Assembly (NCBI GenBank): GCA_029717555.1 | Contig: JAMDHS010000020.1 | Coordinates: 186,001 to 250,000 of the forward strand | Source: Peribolospora baueri | Taxonomy: Eukaryota | DNA: 64,000 nucleotides | Direction of reading: 5' to 3' | In this document: piece after piece, positions 1-64,000 of the stretch | Position numbering within the stretch: the stretch's first letter is position 1 | Layout: the number at the start of each line of letters is the position of its first letter | The notes under the pieces: model-generated | The model's database searches: none | The model's input: the letters and a program-made list of their open reading frames with translations, nothing else | Told to the model about the DNA's origin: nothing | Position numbers and translations under genes: made by a program

Positions 1-98
1 TGCCCTTCTTCTCTCCCGCGTCCAGGCAGGCGGCGGTCAGTCCAGTCCGCTGAGCCATAAGCAACAGCGCCGCACCCAGGGGGAGCCGTCCTCCTGGG

Positions 99-104
99 TA
101 TAAA
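99..104 (+). promoter_or_regulatory. Candidate TATA box of the P-type ATPase
   Basis: TATAAA in a GC-rich context ~190 bp upstream of ATG 290, followed by a CT-rich tract. Confidence 0.3.
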
Positions 105-289
105 GACCGATGTGTGGTGCAGAAGGCCGTCTCCTCATCACCCCTTCGTAGCCGCCTCGCTCGCTTCTTTTCATCTCACGTCTTTCACACCCTGCCCCGC
201 TTTCGCCTCCTAGCTTGACCTGACTTTGGCCCTGGCCTCCGCTCTCAACCACATTCTGCCCTTAAAATTCCGCGGCTTGGTCGCCAAAT

Positions 290-3200
290 ATGTCTTGCCC
301 CCGCGACGTTGAGCAAGGCGAGAACGGACAAAGGTCCGTCTCTGTGGATGGTCGCCGCTCTAGCGATGGTCGGAACGAGGGCCTCGCTTCGCCAGACCTC
401 ATGGACGACGACAGATATGCGCGCGACGACATGGCGGCTTATGGGTCTGATTCTATCGACGATGATACCAAGACGCGATCCTCGGCGTGCGTCGAGAGAA
501 CGGAGGACGGCCAGTCAACGATGGAGAAGGAGCTCTTCGAGCGCCTCTCTTGCGCGGACACGGACGACGAAAAGGACTTTGAGCGCTCTCGCGGCCGCCC
601 CAAAGCTCGCCAGTCCGCTTCGGCCAAGAGAGCCACCTTCCGTCGCCGTCTCGCCCTCGAGCGCTCTAAGCACTTTCCCCACTCTGCCACGTTCCATTCT
701 CTCCATCGCACGCAGCCGCGCATACCCAATGTCGCCGAAGAGGGCTTTCTCCAGGAGCGTAGACGGCAGCTCGAGCACACCCACAGCTTCGACTCCCGCG
801 TGCCCGTCGAGCCCAGCGTTCGGATGCCCGTCGAGTTCAGGACGCTCAGCCTCCACGTAGAGGAGACCATCGAACACAAGACGAAGGCTATAGAGAACAA
901 GAAGAAGAAGAAGAAGGCCAAGGACATCAAGGGTAACGCATCTCGTCTACGCTTGCTCCATCACGATCCGAGCCGCCTCAGGCTCTGACACCGCCTGACC
1001 TTTTCCTTCCTTCCGCTCCTCACTCCACCGTACTCATCTCCCTCTTGCCAGACGTCGCCGATCTCGACTTTCACCGCCTTCCCGCCGACGAGCTCCTTCG
1101 CCGCCTCGGCGTCTCTCCACACACCGGCCTCGACCCGGAACAAGTGAAGCGGAGGATGGACTGCGACGGCAAGAACGTCATCTCGCCTCCGCCCAAACGG
1201 TGGCTGAGGAAGATTGTGGGATGGATCTTTGGAGGGTTCGGAACGCTTCTCCTCGGCGCTTCTGTCATGTGAGCGCGGCCTTTGGTGATATATCCTGGCG
1301 GTGTGCGGCCTTGGTGATGTACCCTGGCGGTGGTGTGAAGACGAATTCATGCGCTTCATTTCCGGTCTCATTTCGTTTCCGCCGTTTTTCTTCCCCTCCG
1401 TCGCCGTCCTCACTTCTAGTTGTTTTCTCACCTGGTGGGTCGCCATCTGGCACAAACCTTGTATGTTTCGACGCGCTTCACACCCTAGGTAACACTTTCT
1501 CCCTCAACACAGGAAACCCCTCGGAGGGCCAAGCCCGCAGCCATCCAACCTCGCCCTCGCCGTTGTGCTCCTCATCGTCGTCCTGTTGCAAACCTTCTTC
1601 AACGCGTACCAAAGCTGGAGCACGAGCAAAGTCATGAGCTCCATCAGGTTCGTCGGCCTCGATTCTGCTCGTCGGAGCGTGCCCCGTGACATGACACGTT
1701 TCTGCTCGATCCCCCCTTCAGCGGCATGCTCCCTTCGACCGTCATCGCCCGCCGCGCCAGCGTTCAGACCGCGGTTCCCTCCGCACAGTTGGTCGTAGGC
1801 GACATCGTCCACATCGCGATGGGTGCCAAAATACCGGCCGACCTGCGCCTGATCGAATGCTCGAACGACCTCCGCTTCGACCGCGCCGTGCTCACTGGGG
1901 AGAGCGAGCCAGTTCCAGGCACTGTCGACGCCACCGATGACAATTTCTTGGAGACCAAGAACATAGCCCTGCAGGCGAGCATGCGGGGTCGAGAGCTAGG
2001 AGTTTGGGGGGCGATCGCTGAAGGCTGCTCACACAGCCTCTGCTTGTGCTGGCTGTGCGTTCTTGTTGTTCTTGTTGTTGGACTCTATCGGCGGCGCATA
2101 GGGCACGCATTGCGTCCCAGGTGCCGGCGTCGGCGTCGTCGTCCTCACCGGCGACTCTACCCTATTCGGCCGCATCGCCAAGATGGCTGCTCAGGAACAT
2201 GGACATCGAACGACGTTGGAGAAGGAAATCTTGCGCTTCGTCCTCATCATCACCTCCATGGCCGTCACTGTCGCATTGCTCGTTCTCATCCTGTGGGCAG
2301 CATGGTTGAGGGTCGATCATCCCGGGTACTTGAGTGTCTCGGCCATGCTCGTCGACTTGGTCTCCGTCCTCGTCGCTTTCATCCCTGGTGAGTCACATGC
2401 GTCGTCCTCACTTGGCCTCCGCATTTGTTTCTCGTCTCTCACGTTTGCCTTTCCTCGCCTTTCACTTGCATGGACCACTTCAGTGGGTCTTCCGATCGCC
2501 GTGACGCTTTCGCTGACCGTCATCGCCAACGCGATGAGGAAGAACAAAGTCTTGTGCAAATCCCTCTCTACCGTAGAGACGCTCGGCAGCGTCAACGTCC
2601 TGTGTAGCGACAAGACCGGCACACTCACTCAGAACAAGATGCTCGTCGAAGGTGCGGAAAAAGGAGGGCTTCGTGTGTTGTCATCCCCTTTCCGTTTGAG
2701 AGCGGTGGTGTGCTGACGCCGTGTCGAATCGACGTGGCTCGTTCAGGTGCCGCCATCCTAGACCAGACTTTCACCGTCGCCGGTCTGCGGGACCAAGTGA
2801 GAGAGGGCGGTCTACGCTCCCAGGCCGTCCGTCAGCTCCACACGGTCGCCGCCGTCTGCAACGCCGCTCGCTTCGACTCGTCAACGGACGACGGGCGGCC
2901 GCTCGCGAAACGCAAGATCCTCGGCGACGCGACGGACAGCGCTATCCTCCGTATGGCAGAGGAAGTGGAGAGCGTGTCCGAAATGATCGGGAAATGGGAA
3001 AAAGTGTTCGAGGTGAGCTCGTGTGTCAAGTTTGTGTGCGTCCGAAGCGAAGCATACACAGCGATCTGGCGCCCTCGCTTAACAACCATATCTGCTCTCG
3101 TGCAAAAGCTCCCGTTCAATTCCAAGAACAAGTTCATGCTCAAGCTCGCGGCCCCTGCGGTGAGGGATGCCGATGTCGGTGACGATAGTCGGTCGGATGG

Positions 3201-5359
3201 TTTGATCCTGTTCGCCAAGGGCGCTCCGGACGTTCTGCTACCCCGCTGCAGCTCCGCGCTGACAGCAGACGGCACAGTGACCCGCCTGGATGAGACCGTT
3301 TCGTCCACCATCGTCGGTCTGCAGGAAGAATGGGCCCTCAGCGGCCGGCGCGTCCTTCTTCTGGCTAAGAAACACGTCCGGGATGACGAGATCGCCTACG
3401 CCCGAGATAGCGGCCGCGCGGAAGCGGTGATGGAGCTCAACTCTGGTCTGACCGTCGTTGGGCTCGTCGCCATAGTCGATCCGCCGAGGCCGGAGGTGAG
3501 ATGGACGTTCGGGGGGCTTGCTCAACGTTTGATTTGCTCGGCTCCTGACAAGGTTTCGCGCTTGTTTCGCGTCACGCTTGAGCAGATCCCCAGGGTGATC
3601 GCCACCTGTCGACGCGCCGGCGTCCATTTTAACATGGTCACCGGCGACTTTGCGCTCACGGCCGTCGCCATCGCGCGCCAGTGCGGCATCGTAACGGCAT
3701 CAAAGGTGTCCACCGCGGCTGACTTGGACCCGAACAGACCGGTGGATCAGGTGGACAGGTACGACCCTTATGCCGACAATGACGCTCGAGAGGAACGCGC
3801 TTTGGCCGTGCTCGGCAGCGAACTGGCGACGTTTAACGAGAACCAGTGGGACCAGGTGTGCAACTACGACGCGGTCGTGTTCTCGAGGACGACGCCGGAG
3901 CAAAAGCTTCGGATCGTCAAAGAGTTCCAGGCTCGCGGAGGCGTCGTGGGCATGACGGGTGATGGCGGTGAGACAGACATACGTTTTTTTTTTCGGCTCG
4001 TCACGCGCTCACCCACAGCTTGGCATGTCATCGTCGGCTAGTGAACGACGCGCCTTCCCTCAAACAAGCGGATGTCGGCGTAGCGATGGGTGGTGGTTCT
4101 GAAGTGACAATGGTAAGGTCGCTTTCACCTCGAGTTTGCCCTGTGTCAAGCGTTCACTTTACTCACGAGAGCGGGATCGGCTGAATTCTAGGAAGCGTCG
4201 GACATGGTCCTTCTCGAGAACTTTGGTTCGATCGTCGTGGCTTTGGAGTACGGCGTGAGGATTTTTTTTTTCTGACCGACGGTGTCTGGAGACGTCAACC
4301 TTCTAAATTGTCGACTGCTCATCACCTTTCTCGTCTCCCACATCCTCCTAGCGCCTTTGCTTCGACAATCTCAAAAAGACGATCCTGTATCTGCTCCCGG
4401 CCGGCAGCTTCGCCGAGCTGTGGTGCGTGCTGATCAGCGTCCTCTTCGGCGTCCCTCAAGCGATGAGCAACTTGCAGATGATCATCGTCTGCGTCGGAAC
4501 AGACCTATTCCCGTCGCTGTCGCTGATCAAGGAGAAACCCGAAGCGGACCTTCTCACCCGTCGGCCTCGTAACGTCAAAAAAGACCGGTTGGCCGACTGG
4601 AAACTGCTGGTGCACGCGTACATTTTCGTCGGCGTTCCCATGACGCTGTGCTCCATGGCGATGGTCTTCTGGTACCTCGAGCGGCAGGGCATTCCGTTCT
4701 CCGACATGTGGCTCAAGTTTGGAGGAGGCCACGTCCAGACGGTCGATCCGACCTATTTCAACGACAAGGTAAACGAGGCGCAGTCGATCTATTTCTTCAG
4801 TGAGCAATCTGTCCACTTTTTTCGCTCCTTCGTTTGTTAGGCGGGGCTGACCGTCGGGCGGCGTGCAGACCTTGTCGTCATGCAATGGTTCAACCTTTTA
4901 GCCCTCCGCACCCGACGGCTATCCATTTTCCAACAGCCCCCGATCGGCAAGCGAAGCAGCAGGAACGTTTTCCTCTTTGGCGCGATGGCCATCGCGTTCT
5001 GCATCGCCGTGTTTTTCTGCTACGTACCTTTTTTTCAGGTGAGCGGAAGGAACGAAGGAAGGAGGTGACGCAGGCAGCACCCGGTTCCAACTTGGAGCGG
5101 GCCGGGGTTTTCCTGATACGATCCGCATACCATTCATTGCAGAAAACATTTTTGACGAGTCGCATTCCCGTGGAGGTGAGGCATGCTAGCGCTCCCAAGT
5201 CAAAAGTCGCGCGCCTGACCTGACTGTTGGACTTGGTGTCGTCTCCAGAACTTCTTCCTGCCCATGGCCTTTGGTACCTGTCTCCTGTTCCTGGACGAGG
5301 TGCGCAAATTCTTCGTCCGTCGTTACCCCAAGGGTCCACTGGCCAAGGCAGCCTGGTGA
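290..5359 (+). CDS. P-type ATPase, fungal Na+/K+-ATPase-related (ACU-type) alpha subunit; multi-exon
   Basis: Spliced exons give TGESEP (~1893), CSDKTGTLT (~2602-2630), KGAPD, DPPR, MVTGD, TGDG|VNDAPSLKQADVG, YG|RLCFDNLKK and TM5 LYLLPAGSF. C-terminus is KGPLAKAAW* (TGA 5357-5359). Example introns: 933-1051, 1975-2101 (GC-AG), 2388-2483. Confidence 0.93.
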
Positions 5360-6456
5360 GATCATCTCGGTGTACTAGAAAATTTCCGTCGGTACATGTT
5401 TGGCGAACGCTGTTAAGAAGAAAATAAAGTCGTAGGAACGGGCGGGCCCACGCCGGGGTTCTGAAGTTGAGCGAGCATGTGTGAATAAGAGAGAGGCAGT
5501 GAGGAAGACGTGGCCGGGCGAGAGGGAAGAGAGGGTGTTGTCGACCGCTGGTCGGTCCGTCCCACTCCGCCGGTCCTGACGACGGTGGTATTATTTGTAT
5601 TGCTCCGGTTTGGCTGGCTGGCGCGCTAGGTGGAAGCTGCCTCAACCTCCGTGCGTTCCCCTCGTCGATCGACCCGCTCGATTGACTGGCCAGCGATCGC
5701 CGTTCGCTACTACCACCAACAACTACTTTTACCCTGCCCATCGCCTCGCCCGTCTTCATCTCATCTCATCTCATTTCGTCATTGTCATCGTCATTGCCGT
5801 CGCCATCGCTGCTGTGTTCCACTGACTGCTCCTTTCTTTCTGCCCATCCATCGCATCGCTTCTCCTTTCCTCCCGCTTCCCCCCGGCCGATCACTTTCGG
5901 CGCTGCTGCGGCAGGCCCGGGCCACACTCGCGGACGCCGGCCTGTCGAGTCCGTGCGAGGAAGCCCCTGAGCGAGGCGGAGCGGAGCATCGAGAGGAGAG
6001 GAGAGGAGAGGAGGGGAAAATAACGAAGAGCTGAGCTGGCGAGTTGATTGCTTACTGAACGACGACGACGGACGACGGTCACGGCCACGATTAAGGTCAC
6101 GGTCAAGGTCACGGTCAAGGTCGGGACTTGGACTGGACGAGGCCCGCTTGGGAATCGCGACTCGACATCGTCTGCCCACCGCCTCGCCTCGCCTCGCCTT
6201 GGTCGCTAGCCCCTTGTATACTTGGACTTGCTCGTCCGCGCACGGCCCGGCCTCCGCTGCCCTCTTCCTTTCTCTCACGACCTCGAACGACAACGACCCG
6301 TGTGGACGACCTGGAACGATAACCATCTCACGACCTCGGCACGTCTTTCGTCTCGCTCCGATCCTTGCTTGGGCAAACAAAGGGATAGCCCTCCGCTTCA
6401 TGAGCATACCACGCCCATCACGCCCACGCCCACGCCCACGCCCTCCGCAAACCGAC

Positions 6457-9400
6457 ATGGGCTGGCTGCCGCGACGGACGGCGCACAAGTCGAGACGGGC
6501 CAGCGCCTTGTCGCTCTCGCTCCTCCTCGCTCTCGTAGCCCCGGCCACTCTCCTGAGCCCCGTGGAGGCGGCCGAGTCCAGCTACACGCCGGTACCAAGG
6601 TGAGCGACCGACGGCGCACCGGTGCTCTCGCTCGTCAGACACCCCGAGGAAGCGCCACCGAGACGTCCTTCTCACACGCCCTCCCATCTCTTCATCGCCG
6701 TTTCCATGACGCATTCAGATGGGGACACGCATCCACCCTCCTTTCCAACGCCATGCTTGTCCATGGCGGCAAGACCGCCGGCACCGGCGGTTACACCTAC
6801 ACTTCCGCTCCCAATACCGGCGATCTCCTCTCTCTCGATCTCACTCAGCCCTTTTCCGTCTCCTCCCCTCCGTGGAAGCTCGTCTCCCTTTCCGATCCAC
6901 TTTCGGCCTCTGCAATGGCACCCCCCACACCCAGCGTTGCCTTTCACACCCTTACCCCCCTCTCCGCGACCGAGCTCCTGCTCTTCGGAGGAGACTCTAC
7001 CGGCTCGGAGCCCGTTCAAACGAACAATGACTCCGCCTGGCTCCTCTCTCTCACCACCACCTCCTCTTCCTCCTCGTCCCTACAACCCAACTGGACCCAG
7101 CCTGTGACGGGCTGGGACGGGGAGCCGATCCGTCGAATGGGTCACACCGCCGTAGCGAGTAATGGCAGGGTGTGGTACATGGGCGGAGAGAAGGACGACG
7201 GCAGCGGCGCCGTCTGGGCCGACACGTACAGCTTCGACACCCGCTCCGCCTCTGCCCTCGCCTCCGCCTCTTTCCAAACCAACGCGCCCGCCCCGAGCCC
7301 TATATGGGGACACACGGCGACGCTCTTCAGCACGGGCATCGTATACGTCCTCGGAGGCGTGGGCCCGACGGGCCTTAACTCGCTCGACACTGTGAAAGTG
7401 TACGACACGCTCACAGATACTTGGACATCCGTCCCCTGCTCCGGGTCCGCCCCATCACCTCGAAGGAATCACGTCGCCGTCGCTCTTCCCGGCGACAAGA
7501 TCCTCGTCCACGGCGGCGCGGACCAGGCCGGCACGACGGCGTACGCAGACATGGCCGTCCTCGACACAAAGTCCAACCCGCCCACGTGGTCCACGCTCAA
7601 CGCCTCGGCCGGCGGCCCCGGGCCCGGGCCCGTCTACTCTCACTCGGCCGTCGCCTTGGGTCAGCGCGTCGTCTTCGCCTTTGGATACGCCAACTCGGTC
7701 CCCGCTCCAGCCGACGTGTTCGTGTACGACGCTCAGTCGGACGCTTGGTCCGCGACATACGTCCCTGACCTGTCGTCTTCCGCCGGTGATGCCGGCGGCG
7801 ACAACGGCTCTGGCTCATCGTCAGGCTCCCCTGCCGGCGTGCCTACCCCGACAGGGACGCCTTCGGGCACGTCTGGAGAATTACCCGGTGGCACGGCTTC
7901 CAGCTTCTCGGGCTCGGGCGACAGTACGTCGACGGGCGCCAAAGCGGGCGCGACGGTCGGCGCGATCGTCGCTCTGGGCCTCGTCGCTGGCGCGGGGTAC
8001 TTCTACTACACCCGCCACCTTCACCGGGGGGGTGCGAGGGACGGCGCGTTTGGGTGGAAGCGAAGCGGCGGAGAGGGCGCGGTGGGATTGATCGGTGGAC
8101 GTGGCGGCGTGGACGGCGGGGAGGGGCGGGAGGACGATTACGATTACGGCTCCACCCTCGAGAAGGGCCTGGGCATGGCCGCGCTCGGCATCGGCAGGCC
8201 CCGCGGCGTCAAGAGGCCGTGGGCAACGTCGAACGCGGCGGCTGCCTCTCCCGTCGGTCGAGGTCGAGGATCGCCGAAAGTGATGCGCGAGCGTCTCGTC
8301 GCCTTCCTCCCCGTTGCGGCGGGCGCCTTCCGCGCCGGAGGCTCCAAACAACCTCGCTTCGACATGCTGGCGGATGAAGACGAAGACGAGAACGACGAGG
8401 ACGGCGTGCACGGCGCCTGGGGACGCCGGACCGCGTCGGGACGAGGGCGCGTCGCGACGAGCTTGGATTTGGACGAGCAGCGCGACGCGGAGGCCATGGG
8501 CGGATGGCGGTCGGGACGACTAGGTTCGACGGATGGTGGTGGTGGTGGAGGCGAGCACGTGTATGGGAGGTTGAACGGATATGACGATCCCTTCGATGAC
8601 CAGCACGACGGAGGCAGCAGCGTCGTGGGCTTCGACACGTCTCGCGACGAGGCCGTGTACGCCGCCGCCGAGGCGAGTGGGTCTAGCGTTCAACTCGTGC
8701 CCGCGGCGGCGGTCGGGTGGAGAGGCGGGAGCAAGCGCAAGGCGCCGCCGGCTTTTGAGGAAGGAGACGACGATGACGACGCCTCTGCGGCCTCCTTCTC
8801 GTCCGAGGCGGCGCTTTCGGAGACCGAGGGCCGACGCACGCCCGCGCCCGCTCTCGTCCCGACGGAGGAGAGCGGGACTTCGACTACGCTCACCGTCGGT
8901 CAGACGAGCGTCGGCAGCGAAGGAGGAGGATCGCCGCTGAAGCGCTCGCCGGGCTTTGTTTCATTTTCCGATGCCTCGCCCAAGATCAGGCGCTCTAGCT
9001 CCTCCTTCTCGTCCAACCTGGCCGCCACGGCCATCCTCTCCCCTCCTCCGCTCGGCACCTCCATCTCCACGCCCAACCCCATGATTCGAAGATCCGGCAC
9101 GTGGTGGGATCGGTTCTTGTCCAGCTCCTTCCTCGAGCGCACCACCTCTGGTCAGCTACGCCCCGGCCCGCGAGCCAGCGAGCCCATCCGAGATCCTGCG
9201 CCCGCTCCGACGCTCGCGCCCGTTGCCGAAGCCGGCTCGTCCCCGTCGTCTCCTGAGGACAGTCAGTTCTCCAACCCTCATCCTCACGCCGAGGACTTTG
9301 CCAGATCGTCGCGCGAGGACGGGTTCCGCGACGGCAGATCGACGGCGGAGAAGGACGATGTGGCGAGACGAAGAAGCGGCGGCGGCGGCGGCGATCCGCT

Positions 9401-10340
9401 ACGCTCCGCCGGTGCGCACGGCCGGTCTCTGTCAAGTCTGCAGAGCGCGAGGACGGCGACGAGCAGCCAGCTGGAGGATCGGGTGCGGACGATGGACGTG
9501 GTGCAACGGATGCCCACGGCCAGCAGCAGCATTGGAAGCAGCCATGTCATCGAGAGTCCTGATTGCGAGTCGTTTGATGAGCACGATCACGCGATGGAGG
9601 ATGGCCGATGGAATGCGTCCGGACGTCCTCTGCTTTCCTCCCCATCGACCGTCGCTTCTCCGCCGTCGCCTTCGGTTTATGCGCCCACGCCTTCCATCAC
9701 CGCACTGTCCCCTTCCTCCACATCGGCAGGGCTGCTAAGGAGTCCGGAGGGAGAGGTGGTGTGGGACGGTCCGGCCATGATGTCCAGTCTGGCCGCTTTG
9801 ATGGAGGAGCCGGCAGAGATGTCCCCCGTGGATGTAGATGGCGGCGATCCTGCCGAGCCGACGTTCTCGCCCACGAACCTTTGGTCGTGGTCTCGACCGA
9901 AGGACGGAGGGGAAGCGGCCGGTTTTGATGGTCCGACTTCGACCGTGTCGTCGCCGGCTCGGCCTCGACCGACATCGACATCGACGGGGAGGAGGGTGCT
10001 GGATCGCGTGCGTGAGATTGAGCAGCGGCAGTCATTGCTCTCCGACCGGGCCTACCCCTCCCCAGAGTCGGCGTACGCGGCGAGCCCGTCTCGCCTTGCG
10101 CTCGCCCGCGTCAGCATCCCCACCTCCCCCTCCTCCTCTCCCGCGTCGTCCCGACCGGCCTTCTCAGCCTTGGCCTCCCCGGCGTCCGCTGTCGGCGTGT
10201 CCAGCCCGTCGTCAGGCGTCGGTATGGAGAGCACGCTAAGCCCGGCGACGAGGAGCAAGTACCGGCACGGCCTCGTGCCCAAGCCGACGCTCTTCGTCGC
10301 CAACCCTGACGAGCGCCGTTCGTCTTCGACCTCCACCTAA
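6457..10340 (+). CDS. Type I membrane protein: signal peptide, Kelch/galactose-oxidase-like beta-propeller, one TM helix, long disordered cytoplasmic tail
   Basis: Exon 1 (6457-6599) encodes a hydrophobic signal. Intron 6600-6718 joins PVPR|WGHA. Repeated Kelch motifs: HGG, FGG, MGG, LGG, R-x-x-H. TM segment ATVGAIVALGLVAGAGYFYY. Tail ends KPTLFVANPD...*. Confidence 0.85.
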
Positions 10341-11603
10341 GCCGTTTCGCCTTTTGCTCTTTCCTTGGGTCTGTTCCTTCTATTTCCGTTCGTCCTCTCT
10401 CTCCCTTTCAGCTGGCGAGTCGCTCGGCTCGGTTCAGCTCCAAACGGTTCCTGAGTGATCCTCTTCGATAGATATTTATTGGCGTCCCTATTTCCCCCAT
10501 CCGCGTTCTCCTTTCGTTTACACATGATACGCGCACTTTTGAGCCCATTCGCATCACTTCTATTTCTCCCATCCCGCTTTCCGCCCTTTTGTTTTGGTTG
10601 TCCTCTCTCTCTCTTTCGCATCCTCGCGCTGTACTCGAACCCGTCGCCCGATGTCCGCTTTATCCTTGCGCCTCTCTCAGCTTTGGACGATACCTACCTC
10701 CCCATGTCTTCTCTGTTCCTCTGTCCGCGTCCACATACGTGTTTCTACTCCGCCCGCCCGTCTGTCTGTCCGCGATCCCCTTTGCCAGTCATGTCTTATC
10801 TCGTTCCTTCCTTTGCGGGGCATGCCAGCTCCATCGTCGTCGTCGTCGGCGTCGTCGTCGTCTTCGTCGTCGTCTTCTTCTTCGTCATCGCGAACAATTT
10901 GTTTCTGTTTCATTCGTCCGTCGGAAGAGAGCGTGGGGTCCGGCGAACGCAGGAACGGAGGTGGGTCGTCGTGCACATCGTTCCTTCGTCATTTATTATG
11001 GAGCGGTGTGCCTGTGCCTGCCGACGACGGCGTCGTCCTAACTACAGCATTCGAGAGTATGTATGTGCGCACAGCCTCCCGTCGGCCAACGGCATTGGAA
11101 GGAGGCGTCGAGGCGTGCACAGCCTTGTGTGCCGCACGGAAGGAAGACCGAACTGGTGTTATTGTGCTCATCCACTTCTATGGGGTGCTCGAGATGGCCC
11201 AAAGCGGTGCAGGCTATCCGCTTCCGCGCTCAAGCTGGTGGTTCGCACCTGCGCCCGACGCCGACAACGCCGACTTGTTGCGCCCCGCGGATGAAGGACC
11301 GACTGACAGCTCTGTGCGACCGTCGCACAACCGCCGGCTCCGCATTTCCGCCGTCCGCAAAGCTTGATTTGAAATCTTTCACCATCTCTTCTCCTATCAC
11401 CATCTCTTTTCCTTTCTTCTTTTTCGGCCCTCGACTCCATTCCGTCATCGCTCCTTCTTGCACAGGTACCTTACATATACCTTGCACCACTCCGCTCTCG
11501 CCTCCCGCTCATTTATCCCCTTTCCCCATCTCCCCTCTCTCCCAGGCCAGCCGGCTCGCTCGCTCGTACGACCCTCCCATCGTCCACCAACCCTTCCAGC
11601 ATC

Positions 11604-12637
11604 ATGGCCCGCGTCTTCTGCATCCCAGGCATCGTCCTCCTCTCCGTAGCCACCATGCTCCTCCTTCTCTCCTCCATCTCCCTCCCCGTCCAGCCCGCTT
11701 TCGACCTCGTCTCCGCCGACTTTGGAAGCAATCTCAACAAGTCCACCACCCCCAATGGGCTCCCGACCATGCAGAGTCTGAGGGTGAGTGAGCGGGCCGG
11801 ATGGCACCAGGAAGGAGGATGATCATGACGAGGGACGGAGAGCGTCGTTCGTGCCAGCGCTGTGGACGATGATGGCGCAGTCGTTGTCCACCAGCGCTGA
11901 GGTCCTCATCCGTGCGTTACATCTTCCCCCATCAGCTCGGCATCTGGGGCTACTGCTATCAAAAGGTCGGCTCCAGTGACTGGACCTGCAGGAATGAAGG
12001 TGTCGGTTATGATTTCCGTGCGTCGCCCCTTCTCCTCCCCCCTTCCTCTGCTGGGATGTAAAGCTCACGTCGGCCGCACCTCCCCGCTTGGTATCCACGT
12101 AGAAATGTTTGACCCGACGGGCAACAACTCCCACACGATCCAGGCCAGCTGGACGCGCGGCACGGTCATTACCGTCGTCGGTGAGTGCCATTCTCCGGAT
12201 CGAAGAAAGAAGGGAAGCCCTGTCGCCGTCCCGTCAACCCGCGCTCACCTCGCCCGGCTCACCGCCTCCCTCCAGCTCTGGCCGCGACGGTGATCGCGTT
12301 CGCACTCTCCTTCTCCGAGCATGTCTTTGTCACCCTCCTATCCTCCCTAACCTCCTTCTTCGCCGCCCTCGTCACCCTGCTCGCCTTCATCATCGACATC
12401 GTCCTCTTCGTCTACGCTCGCCACGAGATTCAAGCCACTACTATCGCCAACGTCCACGCAGGCTCCGCCTTCTGGATGACCCTCGCCGCCTTTATCCTTC
12501 TCCTCCTCGCCGGTTGTACTGTCTGCTTCGGCAGGAGGCAGGACAAGAGGTCTAGGGGAAGCGGTGCCTACGCCCAGGACAACTACCCGCTCAAGCGCTC
12601 CCGACAGAGGGTCCTCGAGGCCTTCCGAAGGAACTGA
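11604..12637 (+). CDS. SUR7/PalI (Rim9-like) family tetraspan membrane protein; multi-exon
   Basis: N-terminal TM ending SISLP, then spliced LGIWGYC, then three more TM helices (LAFIIDIVLF, GSAFWMTL) and a short basic tail. Confidence 0.85.
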
Positions 12638-12967
12638 GCCAGTTCGTCGTTTCTTCATCCCCAAAGTCCGACGTCTTCTCGCGCCGTGCCGCTCCGTTCT
12701 TCCTCCTCTATTCCCTGACCGAGTCTCTAGCGGCCACTCTTGGCCCCCGTGCGTGACTGGCGCCTTGGCTGCGACCGAACTATCCCACTTAGCGACCGCC
12801 GAGATACCCGGAACGAATAGCTGCGCTCTCGAGAAAGAGCCGACGACGCACGTTCACATACCCCCTCCCCTCATTTCCACACCTCTGTCTGCATCGTCCG
12901 TCGTCCCGCACAAACAACAAATAAAAATGTAATGCTACCTCCGCGACCGTATAATCAGATGATTACA

Positions 12968-15900
12968 TCACGTCTTCTTCCTCTTTCCCATCCCGCCTTC
13001 CACGCCCTCCGCACTCCTCTTTTTGATGTTTCGCACCAGCGCCGCCAACCCGTCCCCGTCCCCGTCCCCATCGCCCCCCTTTCCTCTCCCGCCAGCTCCC
13101 TCCGTCAACGCACCCCGCGCGCCTTCCCCTCCGCCGAGCGCTTTGGATCGGGCCGTTCGGCGCTTTTGGCTTTCTTCGATCAGGGACGACATTGCTTTTG
13201 TCTTGATGAAGCTGGTCGGTCGCACGGGCACGGAAGACGGTGGGGGTCAGTTTAAGGTCGAGCGGACAAGACAAACCGCGGCGACTCGACTCACTGAGGA
13301 TTGCTAGGATCGATGGCAAACTGATGGTCCTCGTGCAGCGCCGCGAACCTCGCATCCGCAACGTCGATTCGGAACCCGTCCTGCGTCTCGTTCTCCCTCT
13401 CCTCCGCCATTCTTCCCTTCTTGCCCCGTAGCCTCGCCTTGGCCTTGCGACCCAGCGCGGCGGCCTTTTCAGCCTTGATCACGTCGCTCATGTTGAAGTG
13501 CTCTTGCCCTTTCGCCCCTCCCCCTCCTGAGCCCTCTCCGCCGTCTCCTACCAGCAACGCGAGCTCGGCGCGCTCGCGATCGCGCGCCTCCCGCTCTTCC
13601 CGCGATAGCTTCTTGTTCTTCTTCTTCTTCTTGTCCCCTTCGTCGCCCTTGCCCTTCTTCTTCCCTTCACCCGTCCCTCCTCGTCCGCCGCCGTCGTGCT
13701 CGGCCAGCGCCGCCTCCATGTTCGGCTCCTCGTCGAAGAAGGCATCGTCAAAGCCGACCTCGCCATCGACGGATGCGACGCCGACCCCGTTCATCATCTC
13801 CGTCCCAGCCACCCCCTCCTCCTTCTCTATCTTCTTCAACTTCTTCGCCTCCTTCTTCTCCTTCTTCTTCCGCAGATACTTCTCTAGCGTAGTCTCGTTC
13901 TCCTCCTCCTCCTCCTCTTTGCCCTCCTTGGCCGCCTTTCTCGCCGCCGCCTCGCTCAGGCCAGGTGTAAAGGTAATGCTCATCTCACCCTTGGGCCGGC
14001 TATCGAAAAAATCTTCGCCGCCGTCTCGGATATTTCCGTCGTCGTCCAAGCCGAGCAACGCGCGTAGACGATCTCGCTCTGCCGCCTTGCGACGATCACT
14101 TTTCCCGTGCTTTTCAGTCGCCGATCCAGCTCCGTTGGATCCCGCCTCAGCGTCGTCGCCGCCCTCAGGCTCCGACTCGGAACCAGACGAGGCAAGATAT
14201 GGTTTAAAGTCGTCGTCGTCCAGCTCCTTCTCAGTCAGCAGTTGACGGGTGACCCTTTGCCGTTCTGGATCGTCTCCGTCCCACGTTAGCTTGACCCGAG
14301 AATGTCGGAGTGCCTGGAGAAAAGTAGAACAACGTCAAGCATGAGACGCACGGCCAGGAGAAGGGAAGCGAGAGGGCCACCCACATCCGTCTTAAAGTCG
14401 ATGGCTTTGTAGTTCCCAGTGTCTTCAGTTGCCTCATCACTGACAAGAGCGATCAAGCACGCACAGCGGCCTGTCAGTCTCTCGATTCCTGTCACACGTA
14501 TCATTGGAAGAGACGCAAAAGACACTCACCGCCACTCCTGGTCAAACTCCATGTCTTCGGGCACATAGCTTAAATCGAAGAAATTCGCAGTCCGCTCCAT
14601 CTCTGAGCCGTTCACTTCTTGGTAAACGTGCGCGGCCGTTTCGGCCGTGTCGAAAGTCGCGATGGCGTAGAAGTACCTTGAAAAAAAGAGGAACAAGCGT
14701 TGGATCAAGATCGATGTCAGTGTTAGTGAGGGTCGCTCGTCGACAAGTTGACGAGTGCCTCTGAACTGGTATTCACCGAAGTCTCTCCAACTGATACGTC
14801 CTCAAGGCTTTCTCGTCAAACTCCTCGCCCTCATCCACCTGAACGACCGCTTTTCTGAGTTCCTCATCATCCACTTCACTATCTTCCTCGTCCTCATCCT
14901 CACCCATGTCATCGCTAGCCTTGCCCTTGCCTTTCTTGTCCCCGATCGCCAACTTCTTCTTTCGCGCCCCAGCGCTCTGCCCCTTGAAAATCTCCTTCGG
15001 TGGGCCCTCGCGCTCCTCCCTCTCCATGCGCTCCTTTCCAAACTCGGATGGGTAGACGCGCACGCTAAGCACTTGGCCTCGAACTTGCGGAACTGCGGAA
15101 CCGGCTCCGTCTGTTCGGGAAGAGGAGTGGATAGTAGAGGGGCCTGCATCGACGGAGGCATTCGCTCCTTGGCGAGCTGTAGGCGAGACGAGGGAAGAAA
15201 AGACCTTGTAGATGTCCTTAGCTCGGACGTTGTCCCAATCCATGTTGACGGCGGCGATTCGGTTGGTCGGGTTGACGGGTGGACCATCCTCTTCTTCGTC
15301 CTCGTCTTCCACTGCCTTGCCCTTCCTCCTCTTCTTGAGCGCCTTCTCCTTTCCGGCTTTCGCAGCGGCTTTTGCCCGGGCGGCAGCCGCCTTCTCCGCC
15401 GCTCGTTGACCGGCCTTGATTGCCTCTGCAGCCTGCGCATCCAATGCGGCGAGCGTGCCGGCGTTTTCATCAAGGTCGATGTTCAAATCCCCATAGTCTT
15501 CTTCCCCCTCTTCCTCGCTCTCCTCCACGTCCGCGGCTTCCTGGGCTCTCTGCGCCGCCGCACGAGCGCGCGCGTTCGAGTCACCGAGCTCAATTTCCGA
15601 ATCGAGCTCTGAAGAGTCTTCAGCGCCAGACTCAGACTCTGAGCCTTCCTGGTCCTCTCCTTCATAGTCTTCCTCCTCCTCGTCTCCGGATGACTCCAGC
15701 AGCGCCTGACCACGAGCGTAGTCAACAAATTTCGCCCCAGAACCTTCTGTAGGCTCCGATTCAACATCACTAGGCCCATCATCGCCTTCTCCTTCTCCTT
15801 CCTCGTCGTCCTCGAGTCGGTAGAATCGACGCAATTGGGCTTGTTCGGCGGTGGCGGAGATGGGACGACCGTACCTGTCGACCTTGGCTGGTACATGACG

Positions 15901-16292
15901 GAGTAAAACGGGTTCAGATGTATTGGTATTTCCCGTGAGCCTTCTCCGCAGGAGCGGTCGCAGGACGCCGTACTCTAGCAAGGACGAAATGCGCCCCCTG
16001 CGTGATGAGGCGACAGTCGCAAACGGCCTCGTCTGGGCAGCCAGATTTAATAGCCTGTGCGCCCAGCTAACTCACCCTTGCGTTCTTTATTTCTTTTCCT
16101 GCCTCTTTCATCCCCATCGAAGAGCGCCTTGAACCTCTGATCAACGACGATCTTGGTGTCATCCTTCTTCGGCTTCAAAAACCTAGGATCGGTGTGCAGC
16201 CTCGCGAAACGAGGGTCGGCCACACGTGGAGCATGCTGCTTTGCCTTAGCCTTCGCACCCCCTTTGGAACCATCTCCTCTTTTCTCCGCCAT
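12968..16292 (-). CDS. ESF1: Pre-rRNA processing protein Esf1 (NUC153 domain)
   Basis: DPRFARLHTDPRF, VDRYGR, TNRIAAVNMDWD, VYPSEFGKERM, LRTYQLERLR|YFYA, FFDLSYVP, and C-terminal DARFAAL..HQFAIDPSNPQ. Confidence 0.95.
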
Positions 16293-16529
16293 GGCGAAGC
16301 GGTCGTGTGTGCGACAAGGAGGTGGTCGAAGGGAAAGAGGGAACGACAGAGAAGGACGAAGACGACCAGCCCGTCTTCTCAGCGGTGTGCATGAGCGCCT
16401 GAAAGCTTGCGGCGTGTGGGAGCCAAGTACATGAAGGTCACGTGCATCCGCCGTAATGCGCACGAGCCCCCTCAATGCACCTCGCCTTCCTCCTCCATTC
16501 CCTTTAATACTCCGACCCGTTCTCCCTCC

Positions 16530-17445
16530 ATGTCCTACTACTTCGTCATCGTCGGTACCCTCGACAACCCGCTGTACGAGCTTTTCCTACCCTCCAAATC
16601 AGCAGCCGCTGCAGCGGCAGCAGGCGACCGAAGCTCTTCCTCCTCGTCTTTCTTCTCATCTTCCAGCAACCCTGTCGCCCTATCCACGCCTCCGCGAGGG
16701 TCCGCTGCGGATGTGTTCGGGGACGGGGCAGGGGGAGAGCGCAATTACCGTGGATCGGGTGGGAGCAGTGTGTTTGGCCTGGGCGGTGCGTTTGGGGCTC
16801 TGGGGCTCGGAGGAGGCGGCGGCGCAGGCGGAACAGGCTCGATAGGAGCCTTGACAGGCGGCGCTCACGCCGGATCCGGATTGGGGATAGGAAAGTACAC
16901 GGATCGACACGTCATGCAGATCGTGGCACATAGCAGCTTGGACGTAGTCGAGGAGGTGCAGTTCTTGAATGGAGCCATGTACCACAAGACGCTTGATCGC
17001 GTAGGCGAGTGGGTCGTGTCCGCCTTCATCACACCTAACAGTGAGTCGCCGTGGTCTATCCCAGATGGCTGCTAGCGAGGCTCGCCTTTTTCGCTGCCCC
17101 CTAAGGTCGTTGTGTATGCTCTCCGGATTGTCACTCTACTTCAGACGTCAAGTTTATTATCCTCCACGAGACGAAAAACGACGACGGCATTCGCCATTTC
17201 TTTACAGACGTGTGGGAGACATTTGTAAAAGTGCGTCTTTCCCCTCGTGTCATGAGGACGCTTCTGTCTTAGCTTTCTCGGTTGTTCTCTGTATCATTCA
17301 CATTTGACTGGTCCGCTCCCGGCGCTCAATTTTTTTTGCCTCCCCTACACAGACCCTCATGAACCCCTTCCACTCGCTCAACGACCCCATCCAATCAACA
17401 ACTTTTGATGCGAGAGTGCGGGCAAGCGCCAAGAAGAATCTATAA
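16530..17445 (+). CDS. TRS20: TRAPP complex subunit Trs20 / sedlin
   Basis: MSYYFVIVGTLDNPLYE, HSSLDVVEE, KFIILHE..NDDGIRHFF, MNPFH and FDARVRASAKKNL*. Two introns. Confidence 0.93.
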
Positions 17446-17817
17446 ATGGCGTCCGTCCATTGCTCTTGGTTATCACCGTCGTCCCTCCTTCTCGCCTTTG
17501 CAGAGCGGCAGCATGCGCACAATGTTCTCCCTGTCTTCCCTGTGCTGTTGACAGACGGATCGGTGTCGCATTAGCCCCTGCGCCATATCTCGTTGTGGCT
17601 TGCCACGAATACACCCTCCATCGCATACAAGTAAAGCTCACCGAGCGGTCAGACAGAGCAGAGCAGTTCAACCCGACGTATTGTGTACACGCAAAAGCAC
17701 GAGCAAAGACAGCACTGACGAACGATTACAGGAACAGGGGGCTGAGGACGACGACATGCGAAAAATCCAACGACTCCCGCGGTTGTACCATCTCTTCCCT
17801 ACCGCCTCTTCATATCT

Positions 17818-20177
17818 TTATCGCTTCGATGGATTCGCTCCGCCGACCTCCTCCTCAGCGTGCCTCTTGCCCCTCAAAGTTGTTCTCCCTCCCCTTCCTC
17901 TTCCCCTTCCTCTACTCCGCCGCCCTCTCCTTCCGCCCTCACCCTGCCCGTCCCTTTCCTGCCCGTCCTCCTCGTCCTCTTTGTCGTCCTCCTCGTCCTC
18001 TCTGTCGTCCTCCTCGTCCTCCTCCCCTTCCTCATCAAGTTCCTCCTCGGGCCTCTCGAGTCCGAAGAAAGCCCTCACGACGGCTTCAACGGCGCGAGAC
18101 ACGGGCCGACCTCCTGCAAGAAGACGCTGGAAGTGGGAGTCGAGTGAAGCGAGCAAGGACGCTGAACGCGGGGTCACTGAGGAAAGAAGGTCGGCAGGTC
18201 ACCGGGGGACAGCGGTTAATGACGAACAAGGTTGGTGGCACGACCCAGACACGAGCGTCGGATCGCCAGGGCACCAACGACCGAAGAAGCGAGAGATGAG
18301 ATGGAGAAAAATGCTTGACTCACCACCGTTCGGCACCCTGGGCAGCAATGAGAGGTTGGGAGACGCTCTTCCTGTGGAAGGGGAAAAGTCGAGCGACCAG
18401 GCCAGTACTAGCTCTGCTCCCCGCCGATTCCGGAAACTCAGTGTCTCCTCCATCCAAACGGCGGCGCTACCGCTCTCAACCTCCCCTTGCCTGTCTCCAC
18501 CGCGACCGGATTGTCTGTCTTCCTCTTCCTCGTTGTCCTCGTCGCACAGCTCCGGAAAGGTCATCCTTAGGCCTTGAAACACAGAACGGCGCCGGGAGGA
18601 CTGGAAGAGGTAGGAGCGCAGTGCGTGGAAAAAGTGGGGCAAAAGGCGATCTCGTTCGATGCTGGTGTAGCGGAGGAAAAGAACGGCGCGACACGAGAAC
18701 AGCCCCGGGAGCAATGCAGGGACGCGAGCGAAGCCCTTTGCATCAGCGTTGGATCGGGTAACAAAAACGTTTCCGACCAGGAAGAGTCGCGGCTCACCGC
18801 TCCAACGCCCCACTCAAACCAGCCCTGATCCAAGGAGCTACGCGCACGTCGAGGCGCACAACGCGTAGCTCGGGCTCGTCTACGTGGAAGGAGATAGAGA
18901 ACGGTTCACGAAGACAGAGACCAGACATATCGTGTTGGCGGAGGTGGCCTATGCACCAAAATGCAAGGAAAGAAAGGGTCGTAATTAGCATGACCCCTTT
19001 GCGATGAATAGATGGTCCAGTCGCTGGTCACTCACGTCCATCGGAGGCCGAGACGAGGTGATTATCATAAGAGGTAATGTCAATCCTCGTGAACTCTCGT
19101 AGTCGGTCGAGCTGAATGAAAATAGCGAGTGCAAGGTAAGATAGAATGAAGGTGGGAGACGCAGGTTAGATTGGCGACCAAATCCCGAATAGAATTGCTA
19201 TGTAGAAAGGGAATGGAAGAAAAGGAGAGAACGCTCTCACCAGTCGACGATATGCCTCCTCCCTCGTCTTGCGTGCTCCCTCCGCTGCCGCCGCCGACGT
19301 TGCGACGTCCGGTGCAGCCTCCACTGACGTCGTCGGCGCCGCGGCAAAGAGTGAAAGTGGACCACCAAGGAGGGAAGCCGAAGCTGAAGAAGAGCTGGCC
19401 CTGTCTAGTGGACTCGCGGATACTTGAGCTAGGAGAGAGCGTTCGTTCACTGCGAGGAGGCGAGCACTGCGTGGGCGGATTATATGGAAGGTACGAATAA
19501 GAAAAGGGAAAAAGAACAGTTAAATATACAGACCGGTGAGCAAAGCGTCCAGAAGGACGCAATTGACCCCGGCATGTGGAATGGTTGGTCAAGAAAAGCC
19601 ACGTACATGAGATCGTCATCTCCCACTTCGCCCCCATCCCCTTCCTGCAGTTCGAGCTCCGTAGAGTTGTCCTCGCCATCGCCGTCCCTCGCCCTCTCCT
19701 TCCCCTTCTCCCGCCGCCTCCCCTCTCGGATCCTTTCCTCCAGGACATTCGCCTCTGCCTCTTCAATCCTCAGCTGGGCAATCAACCTCGCCCTTTCCGC
19801 TGCATCAATCTTAATACCTTGCTGCTGGTTCTGCTCGCTTGGCTGCTGCTGCTGCCTGTCCCTGGAGGTGCCTAATGGAGGCGCACGATAGGATGGAAAA
19901 GGTGGGGAAGAGGATCCCGCGGAAGAGGAAGCTGTCGGCGAACGTAGCGGGATGTGGCCTACTGAGGTCTATAATGGTGCACGAGGGGGGGGAAATAAAA
20001 AGGCAGGCAAGAGCGCAGCAAGAGAAGGATTTCGGCTGAGCAACATGTCGACGCTTGCTTCTCGGACAACCAACACGCTTCCCCGCCGCTCACCCGTTCC
20101 GACGCCGTCCTGCCGCCGGGCCCCGAAGGCGTGCCTAGATAGGGATTAGGCGAATGCGCGGTGGAGATGCGGGACAT
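17818..20177 (-). CDS. Probable kinetochore CCAN subunit CENP-P/Ctf19-like protein; multi-exon
   Basis: Coiled-coil N-terminal region, then spliced LDRLREFTRIDITS..HDMSGLC..FSISFHV..ERIERDRLLPHFFHALRSY..RRRSVFQGLRMTFP..GAELVLAWSLDF..GRASPNLSLLPRVP..FQRLL..AVEAVVRAFFG. This follows the tandem-RWD pattern I recall for CENP-P. Acidic and RGG/basic tail. Confidence 0.7.
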
Positions 20178-20511
20178 GGCCGGGCGTTGAAGAGCGCTGA
20201 CATGCCTCCTCGCGCGGCCTGTGCGGGTTCAGCTGGTCTGGGTATGTAAGTGGAGTGTGCGCCTTGGGTGGGATGGATGATCGACGCGGTCTTCAACGCG
20301 GCGCGCGTCCTGCCGCAGTCGCCCAAATGCCTTGTCCGCTTGTTTCCGTTCCGTGTGCTGCGGCAGCAACCCTACTTCCTGACGGGACGCGCGTCGATGG
20401 GCACCATGACGAGGTGATCGGCCCACCTTTTGTCGCCTTATTCCAGTCTCACGAGCTGCCTGCTTTGTCTTCTCTCCATCGTCTACAACTCGCCGCCACT
20501 CTGAGAGAAAT

Positions 20512-23500
20512 ATGGCGGCCTCTCTCACTTCCGCAGGTGAGCAAAAGGCTCGAATGGTTTTGTTTTGATATATCGCTGACGCTCTACTGATGTCCTTCTG
20601 TGTCTACCACCGTGGCCGAGCAGCCGGCGTCATCGCCCTACTGGACGAGGACGAACCAGAACTTCGGGCGTATGCGTTGCAGACGCTCAATTCCATCGTG
20701 GATTTGTTCTGGGCGGAGATCTCGGACTCGGTTTCGAAGATGTGAGCTCTCTACCGTCTTTTTTCTGGGACTCGAGAACGTACTGACGAGCAAATCCTTC
20801 ATTTCTTCTTGTGGCGACCTTCAGCGAAGTCCTGTACGAGGACCCCAGGTTCCCGAACCGCGAGCTGGCCGCCCTCGTTGCTTCCAAGGTCTACTTTTAT
20901 CTCGGCGAGTTTGACGAGGCTCTGGCGTTTGCTCTCGGCGCTGGATCGTTGTTCGACATCTCCAAGCACGATGAATACGTTGAGACGGTCATTTGTGAGT
21001 GCAACTTTTTTACACGCGAGAAGGCCCCTTCGCTGTTATGCTTGAACCGTATTCATAAGGATTCCTGCACTGCTTCTCTTTTCTTATGCAGCCAAAGCCA
21101 TTGAGAAGTACATCGCGCTTCGCTCCTCCCCGACTTCAGAGACTCCCATCGACCCACGTCTCAAGTCGATTGTCGACCAGATGTTTAGTCGCTGCATCGC
21201 CGACAAGGAGTATCGGCAGGCGCTCGGCATTGCGCTAGAGGCGAGACAACTGGAGGTGGTTGAAGAGATTTTCAATGTTACGAAAGATCGAGCCCTCTTG
21301 CAGTACACCCTTGACGCGGTCATGACGGTAGTGCAGAGCTTAGACTTGCGAAACGAGGTGCGTTGTCCTAGAAGCGTAAGTGACGGTCTATTCTTTACTC
21401 ATCTGTTTTTATTGCGTGTCTTCCATCTTCACAGGCTTTGCACCTGCTCGTCAGGTTATTCCAAGCCCTGCCTTCTCCAGATCATTTCTCCATCTCGCAA
21501 TGCTTCGTCTACCTCAACTCCCCCTCTCTCGCCTCTCAGCTGCTTCTCGACCTTGTCTCGAAGCCGTCTCCTCCAGAGCCCTCTGCTTCTGACTCGCTCC
21601 TCATCGCATATCAACTGGCCTTCGACTTTGCCGAGAGTGCCACGCAAGAGTTCTTGGAGAACATGAGGGAGCAGCTGGGGGGAAAGAAGAAGGCCAGGGA
21701 AGAGAGTGAGGAAGTTGAAGTTGAGGACGCCAACCCGGTCAATGGAGAGGTAGGTTCGTTCCCACGTAAGGCAGCTAGTAGTCTGTTCGCTCATGTCGCA
21801 TCGCATTGAAATTCGACAGACGTCCACAAAGGATCATATTGAACGGATACGAAGCATCCTCTCTGGCGAGGAGACTATCCGACTGTATTTAGAGTTCCTG
21901 TTCCGCAACAATCATGCTGACTTGCTGATCCTCAAGAACACCAAGGACGCCCTCGATGCTCGCAATTCGCTCTATCACTCCGCCGTGACTTTCGCCAATG
22001 CGTTCATGCATGCCGGCACCACTTCGGACAAGTTCCTCCGGGAGAGCCTCGGTTGGCTCGCGAAGGCCAGCAACTGGTCCAAGTTCTCCGCTACCGCCGC
22101 CTTGGGCGTCATTCACAAGGGACACTTGGCCCTGGGTCGACAGATCTTGGAACCCTACCTGCCGCAAGAAGGCATCACCGGCAGTGTGTACTCTGAAGGT
22201 GGAAGTTTGTTCGCGCTCGGTCTCATCCATGCCAACCACGGACAGGGTGTACAGGAGTACCTGAAGAATGCGCTCAAGAACAACCAGAATGAGACGCTTC
22301 AGCACGGTGCAGCTCTGGGACTCGCTGTCGCAAGCATGGCTACCGGAAATGAGGGTGAGTGCTAAATGGTTGCTCGTGTATGGGCGGGAAGGGTCCTCAC
22401 CTGTCGTCTGTTCATCGCTGACGGTGCACAGAAATCTACGAGGAGCTCCGCACTGTCCTCTACTCCGACTCTGCGATCGCCGGTGAGGCGGCGGGCTACG
22501 CCATGGGACTCGTGATGCTGGGCACGGCTTCGGAGAAGGCGTTGGATGAGATGCTACAGTACGCGCATGAGACTCAGCACGAGAAAATCATCCGCGGTCT
22601 CGCTATGGGTATCGCTATGCTCATGTACGGTTGCGAGGAGAAGGCCGATGGACTGATCGACACGCTCATGGGCGACAAAGTATGTCACGGATTGCACAGC
22701 TCTTAACGTTCTCTACCGATTGCTTATTCCGCATCTACTTTTGTTCTCTCCAGGATCCCATTCTTCGCTACGGAGGCATCTATACCGTTGCCATGGCTTA
22801 CGCTGGATCTGGTAACAACAAGGCCATTCGGCGACTCCTCCACGTCGCAGTGTCCGATGTCAGCGATGACGTCCGTCGCGCAGCTGTCACCGCCGTTGGC
22901 TTCCTGCTCTTCCGCAATCCCACTCAGGTGCCACGGATTGTCCAGCTGTTGAGCGAGAGCTACAATCCCCACGTCCGGTACGGTGCTACGCTTGCGCTAG
23001 GCATCGCTTGCGCCGGGACAGGTCTGGACGTGAGTCTCGTTTTCTTAGATAAGGCAACGAGTACGCTGCTGTTTCTAACTCTCCTTCCCTCCCACTCTCC
23101 CCACTTGCAGGAGGCAATTGATCTTCTGGAGCCCATGACTAAGGACCCTGTTGACTTCGTGCGGCAAGGCGCGTTCATCTCGCTCGCGATGATCCTCATC
23201 CAGCAGAACGAAGTTCAGAACCCACGGGTGTCGACTGTGCGCAGCCTCTACGCCAAGGTCGTGGCTGAGAAGCATGAGGAGACGATGGCCAGGTTCGGTG
23301 CTGCACTCGCCCAGGGTATCATCGACGCCGGAGGCCGCAACGTGACGATAGGTTTACAAGCGAAGAATGGCAGTGCCAACATGAGTGCCATCGTGGGCAT
23401 GGCCATGTTCACCCAGTTTTGGTACTGGTTCCCGCTCGCCCACTTCGCCAGTCTTGCCTTCACGCCTACTGCCATCATCGGCGTCAACCGGGACTTGAAG

Positions 23501-24409
23501 GTGAGTCTCATGGCGCTTCCTTGCGTCTTTGAGCTGGCTAATGGATACGAGCTGATGCGAACGCCGCATGTGTTACGTTTTCTACAGATCCCTGAATTTG
23601 AGTTCATATCCAAGGCCAAACCATCGATGTTCGCCTACCCACCACCCGTCAAGCCTCCAACGAAGGAGACGGTGGAGAAGGTGGCGACTGCCGTGCTTTC
23701 CACGACGGCCAAGGCACAGGCCCGGCAGAGGGTCAAAGAACGAGAAAAGGCGGAGAAAGAAGGCGAATTGATGGACACGGACGAGAAAGTTGGTGAGAAG
23801 TCAGAAAAGATGGATGATGCTATGAAGACGGACGAGCCTGAAGGGTCAGGCATCGCTAGCGCGGAGAAGGAGAAGGAGGGCAGGGAGGGCAAGGAGAAGA
23901 AGCGACGGGCGGCGGAGCCGTCGTTTGAGAAGGTGCCCAACCTATCTAGGGTCACCCCGGCTCAGCTCGAGTACGTCAGTTTCCCTCCCGACTCCCGCTA
24001 CCTCCCCGTTCGACCAGTCGCACCAGCCATCTCTGGCACCGCCGCCCCGAGCGGCGCAGCTACGCCTGCTCCGGGTACGTGGACTCCGAGCGCCGCTGGT
24101 AAGGGCAAGGCGCAGACGACCTCGCTCGCCTCCGCTCCGCCCCCTTCGACCGTCGCGTCCTCCCCAGCCGCAGCCGGCCGCGGGGGTGGGATCTTGGTCC
24201 TGGTCGATCAGACACCCGGGGAACCTGCCAAGTTCCTCGAGCTCAAGGCCGGCGAGGACACGGCAGCGGCGCCCGCCCCCGTGGCAGAAAGCACGGGCAC
24301 ACCCATCCCTGTTGGCGGTGGTAACGCTAGGAGCAACGCGCCGGAACCGGACGTGCCGGAGGCGGAGATGCCAGAGCCGTTTGAGTATCCGTTCGACCAC
24401 GATGTGTAG
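20512..24409 (+). CDS. RPN2: 26S proteasome regulatory subunit Rpn2
   Basis: [43 protein letters not shown] repeats, [17 protein letters not shown] and C-terminal PEPFEY. Confidence 0.97.
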
Positions 24410-24699
24410 GACTAAGTAGACCCCAGCCGTCGGCGTGGCCAGGTGTAGATATGAAGGAGATCGAACGACGACTCAAGACAGCCAGTCTTTAACATAAGCG
24501 AGAACTGTCACGTGATACGTGGCCGGCCGTAGGAAGCTATGCCGTTCCGAGCCCGATCACTTGAGGCGGGGGTCTTCGCCGTCATCGCTCACCGTCATTA
24601 CGACCACCGCCAGCACCCTTGAATAAACTCCTGCCTCGGCATAGGGAAAGGCCCCCGTATCTTGTTCTTTTCAATATACTTTCTCCTCATCCGTTTGTC

Positions 24700-27588
24700 A
24701 TGGGTCCCGTTAAACGTCGGCTGTCCGTGTCCGCACCGTCGGCTGCGCGCGGCAAACGTTGTCGTACAGGCGGAGGGGCGTCCATGGATTCACATGAGCA
24801 AGCGTCGCCCCTCATCTTCTCCCAAACGACGGCGATCACTCCAACAACATTCGACAGCGTCTTCTCCGACGAGGTCGTCCTGCGCATTTTTGAGCACTTG
24901 CGCGCCACCGATTTGGTCACGGCGCAGATGGTCAACCGGCGTTGGGCGAGGCTCGCCACCGATCAGCAGGTCAGTTAGAAGGCGCTCCCTCGCCGTCGCC
25001 CTCGCGCATGCGCTCATCTTTCTATACTACCTCTTCTTATTGCTATTTGTTGCAAGCAGTTATGGAAAAAGCTCTTCCTGCGCAAATTTGTGTATCCCTA
25101 CTTGCATGCCAAGCACATGCCCACGCTTGCCGGGCTCAACTCCCTCCTAGGTCGATCTGCAGCCCTTTCCAACCGCGCCATCGCTGGTCTGCCTAGGAGA
25201 TATCAGCGACAACATCATATCAAGCCTTTTTATGACGAGGAGGCGCTTTTGAGGGGGAGGGCACTCAGGCGGCGCACCGATCGCGGAGCTCGGAATGGGG
25301 AGCAGGTTTCCGCCGAGTCCGACGCTGATGAAGAGTTGGACGAGGAGGAGGTAAGGCATGACGGTCTGCACTGGAAGAGCCTTTACAAGGTGAGATTTCC
25401 CCATATGCTTTGAGAATACGTCCAGAGAATTCTTACACGTTTCCCATTTTCCCCCGATCTCAGGTCTCAACGAACTGGCAGAAGGGGAACGTCGCCGTTT
25501 CCGAGTTGTACCCGAAACAGCTGCGGCCACAACCTCGATGGCGACAGATGATGAGCACATCTGAGGAGTCTTCGTCCGAAGCCGAATCCTCTCCTGGCCC
25601 GTCCACTTCTCTCGCCCATCGACCTCATGGGACGCCCCATCCCGCTGAAGACGTGGGATCCCATCGGCCGGACACCATCGTACAAGCTTCGTCGCGCTTC
25701 ATTTTTGTCGCCACTCGTTCGACGCCGCCGGGTGCGCCTCCCAGCCGTAACCCTAGCGTGCAAGTATTCCGAGCTCAATTCGCAGAAGCTATCGGCAGCC
25801 TTGTCTCCAATACGGTCGCGTCTTCAGTTTCCGCGACTGTGACTATATCCGATATTCGCATAGACGCCGCCATTTCGACTCCCAAATGGAGCTCTGGTAC
25901 CTTATCAACCATCGCGGAGGAGAGAGGCAAGGGCAAGGCGAAAGCTACCGAAGTTCAAGCTGAGGACGACTCCGATCTACGTTTGGCCGTGAGCTACTCG
26001 ACAGGTCACATCTCCATCTTCAAGCTTGCTTTCTCCAGCACAGGACAAGATGTTATTCCGTCCATGCACTACGAGGAAGAGGCTGTGTTTCATCCATCCG
26101 TTGGACGCCACGGCTCGTCGACGACAATAATGTCCGCTTTCCATTCGCCTCTGCTCGTGACGTGTAGCGAGGATTTCTCCATGTCGATCTTTCGACTGCG
26201 TTCGCTCGCCGACGCCGAGGATAGCCTTTCTTCAAGGACAGTGATTGAGCTAGTCCGCGATATGCGGAGTTTTACAAGCTGGTGGCCCGCCTGCCTTTCG
26301 TTGTGCCCGATCCCGGTGCGGAGCGTTCCGAAGCGTCGACGAGGTTCGAGCGCCGCACCCTCTCGATCTCGCTCTCGCTCTTCATCGCGAAGCCGTCAAC
26401 GTTCGACTCTTCATCTCATCACCCACCGCGCTCGTCAGCGGTTCCCCTTGGTCGCGCCGTCCGCTCCCTCGCAAACGTCGATGTCTGCTGATCCCGGGCC
26501 AGCTGGGGCTCGTTCACATGCAAGCAGGGTCGGAGCTGTCGCTTCGGGGTGCGCTTTCAGACTGTCCATCGCCTTCTCGACACCCTTGTACCCCTCTTCC
26601 TGGACGGTAGGGCTACAAGAACTCGTCATCCGTATCCCGTCAGACGATGTACAGGATTGGTCTCCAACCATCTCTAGCCGGCACGCCACTGCCGTCCAAA
26701 GCTTCTTTCACACGCCCATAGACAATATCGGACGGCGCTTGTTTAAGGGCAGGCCCGAGTTCTTCAAGGCGCCACCTTTGCCCTGGCGCACTGAAAGGAG
26801 GTATCAAGGCACTCGTGACTTGCTGGCCGAGAGAACAGGAAACAGGGTCACCTCTGTGTCCTACGATGACCCATTCATTGTTCTGGCTCGCGAGGACAAT
26901 CTGCTCGAGGTGAGTTTGCTTCACCAAGATGAAGCGATTCGACGACATTATGTGCGACTGACACGAAGATTTCCAACTCTAGGTCTACGAGGTCAGCGGC
27001 ACTACGAAAGAGGTTTTCTTGTCTGCCTCTCATCGTAGCTCGCGACCATCAACGGCTACAACGACGCCTTCGACCGGCTCTCAGCTGCGTTTGACACATC
27101 GCAAACTACTCCACGGGCACACGGGTGCCGTCGACTGCGTGGCGATGGAAGAGGGGCGGTGCGTGAGCGGAGGCGCGGACGGCTGTCTGATGGTATGGGA
27201 TCTGAGCGAGCGACAGAATGCCGATCAGGAGGAGGAGGAAGACGAGGAGGAGAGAAGACGCTGGCGCGCACCGAGCCTCAGCGTATTTGAGGAGGAGGAA
27301 GAAGACCGACGGGCGGCGGAGAGGTCTGACGACGTCCGACACGTCGTAACCCTTAGAACTCCGACGAATGTCAGCGGTGGCGAGCTCGCCGGCGCCGCAG
27401 GGGACGTGAGTGGGCCACCGAGCCTGCGCGACTTGTTCCGCCACGACGACAAACCGCAACGCGTGCGATGGTTGCAAACTGGCTTCGACAAGATCGTCAG
27501 CGTCTCTTCCGATCGCACCGATTACAGCCCGGGCCAGGATGGGAAGCCGGCCAGGGAATATGTGCACGTGTGGAGTTTCGCCAGTTGA
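24700..27588 (+). CDS. F-box protein with C-terminal WD40-like repeats
   Basis: F-box FDSVFSDEVVLRIFEHL..MVNRRWARLATDQQ|LWKKLF, then HWKSLYK|VSTNWQKG. WD repeat LHGHTGAVDCV..CVSGGADG.LMVWDL. Ends VHVWSFAS*. Confidence 0.8.
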
Positions 27589-28199
27589 GCGAGCACGGCC
27601 GATTTGCTCGGTTGCTTGACCTCCAGGCCTACGTCTAGCCCGGCTTGATCCACACAGGTTGGACTTGGCGGGCGAGGTAAAATGGCGAATCGTGGGAGGC
27701 TTGCCCACCGCGGCAACGCTTGGATGCTTTGCCGAGCTGGATCATGAACTTTTTGAGGCGGACCATGGGGCGACGGCGCACGGACCACTCCCGCCATGTC
27801 AAGCGGCCGCCGATGCCTCGTTGCCGTCATCGAGGCCGAACGCCGATCAAAGCGGCACCGTTCGGGTCGTCCCTTGCTTCTGCGCGCACCTGCAGGGAAG
27901 ACAAGACGTACCGTTTCCAGATTTGACCCCGCCGTGATTCTAGGTCAAAGGGGGAAGGGAAGGGGACATTTTCGAGAGCAAGATTTGGGTCCGAAACCGG
28001 CGCTGGGCGGAGGCAGGCGAAGGAGGTAGGATGAAGGTGGACGGGGAAAGACGAGGAGCGGGCAGGGAGATGGGCAGGACCGCGTGTGGGCTGGTATAGT
28101 GGGCGGGCCATACATAGTATGGGACAAAGTCGGTGGCCATGGCCGTGGGTGGCCGTTCGAAGAAGAGACGGGCGAATGTAGTGTAGCGTCCACGAGACC

Positions 28200-29100
28200 A
28201 CATCACATCTCCTCCCTATCAGTCATCTATCTATCTATCCATCCGTCATCCATCCATTTCGCATCCACGTGCCCAACCAACCAAGCCCGCACGCACGCAC
28301 GTCCATCGATCACGACGACGACGTCGCATTTCGAAACTAAAAACGAGTGAACGGTCAGACGGAGGGGACAAAGACCTTCGAGCACTTTGGCACTTCCTAA
28401 GAGAAATAAAAAAGGTCGGAAACGGAAGCGAAGCGGAACGGAACGGAAGCTGGAAAGAGCTTTATAAGGGCGTGACAAGAGAGAGAAATACACACAGAGA
28501 GAGAGAGAGGCGGATTTGTTTGGTTTGGACCGGACCGGAGCGCATTGCATTGCATTGTATTGCATTTCTTTGCATGGGACGCGGCGGCGGTAAGCGCTCG
28601 GCTCGGGCCTGGTTGGGGAAGGAGGAACGGTGTCGATGACTTATGGACGAACGGACGGTCGGACGGACGGACGGGTTAGAGAGATGAAAAGGATAACAAG
28701 ACATAAATTTTCCAAGCACGTTCGTCTCGTGTTCCCATGAGCAAGAGCTGAGCTGAAGCTGAGCTGAGATGACATGAACAAGACATGGACGACGAGACAC
28801 GCTGCGTCTCTGCCCGTCCCCTCCCCTTGACCCTTGCTTGACCTCATCCCCCCTTGTGCCTGTCTTCCCTTCTCTCCTTGAAGGAAGGAAGCCGACGCGT
28901 CTGTCCGCACGCCGCGTTTACCGGGATGTGCTCGATGGATGGATGGATGACGAATAGATGGATGGATGGATGATGATAGACGATGAATGGATGGATAAAG
29001 GATGTATCGATGGTGTATAGCGTGGGCAGGTCGGATGGATCCATCGGCCAGGGCGAGCGAACCAAGAACCGAACCAAACCAAACCAAACGGGACCACGTC
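28200..29100. repeat. Cluster of short simple repeats ((GGAT)n, (GCATT)n, (CCAAA)n, (GGAC)n) downstream of pyruvate kinase
   Basis: Directly visible, e.g. 28541-28566, 28935-28970 and 29073-29088. Confidence 0.7.
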
Positions 29101-29102
29101 GC

Positions 29103-31500
29103 TCAGGTCGGGCGGAGGGCAAAGTCGTTTTCGGCCGTGGGCACGGAGAGGATGCGGAGGCTGGCGGGGCATGACAAAAAAGCGAAGAGGGTGAGTGAGA
29201 CGACGAGGACAAAAAAAAAAGAAAGCTCGGATCGACGCTCACGTGTTGGTGTGACCCAGGCCGCCCTTCCAGCCCTGAACAGCAATCACGGTGGCGCCCT
29301 TCTTGACGATGCCGAGCTTGAGCGCCTCGGCAAGGCCAAAGCGGATTCGGTTGTCCACGTCGGTCTGCCAGCCCTCGTTGTTGTCCGGTCTCGGTTCGTT
29401 GTAGAAGAGCGGGTAGCAGCCGCGGTGGAGGTGGGTGACGCGCGCGACTGCCCTGTTGCGCGTCACAACGAGGATCGGGCAGCTCGGCCGGTACTTGCTC
29501 ACCATGCGGGCCGTGTTGCCGGACGTGGACATAAGCAGGATCGCGCCGGCGTTCTGCTCCAGTGACGCGGACACGGCCGCCATGGCGATCGTCTCCGTCG
29601 TCTCGGTGGGGACCGGAGCGAGGCTGCGCAGCTCGTTGTAGTTGGCCGTATAGGCGATGCTTTGCTCGGCCAGGTATGCGGTCTCGGCCATCATCGTCAC
29701 CGCCTCGGTCGGGTAGGCGCCCTTGGCCGTCTCACCGGAGAGCATCACGCAGTCGGCGCCGTCCAGGACGGCGTTGGCCACATCGGACACCTCGGCGCGC
29801 GTCGGGCGGTTGTTGTGGATCATCGACTCGAGCATCTGGGTGGCGCAGATGACCGGCTTGCCGGCGATGTTGCTTTGCGTGGAGGGGAAAGGGGAGCGTT
29901 CCAAAGGCTTGTCAGCACTCGAGGAAACGAATCGAGAGGACTATCGAGCCGCTCGAAGGGATCACAAAGACAAAAGATACGTCGGCAGATCGCCCCCTCG
30001 GGGAAACGATCCGGTAATAGGGAACAAAGACGAATCCTCTCCGTCAACGGGCCGGCTCCGACCGACCGCCCTCCACAACCGACTCACCACTTGGCAATCA
30101 TCATCTTCTGCGCCATGAACACCTGGCTGGCGGGGATCTCGATGCCAAGGTCGCCCCTGGCGACCATGATCCCGTCGGACTCTTTGAGGATCTCGTCAAA
30201 GTTGTACACGCCCTGGTGGTTCTCGATCTTGGAGATGATGCGGATGTGGGCGCCCTTCTCGCCGAGGATGGAGCGGATGGTGCGGACATCGTCGCCGCGA
30301 CGGATGAAGGAGGCAAAGATCATGTCCACGTTCTGCTCCACACCAAAGAGCAGATCCTGCCTGTCCTTCTCCGAGATGGCGGGCAGGTCGACGTCAGTGA
30401 GAGGCAAGTTGACGCCTTTCTTGGACGAGAGCACGCCGTTGTTGGCGCACCGCACGCGGACCATCGTGTCGGACTCGACGGCCAGAACCTCGAGGGACTG
30501 TCAGGGAGGAAAGAAGGGGAGCGATGATGAGGCGATCATCGACGAGGGGGAAGAAAAAAGGAAGAGAGGACGCACGAGAATGCCGTCATCGACGTAAATG
30601 ACGCGACCGGGCTCGACCTTCTTGGGCAGGTTCTTGTAGTCGACGTAGAGGTGCTTGTCGTCGGAAGCCTGAGCGTACTTGTCGTCGGTGGTGACGTAAA
30701 ACTCGTGGCCGATCTTGACGGGGATCTGCAGGGGAAGGGGAGCGGAGAGATGAGCGCGGACTCTTACACGGTCCTCCCTGGAGGGGCACTCACATCCTTG
30801 CCATCGACGATCATACCCGTTCGCATCTCCGGACCCTTGGTGTCAAGAGCGATGGCGAGAGGGCGGCCCTGGGGAGCATCTGGCGAGCCGAGTCGAAACG
30901 TGACATGACAGAGGCAGGCAGGCGACGAAAGGAAAAAAAAAGATATGGCGAGGTCGCAAAGGCGAAAAGACAGACCGAACGTGAGTCGGACGGTTGTCGA
31001 AGAAAGCCGAACGAGCAAAAAAAAAAAGAAGGAAAAAAGGAGAAAGAGGAAGCAAAGTCAGACCTCTCAACTTGATTCGCTTGGCCGCACGCTGCCCCTC
31101 GTCCTCCGCGCCGTTAGCGGACGAAGAGGGAGGAGCGTCGGCGTCGGCGTAGGAGACGGGCTCACCGGCCACGACCTTGTGGGCGTTATCGACGACGGAC
31201 TTGAAGTACTCGTGCGAGCCGTGGGAGCAATTGATGCGAACGATGTTCATACCCGCCTTGCGGAGGGCGGCCATGGACTCGACACTGTTGGTCTTGGGGC
31301 CGATGGTGGCGATGATCGAGCTGCAAGGCGGGGGGGATATAATATTTAAATGAGCGCGACGTCGTACGAGATCGGTTGGGAGGCTCTAGAGCGAGAGGTT
31401 GTACGCACGTCTTGCGGAGGAACTTGTTGTTCATGTCGTGGTCGAGCGGGTTGAGCGTGGCGAGCCACTCGAGCTGGGACTTCGCGTTTGTGGTGATCAT
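29103..31500 (-). CDS. PYK1: Pyruvate kinase
   Basis: [69 protein letters not shown]. Last exon [18 protein letters not shown] follows intron ~29161-29242. Confidence 0.98.
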
Positions 31501-32526
31501 GTTGGGCGTGGAGGTCTGGTTGACTTGCAGGTGGTTTTTCTTTCGAGGGCGACGGAAGGATCGGCGGGGGGCCGAGGAGGAGAAGGAAGAGGAGGGGGAG
31601 GGTTAGGAGGAGGAGGAGGGTTAGGAGGAGGAGGAGGAAGAAGAAGAAGAAGAAGATGGTGGTGGGCGAGAAGAAAGGAGGTGAAGGTTTGAAATGCGCC
31701 GAGTGGTCGTTGGTTTGTTGGCTGGTTTGTTGGCTGGTTGGTGGGTTGGCTGGCTGGCTGGCTGATGGGTGTCGATCATTATTATTGGTCGGCCAGGTCG
31801 ACGCCCACTCACTCCTCCCTTCCTCACTCCTTGCTTCCTTCCTCCATCCATCCTCACTTCTTCTTTCTTCTCGCCGGGCCGTCACAGAAAAAAACGCGGT
31901 GCTGCCGCAGCCACCAACACCCCAACGTGCGCGCCCTCCCCGTCCGTCCGTCCATCCCGTCCATCCGCGGGCGGTCTTCCTACTTGTCTCTCTTCTCTCT
32001 TTTCTCTGTCTTGTCGGTTCGGGGGGCGATCGACGGAGGCGGATAGAGATCCGATCAGGCGCGCTGGCTGGGCAGCCGCCAGCCGATCAGTTGCCGGAAT
32101 GGACGATGACATAAGCTGGCCCGCTGTCGATGGCAGACACGGCGAGGGCGAGGGCGACCGAGACGGCGACCGAGACGGGTGAGGGAGACGGTGCAAGCGT
32201 GGGAGAGCCGAGCTGGACAACACCAACGAAAACGGCGACCGCCGAGGAACGTGGGTCGGCCAGCTCGTGGTACACCAACCAGCCAAGGGAATCGATTGAC
32301 GAACGGACGAACGGACGGGCTAGCTAGTTGCCTACGTGCCTTTCTCTCCCGCCCCGACCGCACCGACCGTCTTTCGAACATGCGAGCCGCGCGTGCGTGC
32401 GTGTCATGTCATGTCATGACTTGAGATGATGAGATGAATGAGATGATGGGAGAGCGATCGATCGGGATGTAATGATGTAGGATAGGAAACGAAGGAAGGA
32501 AGAAAGGAACGGACGAACGAACGACG

Positions 32527-32560
32527 CAAAAAAAAAAAAGAAAAAAAAAAAAAAAAAAAG
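32527..32560. repeat. Poly(A) tract between the pyruvate kinase and transporter genes
   Basis: About 33 nt of nearly uninterrupted A. Confidence 0.8.
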
Positions 32561-33063
32561 AAGACGACCGGTTCTCGCCAAGACGTTCGTTCGTCAGACG
32601 AAAGCGGCATAAAAAATTCCACACCGAATGAAACGGACGACCACCACGTCTTTCCTCCCACACAGCCGCCTCAGAACAGCTTCCTCTCCCTCGGCCCATC
32701 CGACCGACCGGAAAGCGCCGCCGCCTCATCCTCCTCCTCATCCTCGTACAAGCCCTCCTGTCCTCGCTCCTCCTCCCCGCCCTCCGAATCCCCGTCAGCG
32801 CCAACGACGACAAACTGCGCCCCCAGCTCGCTCTCCTCCTCCAGCCGCAGATGCTGCTCCTGCTGCGGGGGAGGAGGGCGATCGTGGAGAACAGAAGGAG
32901 TGGGAGGAGAAGGCAGTGATCGTGCTGGCTCCCGTCGTCGGCCTCGCCGTCGTCTTCGTCGATGTCGTCGCCGGTCCGGCTCGCCAGAGAGAGCGTCTTC
33001 CTCCTCCTCCTCGCGCTCTCCCGTCCTCGACAGCCGACGCAGAGGGATCGGAGGGCCGTGTCC

Positions 33064-36000
33064 CTAGTCGTCCTCTCCGCCTCTGCACGACGGTGAGACA
33101 AAGAAGAAAAAGGAACGAGTCGCGAGTGGTCAACGCGAATCCACCGCGACGCTAAAGCCAACCGACAACTCACCGAAGAGGCTCATAAGTCTCTCTCTCC
33201 TCCGGCCTCTTCCCTCGGCCCATCAGACGATCCCACCACCCCCTCGCATTCGATGCCAGACCGTCCGCGCTCGACCGCCTCTTGCCCGCCCCATCGCTTT
33301 CCCTTCTCGTTTCCGTATACGACCCTCGCGAGCCCGATGCGCCCGGGCGCTCAACGGAGCCGTCGCGTGAGACCGAGCGGGAGACGGAGCCGGTGCCGGT
33401 GCCAGAGCCCGACAGCAGCGACTCGCTCTCATCGATCAAGTCCTCCTCGTCCTCGTCCTCGTCGCCGTCCTCCTCGTCCTCGGCCGCTTGGTCGCCGAAC
33501 AGCTCGTCCATCTCTTCCAGAGGCACACCCTTCGTCTCTCTGCAGCCCATGACAGGACGGACGGACGGTAAGTCACCATCAAACCTCGATCTTCCGACCC
33601 ACCACCACATCCGCACTCACGGGTAAGTGAAGTAAACGACGAGGAAAGAACAGCAACAGAAGAAAGCGTGCATCAGGTACAGTCGCCAGCCGATGGCGTC
33701 CCTCAGCGGAGGCGTGATCTCGCCGACGACCTAAGTCGAGCGTGCGTGCGACGACGAGTGTCAGTCAATCTCGTCTTCTCTCTCCTTCCCCGTGTTTGGA
33801 GATGGGCTCGCCATGACGCTCACCCAGTTGGCGAACCAGTTCGTGCCGGTCGAGATGGAAACGGCCTGCGCGCGGAAGGGTAAAGGCATGATCTCCGGAG
33901 GCAGGAGCCATGGGATGGGACCCCATCTGACACGTACGGAGCAGCAGCGCGGAAAGAGGGTTAGATGCTGGTCGAATTCACACCGCCGTGTCCCATCCCA
34001 TCCGTTCCTCCCCGACAGCACCACCATCACTCACGAGTATCCGAAGGCGGCGTTGTAGATGATTACGCAGAGCACGACTGCATGTGGTGTGTATGGCTCG
34101 TCCAGGAAGATAAACCACCCGGTGAGGGCCAGCGGGATGGCCATAAAGACGGCGCCGGAAAGAAGAATCGGACGACGGCCCCAAATGTCGACGAGATACC
34201 AGGTGGGGATGGTGGAGAGCACGTAGATGATGCCGTTGATGCCCGTCATGAACACCGCGTCTCTGCCGATCCAGCCTGCGGATTCGAAGACGAGCGGGGC
34301 GTAGTACGAAATGACGTTGATGCCGTTCTGGAGGGACGGGGAGGGCGTGAAAGGGAGAACGTCGAGAGGCGGACGGTCAGACCACGATACCGCACGCGGC
34401 CGAGCGAGCAGTGTCGCTCACCAGTTGTGCAAAAAACATGCTGGACATGGCAATGAGAACGCGGCTCTTGTACCGCTTCCACATCGACTTGTAGCTACGG
34501 TCGCCGACGGCTCGCTATCAGAAGAGAAGGAAGATGGTTAAACGAGGACTCGACCGGGCAGATGGACGGTGACCGCGCGACGTCGGCACAGAACGTCGAT
34601 TCGCGCTGCACACTTACCGACGCAAGCACGTTCTCCTTGACTGGAAGAGGAACACGAGCCCGATCAAAGAAACAGCGTGGCAAACAAAGTGAGGCGAAAA
34701 CGTCCTGTCATTAGTTACGTCCATCCTCATAACCATTATCCTCCTCCTCGCCCCGCCTCGCTCACTGCTTACTTACTCTCTCTAAACTCCTCCTTGGCCT
34801 TGGGATGATCGATGCGCCCGCCACCGTGAAGGTCAGCAAGAACAACCATGCCCTCCTCATCTCTGTCCGTGTCGAGCAGCCATCGAGGGCTCTCGGGAAG
34901 GAGGACAGAGCCAAAGGCGAGAATACCGCCGATAAAACATTGGATGGAAAGGGGGATGCGCCAGGAGAGGTCGGAACTGATGAAGGAGCAGCCGTAATCG
35001 ACCCACTGTGCATGAACGGAGTAAAGAAGCCCGCCGCGTGCCCGGCGCAATTAAATTGGGGTTCTCGCACGATGGCCAGGTCCCGGCGCGACTCACCACC
35101 GAAGAGCAGTAGCCGATAATGTTGCCAGTGAACTCTATACAGGCCAGCTTTCCACGCTGTTCGTTTCACAAAAATAAATCGCGCATGTCGGCGTGGTCAG
35201 CAGGCGGGAGCGGTAAGCGGCCGAAAAGAGGATGTCAAGAGAGATCAGGATAGAACAAAAGGACACTCACATGTTCGGCGGGAGAAATCTCAGACTGATA
35301 AATAGGGACAATCATACTGCGGGGAGGGCCAGAGTAGTGGGAGCAAAGTAGACAGCAACGCGTATGAGGTCATCGGCTTCGAGTCCTGCCAGTCCCTTCT
35401 TTCGAAAGCATACCTTCCCCGTCCTCTTATCCTACCACTTACCTCAAAATTCCAACCCCAAACCCAGCTATGATCCTGCCAACGACCATGACCTGGAAGC
35501 CGGTAGCGGCGGTTTGGACAGCTCCACCGATGACAAAGATAGCAGCCCCGTAGAATAGGGTGCGGCGACGGCCGAGGATATCTGCAATTTTGCCGCATGC
35601 CAGAGAGGTGATCATGGCGCCGATTTCGAGGATAGCCACCTTGGTATTTCGAGGTTGGGTAGAGGCAATAACATTAGAGAGAATAGATAGATGGAGATGG
35701 AGAGTTGGCCCCGTTCGTGTGAAAAAAGGGTAAGGCGAGAGGATGGTGGGCAAGTCCAGACCGGCCGCTGAGGCCAGCTCACCATCGTACCCAGCTCGTA
35801 TGAAGTGGGCTGGTGAAAGTAGGCCTTGAAATACGGCCCGGTCAAGATGCCTGAAAGTGAGAAAAGGAAAGGAAGATGCCGTCAAGTCCAGCTTCAGAAT
35901 CCGACCAGTCCAAGCGGACAAGGCGTACAGGCTCAGGAGCTCACCAGACATGACACCTGAATGAAAGAAAATGCAACTCGAAAATGGTGAGAAGCTGCCG

Positions 36001-36306
36001 GGATAGATGGCGAGGATAGCGCAATAACCATGGGAGGCACTCACCTTGGTCATAACCAAACTGAGGGCCGAAAAACAACGAGCGGGTAGCAAGTTGGGGT
36101 CAGTTCCTCTGGCGCGACTTGCCAAACCGCTCTCTTCGCACGCGCTAGTGCAGCCACCACTAGAGTACCTGAAGATGACGGCCACTCACCAGGAACACTC
36201 CCAAGCTAGCAAAGCAGGAGATGAAGTAAAGCAGGTAGTTGCCGCGCAGGCCTAGCTTGGCCAAGGGCGAGGCTGCTACCTTTACCCTCGTCGGTTGGTG
36301 ATCCAT
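33064..36306 (-). CDS. MFS sugar porter family transporter; many introns, micro-exons
   Basis: FGYDQGVMSG is built from a 16-nt exon (36045-36060) and a 12-nt exon (35945-35956). Also DILGRR, PIYQSEISP, WRIPL, PESPRWL, WGPIPWL.PPEI and ETKGVPLEEMDELF. Final intron 33083-33173 gives YEPLRGGEDD*. Confidence 0.93.
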
Positions 36307-37049
36307 GGCGGGCGCGGAAGGAGAACTATAGTGATGGAGGGGACGGTGGTGCTCGTTGTCGTCGTCTTGACGGTGAGCCGGGCTATACAGATCACGTCAG
36401 GGAGAAGGGCGTGGGCGTCGTCGTTGCTCGATCACAGGGAAAAGGGGGGTGCGAGCGCGGGGTCGTAAGAGGGCGAGTAGAGGTGAGAAAAGAGAGCACA
36501 TGCAAACAACTGGTCGCCCGTCGTCCGTTCACTGCTGTCCCGGCCGCCTTGCTGTTCCCTAGATCCGGTATCGGGATTATGAGAGGTACAACAGCTCTTT
36601 TTGTCCGCCGGCGTGGTTGCTGGCCGGGAAGGACGAGCGTGATAGATCGCCGACGCGAAGGCGGCGCCGGGAGGGAGGCAGAGGGAGGGTATTGTACGTG
36701 CGGGGCCGGCGTGGTCAACCTGGAGTGCGTTGAGAAGAGAAGTCGTCTCCGAGGGGTAAGAGAGGAGATGGAGAAGGATGGAACGGAATGGGAATGGGAA
36801 TGCGTTCACTCCTCCGGCTCGGTCACCCGACTGCCCAAGCGGGGAAAGCGGAGGTGGGCGCGGCTACTGTGCTGCGGCAGATCACGGGCGCGCGCCATTT
36901 GAACGATTATCCCTCCGCAGCCCACTTCAATTGCCGTCGTCATGGGGCGTCGGACTCAATAAAGGTCCATAGAGTACACGCTCTTCGATAGTACGTACGG
37001 TTTACGCATAGTCCGGCGCATACGCATACCTTTCCCTGCGCGACAGGCG

Positions 37050-37079
37050 GTGGGAAATCGGGGCGTCGCTCATTCCCAC
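37050..37079. promoter_or_regulatory. Head-to-head pair of CSL-type elements (GTGGGAA-N16-TTCCCAC)
   Basis: GTGGGAA at 37050-37056 and TTCCCAC at 37073-37079, ~185 bp upstream of the CSL gene ATG. Confidence 0.55.
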
Positions 37080-37263
37080 CATCGAACCTCCTTCGTCCCC
37101 ACGACCCGCAACACCGCCAACCCACAACGCAAGGCCGCGCCGGCGACCACTTGTTCTCGCGTCGGCCATCGCGGTCCGTCGTTCGCCGTTCGCCGGCGGC
37201 AGCGGATCTAGCCAGCTTGAGTCCAAATACACACGTTTCCCAGTGAGCGCGGCTGAACAGACG

Positions 37264-40200
37264 ATGGCGTCGCCATCCGACGGGGAAGTTGCCGCCGTCG
37301 CCAAAGCCGCTCTTGGAGCACAGGGAGAAGAACAAGGCCGACAAAGCACGGTCGACGATCGGCAGGAGCATCCCCATTCTTCCCCTGGCGTCCAGGATGG
37401 TCACGATGGCCGTCATCCCGAGCAGCACCTCGCCGCCGAAGTGGGCGGTGAGGTGGGAGAAGGGCAGGCGGTCACTTCTGCAGAGGAGCACCAGCAAGAG
37501 GAAGAAGACATGGGGCTGAGTGATGATGAGCGAGCCAGAGCGGCGGCCGCGGCGGCGGTCGCAGCTGCTGCCACTGGTGGAGAGGAGTCGTCCTCTCTTC
37601 AAGCAGCCGACACGTCGTCTCCTCTCGGTTCGAGCAGCGCGTTAACCATACCCACCTCCGGCTCTGAGGCGGTGTCGGACGACGAAAACGCCCAGCACAA
37701 CCTCGCCGTGCTCCTCAACGCCATCGAACAGCCCGGCCTCGCCGCCGCCGCCGCCGCTGCCGCCGCCTCTAACGGGGTGCCGACTTCAGCAGCAGCCAAT
37801 CAGCCCGGCCACCCTATTCCGTCGTCCGAACCTCCCAGCTTCAATATTCAGTCTCTCCTCGCTGCTTCGCAGCATCTTGCCTCCCCCCCTGACGATGGCT
37901 CCGTTCGATCAGCCAGTCAGCAGGCCAGCGCCGCTTCTGCCGCCGCTGTCTTCTCGCGTCTGGACCAAGCGGCTCTGGCTCGTGTTCTCGTCGAGGCGCA
38001 TGCTCGCTCTATCGCTGCTGCCGCCGCCGCCGCCGCCGCCAGCGCCGGTCAGTCGCCATCGCCGGGTCCGTCGATGGGAAAGAAGCGTAAATGGGCCGAT
38101 TTACCGTCGGACGACCGTCGTTCAAAAATTAGGCGTACCGTGCGCGACCACCTTGCCATCACCGGTCATGGCGGTGGCTATCTCTCCCCCACCTCCATCA
38201 CGTCTTATACGCAGCAGTCGCGTTCGTCCATGACCACAGTGTCCTGCCTGCATGCATCCGTCGCTCAGAAATCTTACGGCTCCGAGAAGCGCTTCCTCTG
38301 TCCTCCGCCGGTGGTGCGAATCACTGGCCCTCTTCGCCACTATCCTTCTCCATCCTCGGCCATGACGGCCAGCGAAGACGACTGTCCGATCAGCATGGCA
38401 GTCGTCAACGACATGGGCGACCGGTCCGCGGAGCAGAAAAGCGCTTTGGATGAAGCCATGCAGGCGCGCTTCAAATATCTCCACGTCGGAGGCACCGCCA
38501 AGGCGAAGCAGTTCAGGCTGCAGCTCAACTTGCTCAAGCCGCCAGAGCCGGAGCAGCACCGTCAAGATCATCCTCACGCCTTGTCTCAGCTACCCGACGT
38601 TGGCGGTCACCACTTCAGCTCGTCCGGCGAGGATCACTCTGACCCCTCTCACGGTCATCATCAGGACGACGTGAACGGCGACGAGGCTGCAGCTGCTGCC
38701 GCGGTTGCTGCCGTGGCTGCTCAGATAGCTCAGAGTCAGCCTCAGTCCGGTGATGGGTCGGCTGGCCATTCGTCGTCCTCCGGTCCTCCCGCCCTCTCTC
38801 GCTCGCAACCTTGGGCCTCCTTCGAATCAGCTCCGATCACCATCATCTCCAAACCCTCCAAAAAGACGGCCAAGACGCGCAACGCGTCGTCATACATCCT
38901 CTCCGGGTCTCTTGTCAGCCTCTTCAACCGCATCAACAGCCAGACTGTTCGCACGAAGTACATGTGCGTCGAGGACGGCCGGCTGTGCGCTCGCAACAGC
39001 AGTTGGAGCGCCTTTCGCATCACCCAGATCGGCAAGCCTTCGCCTCCTGGGCCCCATGGCGCCGGCGGAGGCATTATGGCTTTGGGCACCGGCGACAACC
39101 AACCCATCACGTACGGCAGCATTGTCGTGCTCACCGATTCGGTCACCGGCGTCAGCAGCGACCCGCTTGTCGTTTGCAAGGTAGACAAGGGCAAGATCAG
39201 CCTACCTCAGCTCCAGCCGACACCACCTGCCGAGCAGACGGGAGACGTGCAGGGGCACCAGGAGGAGCACGCACAGCATGAGACGGAAGAGGAACATCGA
39301 CCAGCAGACGACGTGCAGCATGGACAGGAGCCGAACTCCGGACTTCCTACGGATCCTCAGCTTCGAGCGATGGCCGAAGCGGCCGTCGCGGCTGCAGCGG
39401 CCGCGCAGCAGCAGCAGCAGAAGGAGGTGCTTCAGGACGGGATGAAGAACGAGGTCGAAGGCGCGGAGCAATCATCGAACGACCTTTCGTCCATGGCGGC
39501 CGACGCGGAGCGCGCTGCTGCTGCCGCAGCTGCCGCGCAAGCGTTCTCCGCGCTCAGTGCAAACACTGACGTGGGCGCGTCTGCCGGCGGTCCCGCATCA
39601 TCATCTGCGTCAGCTCCCGCGCAGCAACCTCCCGCAAAGTTGACGGTGACCGAGGACGCGAACGCGTACGGCCCTGTGGCGCAGATGCAAAAGGTGGCCC
39701 TCTTGCGCTACATCCCGGACATTAATCCGGACGGCTCGTCCTCGTCCTTCTTTCGCGTTTCCGAAGGCGGCATTCCCAAGCCCTTGCTCACGGGGCAGAG
39801 GACATATCTATGCGCAACAGTGTTCGAGCGATGGCGCGATGGCGGAACGTCCGAGATGGATCCAGGCGATCTCTCTCCAGCGTTGACTTACCCAGCCGGT
39901 CCACCGCCCCATCCCGGCTCTGGTAGCGTTCCTTCTGCCAGCGCAACTGCCGCATTTGCCGCCAGCGCCCTCGCCGCCGCGCCTGGTCCGAGCGAGATGA
40001 TGGGAGGCTTGCATCAGGAGCATCAACACCAGCAGTCACAGCAGGGACAAGGTCACAGCGGCAACGGTTACGAAACGCCGTCTATGCCGCAGACAGGAAG
40101 CGAGGGCGGAAGGAGCCGCGGTGGCCATCACCGGGCGGCCGCTCACCCGCCCACGAGTGTCTTGAGCTTCGCGCCGCCGAGGACGGAGCGGATCACGAGG

Positions 40201-41419
40201 GAGGATGGGAGCACCATTGAACAGGACAGCGTGGAAGATATATATTGTTGGAGCGTCGTGGGCATTTGTGAGTGCTTGTCGTCTTTGTTGCGTCTTGTAT
40301 TCCGGTTCTCAAGTTGTTATGAGCTCACTCTTTTCTTTTCTTTTCTTTCTTTTCGGTGACCGCTCGACAGCATCGTTCGAATACACTTTTTTCGAGGCCG
40401 CGCCCACCTCGACATCTTCGGCGGGTACCGACGTAGAAGACGAGAACGCCCTCCCGCCTCCTACTCTCCCCATAACGCCTTTCCCCATATTTACCGCGCC
40501 GCCGTACTACAACCTTCGCTCGCACACCCTCGAGCTCAAGGTGCAAAACTACTACTACGCCCTCCCTCCCGAGCATGTCGGCGATGGCATCGGCCAGCAA
40601 AGAAATTCGACTATGGTCCCGCTCGAAGTTTGGCTCGGGCCGCTCGGGCCGCTGGAGACTAAGGTGCAAAACGACGCGCAAAAGACGGGAGAGGCGCTGC
40701 TGACGGTGCAGATGCCCAAGATTCCGGAGATCCTTAAGGCGCTCGACGAAGAGAAGGTGGAGGAGGACCGCGGCCATCACCCACACCAGCTCGGACAGGA
40801 TGGTCGGTCCGCATCCGTTAACCCGGCTTTGCAGACGAGCGCCACCGCCGCCGATGAGAGCGATGTGTCTCGCGGCGATGGGTCAGGCGAGGCGACGACA
40901 AACCGGGGGGGCGAGGGCGTGTCACCTGCTGAGGCTGTTGCCATTGCCGCCGCCGCCATCCGTGGCTCGGATGTGGCCGTGGACGGAGGGTCGGGTGGTG
41001 TGCCGGGTACGCAGAACGCAAGCCTGGACGAGACGCACAATTACCTCGAGGAACCCTCTTCTCCAACGCAGGACCACCATCAGCAGCAGCAACACGCCGC
41101 CGCTGGAGAACATGGGCAGGGCTCGTCGGAACCAGGAGCAGAAGACCATGAGCGCGCGCCCTCATCCTCGTCACCTGCGCCTCCCCCCGCTCCGGTCCCG
41201 GTCCCGCAAACGAAAACGCTCCCGATCCTCTTCATCCGGGGCCTTGACGGCTGCGGGTACCACACGGGCCGGTACGTCGCGGCAGACGACCTGATCGCCC
41301 TCGTTGGAGCTGCGGGCAGCGCGAGCGCTGCGAACGCGCTCAGGAATTTGGGCGTGGGCATCGGCGGGCCGAACGGGTTTGGAGGGACCACTGGCGCTTG
41401 GAGCTTGAGGGTTGTTTGA
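37264..41419 (+). CDS. CSL (CBF1/Su(H)/LAG-1) family transcription factor, fungal type
   Basis: LAG1-DNA-binding motif HASVAQKSYGSEKRFLCPPP, ISKPSKKT, and beta-trefoil LFNRINSQTVRTKYM..SWSAF. Intron 40268-40370 joins WSVVGI|SSFEYTFF. C-terminal LPILFIR..G.GY. Long Ala/Gln/His low-complexity inserts. Confidence 0.93.
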
Positions 41420-41737
41420 ATGCGCGCGAGGCGATGCGAAGCGGCAGTCAATTTTTTCTCCTTTTTTTTCTTTTTTTTTTTTTTCCTTCCTCCTACTTTC
41501 TTCCTTCTTCCGTTGTTACTTTGCGTTCCTCCTCTGGCTGGCCTATGTTCTCTCCGTTCCATGCATGCATGCTATGTGCTGTCGAAGGGCTTTTCCTACA
41601 AAGTAACGAACGTACTGGCTGTCGCACCTCGAAGTGATCTGGAGGTTAGGGTTAGCGCGATCCAAGTGGATGATGCTTCCCTTCCGCTTCTCTCGCGTGC
41701 CCCAGACTGAACGCTTAAGGACGCAGAGGGACGCATC

Positions 41738-44271
41738 ATGGTCCTCCCACCCCAGCGCGGATCTCTCAGCATCCTCCTTTACCATGTCTCTCTGGCAAAG
41801 CCCCGGTGGAGTGATTTTCGTTCGCTTTCCAGCTCCTCGACGAGGTGGCAGCCGCCCAGCCCTGGACCATCCTCCGATCACGCTCCCCGTAACCCGCTCC
41901 AGCAACTACGCGATCTCCGGCGCCTTCTGAACGAGGTCGGCACCAGCAATCGGCCGATATACAAGACGGATGCTTTGCAGCGCACCCCATGGCTCTGGGG
42001 GCTGCTTTTCACGTAAGTGCTATTTTCGACGATCAGTCCACCATCCTCGTTCGAATGCCAGTGGTCGCTCACGGGCAGCGATGGATGCGGGTATATAGTC
42101 GAGACTGACCTTGTTCGGACTCACAGCGTGTACGAACCGGATACGCGCTTCCGCATGTCTTCGGCCGCTTTGTCTGCTTACCTCGAGCTTCGCAAGAAGG
42201 ACAACGCCTGGCAAGCGGACCCGTCGTTACCGACAGCGTCTTTAGCCCGCCGAGGCAAGCAAAAGACCTTCGACGCGGCCTCCCGCGATCTGCTGCTGAT
42301 GAATGCGCCCCACTTCGACTCGGTCGAGGACCTCCTCTCCGCGCTTCGCGACGGAGTTGCGACCGGAATGCAGGCGAAAGCGATGTGCGAGCGCTTCTTG
42401 AAAGAGCACGGCATTTTGGAGGAGGAGCGGAGGATTTGGGAGAGAGGCCAGGGCGCGGCGGGGGAAGACAGTGTGGGAGAGTCGATCGCGCGGCTTTCGT
42501 TGCTGCCTACGCCCTTGGAACTGTTCTATCGTCTCATAGATCGGAACCTCAAGGCAGGATTCAACTATAAGCTTCTTCGCTCGGCTTTCGAGCGTAGTCG
42601 TCAGTTCGACGAAGAGTTCGGCAGGGTTGCTCGATTAAAATCTGCTTCCTCGTCAACAGCCTCCGGTTCCAAGGCGGTTTCAAGCACCAAATGCTCAGCG
42701 ACTTCGACAGGAATTTTTTCGATGCCTAAACCGTTCGAGATCGCTCTGGGAAAGACCATCAAGCGCTCTGAAGTGGATAGTCTTTTCGCCGCCAGACCGA
42801 AAGCGTCGTCGACGCTTTCCGCAGGGACGGGGGACTGGTACGCGTCTCGCAAGCTCGACGGTATACGTTGCCTCGTCTTCATCGACATACCGCTCGCCGT
42901 TATCCAAGAGGAAAACGGACCTGTCGATGCGGACGTGCAGATCAGAACCTTGTCTCGCAGCGGAAAGGAGTTTGTCAGCCTAGATCGACTCAAGGAGGCA
43001 CTCTTGGTCTTAGTCCACTCTCCCGCCATCAAACGCTTGGCTTCCATGTCGGCAAAGCAGACGGAAGAGCTCGGAGGAGACAAGAGTCCTTTGCCGGACT
43101 GCGCGCGGATCGTGCTGGACGGCGAGGTGTGCTCGCTCGTCCCAGCCGGCACTTCGGCCAAGCAGACTGTCGGCGCCGTCCCTTCAACGCAAGACACAGC
43201 CTTCGAGGCGGAAAACGAGCAAATCGAATTCGTCGAGGACTTTCGCTCCATCGCTTCCCTCGTGATGCGTAGGTCGGGAGAGCAAATTCCCTCGCCGGCA
43301 TATTTCGTACTTGACGCGCTCACCTATCCCGAATTTGCGCAGTGGGAGGACTTCGATTCGAGAGGGGGTACCCGATCGTTCAAAGAGAGGAGGGAAATTG
43401 TCGAGGGAATACATGATTGGATAGCGATGGAGGAGGGTCGTCAAGTAGGTTCCCTTGACAGGGAAAAAGGAGCGGCCGTCAAGGCGAAGAAGCTGAGCGA
43501 GGTTGTGAGAAGGTTGGAGCAGAAGTTAGTCAAATCGCCGCACGAGTGCTTGCAGGCGATGGGCGAAGCGTGCACGAAAGGGTGGGAAGGCATCGTCTTG
43601 AGGAGGGACGTGGGCCACGAGGGGAAGAGGAGGTACGTTCCGGTCTGGCGTCCGCTCGATTACGGCGCCTGAAGATGCTGAAAGCTGATGACAATTGGGA
43701 TTGTGGCCATGTCCGGTCCATTGCTCCTGCGCCCCATTGCGTGCGGCCAAATTCAGCTCCAACATCCGCAAGTTCAAAGAATGGAACGATGCAGAGTACG
43801 TCGTCAAGTCTATCGAGTCGAGCCGCCAGCGTTTGGCAGTCAACGGCGTGTATGAGGACAGAGAGGCACTAGCTAACGTGTGGATCGAGCATAAAGGTGC
43901 GTGCCGTGTCGGGCGCTTCGACTGCCATCCTTCTGGCAAACTGGCGCGCCCTCCTGTTCCGTTCATTCACATAGCTGGCCACGTCGCATCTCCTCTCCTG
44001 GCCCATGCTTCGCCCGGTACTTTCCCGAAATGCAGGCCACCCTGTCGCGGTCGGCTCAGGCTTCACCACGGACCAGCGATTACGCTATCACGCGGACCCC
44101 TCCTTGATCGTGGGCAAGCAGATCACCGTCGAGTACTTCGAGGAGAGCGAGAGCAAGGAACGCCTCGCTTCTCTTGCCAGCGCTGACGGAGATAATGGTG
44201 AAGGGCCAGCGCTCAGCTTGCGCTTTCCGAGGGTGAAGCACGTGTATGAAGAGGGAGAGAGGGAGATTTGA
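41738..44271 (+). CDS. ATP-dependent DNA ligase of phage/bacterial (T4-like) architecture, possibly mitochondrial; 4 exons
   Basis: Motif I SRKLDGIR, III VLDGEV, IIIa YFVLDAL, IV WEGIVLR, HEGKRS|SNIRKFK (motif V), VGSGFT, VI LRFPR. Introns 42013-42126, 43633-43756 and 43897-44035 all restore frame. Confidence 0.9.
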
Positions 44272-44687
44272 GGCAACCATGCAAGGTCACCGGATTGAAG
44301 GTCAACTCGTTCAAAGCCAGACTCATCCGATACCCATCCGGACGTCCTGCTTGCCGTGTTCCCTGCACCGACCTAAACTATACGTCGTCGGATCGAGGGC
44401 TAAAAAAATGGAATAAAAAAGAAAAAGAACGGCAAGACAACTCCTCCGCCTGTACGAACCACGCCTTTTCCACTTATCCTGCGGGCACACTGGTACCCAC
44501 AGAGCGCACTGCCCATCTCTCCGTGCAATACGATGCCGTTTCACAAAGAGCACAAGTTATACAAGGTCCGAAGAAAGGAATAGGATAGTCGACGAGGATC
44601 ATGATCTAGAGCGAGCGAGGACGCGGCTCCGGAGCAGACAGGAGGAACAAGGGCGGCACGTAAGGGAGGGGGAGATGCAGACAGAGT

Positions 44688-45647
44688 TCACTGGGAGAGG
44701 ATCTGGCGAACGAAGGCTTCGTAGTTGATGTTGCCGTCGCTGCGAACAGGTATGACGATTCATCAGAAGTAAGTTTAAGTGTAGGCGTCAAGAGAAGATA
44801 GTGACACAACGCGTCCGATTCAACTCACCTCCCGACCTGAACCCCCTTGAGAAGCTCGTCTACCTCCTCTTCCGAGAGCTTCTCTCCGAGGTTGGTGAGG
44901 ACATATCGGAGTTCACCGACACCGATGAAACCGTTTCCATCCTTGTCGAACACTTGGAAGCCGCGGATGAACTCGTCTAAAGGAGAATGATAGCGAGAAG
45001 GTAAGGATGGCGAACGTGTTTGGCATCCAGCGAGCGCACAGGTGCGCCCGCTATCCACATCTTGAGGGAAGACAGAAGGCAATGAGGCGCACCTGGAGTT
45101 CCCGCAGGCTTGAAGCCGTTCGGCCGGTTGAGGATGCTCAGGAAGGTCTTGAAGTCGACTGCAAAGATGTAAGCGTTCGGGCGCAAGCGTCAGTCAGCAG
45201 GCCCTCGCATGTTCGCCTTGCCTAAGAAGAGTAGAAGCCCAGAACCGCCGGTTAAGACTTATAATATGGGGGCAGCCGTGGGTGAGCACTCACTGTCTCT
45301 CGGCGCCTGGCTTGCCAACTCGGCTACCTCAGCCTGCGTGGGGTTCTGTCCGAGAGCGCGAAGCAAGTCACCAAGCGACTCGCGCGGGATGGTGTTAGTG
45401 CCCTTCTTGTCAAAGAGAGTGAAAGCCTCTCGGTATTCTGAGTAGAAGATGCGAGCGCACATAGCCATGTTCATATCGAGTCAGCAAGAGGCTACGCAAG
45501 TATGCAGACACCGGCAGGCCGCGCAGGAAGGAAGGGCTCACCAGCTTCGGCGGCAGACTGAATTGTGAGGATCAGAGTTTGAAGCAGAAAGGTCAGCTGT
45601 GGGCAGTGAACATGCGCGGGGTAGGAGCACGGCTAGACACTGACCAT
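44688..45647 (-). CDS. MLC1: Myosin essential light chain (Cdc4/Mlc1-like EF-hand protein)
   Basis: The first coding exon is ATG only. Then [51 protein letters not shown] and [16 protein letters not shown]. Confidence 0.93.
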
Positions 45648-45894
45648 CTTGGATCGTGACAAAGGTCAAATGAGATGGAGGTGCAGAGCTAAGCAAGTCG
45701 ATCCTTCGTTCCCGCCGGGCTGTTTAGGAGTTCCGACCGCACTGACGCCTGGACAGCGCGCCCCCATCACTCGCCGCAGCCAGTACACGTGATGTCAAAT
45801 ACTACCGCAGCACTCCTAACCCTACCTGACCAGAGTGAGTTGCCGGCTTTCTTCCTGGTGAGCACCGCTCAAGACAACACCGGGCATCCTCGCC

Positions 45895-46758
45895 ATGTCA
45901 CTCCCAGGCTTGCTTCTCCCCGTCTCCCGGACGACCTGCTCCTGCGCCCGAAGCGGGGGCCAAGTCCGGAAGCAGGTCCATAAGCAGGCCCTTCGCTCGT
46001 TTTTCGCCAGCACAGTCTCATTTCGGGACGTCGTCGCACCCGGGTCGTCCCCCGGCCAGCAGGACGTGCTGAACGATACTTTCAAGACGATTGGGGAGAT
46101 TACCCGTCTGACAGCCGAGGAAGAAGCTGGAGATGCGTCTAGTTTCTCTGCGCCGTTGGCTTCAGCGGAGCCTGCCGCGCCAGAAGCCGCGGCGTCGACC
46201 CCGTCACCAAGCGACCCGACAGCCCACCCGTCCTCTTCGCCCTCCTCTCCGACCTCTTCCTTCGCCGCCATGTTCGGCAATCGGTTATCGCCACAGGACG
46301 TTCCGACCACTGGCTACGCTCATTTCGCACCCCCACCGCGCAATGACCCGTTGCTAAGTTTCATGACCAACCTGATCATGAAGAGCGGCAAGAAGGCGCG
46401 CGCAGAGCATTACCTCGGCTCGGCGCTCGCCGAAATCCGCCTACGCACCAACTCGGACCCTCTCCCCCTTGTCCGTCGCGCCGTGGAGATGGCAAGCCCG
46501 CTTGTGCGCATGACCACCTTGCGCACGGGGGCCAAGTCCATCCCCACGCCGTCCCCACTGACGGACAGGCAGAGGACGCGGCAAGCGATCACGTGGATCC
46601 TCGAGGCCAGCAATAAGCGCAACGAGGGGCGCTTCCACGTCCGTCTTGCTCAGGAGCTCATCGCCGTCGTCAATGGTGCTAGTTCCGTGTTGGCCAAGAA
46701 GGAGGAGGTACACCGCATGGCTTTCAACAACAGGGCCAACGCTTCCGTGAGGGTGTGA
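45895..46758 (+). CDS. RSM7: Mitochondrial ribosomal protein uS7m
   Basis: Presequence-like N-terminus. S7 core: MTNLIMKSGKKARA..P.PL..RQR.RQAITWIL..KKEEVHRMAFNNRAN. Intronless. Confidence 0.92.
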   Translation: MSLPGLLLPVSRTTCSCARSGGQVRKQVHKQALRSFFASTVSFRDVVAPGSSPGQQDVLNDTFKTIGEITRLTAEEEAGDASSFSAPLASAEPAAPEAAASTPSPSDPTAHPSSSPSSPTSSFAAMFGNRLSPQDVPTTGYAHFAPPPRNDPLLSFMTNLIMKSGKKARAEHYLGSALAEIRLRTNSDPLPLVRRAVEMASPLVRMTTLRTGAKSIPTPSPLTDRQRTRQAITWILEASNKRNEGRFHVRLAQELIAVVNGASSVLAKKEEVHRMAFNNRANASVRV

Positions 46759-47440
46759 GGAGAGGAAGAAGGCGGACGAGACATGGACGGCGAGCACGGC
46801 GGATGTATCATCGTATCATCTTCTCGTCAGTTGGAGAGGTTCCTTATCAGCGAAGAAGGACGAAGCGGCGAAAGAGTGTTGCAGCATCATTTCCGCATGG
46901 ACACCCGAACGTTGCGAGTCTCGCCTTATAGTGATCATCAAGCATGAGCGACGGACGGTCCCATGTCTCATCCCTTCTCGACTCGATTATTAGTAAATTG
47001 GCTTTCGTTCTTCTCGACCGGTCATTCAGGTAGGGTTGGGGAATCCGAAAGCCTCATCTACGCTGTACACTAGCAACTGCTTGCAGGAAATACTCGGAGC
47101 TCTTCAGAGGCAGAGCGGTCGAATTCCTCGATTGGAATGCGCGCAGAGTCGACAGCGACGACTGAGTACGCTGCGATGGAGTCAGACCGAAAGAGTGAAG
47201 TCATGCATTCGTACAAAGGCCCATACGCGAGAATGGCGGCAGAGGAGAGGGGGATGGGGGCATGTTAAAAGGGACAAGCTTGACCAAGTCGGCGCTCGCC
47301 CGAGTTTGTTTTGAGTACAACGATAGATGAATAGCAGATGCCCGCAACACTCCCCCTGGCACCCGTCTCGCTCGGACAACCCCCCCTCTGCCTCTCTCCT
47401 CCCTCACGACAAGGCCAAGACGATACGCAATCGCATGCGC

Positions 47441-48676
47441 TTAGAAACCTTCTTCCTTGACAACCGTCGACTTCTCTGTTGGATCAAGCACACGGCACAT
47501 TGGCAGGATGAATGAGCGCCAGCAATGGACAGCGCGAGAGCACTGAAGGAGGCCCGACACTCACCGGACACGTAGATACCATCAAGGAATTTACGGATGT
47601 CCTTGTTGCGGACGCGGCAGATGTCGTGGATGGAGGCGGCTATAAAAAGACAGAAGGGCGAACGACGGACGGCGACGAAGGAGTCAGCGGACGCCGTCGC
47701 AGAGCTGTAACGGACTCCCCAACGAAACCAGGTGGCTCCTAAACGGCCAGACTCACCAGATTGAGAAACGTTCTCAATGTCGTTGCCCTCGAGGAGCAAC
47801 TCGTCCTTCTGGGCCTTGGACTCGGATATGGTAACGCCGCCAAGCATGTCGACGTGGCGCACCTGCTTCTCACCCAAGAAGTTACCTAATGTGCGTTCGA
47901 TCCCGAAGGTGAGGAAAAGGAACACGCGAAGGCAGCGTGAGCACACGACCAGAGCATATGCAAAGGGAACCATTCCCTCTTCGGTCCATAATCCAGTAAC
48001 CCCGGCTTCAGGTATCCGTGTCCTTTACCCATCCGTCCCCTCTCCACCCTTGCTCGACTCGCAGCACCTCCAAAGCATTTCGTCCACGCTTCCTGCTAAA
48101 TCGGTCTCCTGTTCCACTCTTACATCCCTCCATAGAACTCGGCTGTCAGCTCGCACTCACGGATCTCGACGCTCTGGCCCTGGGGTCCAATGATGGCGTT
48201 GATGGGAAAGTGGGCGTACACAAGGCGCATCTTGTACTGGAAGCCCTTGGTGACGCCCTTGACCATGTTGGCAATCATGGCCTTGACGGTACGAAGGCAA
48301 GCGACGTGCTTGCGGCCGCCGTGCCAGACAATCATCTTGATCTTGTTCACCTTGCCGTCCGCAGACTTGATGTGTCGGATGTCCATGTTAATGTGCTTGA
48401 CGGCCTGTGGGCGACGAGAAATAGACGGAATGGGTAAGAAAAGCAGTCGCTAGAAATCCCCAGAAGGTGTGCCTCCAATACATGCTGGTCCAACTCCACT
48501 GCGCTCCTTCCACCACCATACGACTGTTCAGGCCACCCCACCCGTAACATGACTGATCGCACACTCGCCTTCTTCAAGCTACCACGGGGACCGCTGACGG
48601 TCACGACCCGAGAGGCGACCGAGACGGTAACGCCCTCGGGGATTTCCAGCTCCTGGTCCTTGTAGATTTGCAACAT
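47441..48676 (-). CDS. RPL9: 60S ribosomal protein L9 (uL6)
   Basis: [71 protein letters not shown]. First intron (48405-48568) is GC-AG. Confidence 0.97.
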
Positions 48677-48829
48677 TGTCGGAAAGGGCGGTGACTTGCG
48701 AGTACGGTCGGGACGAGGAGGATATCCGCTTCGGCACGATGTTGGAGAGTGCTTGCGGGCCGGGCGTTGCTCAGCTTCTGACCGCAGCAGACTGGAAATT
48801 GGTGCTGTACAAGTTTTTATGCAACGTTG

Positions 48830-48859
48830 TAGGGTTAGGGTCAAAGCCAGGTAACCCTA
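48830..48859. promoter_or_regulatory. Inverted telobox pair upstream of RPL9 (TAGGGTTA...TAACCCTA)
   Basis: TAGGGTTAGGG at 48830-48840 and TAACCCTA at 48852-48859, ~155 bp upstream of the RPL9 ATG. Confidence 0.6.
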
Positions 48860-49384
48860 TTCCAAGGCGCGCGTGGCATTACACGGCGCCCGGATCGGTG
48901 CGCCCTTTCACTCACGCTCACCACAACCACCACCTCATCGCACTCACCATCACATCTCGTCCGCTCGTCAGTCTCCCGTGTCTCGTTCGCCTCAGGTCTC
49001 GCTACGCTTCACCGTTTCTGGTGTTGCTGCTGCCATTGGATTAGACCCGAGCTTGTTGCCCGCTGCCGAGTAGGACCTGATCTTGCCCGCTGTCTGAGGT
49101 TACTCGTCTCGCTGTGGCGAAGCGGGGGAAACGAGAGACAGTGAAGAAGAAGCAACAAGAACAGAAGAAGTCCGTCTTTGGATCGTCCTTCACTCCCTCG
49201 CTCTCCTTTCCGTTTGGCGCAGACTTGTCGAGATCCTCGCATCTGACTTGTCGCCGCCACCGTTACGCCTGGGAGCGGTTGCCGTCACTGGTGGGCTCTC
49301 CTTGTCCGATTTCGTCTTGTTCTGTTCGTTTCCGTCTGCGTCCTTTTCTGCCGCGTCTGTTGCTACTGTCTCGTGCTCGTCGCG

Positions 49385-51604
49385 ATGGCCTCGTATCATC
49401 GTCCTTTCGCTCCCGTGTCCGGCCCTCCTTCCCTGCGCGGCCCTCAGCCGCCGCCGCCGCCGCCGCCGGGCCCTCCACAGCCCCAGCAGCCGTCCGAGGC
49501 CTTCTCGCACGCGGAGGCGCTCGCCATTGCCTCCGACCCGTACACGTTCCGGAACATGTACCGCGGACAGCTCTCCGGGCTCACTTTCAATTCCAAGCCG
49601 CTCATCACCCATCTGACCATTCTCGCTCACGAGCACGTATACCGCATGTCCAACGTCATTGTCCAGGCCATCGTCGACCACATCCACCAGGTAAGTCGCT
49701 CTGCTCCACCTGACGCTTCGGATCCGTTCAAAGCTAAGAGTTGTCCCACACGGCCTCGAACACATTGCACTCATCTCGACTTCCGCACTCGCTGACGCTC
49801 TTTTACTTCCTTCTCACGCCAGTCATCGCCTCAGTACAGGTTGCCCGCGTTGTATGTGATGGATTCGATTTGCAAAAACATTGGCGCGCCGTACCCCGCT
49901 GCTTTCTCCACCTACGTCGAAGGCGTCTTCCTCGAGACGTACCGACTAGTGGAAGGCTCAGTGAAAGTGAGGCTCGAGGAGCTTCTGGGCACTTGGCGGA
50001 ACAGTGGCCCTCGAGGCACTGAGCTTTTCGGACCTGGGCCACAGACAGCCATTGAGCAGTCACTGTTTGGGCGTGAGGGGATGATGGGCGCGAGCCCGAG
50101 CCGCGGTGCGTTTTCCGGGCCCCTGCCACCACCTCAGCCGCCGGCACCACGTCAGCCGGCCTCTTTTGCGCCCCCTGCCGCCCTTCCTGGACATCCCCCG
50201 CGGGGACCGCCAGGACCTCCTCCAGCCCCTCCAGCACACACCGCGCCCTATTCACGTTCTGCGCCATCCATCACACCCCAACCTCCAGTCTTCCCCGCTC
50301 CAGCCCCGATGCCGGCCTCTGCTTACTCATTGCCATCAACCTCTTCCGCGCCCGTCCCCGCTCCGACTGCGCCTGCAGCAACGTCTGTTGGACCTGTCCC
50401 TGATCTTTTCCAAAGCCTGAAAGCAGCCGGCCTCATTGGTGGTTCGGCGGACGCGCTGTCGAGCCTTTTGCAGACGACCGGTCTACCTCAAGTATCGGCG
50501 AAGAGGCCGGAGCCGGACTCCGACTACGAAATGGCGATCATGTCCCTCGATATCAAGCTCACCAACGTGGGAATCCAGCAGGAGTACTCACAGGCCGTCT
50601 CCCTCATCTATGGAAGCCTTCCGCAGCAGTGTAGGCAGTGCGCCGCGCGGTTCCCTGTGGACCAGAAAGGCAAAGCTCGAATGGAGGATCACCTGGATTG
50701 GCACTTCCGGCACAACCGACGCGCGAGGGAAAGCCTCGTTAGGGGTCAAAGTCGGAGTTGGTTGATCAAAGATGGGGTAAGTCCTTGTGCATTCGAGGAA
50801 ATACGTACTGTATCGGGCTCAGTCTGTTTATTTTTGGACCCTAACAGGACTGGTTTTGCGGGGGCGAAGACGACGGCGGGAATGCTCATGGAAGTGGGCA
50901 CGACCGAGAAAACGATGTCGAGGCGCAGGCAGCGAAGAAGAAGGCCGAGCACGCCCGATCGTTCGTCATCGTGCCATCAGACCCTGATAAGGCGGCAAAA
51001 CCTTGCCCGATCTGTAAGGAAGCGTTCAAATCTGAGTGGAGCGAGGACGAGGAGGAATGGCTTTGGCGCAATGCGGTCGAAGTCGATGGAACGGTGAGGA
51101 ACGGTTTCCCTCCTTTAGATACGGGATGATGGACCACTTTTATATTTGCTACTTCAGAGGGCTTTTAAGGCTCTATGAGACAAATATTCCACCAAGATCT
51201 CTGACCGCTCCGCGTCCCAGTGGCGATAGCCGCCGAAGGTTTACGGGCACTTGTACTGATCGTCTTACATTTCGGTTCGTGCTCTGTCCCTGCAGGTGTA
51301 CCACGCGTCATGTCACGACTCCGCGCGAACACTGTCTGAAGCTGTAGGCACCACGCCTCCTCGGCAGACGAAGAGCCGAAGCAGCACGCCCCAGATGGCC
51401 ACTCTCACGCTACATTCGGACCCGGTGACGCGGATCAAGGCGGAGGAACGAGGTGCGACTCCGACGACATCGGCGTCTGGGTCTTCGTCTTCGATGGCCA
51501 CGACGAGCTCGTCGCTGGGCAAACGCAAGGACTCGCCGGTGGTCAAGGAGGAGGTGGAGGGGAACGAGACGGATGCGATGAGGTTGAAGCGAGTAGCTTC
51601 TTGA
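49385..51604 (+). CDS. PCF11: mRNA cleavage/polyadenylation factor Pcf11
   Basis: CID domain LTFNSKPLITHLT..LPALYVMDSICKNIG. Zinc fingers CRQC..HLDWHF and CPICKE..YHASC. Confidence 0.93.
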
Positions 51605-52242
51605 CAAACGAGTCATTCATTTCTCACTAGTTCCGACCCTCATTCACCCTTTCATCATGGATCGCATCACCTACGTCCCTGAGCCTGCATATTCCCCAAC
51701 CCTGTTGTGCATGTCGACATCCCCAATGCTCCTCGTTTTGTAGACTACACTCTTCGCCGCAGCTGATTCCCATAACGCACGATATTGGCATCTCTTTACG
51801 GACAGCAAGGTCTTGAAACGACAGCGGCGTGGGATGGAAACCGTCCAGTTCCGCGCAGGTAAGGACAACGTGTATGAGACGGGAAGGCTAGATTCGAGCC
51901 TACAGCGTTAGAGATGGAGTGTTGTTAAAACAGTCACTGTATTCGCTCCGTCACCCAAGAGAAGAGAAGCCTAGCGCTGCCACGGCGGAAAGGGTGAAAC
52001 ATGCGCGTTCGCCTGGATCAGGAAGGAGATTGGCGGGAATAATGGCGCTCGGCGGACCCCGTCACTAGTGGAGAAGGAAGGAAACGAGACGAACAGCGAG
52101 CCAAGGCTCGAGAGGGTATACAAACAGTTCTCCCCGGACATGAACATTTGGAAAGAGGTGCATGATGCCACGAATCCGGTAAGGAAGGCGAGAGGATGGA
52201 CTGCCGGCTGCCCCCTCCCCTCCTCAAAAGGACAAAGCTTCA

Positions 52243-53707
<1,465 letters not shown>

Positions 53708-53888
53708 GGTGTACGAGCTGGACGGGGAAACGGTGGGGCAGGCACAGGCGGGGACTTGCCGCAGTCAATTCGAATCATATCAGGCTTTGTCTTTATCATA
53801 TCGCGAAGGAAAGATTGCTCGAGCAAGAAGAATAAGATCATCCTCGTCCGCGTCTCCTTTCTCCCTTCCTCCCTTTCTCCTTTCCTCC

Positions 53889-56592
53889 ATGTGCCCCGCG
53901 GCCCTCTCTCGTTGCTGCTCCGCTTCGGCGCCTTTTCGCCCCGCCCACGTCCGCGGAGTGGCTCGACTCGCCGCGCACGCCGAGGCCGGGAAGAAGGTCC
54001 TCTCCCCCTCGGCAGGCGCTGTGCGAGCGAGAGCAGACGTATGTATCGCTTCCTGTCCGTATTTCCGGCCTCTGTTTGCAAAATATGGTGTTACAGAACG
54101 TCCCGGTGCTCATTGACCGCCGTTTCCATGCTTTGCTCCTCGTTGCCATGCTCGTCAGGCTCCACGGCGCTCTATCTCCAGCAACGCAGCCAAAGAGGCG
54201 GCGGAGGAGCAGAGGGTAAGTCGGTGGGCTCGAGGTATAGGCGTTCGTGCCCCGTCGTACAAGCCTTCCTCATGCTGTTTGTATTCATGCGTCCTCTCAG
54301 AATCTCATCCTTGAGATCCTCCTCTCCAAGCCCTCCCTACGCGACTCTCGCTCCTACCTCGCCTCATTCGCCCCTCGTCCCCCAGACGACCGTCGTTCGC
54401 GCTCCCGCCTCCGTGACCGCGACTTTTTCGATGCTAACGTCCTCGCTCGCGACAAGGACCGGACGGCCGTATATGGAGAGGAGACGGGTCTGGAGGGCGT
54501 TTTGAGCGCGACTGGGGGTTTGGCAACTGACCCCGCGTTGAACGACTCGCACGCTGCGCCTTCCGAATCGGTCAAGCTAAGCTCCAGAGAACATGTGGAG
54601 GAGCTGCTACAGCCTCCCATTCAGTCTCACACCGGCCTCGTCAAGATTCAAGGGCCGTTTACCGATCGTCAGCTGGCTAGTATCGCGGAAGGAATGGTGT
54701 ACCTGAAGAAGCTTGGACTGGTCAGCGTCATCGTCGTTGACTCCGAGCAGTGGCCTCGGCGCGGCTCGACCCAGGAGGTCTGTGCTGGAGACCATGGGGA
54801 TGGGGGTGAGAGGAAGAGGAAGACGCTGAGGGAGCAGATGGTAGACGAGACGTATCGGATCGTTGACATGCTCGAGGCCAAGGGAGGAAACGCACGTCCG
54901 ATGATGGAGTCGGTCGTCAGACTATCCTCCGCTTGCGAGGACGACGGTGCGGTCATTGACGACCTCAAACTCCTTCGATATGCTCTGGCAAACGATCAGA
55001 TACCCGTCATACCCCCGTTCGCCGTGGACGCGTCTCTGCAAAGCGTGTGCGTGTCAGCGGACGATGTCATGGTCGCTCTGTCGCGGGGGCTTTGCGAAGC
55101 GGGCAGGCGAGAGTCGGAGGAGAAGGAGCGTCGACGTTCGGGTTGGGTGGACAACAACGCTCAGGCGTCGACCGTTGCACCTTCCATCGACCTTACGCCG
55201 GTGCGCCTGATGATCATCAACCGCGAAGGTGGCATTCCGGCCCACTCTCGAGGCGGCAACCCACATCTGTCGATCAATCTCCGGTCCGAGTACGACCACA
55301 TCCTGCGCACCTTCCTCTGGCAGGACAGCCACCCCACTTCGCTCTCCAACCTCTGTCTCGCGCGTGACTGCCTGGAACACATGCCGCGCACTAGCAGCGG
55401 CGTGATTGTGAGCCACCGGTCGCCGAAGAGCCTGATTGGCAACCTGATCACCAACAAAGCGGCGCATTCGCCTAGCCTGCCTCAAGCCCTGCTCTCCATC
55501 GACGACCCACCACCGTCGTCGTCCTCTGCCGACGGCGGTCTGAACGAGACATCTCCGGCCGTCGCCGAATCGACGAGCACGTCTCCATCTGCCGCCGTCG
55601 CTTCGGCCGCCTCTTCCCCGCTCGTTGGCACGTTGTCACCGTCGTCATTCACCGGCGCACTGACCGGAAGGTCATCCTCTCTGCGACACATACCGACGAT
55701 GATCCGACACGGTCTCCCGGTCCGTGTGATCCGCGACTTTTCCGCGCTCGATTTCGAAAAGCTGACCACGCTCCTTGAGACCTCTTTCCGACGGCGGCTC
55801 GACCGCGAGGCTTATTACGCGCGCCTGGAGAGGGACATTGATTTTGTCATCGTAGCGGGGGACGAGTACGAGGGCGCGGCTATCGTTACCTCAGAGAGAG
55901 GCCGCGCCGAGGAGGGGGGGGAGATGGCGGAGGAGCCGCTCGCTTATTTGGACAAGTTCGCCGTGTTGCCCAGCTTGCAGGGCGACGGTACCGTTGATTT
56001 CCTGTGGGGCGCTTTGCGAGAGTGAGTAGCGGGCGCGCGGACGCTCTTCGTCTTTTTCTTTTTCTTTATCGCCGCGTCGGTAGAAAGGCGGCAGTCCGGG
56101 GCGTGCGCTCGGTCGGATGGACTTTGGGTCGCTCAATATGGGGGAGGATTGGTTTGGACGCTGACGAGCGCATTTACATTCTTCCCAATGCCGCGCGTGC
56201 CCCTTGCCTCGCCGCCCCCCAGCGAATCCTTCGGTCTCGGTCTCCAAGACGCGCTGAACGACAATGGCGGTCTGGGTGGTCTAGGCAAAGGCCGGGATCT
56301 GGTGTGGAAGTCGCGTTCGGAGAACCCGGTGAACCGGTGGTACTGGGAGCGGAGCTCCGGCTTCGTGCGCATACATACCGATCGGGAGAGGGAGAGGAGG
56401 GGGGAGAAGCCGGGGTGGTCGATGTTCTGGTGCGACGCCGAGGATAGGATCGCCAGGATGGTCGGGGAGAGGAGGGGAGGAGAAGGCGACCAACGGCTGA
56501 CGGGCGGCCTTCCCGTCGTGGCTGAGGAGGAGCACGGCAGGCTGGAGCGGTGGGCGAGGGTGTTGAGCGGCATCCCTTCCGCCTGGAAATAG
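53889..56592 (+). CDS. ARG2: Mitochondrial N-acetylglutamate synthase (amino-acid acetyltransferase)
   Basis: Presequence exons. PSLRDSRSYLASF, LVKIQGPFTDRQL, MIINREGGIP..RGG.PHLSINL, LIGNLITNK, YLDKFAVLPSLQGDG.VDFLW, WKSRSENPVNRWYWERSSG and IPSAWK*. Confidence 0.93.
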
Positions 56593-57808
56593 CCTTCCTT
56601 CCGCCTAGCTTGTCCAACCTGACCTCTGGTGTTTGTGTTTGTGTTGGTGTTGGTGTTTGTCGCTCCGCCGTGTATCCTCCGCCATCGCCCGCTACGCTAC
56701 GTCTGACTAATGATATTCATCGGGCACTCGAGTAACCACTGTGTCGTCCCTAGCGTTGCGCCGATTCCACGGCGTGGCCCGTGCGCGACCAGGGGACAAG
56801 CCGAGGACTGCAGCCTGGCGAAGGGTGTTCGAAAAAAGTATTAAAAAAAAAAGTCTCCGAAAGAGTGCGCTGAAGAGAAAATGGGACTGGGACGGATGGT
56901 TATGGGACCGACCCGGCGGACGACGGGAACCGGCCCCTCTCCCCGTCCCTCCAACCACACCTCCTTCACCGCCGCGATCTTACAGAACATTTTATTATCT
57001 CTCTCTCCTTCCCCTCCGGCCCGACCCGGCGCTCCACCTCCGTACTCCGTGCTCCTTCGGACGCGGGCCGGGCGGGCGGGCGAACGGAGGAGTGGGGCGA
57101 TGGTGCCGGCGGTACACGCATGACATGACGAGCGAGGGACGGAGAGGGAAGGACAGGACAAGACTTCGGCCAGGCCAGGCTAGTTGATTACGTATGTTAC
57201 GGCCGGTGCCCAGCCCCCCCCCCCCCCCCAACCGCACCTCGAAACTTGCGACGGGTGCCCCGAGCAGACGTCGATGCCGACTTGGCCTCCATGACAGGGA
57301 CGAGGACGGGGACGATGACGGGAGAACATAAACAGCACCGAATCGAGTAGATATATCTAGACTACGCACTTTCCTCGTCACGCAACACACACACACACAC
57401 AAATGCGGACACACAGAGACGGACGGACGGACGCGGGACCATCGGCGTATGCCGATACAAAATAATTTTACCATGTTCCATTGCAATGCGATCCACGCAC
57501 GGTGGTTAAAGGGAGGGGGTAAACGAAAAAAGGGAATGTGAATGAAGTGAAAGTGAATGGCAAGTAAAGTGAAGTGGGGCGGGCGGGCGGTCTAGCCGTC
57601 CGCGACCTCATGACGCACGATGGGATGGTGGGTGGTGGGGAGGGAGCGAGGGAGCGAACGAAGGAAGCAATGAAGGAACGGACGGACGGACACACAAACG
57701 AGAAGAGAAGAGAAGACGCGCCGACTCAGGCCCAGCCTGTGTGGTCGGAAGCGTGCGTCGAAAGTCCTCTCTCTCTCCCCCGCCGCTAGCCCCAGCGCCA
57801 CGCCGAGC

Positions 57809-58887
57809 TCAATGGTGACGACGCTTGGCGAAACCCTTGGGAGGGCGGGGGAGGCGACGGCGGCTGTTGTAGGAGGGGGGAGCGTCGCAGGCGGCGGTAG
57901 CCTCTGTTGCGGGGACGGCAGAGGAGGGCACGGCGGCGGAGACGGTCGGGGAGACGGAGGCGGCCGCGGGGGCTACGGAGGCCGGGTAGGAAACCGCGGC
58001 CGGCGAGGAGACCGCGGCTGGGGAGGAAACTGAGACCGGGGAAGCAGGGTCGGCGGAACCGGCGGAACCGGCCGTGTTGGCGCCGGGGAAGTCGACGTCG
58101 ACGCACTGGTAGAAGGCGTCACCCGTGTCGGCGATGTTCCAGATGCCCAGGATGACTGCGGGGGAGAAGGAAGGAAAACGGAGGAGGGTCAGAAGGGTGA
58201 AAGTGGATGGAGGGCGGCTTGCCAGACTGACCGTGGTAGCCGGACCGGTTGGGGAGGTTCTGAACGGGGTGCGTCTCCGTGGTGCCCGGGTGGGTACCGT
58301 TCATGGGGATGGTCATGAACGGCGTCGACACAAAGTCGGTCGGGTCCATGGGGTCCGTCTTCGTAGAGTCCCAGTCGGGCCTGGTGATGTAGTACTCAAA
58401 GTCGATCGATGAGTGCATGGCGGTGAAGGACCAGTTGATGGCGGTGAGCGCGTTGGTGCCGGTGTTGGAGTGCGGCCAGCGCGTAGGCGATTGTTGGTCG
58501 AGGTCGGCGAAGCGGCCGACCGAGGCTGAGCACAGCTGCTTGCTACCGTTCTGGAAGAGGCCCTTTGGCCCCTCCTCGCTCTGTGGCTCGTACCTGGGAG
58601 GGGGAGGGTGTGCGCAGGTAAGCAAGCTGTCGGCGCCCATCCATCCACTCATCATGACACACTCACTGGATCTCGCCGCAATTCTGAGCCTTGCCGTCCT
58701 TGCACCACCCGGCGCGGCTCGGGGGGTTAGTGATCCAACCGTGAGCGGAAACTGATGAGAAAGATGGGATGCAGACCGGTCAGGATGGGGGCGGATGTGG
58801 GAGGTCGTCGTGCTCTTGCTCACCAGAAGTTGCGCCAAGGGCGACAAAAGCGAGAGCGGCAGACGAGAGAGCGTTCCAGGCCTTCAT
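57809..58887 (-). CDS. Secreted AA10 lytic polysaccharide monooxygenase (CBP21/GbpA-like, probably chitin-active), 285 aa
   Basis: Exons 58887-58824, 58751-58667, 58593-58232 and 58155-57809. Signal peptide ..GATSVSA is followed by His1 HGWITNPPSRA. Also QYEPQSEEGPKG, LDQQSPTRW, FTAMH (second His), YYITRPDW and HVILGIWNIADTGDAFYQCVDV. Confidence 0.95.
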
Positions 58888-60304
58888 GGCGTATGTATGC
58901 GAGACCAGCTGCAGGGCAAAGGCCAAGAGAGGGCGGGTGCGTGTGAGGGAGAAGGGGGGGGTTCGTATCAAACGAAAGTGGGGTTCGTGTCAAACGAAGG
59001 TGGGTGGTGGTGGGTGGGGAGCGAGTTGGCAATCCGTGCAGGGGTTTTGTTGCAAAGACGGAGGGGGCTGGGCGAGTGAGCGAGGACGGGGGAATGGAGA
59101 GGTAGACGAAGGGCGAAGATGGCGGGCAAGGGGGAGGAGAAGAGGAGGCGAGTGTTTATGTAGAGTGAGCGCATTCACACACACAACACCGCTATCTGTC
59201 TTGTCTGCCTTCCTGCCTGCCGCCGGCGCTGCTGTCCGGGGAGAGTCACAAAGAAATCTGACGACGTTGAGCGAAGATGGACAGGCGCGACAATGGCGGC
59301 CTCTCCCGCAATGGACATGCCGCCGGCGGCGAGCGAGCGCGAGCGGGAGCGGGGAGGAGAGAGGGAGCTAGAGCGATCAGCAAGCGCTTTCCTCCGAGCA
59401 GCCTCTGCTGCCGGCCGTCTATCCTCCGTCCATGTGAAGACGGCAGGAGGGAGGGCACCTTGGAGAGAGAAGGATAGATGGTGGGTCATCGTGCAATTCA
59501 GTTCGCGCATACCTCGACGGGATGGCGGCGGTGATGAGGCCGTCATCTGCCCACCCGCCCTCCGCCTTCCGCCCTCCGCTCTCTCACACGCATCCGCCCA
59601 CCACGGAACGAACAAGATAGATGAAATCAGATGACAGTCCGCTCTGCTGATCGCTCTTGCTGATCGCTCCGGTGACCTCCGCCGTCTAGTCGCTCCTAGT
59701 CGATCACAAGTGAGCCACCCTCTTCATCCCGTCATCCCGAACCGGCGCCGGCCGCAGTAGCGCGCTCCGGTCAGCCGATCAGGTGATCCACAGTGTCACG
59801 TGCATTTTGGAGAAGAGACACCGAACAATCAGAGAAAATAAGAAAAAACAAAAGAAAGGACGGCGGATGGCCCCCATTGGCTTGGACTCGTCGCTGGCCG
59901 ATGAAGGAACAAAACGGGCAGATAGACAGATGGACGGACGGACAGGTATAGTTAGCCTCGTCGTCGACGTCACGATCCACCGCGGGAGCAGCCGGGGATG
60001 ACGAACGCCGGCGACGACGGCGAGGACGACGACGGCTGCGAACAAGTACGCCGTCACGAGGCAGGCAGGCAGGCAGGCAGGCGGCTTCCGAACAGATTCT
60101 ATTCGAAAGCTGGACCTCTGGAAACGAACGAACGAGCGACGCTGCTCGAGGCTCGACCGAACCCCTTTCTGTATGTAGATGGATAACGAAGAGACGAGGG
60201 ATCCGATATATTCGTGTCGGTCCACAAGAGGAAAACCGAACAAAAAAAGATAAAAGAAATAATAACATGTCGGCCCATTCCTTCGTCTTGGACCACACCG
60301 CCGC

Positions 60305-63300
60305 TCATCGAGCCAATACCTCGTCAAATTGGATCGCGGTCGGGAACGGCCCCTGCGAGGCCGCCTTGGCGATCGAACCACCCGCGGGGTTCGAATTCGA
60401 AGCGGACGCCGCTGCTGCGGCCAAGACAGGGCCACCGCGAGGCAGCTCGCCAACGTCCTCGACCCAGATGCATCCCGACCGCGTCTCCGCCGCCGCTGCG
60501 CCGCCTTGCTGCCACGCCCCGCTCTCCTCAAACTCCGTCCCCTCCACCCACCGCCTCCACGCCTCCTCGTACCCGCGCTCCAGGTTGCGCGTCCATCGCA
60601 GCGTGTCGAACAGCGGCGAGTGGTCGCGCGTCATGAACAAATTGCGTCGCAGGTCCGCCAGAGGGCCCATGCCGCGTCGCAACGTCGCTTGCGCCGGCGG
60701 CATCCGCCGCACCGTGTGAGCCGCTACTTGCGCTCCCGCGGAGCCCCCGTTGGCGATCGCCGCCGAGGCCACGTTGTGCTCCGTCGCGGTGCCGCCGACG
60801 GAACCGATGACGGTGCCTTGAGCGTCCAGGTACTCGTACCACAACGTCCTCGCCAGTTCCACCGCCCGATCCTCGTACTCCCGCTCGCTCTCCACAATCA
60901 TCTCGGCGCCGTACCCGGTCGCCTTGGCGATCGACGCGGCGACGCGCGAGCACATCTTGTGCTTGTGCCTCGGCCACGTCAGGATCGGCGTCCCGGACCA
61001 GAGGATGTCGGCGGCGGTCGTGTGCGCGTTGCACTCCGTCGTGTCGAGGAACAGGTCGGCGATCCGTCCTCGGTGGATGTGGATGTGCTTTGGCGCCACG
61101 TCCGTGAACACCACCCGAGAAGCCACTTCCTCGCCCGCCCACTCGCGAGCGGCGCGCAATAGATGTGGCTCCCCCGTGGCAGGGAACCGCAGGAGCCAGA
61201 TGATGGAACGAGGCACGCGAGCAAGGATGCGCAACCACAGCTTGAACAGCATCTGCGCGAGTCCCATCGAGAGAGACACCAAGCAAAACAGGGCTCAGCG
61301 TATACCCACACGCTAGCCATTTCGACCCGGAGGACTGCAAACGACACGCGCCCACTCACCGGCTCGATCTTGTAAAGTTGATTAAAATTGGTGAAGATGA
61401 CAAAGTCGTCGGGCAGATTCGGGAACAGCTCTCTGCGCATCTTCCAGCGCTTCTCTTCTTCAGCCGCGTAGTAGGCCTGTGGCGTGAGCGCGACGGCCGA
61501 ATTCGGAGGCTTCATCAGTCCGTTCACCCCCGTTTCCTCTGCTGCTTCATCCCGGAAGCCCTGCCTGTGGTCGTTCACAAACTGCGAACGGCGAAAACAA
61601 AAACGAAATGGGTGGCGTTGAGCGGAGGCGTCCGATCCGGACCCGACGACGACGCACGCCCCATATGCCGAGCCGACTCACGTAGCTGTGGGGCATGTAA
61701 ATGAACTTTTCCGTATACACCCAATCGTCCAACGGGTCCTCGGGGTCCAGATCTCCCTCCAAGTCAGTCTCCCTATCCTCCCTGGCTGCTTCGTTCTGAA
61801 GGTACGTGTGGCCCCGGTTCAGGCCGTGGTACGCGCGCCACTTCTCCCCCGACGTGACCTCGGGCGGACACACGATCGGATCCGCCACCACCCAGTCCGT
61901 CCATCCCGACGCCAGCGTGCCGGCGAAGCCCATAAACTCCATCTGCACGGGACACGGCCGGGCCGCGAACACCTCGTTGCGCGCACCCTTGGTGTACCCG
62001 TTGAGGTTCATGAGAATGTGGATGCCGTCTTGGACGACGCGCTCGACGATGCGCTGATTCGACCACGTGGAGACGTCGAGGAAATGCTGCGCCTCCCGCT
62101 CGATCTTTTGCCGGTACGGCGATTGATCCGACGCCGTGGTGGCATACAAGAACACGTTGAACCGAGAGCGGTCGTGGAAGCCAAAGACGGACTGCATGAG
62201 ATGGGCGAGCGGGTGGTTGTTAAAATCCGAGGACACGTAACCGATGTTGATCTTGGGCTGAGGCGGCGGCGGAGGCGGATATACGTGCTGAGGAAGCCAC
62301 ATCTGGCTGAGGGTGGTTTGTGAAATGCGGAGAGCGTTGCGGTGCGAGATGAGCCGGATCTGCCTCGGCGAGAGGGGGTACGTGAAGGTGTGAAACGGCA
62401 AAACGGTCGGCACCGATGGAGTGACGAGACAGGGTGGTAGAGGTATGCGACGGTATACGGCGGCGAGCTCGGGCGTTGGGTGGATCATGGGGAACATTCC
62501 AGCCACGGCGCTCGCTCGCGTGACCTTTCCGTACGTATCGACGTACCAACGACGCTGCGGCCGAATGAGAGTAACGACAGTGGGTAAGCGGTTGCCTTCA
62601 GAGGGAAGAACAGAGGTCGACGTTATGGGCGAACGCCTCGCTCACCTGCATGCGACGAAGCATCCTCTCGATGAGTCGGATGACGAAGCCTCCTTCGTTG
62701 ATTTTGGACCCGACACGGTCGAGATTGGTGTAGAACCGCCGAATTCGCTTCTGCCAGACGGCCTTCTTCGCCCCGGGACAGGTCGTTCCCAATGCGGAGA
62801 GCACCAGCAGGAGCCAGTCCTCGGGTCTGCCTTCAGATTGGATGACTCCGGCGCCGTATAGAAGCCCCTCGTCGAGCTGCTTGGTCACGAGCTCCGACAC
62901 GTTGTCCATCCACCCTCGTTCTCCGGGCCTCTCGGCGTACACCTCCCGCCAGTCGCACACCGCCAGTAACGCGTTGACCAAGCCGCAGAGCGCCTCGGGG
63001 AAACGGGGGTTCACTTGGACGGCGCGGCGGTAGTACTGCACCGAGTCCTGGGTACGACCCATGTCCTTGATGGCGTTTCCGAGGTTGGCGAGGGCGACGT
63101 CGAAACGCGGGTTGCACTCGATTGCTTTCTCGTACATCCTGCATGAGAGTCAAAGAAAGACGGCTCCGAGTGGTTCAGCAACCTCCCGGTGCACGTCAGA
63201 GCGCTGCGCCGCGCCGCGCGTCACATCGATCGTCACTCACCTCACAGCTTCGTTGAGGTGCCCGAGGTCTTTCAGGAGGGAACCGAGGTCTATCGGACGA

Positions 63301-64000
63301 GAAAAAAGGGGGGCAAAAAGTTGAGCGCTCGAACCTTCCTCCTCCTCCTCTCGTGACCGAAAAAATCGACCCCGCGAAGAGAGACGTCACTCACTCGTAT
63401 AGAGATGCGCATGAGCGGGATCAAGTTGCAGTCCATAGGTATACCACTGCATGGCCAAGGCCTGACCGTTGAGCTGTTGCTGTTGGCCCATGTTGTTGAG
63501 TACGGTGGTGACGACGGGTATGGAAGAGAGAAGGATGCCGAGGTTGTTGCAAGTCGAAGCGGAAGGATGCAATGCGACGGAGATATAATACAGAGGAAGG
63601 AGGAGAGAGGTCGAAGGAGGCAGACCGCCGAGGGTCAGAGGTCCGTGGGGCCCGCCGACGGGAGACGCCGTTGCGTCCTGGTAGAGCTTGGCGAGGGTGA
63701 GCATGATGGTCGACGTCGTCTGCGACGCTTGCTGAATCGCCTGGGCAGACGCGGTGGCCGCCTGCACGTGTCGGGCCATGGCAGGGAGCGTGCCGTCGGT
63801 GTCGGCAAAGATGTACTTGGTGGCCTGCATGGCGTGCTCGGGAAGGAGCATCGCCGTCGGCAAGACGCCGCCGCCGAGGCGGAGAAGAGTCTGGATGAGG
63901 ACCCCACCAGCGTCGCGGACCATCCTCAGCAATCCGCCGGGGCGGAGAGCGCTGAACATGCCGGCGGTGACCATGGACATCTCGCTGGTGTTGTTGGGGT
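60305..64000 (-). CDS. OGT: O-GlcNAc transferase (GT41, TPR-containing); 5' part lies beyond the window
   Basis: TPRs (ALANLGNAIKDMGR), GYVSSDFNNHPLAHLM, LNGYTKGARNEVFAARPCPVQ, FNQLYKIEP, WLLRFPA.GE, DLFLDT.ECNAHTT..DILWSGTP and SPLFDT. Confidence 0.95.

Follow-up and report, generated by a model that had tools for sequence, protein, structure and literature searches.

The 64,000-nt stretch of DNA analyzed here (the window) carries a pyruvate kinase (PK) gene on its minus strand, running from ATG to TGA at positions 29103..31500. Seven exons (31500-31409, 31320-31166, 30879-30794, 30725-30576, 30497-30088, 29872-29243, and 29160-29103, all on the minus strand) encode a 526-aa product, and the spliced translation is intact. 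The six introns are all of the GT-AG type and measure, in order, 88, 286, 68, 78, 215, and 82 nt. The PK barrel family (Pfam PF00224) scored 60, 211.5, and 113.1 bits on exons 2, 5, and 6, and the PK_C family (PF02887) scored 113.6 bits; every one of these values lies above the curated cut-off. The exons are colinear with the Pfam PK profile, whose positions 5-55, 58-81, 84-133, 134-269, and 270-328 follow one another along the gene, with exons 3 and 4 supplying positions 58-81 and 84-133. The gene product belongs to the PK family on three counts: both domains are present, the protein is full-length and colinear after splicing, and the loop at the exon 2/exon 3 junction is typical of the family.

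Among the matches listed, the nearest proteins are basidiomycete PKs at 75-80% identity. Exon 2 matched best to Ustilago trichophora and the C-terminal exon to Tilletia horrida (80% identity in each case, among the matches listed). Identity of the C-terminal exon to the PKs of Ceraceosorus, Ustilago, Malassezia, rusts, and Microbotryomycetes was ∼69-76%. Neither a relative closer than 80% nor a copy of the window's own protein was found among the matches listed, and the host therefore belongs to a poorly sampled basidiomycete lineage.

Architecture of Intron 2

Intron 2 (31165-30880, minus strand; 286 nt) is the longest of the six PK introns. Exon 2 (31166..31320, minus strand) ends in ...HKVVA followed by the first base of a split codon, that is, in phase 1 (GCC G|GTGAGC), and exon 3 (30794..30879, minus strand) starts with the corresponding (D). 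The main 5' splice site, GTGAGC (31160..31165, minus strand), is identical as a hexamer to the donor of intron 6. The first 102 nt of the intron (31064..31165, minus strand), which we refer to as the stretch, continue the exon 2 frame for 34 codons, contain no stop, and resemble coding sequence. Within the stretch, a hexanucleotide tandem of 2.7 copies (31135..31150, minus strand; Tandem Repeats Finder) encodes the ADADA part of the peptide. The repeated unit is GCCGAC, and its slippage preserves the reading frame. Further along lie a branch-point-like GCTAAC motif (31113..31118, minus strand), which together with a CAG at 31094-31092 would define a 74-nt mini-intron, and the codons for RAAKRIKLR (31065..31091, minus strand), a sequence that resembles a nuclear localization signal (NLS). 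These codons and the single base 31064 make up a 28-nt candidate micro-exon.

The stretch is followed by a candidate second 5' splice site, GTCTGA (31058..31063, minus strand), which lies in the context GAG|GTCTGA and is also in phase 1. The remainder of the intron (30883..31057, minus strand) is pyrimidine-rich in composition and leads to a common 3' splice site, CAG (30880..30882, minus strand), that would serve both donors. The GC content of the stretch is 0.67 and its T content 0.15, while the 184 nt after it (31063-30880) have a GC content of 0.49, with T at 0.44 and A at 0.07. The boundary in composition coincides with an in-phase GT preceded by AG.

Either donor gives an in-frame join to |AT GCT CCC CAG GGC CGC at 30879. 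Two phase 1 donors, one acceptor, and 102 nt without a stop between the donors constitute the arrangement of an alternative 5' extension. Splicing from 31165 is predicted to yield a protein of 526 aa (short form) and splicing from 31063 one of 560 aa (long form). Removal of the 74-nt mini-intron with inclusion of the 28-nt micro-exon would shift the frame and end the protein at 103 aa, and retention of intron 2 would end it at 189 aa. The initial annotation had proposed a splice switch to a nuclear PK at this site. Its account of the intron position, the length rank, the 102-nt open frame, the phase 1 GT at 31063, and the shared acceptor was correct on re-reading, and GCTAAC, CAG, and the 28-nt unit (31064-31091) are present as it described them.

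The First Donor Fits the Family, and the Second Departs from Consensus

Loop length was used to compare the two donors. We retrieved 127 PKs, and 116 of these contain both of the motifs (SHG and LDTKGPE) that delimit the loop; the 11 that lack a loop motif are mostly shorter, N-terminally incomplete sequences. Loop lengths in the 116 proteins were 26 (1 protein), 27 (55), 28 (48), 29 (10), 30 (1), and 37 (1) residues, so that 103 of the 116 have a loop of 27-28 residues. Use of the GTGAGC donor gives a loop of 28 residues, and the long form would have one of 62. When exon 2 was examined together with the extension, the Pfam PK match ran up to residue 51 and stopped there, precisely at the first donor, and PDB alignments stopped within a few residues of the same point. 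Because the 28-residue loop, the end of the Pfam match, and the ends of the PDB alignments all fit there, we regard GTGAGC as the real main donor.

All six PK donors fit GTG[AC]G[TC]. Two further GT donors were read in an L6-family ribosomal protein gene, donors outside PK being chosen by protein continuity; the third intron of that gene is apparently GC-AG. In all eight GT donors, position +3 is G, +5 is G, and +6 is a pyrimidine. GTCTGA has C, G, and A at these positions and differs from the eight at +3, +4, and +6. It does not resemble the 5' splice-site consensus of the organism, as far as this small sample of eight donors defines it, and the description of the second donor as non-consensus was accurate. 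The motif at the second donor, GGTCTGACTTT, recurs 88 nt deeper in intron 2 as GGTCTGTCTTT (30976-30966), where it is out of phase. This recurrence hints that the second-donor motif is part of the repetitive texture of the intron. In the reading that we prefer, the second donor would be unused.

Open Frame and Coding Character of the Stretch

An open frame and an abrupt turn to T-rich sequence had both been offered as cues to a hidden exon. Both are present, but they are ordinary for this genome. Among 34-codon windows with a GC content of at least 0.62, 63% contain no stop; the exon 2 frame is open across all 95 codons of intron 2, and intron 1 is likewise open throughout. A 5' part low in T followed by a pyrimidine-rich 3' part was seen in all four long introns examined, namely PK introns 2 and 5 and two introns of the ribosomal protein gene (48568-48405 and 48160-47886).

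The codon content of the stretch is less readily dismissed. A codon model trained on PK was too strict for a segment that is not PK-like, and a model built on the long open reading frames (ORFs) of the window was used instead; at least one ORF in its training set, lying antisense to PK, was spurious. With this model the stretch scored 0.342 bits/codon in frame, compared with 0.366 for the PK coding sequence, and exceeded 91% of true in-frame windows. In the two remaining sense frames the stretch scored -0.35 and -0.64, with one or more stops in each. A score of 0.342 was reached in 631 of 5,867 true in-frame windows taken from ten reliable long ORFs (10.8%). The corresponding count for non-coding frames was 21 of 29,295 (0.07%; 2 of 11,714 off-frame and 19 of 17,581 antisense), a contrast that is flattered because the background model was trained on those same off-frame and antisense frames. 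Across the whole window, 1,492 of 127,798 windows passed the threshold, mostly in recognizable exons. By visual count, some 10-15 of the passing islands are acidic and of low complexity, and lie in frames that probably do not code for protein. The best score among nine control frames, drawn from the 5' ends of the three other long introns, was 0.05. A homology-free intron finder made too many false calls and merged PK's own introns, and it was excluded as a control; the candidates from a second version were ambiguous and served for visual inspection only.

The codon signal of the stretch reflects mainly its amino acid composition. Synonymous choice taken alone gave p ∼0.055, the synonymous score being matched by 5.5% of stop-free off-frame windows. 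A CAI-like score with PK as reference was 0.446, compared with a minimum of 0.568 over 492 real PK windows, and the RAAKRIKLR part uses codons that are rare in the PK coding sequence (CGT, 1 of 29; CGA, 2 of 29; AGA, 1 of 29; TTG, 1 of 41). The low score and the rare codons together rule out constitutive inclusion in a highly expressed gene. Weak PK-type codon bias of this kind would fit a minor isoform, and also a stretch that is not translated. The null models built here account for neither the NLS-type motif nor the frame-specific resemblance to coding sequence.

These data bear on two readings in which the stretch is not simply removed as intron. If the 34 residues were a lineage-specific insertion that is always included, with GTCTGA as the sole donor, an open and coding-like frame would be expected, as is seen. 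Such an insertion would nevertheless leave a consensus GTGAGC placed exactly where its use restores the family loop length, its CAI-like score falls below all 492 real PK windows, and no PK with a comparable insert was found. We consider it the least probable of the readings weighed here, and highly improbable in its own right.

The second concerns unproductive splicing. GTGAGC, the internal GCTAAC, and the CAG at 31094-31092 could remove the 74-nt mini-intron, so that the 28-nt unit 31091-31064 would be included as a poison micro-exon, shifting the frame and lowering PK output. The dimensions are suitable: 74 nt compares with 68-88 nt for four of the PK introns, the branch-to-AG spacing of ∼21 nt is that of local introns, and inclusion would truncate the protein at 103 aa. 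However, the tract from branch motif to AG is rich in purines, the micro-exon would depend on the same weak GTCTGA donor, and the in-frame coding-likeness of the first 74 nt is left unexplained. This reading seems to us very unlikely.

Conservation and Origin of the Stretch

No insertion was present at this site in any of the 116 PKs or in any of 60 related loci from metagenomes. None of the 60 metagenome loci has an intron at this position (residue 82/83), so an orthologous intron was not found among them. In the closest of these loci (77% identity), the junction region is uninterrupted by introns and the loop has 27 residues. When the peptide encoded by the stretch was compared with the same 60 loci, the best tblastn match had E = 1.1. 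Neither the peptide nor the insertion was found among the 17 + 120 homologues listed. A word-based search with the peptide returned 25 candidates, none with E ≤ 10, and a HMMER search of 1.84 billion cluster representatives gave no hits at E ≤ 0.001. The stretch matched no Pfam family and, at E ≤ 1, no Rfam family. No conservation of the stretch was seen in the sequences searched. As evidence against a young, lineage-specific feature, absence in relatives is weak, because the nearest PKs are only 75-80% identical.

Several origins were tried and rejected. A structured RNA hosted by the intron (a snoRNA, for example) was rejected on the lack of an Rfam match and on a predicted fold of the stretch that is no better than that of shuffled sequences; a hairpin is predicted in the stretch, yet z = -0.87 against shuffles for the stretch alone (the whole intron gave z = -2.13). 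Capture of a fragment of another gene was rejected, as neither of the peptide searches above gave a similar protein. A decayed copy of a neighboring exon was suggested by an alignment of GEPVSYA with GRPLAIA, but at the protein level this gave p = 0.91 against the whole of PK and p = 0.28 against the local 37 aa, and the best DNA match (p = 0.05) lay in a different exon. Searches within the window for a second copy of the stretch, and within the stretch for an inverted repeat, found neither.

The NLS-like Motif

The classical monopartite NLS consensus is K-(K/R)-X-(K/R). KRIK, which lies within RAAKRIKLR at the end of the low-complexity insert, fits this core and is a candidate monopartite NLS. 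Its near-match to the c-Myc NLS, pointed out in the initial annotation, holds against the c-Myc sequence PAAKRVKLD as quoted in PMC7069228: 7 of 9 positions agree when I is counted for V, and the core AAKR[V/I]KL is common to both. The flanking residues are P and D in c-Myc and R and R here, and the resemblance is one of sequence only. The general pattern K[KR]x[KR] was found in 3.0-4.4% of 34-aa windows lacking a stop; among true protein windows its frequency was 4.0%. The narrower pattern AKR[IVL]K occurs in 0.046% of stop-free 34-aa windows.

If the motif were functional, a minor 560-aa PK made from donor 31063 would exist beside the major 526-aa cytosolic PK made from donor 31165. The insert would add 34 disordered residues to the loop that connects the first helix of the barrel with the second strand, ending in AAKRIKL, which would send a fraction of the enzyme to the nucleus. 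Several features of the locus are consistent with such an isoform. Both donors have the same phase and lead to a single acceptor, a significant coding-like score is confined to the exon frame of the stretch, and the K-R-x-K motif agrees with c-Myc to the extent given above. The insertion site is a loop that varies in length among PKs (26-37 residues) and at which the PDB alignments stop, and weak PK-type codon bias would be expected of a minor isoform. Precedents are found in passages on Ustilago maydis GAPDH splicing (PMC3798556) and on yeast Pyk1 at chromatin (PMC7838282; PMC9726891). Against this stand a donor that is off-consensus at three positions and has to compete with a consensus donor upstream, the out-of-phase recurrence of its motif in the same intron, a peptide that is an orphan, with no PK in any search carrying an insert here, and synonymous codon choice that is not significant alone. 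Productive alternative 5' sites also have a low prior in basidiomycetes.

We attempted to put these considerations on a common scale. For any one basidiomycete intron, the prior probability of an alternative 5' extension that is both productive and selected was assumed to be ∼0.1% or less. The coding-like score favors translation with a likelihood ratio of ∼25-150, and the motif, if targeting is assumed, raises the odds by a few-fold more. The weakness of the donor and the in-phase position of the GT at the boundary approximately offset each other. Prior and likelihood factors together place the NLS-bearing isoform at about one in four, and we accordingly treat it as possible but doubtful.

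Translation need not imply targeting. The stretch may be translated now, or may have been until recently, through occasional use of the second donor and without any nuclear function, either as a neutral minor product or as the relic of a lineage-specific loop insertion that is now spliced out. This would be in keeping with a segment that is coding-like in frame yet lacks PK codon bias, with frame-preserving hexanucleotide slippage, and with the similar frequency of K[KR]x[KR] in real proteins (4.0%) and in stop-free frames of any kind (4.4%). The weak donor and the non-conservation count against it just as they do against a nuclear isoform, and nothing positive separates it from chance. We judge it unlikely.

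Discussion

The explanation that we prefer, and to which we give about an even chance, is that intron 2 is an ordinary intron and that GTCTGA, if used at all, is used at noise level. Splicing between the consensus donor GTGAGC (31165) and the acceptor CAG (30880) would remove one 286-nt intron and produce the canonical 526-aa cytosolic PK. The 102-nt stretch would then be intronic, and both its lack of stops and the turn toward T-rich sequence would be normal for long introns in this GC-rich basidiomycete. The coding-like amino acid content and the KRIK motif would be an unselected coincidence, one aided by the frame-preserving GCCGAC slippage repeat and by a purine-rich GAG/GAC run.

Cryptic targeting signals in fungal glycolytic enzymes are known. 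The initial annotation cited the use of alternative splicing and read-through by U. maydis for peroxisomal signals, and this is confirmed in the passages of PMC3798556 on the subject. In U. maydis, alternative splicing of approximately 10% of the GAPDH mRNA adds a PTS1, and PGK gains a PTS1 by stop-codon read-through (Freitag et al., 2012, as cited in PMC3798556). The candidate isoform would be like these in that a minor mRNA form of a basidiomycete glycolytic enzyme adds a short targeting signal, and in that the signal lies concealed in what would usually be taken for non-coding sequence. The differences are also clear. The U. maydis signal is a C-terminal PTS1 that has been demonstrated experimentally and is conserved among fungi, as described in the same passages, whereas the candidate here would be an internal NLS in a barrel loop, reached by an alternative 5' site 102 nt downstream.

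A nuclear location for PK would have parallels as well. The initial annotation cited nuclear roles of mammalian PKM2; nuclear, chromatin-directed roles of PK are documented in PMC12341297, and yeast Pyk1 is described as acting on chromatin in the SESAME complex (PMC7838282; PMC9726891). PK has recognized chromatin roles in yeast and mammals, and there is continuing debate over what determines the nuclear share of a glycolytic enzyme. Neither PKM2 nor Pyk1 is known to depend on an NLS-bearing splice insertion at this loop. PKM1 and PKM2 differ by mutually exclusive exons elsewhere in the protein. Among the literature listings searched, none reported a fungal PK isoform whose NLS is encoded by splicing.

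The NLS isoform is an attractive candidate, as yet unproven, and would be a new form of a known fungal strategy. If real, it would show that cryptic targeting through alternative splicing, described for peroxisomes, can also serve the nucleus, and would represent a second class of such targeting in fungal glycolysis. An NLS encoded by splicing would also be a clean, mutable switch and a genetic handle on nuclear PK function, because mutation of KRIK or of the donor would separate the nuclear from the metabolic role. If intron 2 is only an intron, the lesson is one of caution: open frames and switches in composition are common in the introns of GC-rich fungal genomes, and such features should not be taken for hidden exons.

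The ordinary intron that we favor has its own point of comparison in Cryptococcus neoformans, where alternative splice-site events drop sharply with the detection threshold, according to the part of PMC5006051 that deals with them. Intron 2 resembles an ordinary long basidiomycete intron, with non-productive use of alternative splice sites at a low level, in that a single donor is strong, other donors would be weak and cryptic if they exist, and the 3' part is rich in pyrimidines. It differs in its in-frame, coding-like 5' part, which is atypical of the other long introns examined. The features of the locus that count against an ordinary intron are the high in-frame codon score, the far lower scores of the control frames, the rarity of the motif, and the position of the boundary at an in-phase GT.

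Composition and predicted folding of long introns

Four long introns in the window, all on the minus strand and 164–286 nt in length, were compared: pyruvate kinase (PK) introns 2 (30880–31165) and 5 (29873–30087) and two introns of a ribosomal protein L6-family gene (48405–48568 and 47886–48160). In all four, the 5′ 50–200 nt are low in T and mostly G/purine-rich, and pyrimidine-rich sequence appears only nearer the 3′ end. Long introns of this genome seem in general to be divided in this way. The 164-nt intron at 48405–48568 is the first of the L6-family (uL6/RPL9-like) gene, which lies on the minus strand. It appears to be of the GC-AG type (AAG/GCGAGT ... CCCACAG/GCC); no GT in the right phase restores conserved protein continuity.

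In the predicted minimum-free-energy fold of PK intron 2, the sequence around the 5′ splice site (GUGAGCC, 31159–31165) pairs with GGCUCGC (30883–30889, minus strand), which immediately precedes the 3′ CAG. For PK intron 5, folding likewise predicted a helix that joins the two ends, between 30069–30077 (minus strand) and the 3′ end of the intron. Both helices may have arisen by chance, since the whole-intron fold z-scores are only −2.13 (intron 2) and −0.29 (intron 5).

Non-coding sequence with coding-like features

The PK start codon is closely preceded by a trinucleotide microsatellite (31574–31656), whose plus strand reads (GAG)n followed by (GAA)n and whose gene strand reads CTC/TTC; 3-periodic low-complexity sequence is therefore present in non-coding parts of the PK locus too. 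Acidic (D/E-rich), stop-free stretches (e.g., 12353–12457, 8930–9085, and 10109–10225, all on the minus strand) pass as coding on the codon model, which was trained on the window's long ORFs. These stretches, apparently antisense to probable genes as judged by eye, give rise to spurious exon calls in this genome.

Relatives of the pyruvate kinase

The PK shares at most 80% identity with any protein of a 5.8-billion-cluster collection, in which the window's own protein was not found. The sequence probably comes from a basidiomycete lineage that is unannotated and sparsely sampled. In one retrieved homologue, the deposited 567-aa model of Ceraceosorus bombacis PK (P0005), a 27-residue segment is directly duplicated internally. 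The duplication is missing from the sister species and probably reflects an artefact of gene modelling or assembly.

Follow-up and report, generated by a model that had tools for sequence, protein, structure and literature searches.

Head-to-head CSL motifs with SPS-like geometry upstream of a fungal CSL gene

A perfect pair of CSL heptamers (GTGGGAA), facing each other across a 16-bp spacer, lies just upstream of a gene for a CSL protein in the fungus Peribolospora baueri, and is the sole pair of its kind in the window, i.e., the whole 64-kb stretch of DNA that was analyzed (64,000 nucleotides of contig JAMDHS010000020.1). We consider it probable, judging by the letters and by the neighboring gene, that the paired motifs are CSL-family sites giving auto- or cross-regulation of the CSL gene; since perfect mirror-image CSL motifs at the spacing of the metazoan Su(H)-paired site (SPS) stand immediately before it, the gene probably controls itself. 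Protein binding at the pair, and a change in transcription resulting from it, are what we infer.

Almost everything known of CSL proteins concerns their place at the nuclear end of Notch signaling, which raises the question of their role before Notch. Fungi alone among Notch-less groups have CSL proteins (PMC1973085). In fission yeast, Cbf11 has been proposed, in work from 2024 and 2026, to act with Mga2, a protein that the authors of that work have likened to Notch in print (PMC11658701, PMC13532661). An element of exact SPS geometry occurring naturally in a fungus offers a sharp and cheap test of this likeness.

The paired motif and its promoter

The pair is located in an intergenic region of 957 bp (36307-37263) between the CSL gene and a divergent sugar transporter. 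The extent of this region, already described as a 957-bp divergent promoter in an earlier note on this DNA, is supported by the transporter ATG at 36306-36304 on the minus strand, with exon 1, a splice donor, and an exon encoding FGYDQG beyond it. The features are as follows:

36190-36306, minus strand: exon 1 of the sugar/MFS transporter, followed by a GTGAGT donor, with the FGYDQG motif in the next exon
36483-36489, plus strand: GTGAGAA, a third element, of a kind present at chance frequency
36785-36802, plus strand: (GGAATG)x3 tandem repeat with two ATGGGAA cores that overlap (TGGGAA at 36789 and at 36795)
36945-37263, plus strand: sense-strand stretch of 319 nt that is free of ATG and runs to the start codon
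36958-36965, plus strand: putative TATA-like element, AATAAAGG, where the promoter is poorest in G+C
37049-37056, plus strand: left arm of the pair, GGTGGGAA
37057-37072: spacer of 16 bp, ATCGGGGCGTCGCTCA
37073-37080, minus strand: right arm, TTCCCACC, which reads GGTGGGAA on the minus strand
37237-37243, minus strand: CTGGGAA core, 21 bp upstream of the CSL ATG
37264-40267, plus strand: CSL exon 1, encoding a disordered N-terminal tail, RHR-N (LAG1-DNAbind), and a BTD with insertions
40268-40370, plus strand: CSL intron of 103 nt, GTGAGT...CAG, whose removal joins the frames of the two exons (read by hand)
40371-41419, plus strand: CSL exon 2, 348 aa, ending in TGA at 41417-41419

The left arm consists of a GTGGGAA heptamer (37050-37056, plus strand) preceded by G at position 1, and the right arm carries its heptamer at 37073-37079 on the minus strand, head-to-head with the first. 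A repeat search returned the arms as 8 nt each, 100% complementary and 16 nt apart, as one of six inverted pairs within 36300-37270, and the stem does not extend further on either side. Both the sequence and the repeat listing thus bear out the earlier description of GGTGGGAA-16 bp-TTCCCACC with head-to-head GTGGGAA cores at 37049-37080. The long CSL frame has its first ATG at 37264, which puts the end of the right arm 184 bp upstream; ~185 bp had been given. A 9-mer inside the spacer, GGGGCGTCG, is also found at 36944-36952, a repeat of the kind expected by chance.

Orientation and spacer, which had been likened to the SPS, agree with the synthetic and E(spl)m8 sites whose sequences PMC7213981 prints (CGTGGGAA-15-TTCCCACG and TGTGAGAA-17-TTCCCACG), and with the rule, given in PMC7685452 and PMC8494340, that a 16-bp spacer is optimal and 15-17 bp is tolerated. 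The fungal pair therefore shares with the SPS its two GTG(G/A)GAA motifs, their head-to-head orientation, and their spacing, but has G at position 1 on both arms, where at least one site of an SPS has a high-affinity base, preferably C, with T tolerated. The caution previously voiced about this 5' flanking G is well placed. Position-1 G is suboptimal: mouse CSL favors C, through Gln222, with a Kd advantage over T of more than 8-fold (PMC4176381), and PMC11658701 writes the element of Cbf11 as CGTG(G/A)GAA. With even T so costly to mouse CSL, G on both arms would be suboptimal, and in our assessment it counts against reading the pair as CSL sites.

Beyond the pair, the 957-bp promoter contains three NTGGGAA cores that were absent from the earlier note. 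Two of them belong to the (GGAATG)x3 repeat and, because they overlap within one hexamer repeat, cannot both be filled at once; the third is the CTGGGAA near the start codon.

The CSL gene and its product

By its domain content, the gene at 37264-41419 is a CSL gene, as had been proposed. The predicted protein of ~1349 aa matches PF09271 (LAG1-DNAbind, RHR-N) with E 1.1e-21 and 78.5 bits (cut-off 25) at residues 326-541, covering profile positions 1-151 of 152, and PF09270 (BTD) with E 4.5e-06 and 27.2 bits (cut-off 25) over profile positions 4-70 of 123; the remaining BTD comes after an insertion of ~150 residues in an alignment read by eye. RBP-J, Su(H), and LAG-1 chains, amounting to 10 distinct PDB sequences, match the protein at E 1e-24 to 5e-22, the best match to an RBP-J structure being 1.1e-24. 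Residues FNRINSQTV of the fungal protein align with FNRLRSQTV of RBP-J, and in them the Arg counterpart of mouse R218 and the Gln counterpart of mouse Q222 and LAG-1 Q401 are retained. These equivalents were counted on the 422-residue chain 3iag_C, the start of which we take to be residue 53. DNA-contact roles of the R218 and Q222/Q401 equivalents are described in PMC3598750, PMC4176381, and PMC1973085. Exon 2 (348 aa) matches no Pfam family at 1e-5; the RHR-C is only loosely defined in fungi (PMC1973085). As to the other end of the protein, the disordered N-terminal tail of Cbf12 inhibits its DNA binding.

An upstream start codon, or an exon running over the repeat, was considered and rejected, the CSL frame being open from 37012 with its first ATG at 37264. 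This start was kept because the unaligned N-terminus of the homologue P0002 (224 aa) agrees in length with that counted from ATG 37264 (221 aa). At the other end, the alignment to P0002 stops at ...VGI, near the position of the intron.

The gene looks like a class F1 (Cbf11-like) CSL gene of a basidiomycete, a placement drawn from the names of relatives and from likeness judged by eye. P0002 is the nearest relative among the matches listed (41% identity), three of the 120 relatives listed carry the source name 'Transcription factor cbf11', and Ustilago-group matches of ~1068 aa are 35-36% identical to the CSL protein. Similarly, the printed start of the core of U. maydis UM05862, assigned to F1 in Table S1 of PMC3155561, is similar to the CSL protein by eye. 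The BTD insertion, for its part, has been described as a typical class-F2 trait. RPN2 of this fungus reaches at most 61% identity to any database protein, which sets the fungus apart from the sequenced species listed there.

Chance expectation and alternative readings

The head-to-head pair, unlike the single motifs, would arise by chance only very rarely. GTGGGAA occurs 7 times in the window (8.50 +/- 2.80 expected, with 75 of 100 shuffles reaching 7), and GTGRGAA 18 times (18.56 +/- 4.15 expected, with 56 of 100 shuffles reaching 18). Because single heptamers occur at the chance rate, the third element is unremarkable: GTGAGAA is indeed present at 36483-36489, as reported, but nothing at this frequency points to the co-regulation of the transporter that had been suggested, and we rejected the element as evidence. 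Inverted repeats in themselves are equally ordinary. Perfect 8-nt repeats number 37 with spacers of 0-30 (44.9 +/- 9.3 in 100 Markov-1 simulations) and 4 with spacers of 15-17 (4.3 +/- 2.2), i.e., the expected counts, and the repeat was accordingly rejected as a special structure in its own right.

The combination behaves differently. GTGGGAA-N10-25-TTCCCAC has one match in the window against a mean of 0.02, with at least one match in 2 of 100 shuffles, and none of 1000 simulated windows holds GTGRGAA-N15-17-TTCYCAC, for which the analytic expectation is 0.0038 per 64-kb window and 5.7e-5 per 957 bp. Five of the 25 TGGGAA cores in the window fall inside the promoter (binomial P 3e-5, or 4e-4 with the tandem pair counted once), and at least five cores cluster somewhere in the window in 2.7% of 1000 simulations.

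We think it unlikely that the two heptamers came together by coincidence, without function, in a promoter rich in G+C. Such a coincidence would sit well with the chance density of single heptamers, with the abundance of short-spaced 8-nt inverted repeats, and with the suboptimal position 1 on both arms, and the CSL-site hypothesis was framed post hoc, after the sequence had been read. It is opposed by the minute expectation for the pair, by the position of the pair beside the window's sole gene whose product would recognize the motif, and by the three further TGGGAA cores within the same 957 bp.

A second alternative, which we judge quite improbable, is that the sequence serves another factor, either a dimer reading the 8-bp palindromic arms or a TEA/ATTS protein of the Tec1/AbaA type reading CATTCC; CATTCY is what we take to be the TEA/ATTS site. 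The palindrome does run one base past the CSL heptamer, into a base disfavored by CSL, and a CATTCC at 37071-37076 on the plus strand overlaps the right arm. Four of the 47 CATTCY matches in the window are intergenic (minus strand: 36785, 36791, and 36797; plus strand: 37071). Yet three of these four are CATTCC copies from a single microsatellite, the (GGAATG)x3 repeat read on the minus strand; CATTCY is not enriched in the window (47 against 58.9 expected); and CATTCC is found on one arm only, the other reading GATTTCC. Moreover, another factor would leave unexplained the exact match to the CSL heptamer on both arms beside a CSL gene.

Very improbable, in our estimation, is an RNA element, in which the repeat would be transcribed within a long 5' leader and its hairpin would dampen translation. 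The 319 nt without ATG upstream of the start codon are what a long leader containing the repeat would give (P ~0.014-0.023, from a Poisson P of 0.014 and the 2.3% of window positions preceded by such a run), the sense strand is C-rich from ~36900 onward, and a 51-nt piece folds into an 8-bp stem of -18.2 kcal/mol. However, this hairpin is ordinary (z = -1.28, with 19 of 200 shuffles folding as well or better) and its stem stops at 8 bp. Folding the 281-nt putative leader to minimum energy leaves the two arms unpaired with each other, and its shuffles are on the whole more stable than the leader itself (z = +1.59, with 190 of 200 folding as well or better). These values, together with zero Rfam matches at E up to 1 in 36200-37400, speak against the reservation of the earlier note that the repeat could be a 5'UTR hairpin. 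CreA/Mig1-type sites, with the consensus SYGGRG, and PACE-like sites, the element of Rpn4, were also tried by eye and failed to fit both arms.

Probable self-regulation of the CSL gene and the paired architecture

Under the preferred reading of CSL-family regulation, the inverted repeat is a candidate pair of CSL-family sites in the proximal promoter or leader of the CSL gene. The product of this gene, and possibly also a class-F2 paralogue, would recognize both GTGGGAA heptamers, and the predicted binding would place the gene under auto- or cross-regulation. The canonical CSL element is bound in vitro by both S. pombe proteins, Cbf11 and Cbf12 (PMC3598750, PMC3516552); the claim that Cbf11 binds GTG(G/A)GAA agrees with the former source and with CGTG(G/A)GAA in PMC11658701. 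The outcome would depend on the position of the sites relative to the transcription start. Activation would be likelier if they lie upstream of it, Cbf11 being an activator in S. pombe, and repression by occlusion if they lie at or past it. A long 5' leader may be what the 319-nt ATG-free stretch represents, in which case the paired sites would belong to it. CSL sites near the core promoter have a precedent at Cbf11 targets (PMC13532661).

Self-regulation has been described for other CSL genes. The S. pombe cbf12 gene is, like the gene studied here, a fungal CSL gene, and Cbf12 was found at its own promoter by ChIP-chip; native Cbf12 rises more than 3-fold upon ectopic expression, i.e., positive autoregulation (PMC3516552). 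Cbf12, however, belongs to class F2 and has no described site architecture, whereas the gene in the window is F1-like. Expression of cbf12 is not reduced in a DNA-binding mutant, and the mechanism of its autoregulation has been called unclear (preprint 10.1101/2023.08.22.554308). The C. elegans lag-1 gene likewise has NTGGGAA cores densely clustered within its locus. According to PMC4133882, this cluster in intron 1 is bound in vitro, includes a GGTGGGAA, and is required for regulated lag-1 expression. GGTGGGAA is part of the wild-type competitor for the 13th predicted LAG-1 site, and wild-type competitors, not mutated ones, competed binding; LAG-1 also binds ATGGGAA, CTGGGAA, and TTGGGAA in vitro. 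The lag-1 cluster differs in having 13 sites in 1758 bp of intron 1 and in being Notch-dependent, and the passages of the paper on this cluster report no paired geometry.

A third comparison is with the Cbf11-Mga2 sites of lipid genes (ole1, cut6, and others), which are class-F1 CSL elements near the core promoter, as here (PMC11658701, PMC13532661). These targets are lipid genes, while the paired sites adjoin the CSL gene itself. At the lipid genes of S. pombe, ChIP-nexus footprints suggest that Cbf11 occupies a single site in each promoter (preprint 10.1101/2023.08.22.554308), so paired use is not a known habit of class F1. The same preprint does not mention paired, head-to-head, dimeric, or cooperative CSL sites, the text of PMC4569565 does not mention paired, head-to-head, palindromic, inverted, cooperative, or dimeric ones, and PMC3598750 and PMC11658701 do not mention dimers. 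In the ChIP-seq supplement of PMC4569565, cbf11 and cbf12 occur 20 times each, all fitting the head row by count, so these occurrences do not bear on self-binding.

The 16-bp spacer of the fungal pair, 5'-GTGGGAA...TTCCCAC-3', equals the optimum given for all four mouse NICDs (PMC7685452, PMC8494340) on the SPS, as found at E(spl)/Hes genes. The SPS owes its cooperativity to ankyrin-ankyrin contacts between two Notch intracellular domains, and neither Su(H) alone nor Su(H) with Hairless binds cooperatively (PMC8494340). An SPS requires this Notch-ankyrin cooperativity and a Notch-dependent output, and fungi have no Notch pathway (PMC1973085); thus, we describe the element as SPS-like in geometry and do not file it as an SPS. 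That the exact spacing reflects cooperative binding by two CSL molecules is, in our view, an unlikely proposition.

We attach a similarly low probability to a broader idea, that the SPS architecture predates Notch and that a self-associating ankyrin cofactor, for which Mga2 is the candidate, bridges two CSL molecules 16 bp apart. Speculatively, a membrane-released, self-associating ankyrin-repeat cofactor would bridge CSL molecules on head-to-head sites, and the CSL gene itself would come under the cooperative, switch-like control of the bridged pair. In that case, the 16-bp geometry would belong to the assembly of CSL with an ankyrin cofactor, inherited by animals and later taken over by Notch. 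Mga2, which the earlier note did not raise, is a candidate bridging partner for the paired sites: it is a homodimeric ankyrin-repeat protein that works with Cbf11 and is freed from the membrane by proteolysis (PMC11658701, PMC13532661). No physical interaction of Cbf11 with Mga2 was detected in PMC11658701.

If CSL and a cofactor bind the pair cooperatively and in a spacer-dependent manner, the dimer-site logic of Notch targets predates Notch. If binding is independent, the locus is a further case of a self-regulating transcription factor, a common thing; for instance, of the S. pombe factors investigated in one source, 14% are suggested to be autoregulated.

The paired element in the divergent promoter

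A perfect 8-nt inverted pair with arms 16 nt apart (I6, one of six inverted pairs found by a repeat search of 36300–37270) lies upstream of the CSL gene, its right arm ending 184 bp before the ATG at 37264, the first of the long CSL frame. The motif pair and its geometry, reported in the earlier note, were confirmed by sequence and repeat search and are statistically non-trivial. The 957-bp divergent promoter described there is borne out by both start codons, since the transporter ATG (36306–36304, minus strand) bounds one side of the intergenic region (36307–37263) and the CSL ATG the other.

Motifs in the divergent promoter
36483–36489: GTGAGAA, a third element in the earlier note, located by motif search
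within 36785–36802, plus strand: two overlapping ATGGGAA (TGGGAA cores)
36958–36965: TATA-like AATAAAGG, inside the least G+C-rich stretch (36900–37049)
37049–37056, plus strand: left arm GGTGGGAA (TGGGAA core), read directly
37057–37072: 16-nt spacer ATCGGGGCGTCGCTCA, read directly
37073–37080: right arm TTCCCACC (TGGGAA core), read directly
37237–37243, minus strand: CTGGGAA (TGGGAA core)

The two ATGGGAA cores arise from a perfect hexamer repeat in the shared promoter, (GGAATG)x3 (36785–36802; TRF score 36), which also yields three CATTCC on the minus strand.

Taken singly, the motifs occur at ordinary frequency in the window: GTGGGAA occurs 7 times (8.5 expected), GTGRGAA 18 times (18.6 expected) and TGGGAA 25 times (30.5 expected), so the third element carries no evidential weight. 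Short inverted repeats are likewise ordinary: 37 perfect 8-nt ones have spacers of 0–30 (44.9 expected), 4 of them spaced by 15–17 (4.3 expected). In contrast, the head-to-head pair carries statistical weight. A search for GTGGGAA pairs with a loose spacer of 10–25 gives one match, where 0.02 would be expected and 2 of 100 shuffles contain any. When the motif is GTGRGAA and the spacer 15–17, the pair appears in none of 1000 simulated windows; calculated analytically, 0.0038 such pairs are expected per window and 5.7e-5 in the 957-bp promoter. Five of the 25 TGGGAA cores fall inside this promoter (binomial P 3e-5 with the promoter taken as given, or 4e-4 with the hexamer repeat counted once), and a cluster of five anywhere in the window arose in 2.7% of 1000 simulations. 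All these figures refer to a hypothesis formed after reading the sequence; nevertheless, a transcription factor gene carrying its own motif is a natural prior hypothesis for the window's one CSL gene. We consider chance an unlikely origin of the pair.

Site geometry and the CSL protein

In the available part of PMC7213981, a synthetic SPS (the paired site of metazoan Notch targets) is printed as CGTGGGAA-15 nt-TTCCCACG and that of E(spl)m8 as TGTGAGAA-17 nt-TTCCCACG, making orientation and spacer counting identical to those of the window pair. SPS spacers measure 15–17 bp (PMC8494340, in part), and 16 bp is strongly preferred, with little tolerance, by all four mouse Notch intracellular domains (PMC7685452, in part); the window pair shares the orientation and sits at this optimum. 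At an SPS, cooperativity depends on the ankyrin domains of Notch. Su(H), whether by itself or accompanied by Hairless, occupies each site independently of the other, and only the Notch–CSL–Mastermind complex showed a cooperativity factor, of 16.9 (PMC8494340, in part). As the Notch pathway is absent from fungi (PMC1973085, in part), the window element is SPS-like in geometry only.

Position 1 is G on both arms. Through Gln222, mouse CSL binds sites with C there more than 8 times as tightly as those with T (Kd 0.06 vs 0.50 uM; PMC4176381, in part), and the Cbf11 element is given as CGTG(G/A)GAA (PMC11658701, in part). GGTGGGAA is part of one LAG-1 competitor oligo, and CTGGGAA and TTGGGAA are bound by LAG-1 as well (PMC4133882, in part), so the arms are plausible CSL sites, though unlikely to rank among the strongest.

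The frame that opens at 37264 is 1031 residues long. It has Pfam hits to LAG1-DNAbind (1.1e-21) and BTD (4.5e-06) and also matches RBP-J, Su(H) and LAG-1 chains of known structure (1e-24 to 5e-22; 10 distinct PDB sequences). It continues as follows:

40268–40370, plus strand: 103-nt intron, GTGAGT...CAG, read by hand
to 41417–41419 (TGA), plus strand: exon 2, joined in frame by removal of the intron

Joining the exons by hand gives a predicted protein of ~1349 residues, and the alignment with P0002, the nearest protein-database relative, ends exactly where exon 1 ends. The DNA-binding blocks are well conserved, comprising a 29-letter block and SLFNRINSQTVRTKY, against FNRLRSQTVSTRY in RBP-J. 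Residue equivalences were counted on the 422-residue chain 3iag_C, which we take to begin at residue 53 (the length fits); on this count, a conserved Arg corresponds to mouse R218 and a conserved Gln to mouse Q222 (LAG-1 Q401). R218H abolishes DNA binding by mouse CSL, and the changes R318H (Cbf11) and R644H (Cbf12) were modelled on it (PMC3598750, in part); Q222 reads motif position 1 (PMC4176381, in part); and the residues for sequence-specific binding are all conserved in every fungal CSL protein except one (PMC1973085, in part). The RHR-N domain is interrupted by ~90 residues (~425–515), and a long T- and CT-rich tract directly 3' of the stop (41440–41520) probably represents the 3' UTR or the terminator.

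The protein search returned 337 proteins at E ≤ 0.001 among 8000 candidates, of which the best 120 are described here. Among these 120, the top relative is 41% identical across the whole query region, and no named protein exceeds 44%. Several top-ranked matches are Ustilaginomycotina (Tilletia, Sporisorium, Ustilago, Moesziomyces, Malassezia), with Tilletia at 43–44% identity over 48% of the query region; most of the 120 are Agaricomycetes, covering only ~19–25% of it; and at least three bear the source name ‘Transcription factor cbf11’. U. maydis UM05862, labelled class F1 in Table S1 of PMC3155561 (in part), has a printed core start similar by eye to the window protein. By similarity and names, the gene therefore looks like class F1 (Cbf11-like). 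Between two conserved halves of its BTD lies an insertion of ~150 residues (~650–800; window 39210–39660); long BTD insertions are described as typical of class F2 (Cbf12-like) in the available text, making this an F2-type trait in an otherwise F1-looking protein. The RPN2 fragment of the window is at most 61% identical to any database protein, and the host is a basidiomycete without a close sequenced relative in the protein database.

Probable autoregulation and its alternatives

The most likely reading, which we hold to be fairly probable, is that the two arms serve as sites for CSL-family proteins, through which the Cbf11-like gene is auto- or cross-regulated. CSL self-regulation as such is not new. 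S. pombe Cbf12 was detected at the promoter of its own gene, and ectopic expression raised the level of the native protein over 3-fold (PMC3516552, in part); cbf12 expression is not lowered in a DNA-binding mutant, and the autoregulation mechanism is called unclear (preprint 10.1101/2023.08.22.554308, in part). The available part of a TF-atlas preprint lists Cbf12, whose protein went undetected there, among factors known to autoregulate. In C. elegans lag-1, 13 LAG-1 sites within 1758 bp of the first intron are required for regulated expression (PMC4133882, in part).

Cooperative use of the paired sites in a Notch-less organism is doubtful. The available parts of four fission-yeast CSL papers (PMC3598750, PMC11658701, PMC4569565, 10.1101/2023.08.22.554308) do not mention paired sites or dimers. 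ChIP-nexus footprints in the last of these, a preprint, point to a single Cbf11 site at each promoter, evidence against pairing being the norm. Cbf11 and Mga2 have DNA sites in common, and Cbf11 is proposed as the DNA-binding subunit with Mga2 (IPT plus ankyrin repeats) as the activating one; no physical interaction was detected (PMC11658701, in part). Mga2 precursors homodimerise in the ER membrane and are proteolytically released, and the Mga2–Cbf11 relationship is explicitly likened to Notch–CSL (PMC13532661, in part). What an SPS requires is an ankyrin cofactor that associates with itself while bound to two CSL molecules placed head-to-head, and Mga2 is a candidate match; that a Mga2-type cofactor might bridge a CSL pair at this locus is speculation.

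Recognition by another factor, such as one reading CATTCC, seems decidedly improbable. This hexamer overlaps the right arm (37071–37076) and recurs in the GGAATG repeat, and CATTCY is the TEA/ATTS site; however, it touches one arm only, and the window shows no excess of CATTCY (47 vs 58.9 expected).

In the 319 nt that precede the CSL start codon (36945–37263), the sense strand contains no ATG (Poisson P 0.014; such a run precedes 2.3% of window positions), which suggests a long leader without upstream ORFs. G+C skew reaches +0.56 on the transporter side and −0.31 on the CSL side (window ~36250–37250), switching sign near 36900, so that both divergent genes have a C-rich sense strand ahead of their ATGs. 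The ATG-free run, the skew and the TATA-like element together tentatively suggest a CSL transcription start within ~36990–37130, which would place the pair at or just beside it. Binding of CSL near the core promoter has a precedent (PMC13532661, in part). The interval from AATAAAGG to the left arm contains a GTACGTAC palindrome (36991–36998) together with two copies of TACGCATA (37003–37010 and 37021–37028), candidates for additional promoter elements, although repeats so short often occur by chance. The putative leader also holds an imperfect (TCGCCGT) repeat of ~3.9 copies (37169–37195; TRF score 33, 75% matches). An RNA hairpin formed by the inverted repeat, the caveat of the earlier note, is very unlikely and unsupported by folding or Rfam: a 51-nt piece folds into an 8-bp stem (−18.2 kcal/mol), but 19 of 200 shuffles are at least as stable (z = −1.28), the minimum-energy fold of the putative leader (36990–37270, 281 nt) leaves the two arms unpaired to one another, this leader is less stable than its own shuffles (z = +1.59; 190 of 200 fold at least as well), and Rfam gave no match in 36200–37400 at E up to 1.

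Neighbouring genes

The window has 59.6% G+C. The first exons of the sugar/MFS transporter, followed by the other genes seen, are:

36190–36306, minus strand: transporter exon 1, from the ATG to a GTGAGT donor
36045–36060, minus strand: 16-nt transporter micro-exon TTTGGTTATGACCAAG, FGYDQ(G), apparently between two GTGAGT-type introns
1690–4038: P-type ATPase
6210–10337: kelch-repeat protein
14776–16071, minus strand: ESF1
16395–17072: sedlin
21046–24406: RPN2
25362–27035: F-box/pof12-like
29242–31385, minus strand: pyruvate kinase
45862–46755: ribosomal S7
52243–52893, minus strand: adenylate kinase
54241–56589: N-acetylglutamate synthase-like NAT
60308–62641, minus strand: GT41 glycosyltransferase

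The transporter ORF piece after the FGYDQG exon matches Pfam Sugar_tr (2.1e-14); the micro-exon would easily be missed by automatic gene finders. An LPMO_10 ORF (AA10-type lytic polysaccharide monooxygenase; Pfam E 1.3e-15), from a family found mainly in bacteria and seldom in fungi, occupies 58122–58883 on the minus strand.

Follow-up and report, generated by a model that had tools for sequence, protein, structure and literature searches.

A phage-type, three-domain ATP-dependent DNA ligase gene in the fungus Peribolospora baueri and its possible mitochondrial role

The window analyzed here is a stretch of 64,000 nucleotides of the Peribolospora baueri contig JAMDHS010000020.1 (positions 186,001 to 250,000, assembly GCA_029717555.1), and all coordinates refer to this stretch. 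It harbors a ligase gene at positions 41738-44271 of the + strand, consisting of four exons and three GT..AG introns. The spliced coding sequence of 2157 nt is translated into a protein of 718 aa and contains a single, terminal stop codon. The ATG at 41738 shows an A at -3 and a G at +4 and follows 30 nt behind an in-frame TGA; no further Met occurs in frame before residue 102, which is located within the DNA-binding domain. If intron 1 is left unspliced, an immediate stop appears in frame, and the spliced protein matches 11 homologues end to end in an alignment that is gap-free at 3/3 splice junctions. With a GC content of 0.58 and a GC3 of 0.69, the gene is similar to its neighbors.

All features of the gene are encoded on the + strand. 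Exon 1 (41738-42012) starts with the start codon and residues 1-50, an N-terminal extension (41738..41887), since the conserved domain begins at about residue 51 of the alignment. The rest of exon 1 (41888..42012) encodes the first helices of a T4/Pmar-type DNA-binding domain, as seen in alignment and profile; helix 1 carries the invariant Lys. Behind intron 1 (42013..42126; 114 nt, GTAAGT..CAG), whose junction is gap-free relative to the homologues, exon 2 (42127-43632) encodes in its first part (42127..42652) the remaining helical DNA-binding domain and a lineage-specific helical insertion, both visible in an AlphaFold model. Its second part (42725..43632) corresponds to the nucleotidyltransferase (adenylation) domain, which holds motifs I to IV and is delimited by phrog_114 and invariant columns. 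The alignment locates motif I (SRKLDGIRC) at 42845..42871 with the catalytic lysine codon AAG (Lys334) at 42851-42853, motif III (LDGEV) at 43115..43129, and motif IV (WEGIVLR) at 43583..43603. It likewise defines intron 2 (43633..43756; 124 nt, GTACGT..CAG), exon 3 (43757..43896), where motif V (RKFK, 43767-43778) is located and the OB domain begins, and intron 3 (43897..44035; 139 nt, GTGCGT..CAG). Exon 4 (44036..44271) encodes the rest of the OB_2-type domain, as judged from PF14743, phrog_114, and alignment, followed by motif VI (LRFPRVK, 44218-44238; alignment) and the TGA stop.

The six ligase motifs are all kept (I KLDG, III LDGEV, IIIa FVLD, IV EGIVLR, V RKFK, and VI LRFPR), and so are 26/26 invariant columns of a 22-sequence alignment in exon 2. 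An earlier reading of this DNA, the first-pass annotation, had described the nucleotidyltransferase motifs as intact across three introns, which is confirmed by these results and by the open 718-aa frame. Exon 2 alone yields no match to Pfam PF01068 (DNA_ligase_A_M) at E<=1, motif V being located in exon 3; exon 4 alone matches PF14743 with E 6.5e-6 and 26.5 bits, under the 28-bit cut-off, its domain being split by intron 3. Among the other family members, 15/16 match PF01068 at E<=1e-3 (13 above the gathering score) and 16/16 match PF14743 at the same level (several under the cut-off). The failure of PF01068 to detect exon 2, along with an end branch of 1.16-1.34 in the trees, characterizes the ligase as a divergent protein. 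No NCBIfam family is found for exon 2 at E<=0.01. The family placement of the locus's own sequence is based on profile and structure comparison and on the PHROGs family phrog_114 (ATP-dependent DNA ligase), which is matched by exon 2 (E 1.3e-16, residues 232-493 of the exon 2 translation) and exon 4 (E 1.9e-6). The long branch, the missing Pfam match, and large low-complexity insertions of low pLDDT could also mean that the ligase is a remnant of an old transfer, in decay or catalytically dead. This explanation is highly improbable, as the 718-codon frame remains open across three introns with its motifs and invariant columns, and the family has been kept across two fungal phyla.

Profile, profile-profile, and structure comparisons agree in assigning the ligase to the three-domain T4/Pmar type and not to Lig1/3/4, as had been proposed for this locus. 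In a search of solved structures, the family profile reaches Pmar-Lig of Prochlorococcus marinus (PDB 6rar, 6ras, 6rau, 6rce) over its full length with E 1.2e-45 and T4 ligase with E 2e-32, versus 4.6e-20 for Lig E (4d05), 2.6e-13 for Lig4, 2.1e-7 for Lig3, and 1e-4 for Lig1. Only this profile arrives at solved structures; phmmer with exon 2 finds no match among PDB sequences at E<=1. The N-terminal helical region had been suggested to follow the T4-type DNA-binding domain, and it indeed does: the profile matches this domain of T4 ligase alone (5wfy) with E 1.6e-11, and the hhalign alignment to T4 gp30 (PDB 6dt1; probability 99.45, E 4.8e-22, 409 columns) sets in at residue 4 of gp30, so that homology spans all three domains. 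The AlphaFold model of exon 2 shows helices at 12-173, with low pLDDT at the low-complexity insertions 171-196 and 350-364, and aligns in both domains to Pmar-Lig and T4 ligase with VIA Z scores of 17.7 and 17.4, respectively. A full-length model of the Violaceomyces homologue obtains Z 25.4 to Pmar-Lig (rmsd 3.5 A, 402/432 residues) and 24.4 to T4, with the best Lig1 row at 21.1.

Pmar-Lig is thus the best match in sequence and structure, sharing the order of a seven-helix DNA-binding domain, an NTase domain, and an OB_2 domain. In contrast to the fungal protein, this enzyme is bacterial or phage-like, measures about 430-440 aa, and lacks introns, large insertions, and an N-terminal extension; identity amounts to about 20-24%. 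The DNA-binding domains of T4 ligase and Pmar-Lig are described as near-identical in structure (PMC7470946). In the trees, T4 gp30 falls outside the group uniting the fungal clade with its compact relatives, at the end of a very long branch; the fungal clade hence shares the T4-type architecture but is not a close relative of T4. Weak matches to PF09414 (RNA_ligase) or PF01331 (capping enzyme) over the adenylation domain of some relatives might point to RNA or DNA/RNA hybrids as the main substrate instead of DNA nicks, with a role in RNA repair or another nucleic-acid transaction. These matches overlap PF01068 and score lower, the protein combines the DNA-binding domain with NTase, OB_2, and motif VI, and the top structural hits are DNA ligases in complex with nicked DNA, which makes an RNA substrate very unlikely.

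Neither BRCT nor PF04675 or PF04679 is detected by Pfam in the locus's exons or in 16 family members, in line with the first-pass annotation, which had noted the absence of BRCT and of a Lig1/Lig4-style N-terminal domain. Lig1 and Lig3 belong to a separate ligase family with PF04675 and PF04679, and Lig3 and Lig4 carry BRCT or zinc-finger modules.

The nearest non-fungal relatives are ligases of about 430 aa on phage contigs. In the nearest ESM Atlas clusters, the viral share is 92-100% in every row but one (80%), and relatives are encoded by at least 570 IMG/VR stretches. In 5/5 loci examined, the ligase gene lies among phage DNA-metabolism genes, with 27/44 ORFs matching PHROGs. Prokaryotic genomes contribute 24 loci, namely 23 MAG or uncultured records and one Peptacetobacter isolate, with no clear cellular donor among them. 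The fungal clade has a phage sister group, and the phage/bacterial-type reading postulated earlier is supported by these phage-borne relatives; its neighbors among the compact phage-type sequences are weakly supported in FastTree and form a polytomy in IQ-TREE. The fungal sequences themselves form a single clade in both trees, with a support of 100 in FastTree (33/83 rows) and an SH-aLRT of 100 in IQ-TREE (32/61 rows). Basidiomycota and Mortierellomycotina subclades obtain 100 each, which fits vertical descent. Presumably, an early fungal ancestor acquired the ligase from a tailed-phage-like lineage; subsequently, the gene would have been inherited vertically and would have gained introns, insertions, and the N-terminal extension.

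Members of the clade originate from two fungal phyla (Ustilaginomycotina, Tremellomycetes, Mortierellomycotina, and Mucoromycotina) and include CNAG_02549 of Cryptococcus neoformans. All named records found for the clade are hypothetical, uncharacterized, or carry an automatic ligase-domain name. That such a ligase is not characterized in fungi, as had been claimed, holds insofar as the literature search found no functional or localization study of the clade and nothing on CNAG_02549, which may be mentioned in the supplementary tables of Cryptococcus screens, outside this search. The claim needs qualification since fungal NT-OB_2 ligase clusters have already been mentioned and called virtually unknown (PMC7470946), and 'LigK' has been noted in many fungi (PMC6264785). 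Compared by published description, the NT-OB_2 clusters #6 and #11 of Williamson and Leiros (2020; PMC7470946) are of particular relevance. Cluster #11 is described there as restricted to Basidiomycota and mostly longer than 600 residues, with Pfam recognizing NT and one other domain, a description that fits the fungal ligase clade; the passages on both clusters mention no T4-like DNA-binding domain, presequence, or phage sister group.

The catalytic core of PF01068 and PF14743 is common to the fungal clade and the Lig E/'LigK' group. Lig E is described as a two-domain enzyme without a helical DNA-binding domain, bacterial representatives carrying a periplasmic signal (PMC7470946), whereas the fungal ligase has the DNA-binding domain (profile, hhalign). 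According to literature descriptions, the fungal clade can be likened to the kinetoplastid ligases LIG k-alpha and k-beta, which possess the same core (PMC10665377) and are mitochondrial (PMC10719067). For LigE-type ligases of eukaryotes, a prokaryotic or viral source has been put forward, and in the same paper the PBZ-bearing LigE known from Mortierella and bdelloid rotifers figures as a radiation-induced repair ligase, without being described as mitochondrial (PMC10665377). MvLigE and AvLigE contain PBZ fingers, in contrast to the fungal ligase family: none is present in the locus's exons or, at E<=1e-3, in 16 members, nine of which are Mortierellomycotina. The PBZ-bearing LigE is a more distant relative of the clade. 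NCBIfam NF006592 scores 45-59 bits for two fungal members, with a cut-off of 200, and does not match exon 2.

The N-terminal extension is missing from the phage-type relatives. Within the first 40 residues, the P. baueri protein contains 5 Arg+Lys, 10 Ser+Thr, and one acidic residue, Asp at position 26, so the description of this segment as acid-poor was correct. Its hydrophobic moment is modest (0.59), residues 38-50 are Pro-rich, and it is less convincing as a presequence than the extensions of many homologues. Up to one acidic residue in the first 40 is found in 23/32 fungal members, all with a net positive charge, versus 1/45 compact phage-type relatives, which average 5.5 acidic residues. 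CNAG_02549, Exobasidium, and Syncephalastrum show the same pattern. The extensions of the clade have no mutual sequence similarity in the alignment, as is typical of presequences. The other 9/32 fungal members have 2-3 acidic residues; among these exceptions, the starts of P0008 and P0026 may be mis-called. Since the front end of the protein resembles a mitochondrial address label, the enzyme may be an unrecognized mitochondrial DNA ligase. The first-pass annotation had arrived at this reading as well; the evidence for it is indirect, namely the recurrence of acid-poor, basic extensions in the fungal clade without sequence conservation, and mitochondrial import is suggested by N-terminal composition only.

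Our preferred reading, to which we assign a probability of about 0.5, is that of an active phage-type ATP-dependent ligase, acquired from a phage by a fungal ancestor, imported by a presequence, and sealing nicks in mtDNA. In this reading, Lys334 would be adenylated by ATP, and the ligase would encircle nicked duplex DNA to seal 3'-OH/5'-phosphate nicks. Somewhat more speculatively, residues 1 to 30-50 might serve as a cleavable presequence directing the protein to mitochondria, where it could close nicks during the replication and base-excision repair of mtDNA as a dedicated mitochondrial ligase beside nuclear Lig1 and Lig4.

Alternatively, the same active enzyme could act in the nucleus or cytosol in accessory repair, e.g. 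as a stress, single-strand-break, or end-joining back-up, with the LigE/LigK of bdelloid rotifers and Mortierella as a model and the extension as a disordered linker or regulatory tail. Eukaryote-acquired LigE-type ligases are described as radiation-induced repair enzymes (PMC10665377; PMC6264785), disordered N-termini rich in Ser/Pro/Arg can resemble presequences in nuclear proteins too, and 9/32 fungal rows are not acid-free. Moreover, the N-termini of the Mortierella members P0034, P0187, and P0162 are rich in Lys, Pro, and Ser, with a nuclear rather than a mitochondrial appearance reminiscent of nuclear localization signals. We consider this alternative serious, though on the unlikely side, given the acid-poor, basic, non-conserved N-terminus of 23/32 members in two phyla, the lack of PBZ, BRCT, or another nuclear repair-targeting module in the 16 members scanned, and the lack of a classical basic NLS pattern, by simple regex, in the locus's protein.

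In yeast, Cdc9/Lig1 serves nucleus and mitochondria from one gene; mitochondrial isoforms are known of this ligase and, in vertebrates, of Lig3. If the targeting is assigned correctly, these isoforms would perform the same job as the fungal ligase, the sealing of mtDNA nicks after presequence import. One P. baueri gene might accordingly supply both compartments, as yeast Cdc9/Lig1 does. Such dual targeting has precedents in the Lig1 and Lig3 isoforms, NLS and MtLS boxes are mentioned in PMC7470946, and the weak presequence of the protein would permit partial import. It is nevertheless improbable, as the same regex search for an NLS is negative and the next Met lies inside the DNA-binding domain, leaving no obvious second start for an intact nuclear isoform.

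If the ligase is imported as preferred, the mtDNA of many fungi would be maintained by a phage-type enzyme without a human counterpart, the known phage ancestry of mitochondrial replication would extend to its ligation step, and a family now hypothetical or automatically named would receive a function; Cryptococcus and smut fungi would possess a fungus-specific enzyme. The textbook mitochondrial ligase of fungi is the Lig1 (Cdc9) isoform, and the phage-derived enzymes of mtDNA are the T7-like RNA polymerase, Twinkle, and Pol gamma. That the clade as a whole, including CNAG_02549, serves much of the fungal kingdom (Mucoromycota and the Basidiomycota yeast lineages) as dedicated mitochondrial DNA ligase, and is hence a fourth such enzyme, is a doubtful generalization for now. 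If true, it would suggest, along with kinetoplastid k-alpha and k-beta, a phage-type OB_2 ligase as the early eukaryotic mitochondrial ligase, later replaced by Lig1/Lig3 isoforms in ascomycete yeasts and animals. Even for a nuclear enzyme, one ancient phage-to-fungus transfer would have given rise to a three-domain ligase that is conserved and contains introns as well as lineage-specific insertions.

Two minor observations concern the N-terminus. A signal peptide was considered and rejected: residues 9-20 are moderately hydrophobic and broken by Ser, Tyr, and His, and in the homologues the N-termini are rich in Arg and lack hydrophobic character. A bacterial-type ribosomal S7 gene within the 64-kb window shows a similar N-terminus.

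The ligase gene at 41738-44271 (forward strand) is real and intact. Its ATG at 41738 (context CATCATGG) follows an in-frame TGA 30 nt upstream, as read across 41200-44800. Three forward-strand introns, at 42013-42126 (GTAAGT..CAG), 43633-43756 (GTACGT..CAG), and 43897-44035 (GTGCGT..CAG), have ends matching the fungal consensus, and the unspliced frame meets a stop directly after exon 1. Joining the four exons by script gave 2157 nt, i.e. 718 codons with a single stop at the end. In an alignment with 11 homologues, the junctions are gap-free and the C-terminus of the spliced protein coincides exactly with those of the homologues. Splicing, the 718 open codons and this alignment bear out the gene as placed by the first-pass annotation. 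Its GC content (0.58; GC3 0.69) is similar to that of the adjoining genes. Approximately 200-290 nt 5' of the ATG, at 41446-41530, lies a long T/CT-rich polypyrimidine tract, possibly a promoter element or one free of nucleosomes.

The encoded protein is, with high confidence, a three-domain ATP-dependent DNA ligase of the phage T4/Pmar type (Pmar-Lig, the Prochlorococcus marinus enzyme); on sequence criteria, it is divergent but clearly placed. Exon 2 gave no Pfam match at E<=1 and no phmmer match among PDB sequences, and a sub-threshold hit of exon 4 to PF14743 is the sole Pfam match of the ligase. A word-indexed search (E<=1e-3; 7999 candidates scored) retrieved 41 relatives with at most 35% identity, most of them containing PF01068 and PF14743. 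In PHROGs, exon 2 (E 1.3e-16) and exon 4 (E 1.9e-6) both hit phrog_114, 'ATP-dependent DNA ligase'. At E<=0.01, a profile built from 21 family sequences hit 48 different PDB sequences, among them full-length Pmar-Lig (1.2e-45), T4 DNA ligase 6dt1 (2e-32), Lig E 4d05 (core only, 4.6e-20), Chlorella virus ligase (about 2e-18), Lig4 (2.6e-13), the isolated T4 N-terminal DNA-binding domain 5wfy (1.6e-11), Lig3 (2.1e-7), and Lig1 (1e-4). With exon 2 as first row of the family alignment, hhalign paired the family with T4 gp30, the T4 DNA ligase, from residue 4 over 409 columns (probability 99.45, E 4.8e-22). The nucleotidyltransferase motifs had been described as intact, and indeed motifs I, III, IIIa, IV, V, and VI were all found in the alignment and exon 2 retains 26/26 invariant columns of a 22-sequence alignment. 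The absence of BRCT and of a Lig1/Lig4-style N-terminal domain also held: BRCT, PBZ, PF04675, and PF04679 were found neither in the ligase exons nor in the 16 family members scanned.

Predicted structures point the same way. For the AlphaFold model of exon 2 (mean pLDDT 77.8), Pmar-Lig and T4 ligase were the top-ranked Foldseek matches, and VIA-align yielded Z scores of 17.7 and 17.4, respectively, with both domains spanned, versus 17.0 for the ASFV ligase (core only) and 14-15 for archaeal ligases and Lig1. Matches were stronger with the full-length Violaceomyces homologue P0008 (pLDDT 79.1): Z 25.4 and rmsd 3.5 A over 402 of 432 residues for Pmar-Lig, Z 24.4 and rmsd 3.7 A over 411 residues for T4 ligase, and 21.1 for the best Lig1 row. 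Profile scores favour Pmar-Lig and T4 ligase over Lig1 and Lig4, and structure scores favour them over Lig1. According to a review (PMC7470946), the DNA-binding domains of Pmar-Lig and T4 ligase are alike in being reduced to seven helices. The T4-type N-terminal domain proposed in the first-pass annotation is therefore correct, and the 5wfy match, hhalign and the structural alignments agree with it. The DNA-binding domain contains an inserted helical hairpin, modelled with confidence (42160-42300, corresponding to residues 12-59 in the translation of exon 2; pLDDT about 92), which is common to Ustilaginomycotina homologues and lacking in compact phage-type ligases.

An exhaustive profile search returned 19,413 representatives at E<=1e-3 (2,525 at E<=1e-30). 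Among the best 150, 123 newly found ones are compact (<500 aa) and 24 comprise >=500 aa, nearly all due to N-terminal extensions. Fungal names are borne by 17/20 long relatives looked up, from Ustilaginomycotina (Testicularia), Tremellomycetes (Kwoniella, Tremella, Cutaneotrichosporon, Cryptococcus sp., Cryptotrichosporon, Vanrija, Kockovaella), Mortierellomycotina (four Mortierella, Dissophora, Lunasporangiospora, Podila), and Mucoromycotina (Calcarisporiella, Jimgerdemannia); the others are one cluster with a fern-labelled record and two unnamed entries. Further relatives came from a second profile search: Cryptococcus gattii, C. neoformans (CNAG_02549), Saitozyma, Exobasidium, Modicella, Entomortierella, and Syncephalastrum. 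All named records are labelled hypothetical or uncharacterized or bear an automatic domain name only. The fern-labelled record (P0197, Adiantum nelumboides), a member of the fungal P0086 cluster, is likely fungal DNA within a plant assembly. In Jimgerdemannia flammicorona (P0113/P0200), the ligase makes up the C-terminal third of two models, 1743 and 2063 aa long, annotated as an EH-domain protein; this probably reflects genes run together in the annotation rather than a true fusion.

The compact relatives are viral. The nearest ESM Atlas clusters consist of 92-100% viruses in all rows but one (80%), most commonly Uroviricota, and IMG/VR contains at least 570 stretches coding for relatives. 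At 5/5 loci inspected, the ligase matches phrog_114 (E 1e-74 to 1e-88) and is flanked by phage genes, e.g. exonuclease, endonuclease V, helicase, homing endonucleases, and NAMPT; 27/44 ORFs at these loci had PHROGs matches. A tblastn search with a compact member hit 1030 cultured-phage records, each at <60% identity, and one-per-species prokaryote genomes held only 24 loci with relatives, 23 of them in MAG or uncultured records.

A FastTree phylogeny of 83 rows (the Peribolospora protein, 24 named fungal, 10 unnamed long, and 45 compact sequences, the latter every third of the 123 plus 4, and the ligases of T4, SPO1, and Geobacillus virus E3) united all 25 fungal and 8 unnamed long rows in one clade (support 100). 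IQ-TREE (61 rows, LG+C20 PMSF, quick search; a truncated Malassezia model and 21 compact rows excluded) recovered the same clade (32 rows, SH-aLRT 100), including Basidiomycota (20 rows) and Mortierellomycotina (10 rows), each at 100. The Peribolospora protein lies within Basidiomycota on a long branch (1.34), its top identity being to Violaceomyces (40-43% over aligned columns). Since branching within the clade tracks fungal taxonomy, the sequences point to one old acquisition followed by vertical inheritance. T4 gp30 falls far outside the clade; among the compact rows, its neighbours were weakly supported in FastTree and formed a polytomy in IQ-TREE. Two long unnamed sequences, P0120 and P0153, fall among the compact viral ligases, outside the fungal clade. 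P0120 (metagenomic, 698 aa) carries an N-terminal 2-cysteine adaptor domain (2C_adapt, PF08793, E 6.6e-12), which is associated with giant viruses.

Phage-type relatives begin directly at the DNA-binding domain, and fungal members possess about 20 to over 300 additional, mutually unalignable N-terminal residues. In the fungal clade, the first 40 residues contain <=1 acidic residue in 23/32 rows and <=2 in 26/32, and are net positive in 32/32, compared with <=1 in 1/45 compact relatives (mean 5.5 acidic residues). Tested by a within-protein binomial against each protein's own downstream acidic fraction (11-17%), the depletion reached P <0.05 in 22/32 fungal rows. Many homologues start with Met-Leu-Arg or Arg/Ser/Ala/Leu-rich strings of textbook appearance; in the Peribolospora protein, 5 R+K, 1 D/E, and 10 S/T (P 0.014) agree with the acid-poor N-terminus noted previously. 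A mitochondrial role is the best single reading, with a probability of about one half, or more when dual targeting is included. This role is inferred from how the N-termini compare in composition and from kinetoplastid precedent. Against it, 9/32 fungal rows contain 2-3 acidic residues within the first 40, three rows of the Mortierella group look nuclear, being rich in Lys, Pro, and Ser, and the Peribolospora extension is only moderately amphipathic.

The precedent stems from kinetoplastid ligase K, regarded as a divergent LigE (PMC10665377), both kinetoplastid enzymes being mitochondrial (PMC10719067); the former source also renames the rotifer enzyme LigE and reports a PBZ-bearing, radiation-induced Mortierella LigE. 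The fungal clade is old and uncharacterised. The earlier statement that such a ligase is not known to be characterised in fungi stands insofar as no functional or localisation study of the clade was found in the article texts searched, but two papers already list exclusively fungal NT-OB_2 clusters (#6 Ascomycota, #11 Basidiomycota), termed 'virtually unknown' (PMC7470946), and 'LigK' in many fungi (PMC6264785). The accessible text of this literature yielded no mention, for this clade, of a T4-like DNA-binding domain, a presequence or a phage sister group.

Upstream of the ligase, a long open frame (37012-41419, forward strand) carries LAG1 DNA-binding (PF09271, E 1.9e-21) and beta-trefoil (PF09270) domains and therefore encodes a CSL-type transcription factor; beyond the domains comes an extended low-complexity stretch, whose end lies shortly before the promoter region of the ligase. 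Downstream, a bacterial-type ribosomal protein S7 (45862-46758, forward strand; PF00177, E 6.6e-34), probably that of the mitochondrial small subunit, is preceded by ~160 residues including a basic N-terminus poor in acidic residues and a spacer rich in Ser, Pro, and Ala. By informal comparison of presequence style, this N-terminus is comparable to that of the ligase. Between the two, an EF-hand exon (44825-45193, reverse strand; PF13499 and PF13405) of a calmodulin-like or myosin-light-chain-like gene converges on the 3' end of the ligase.
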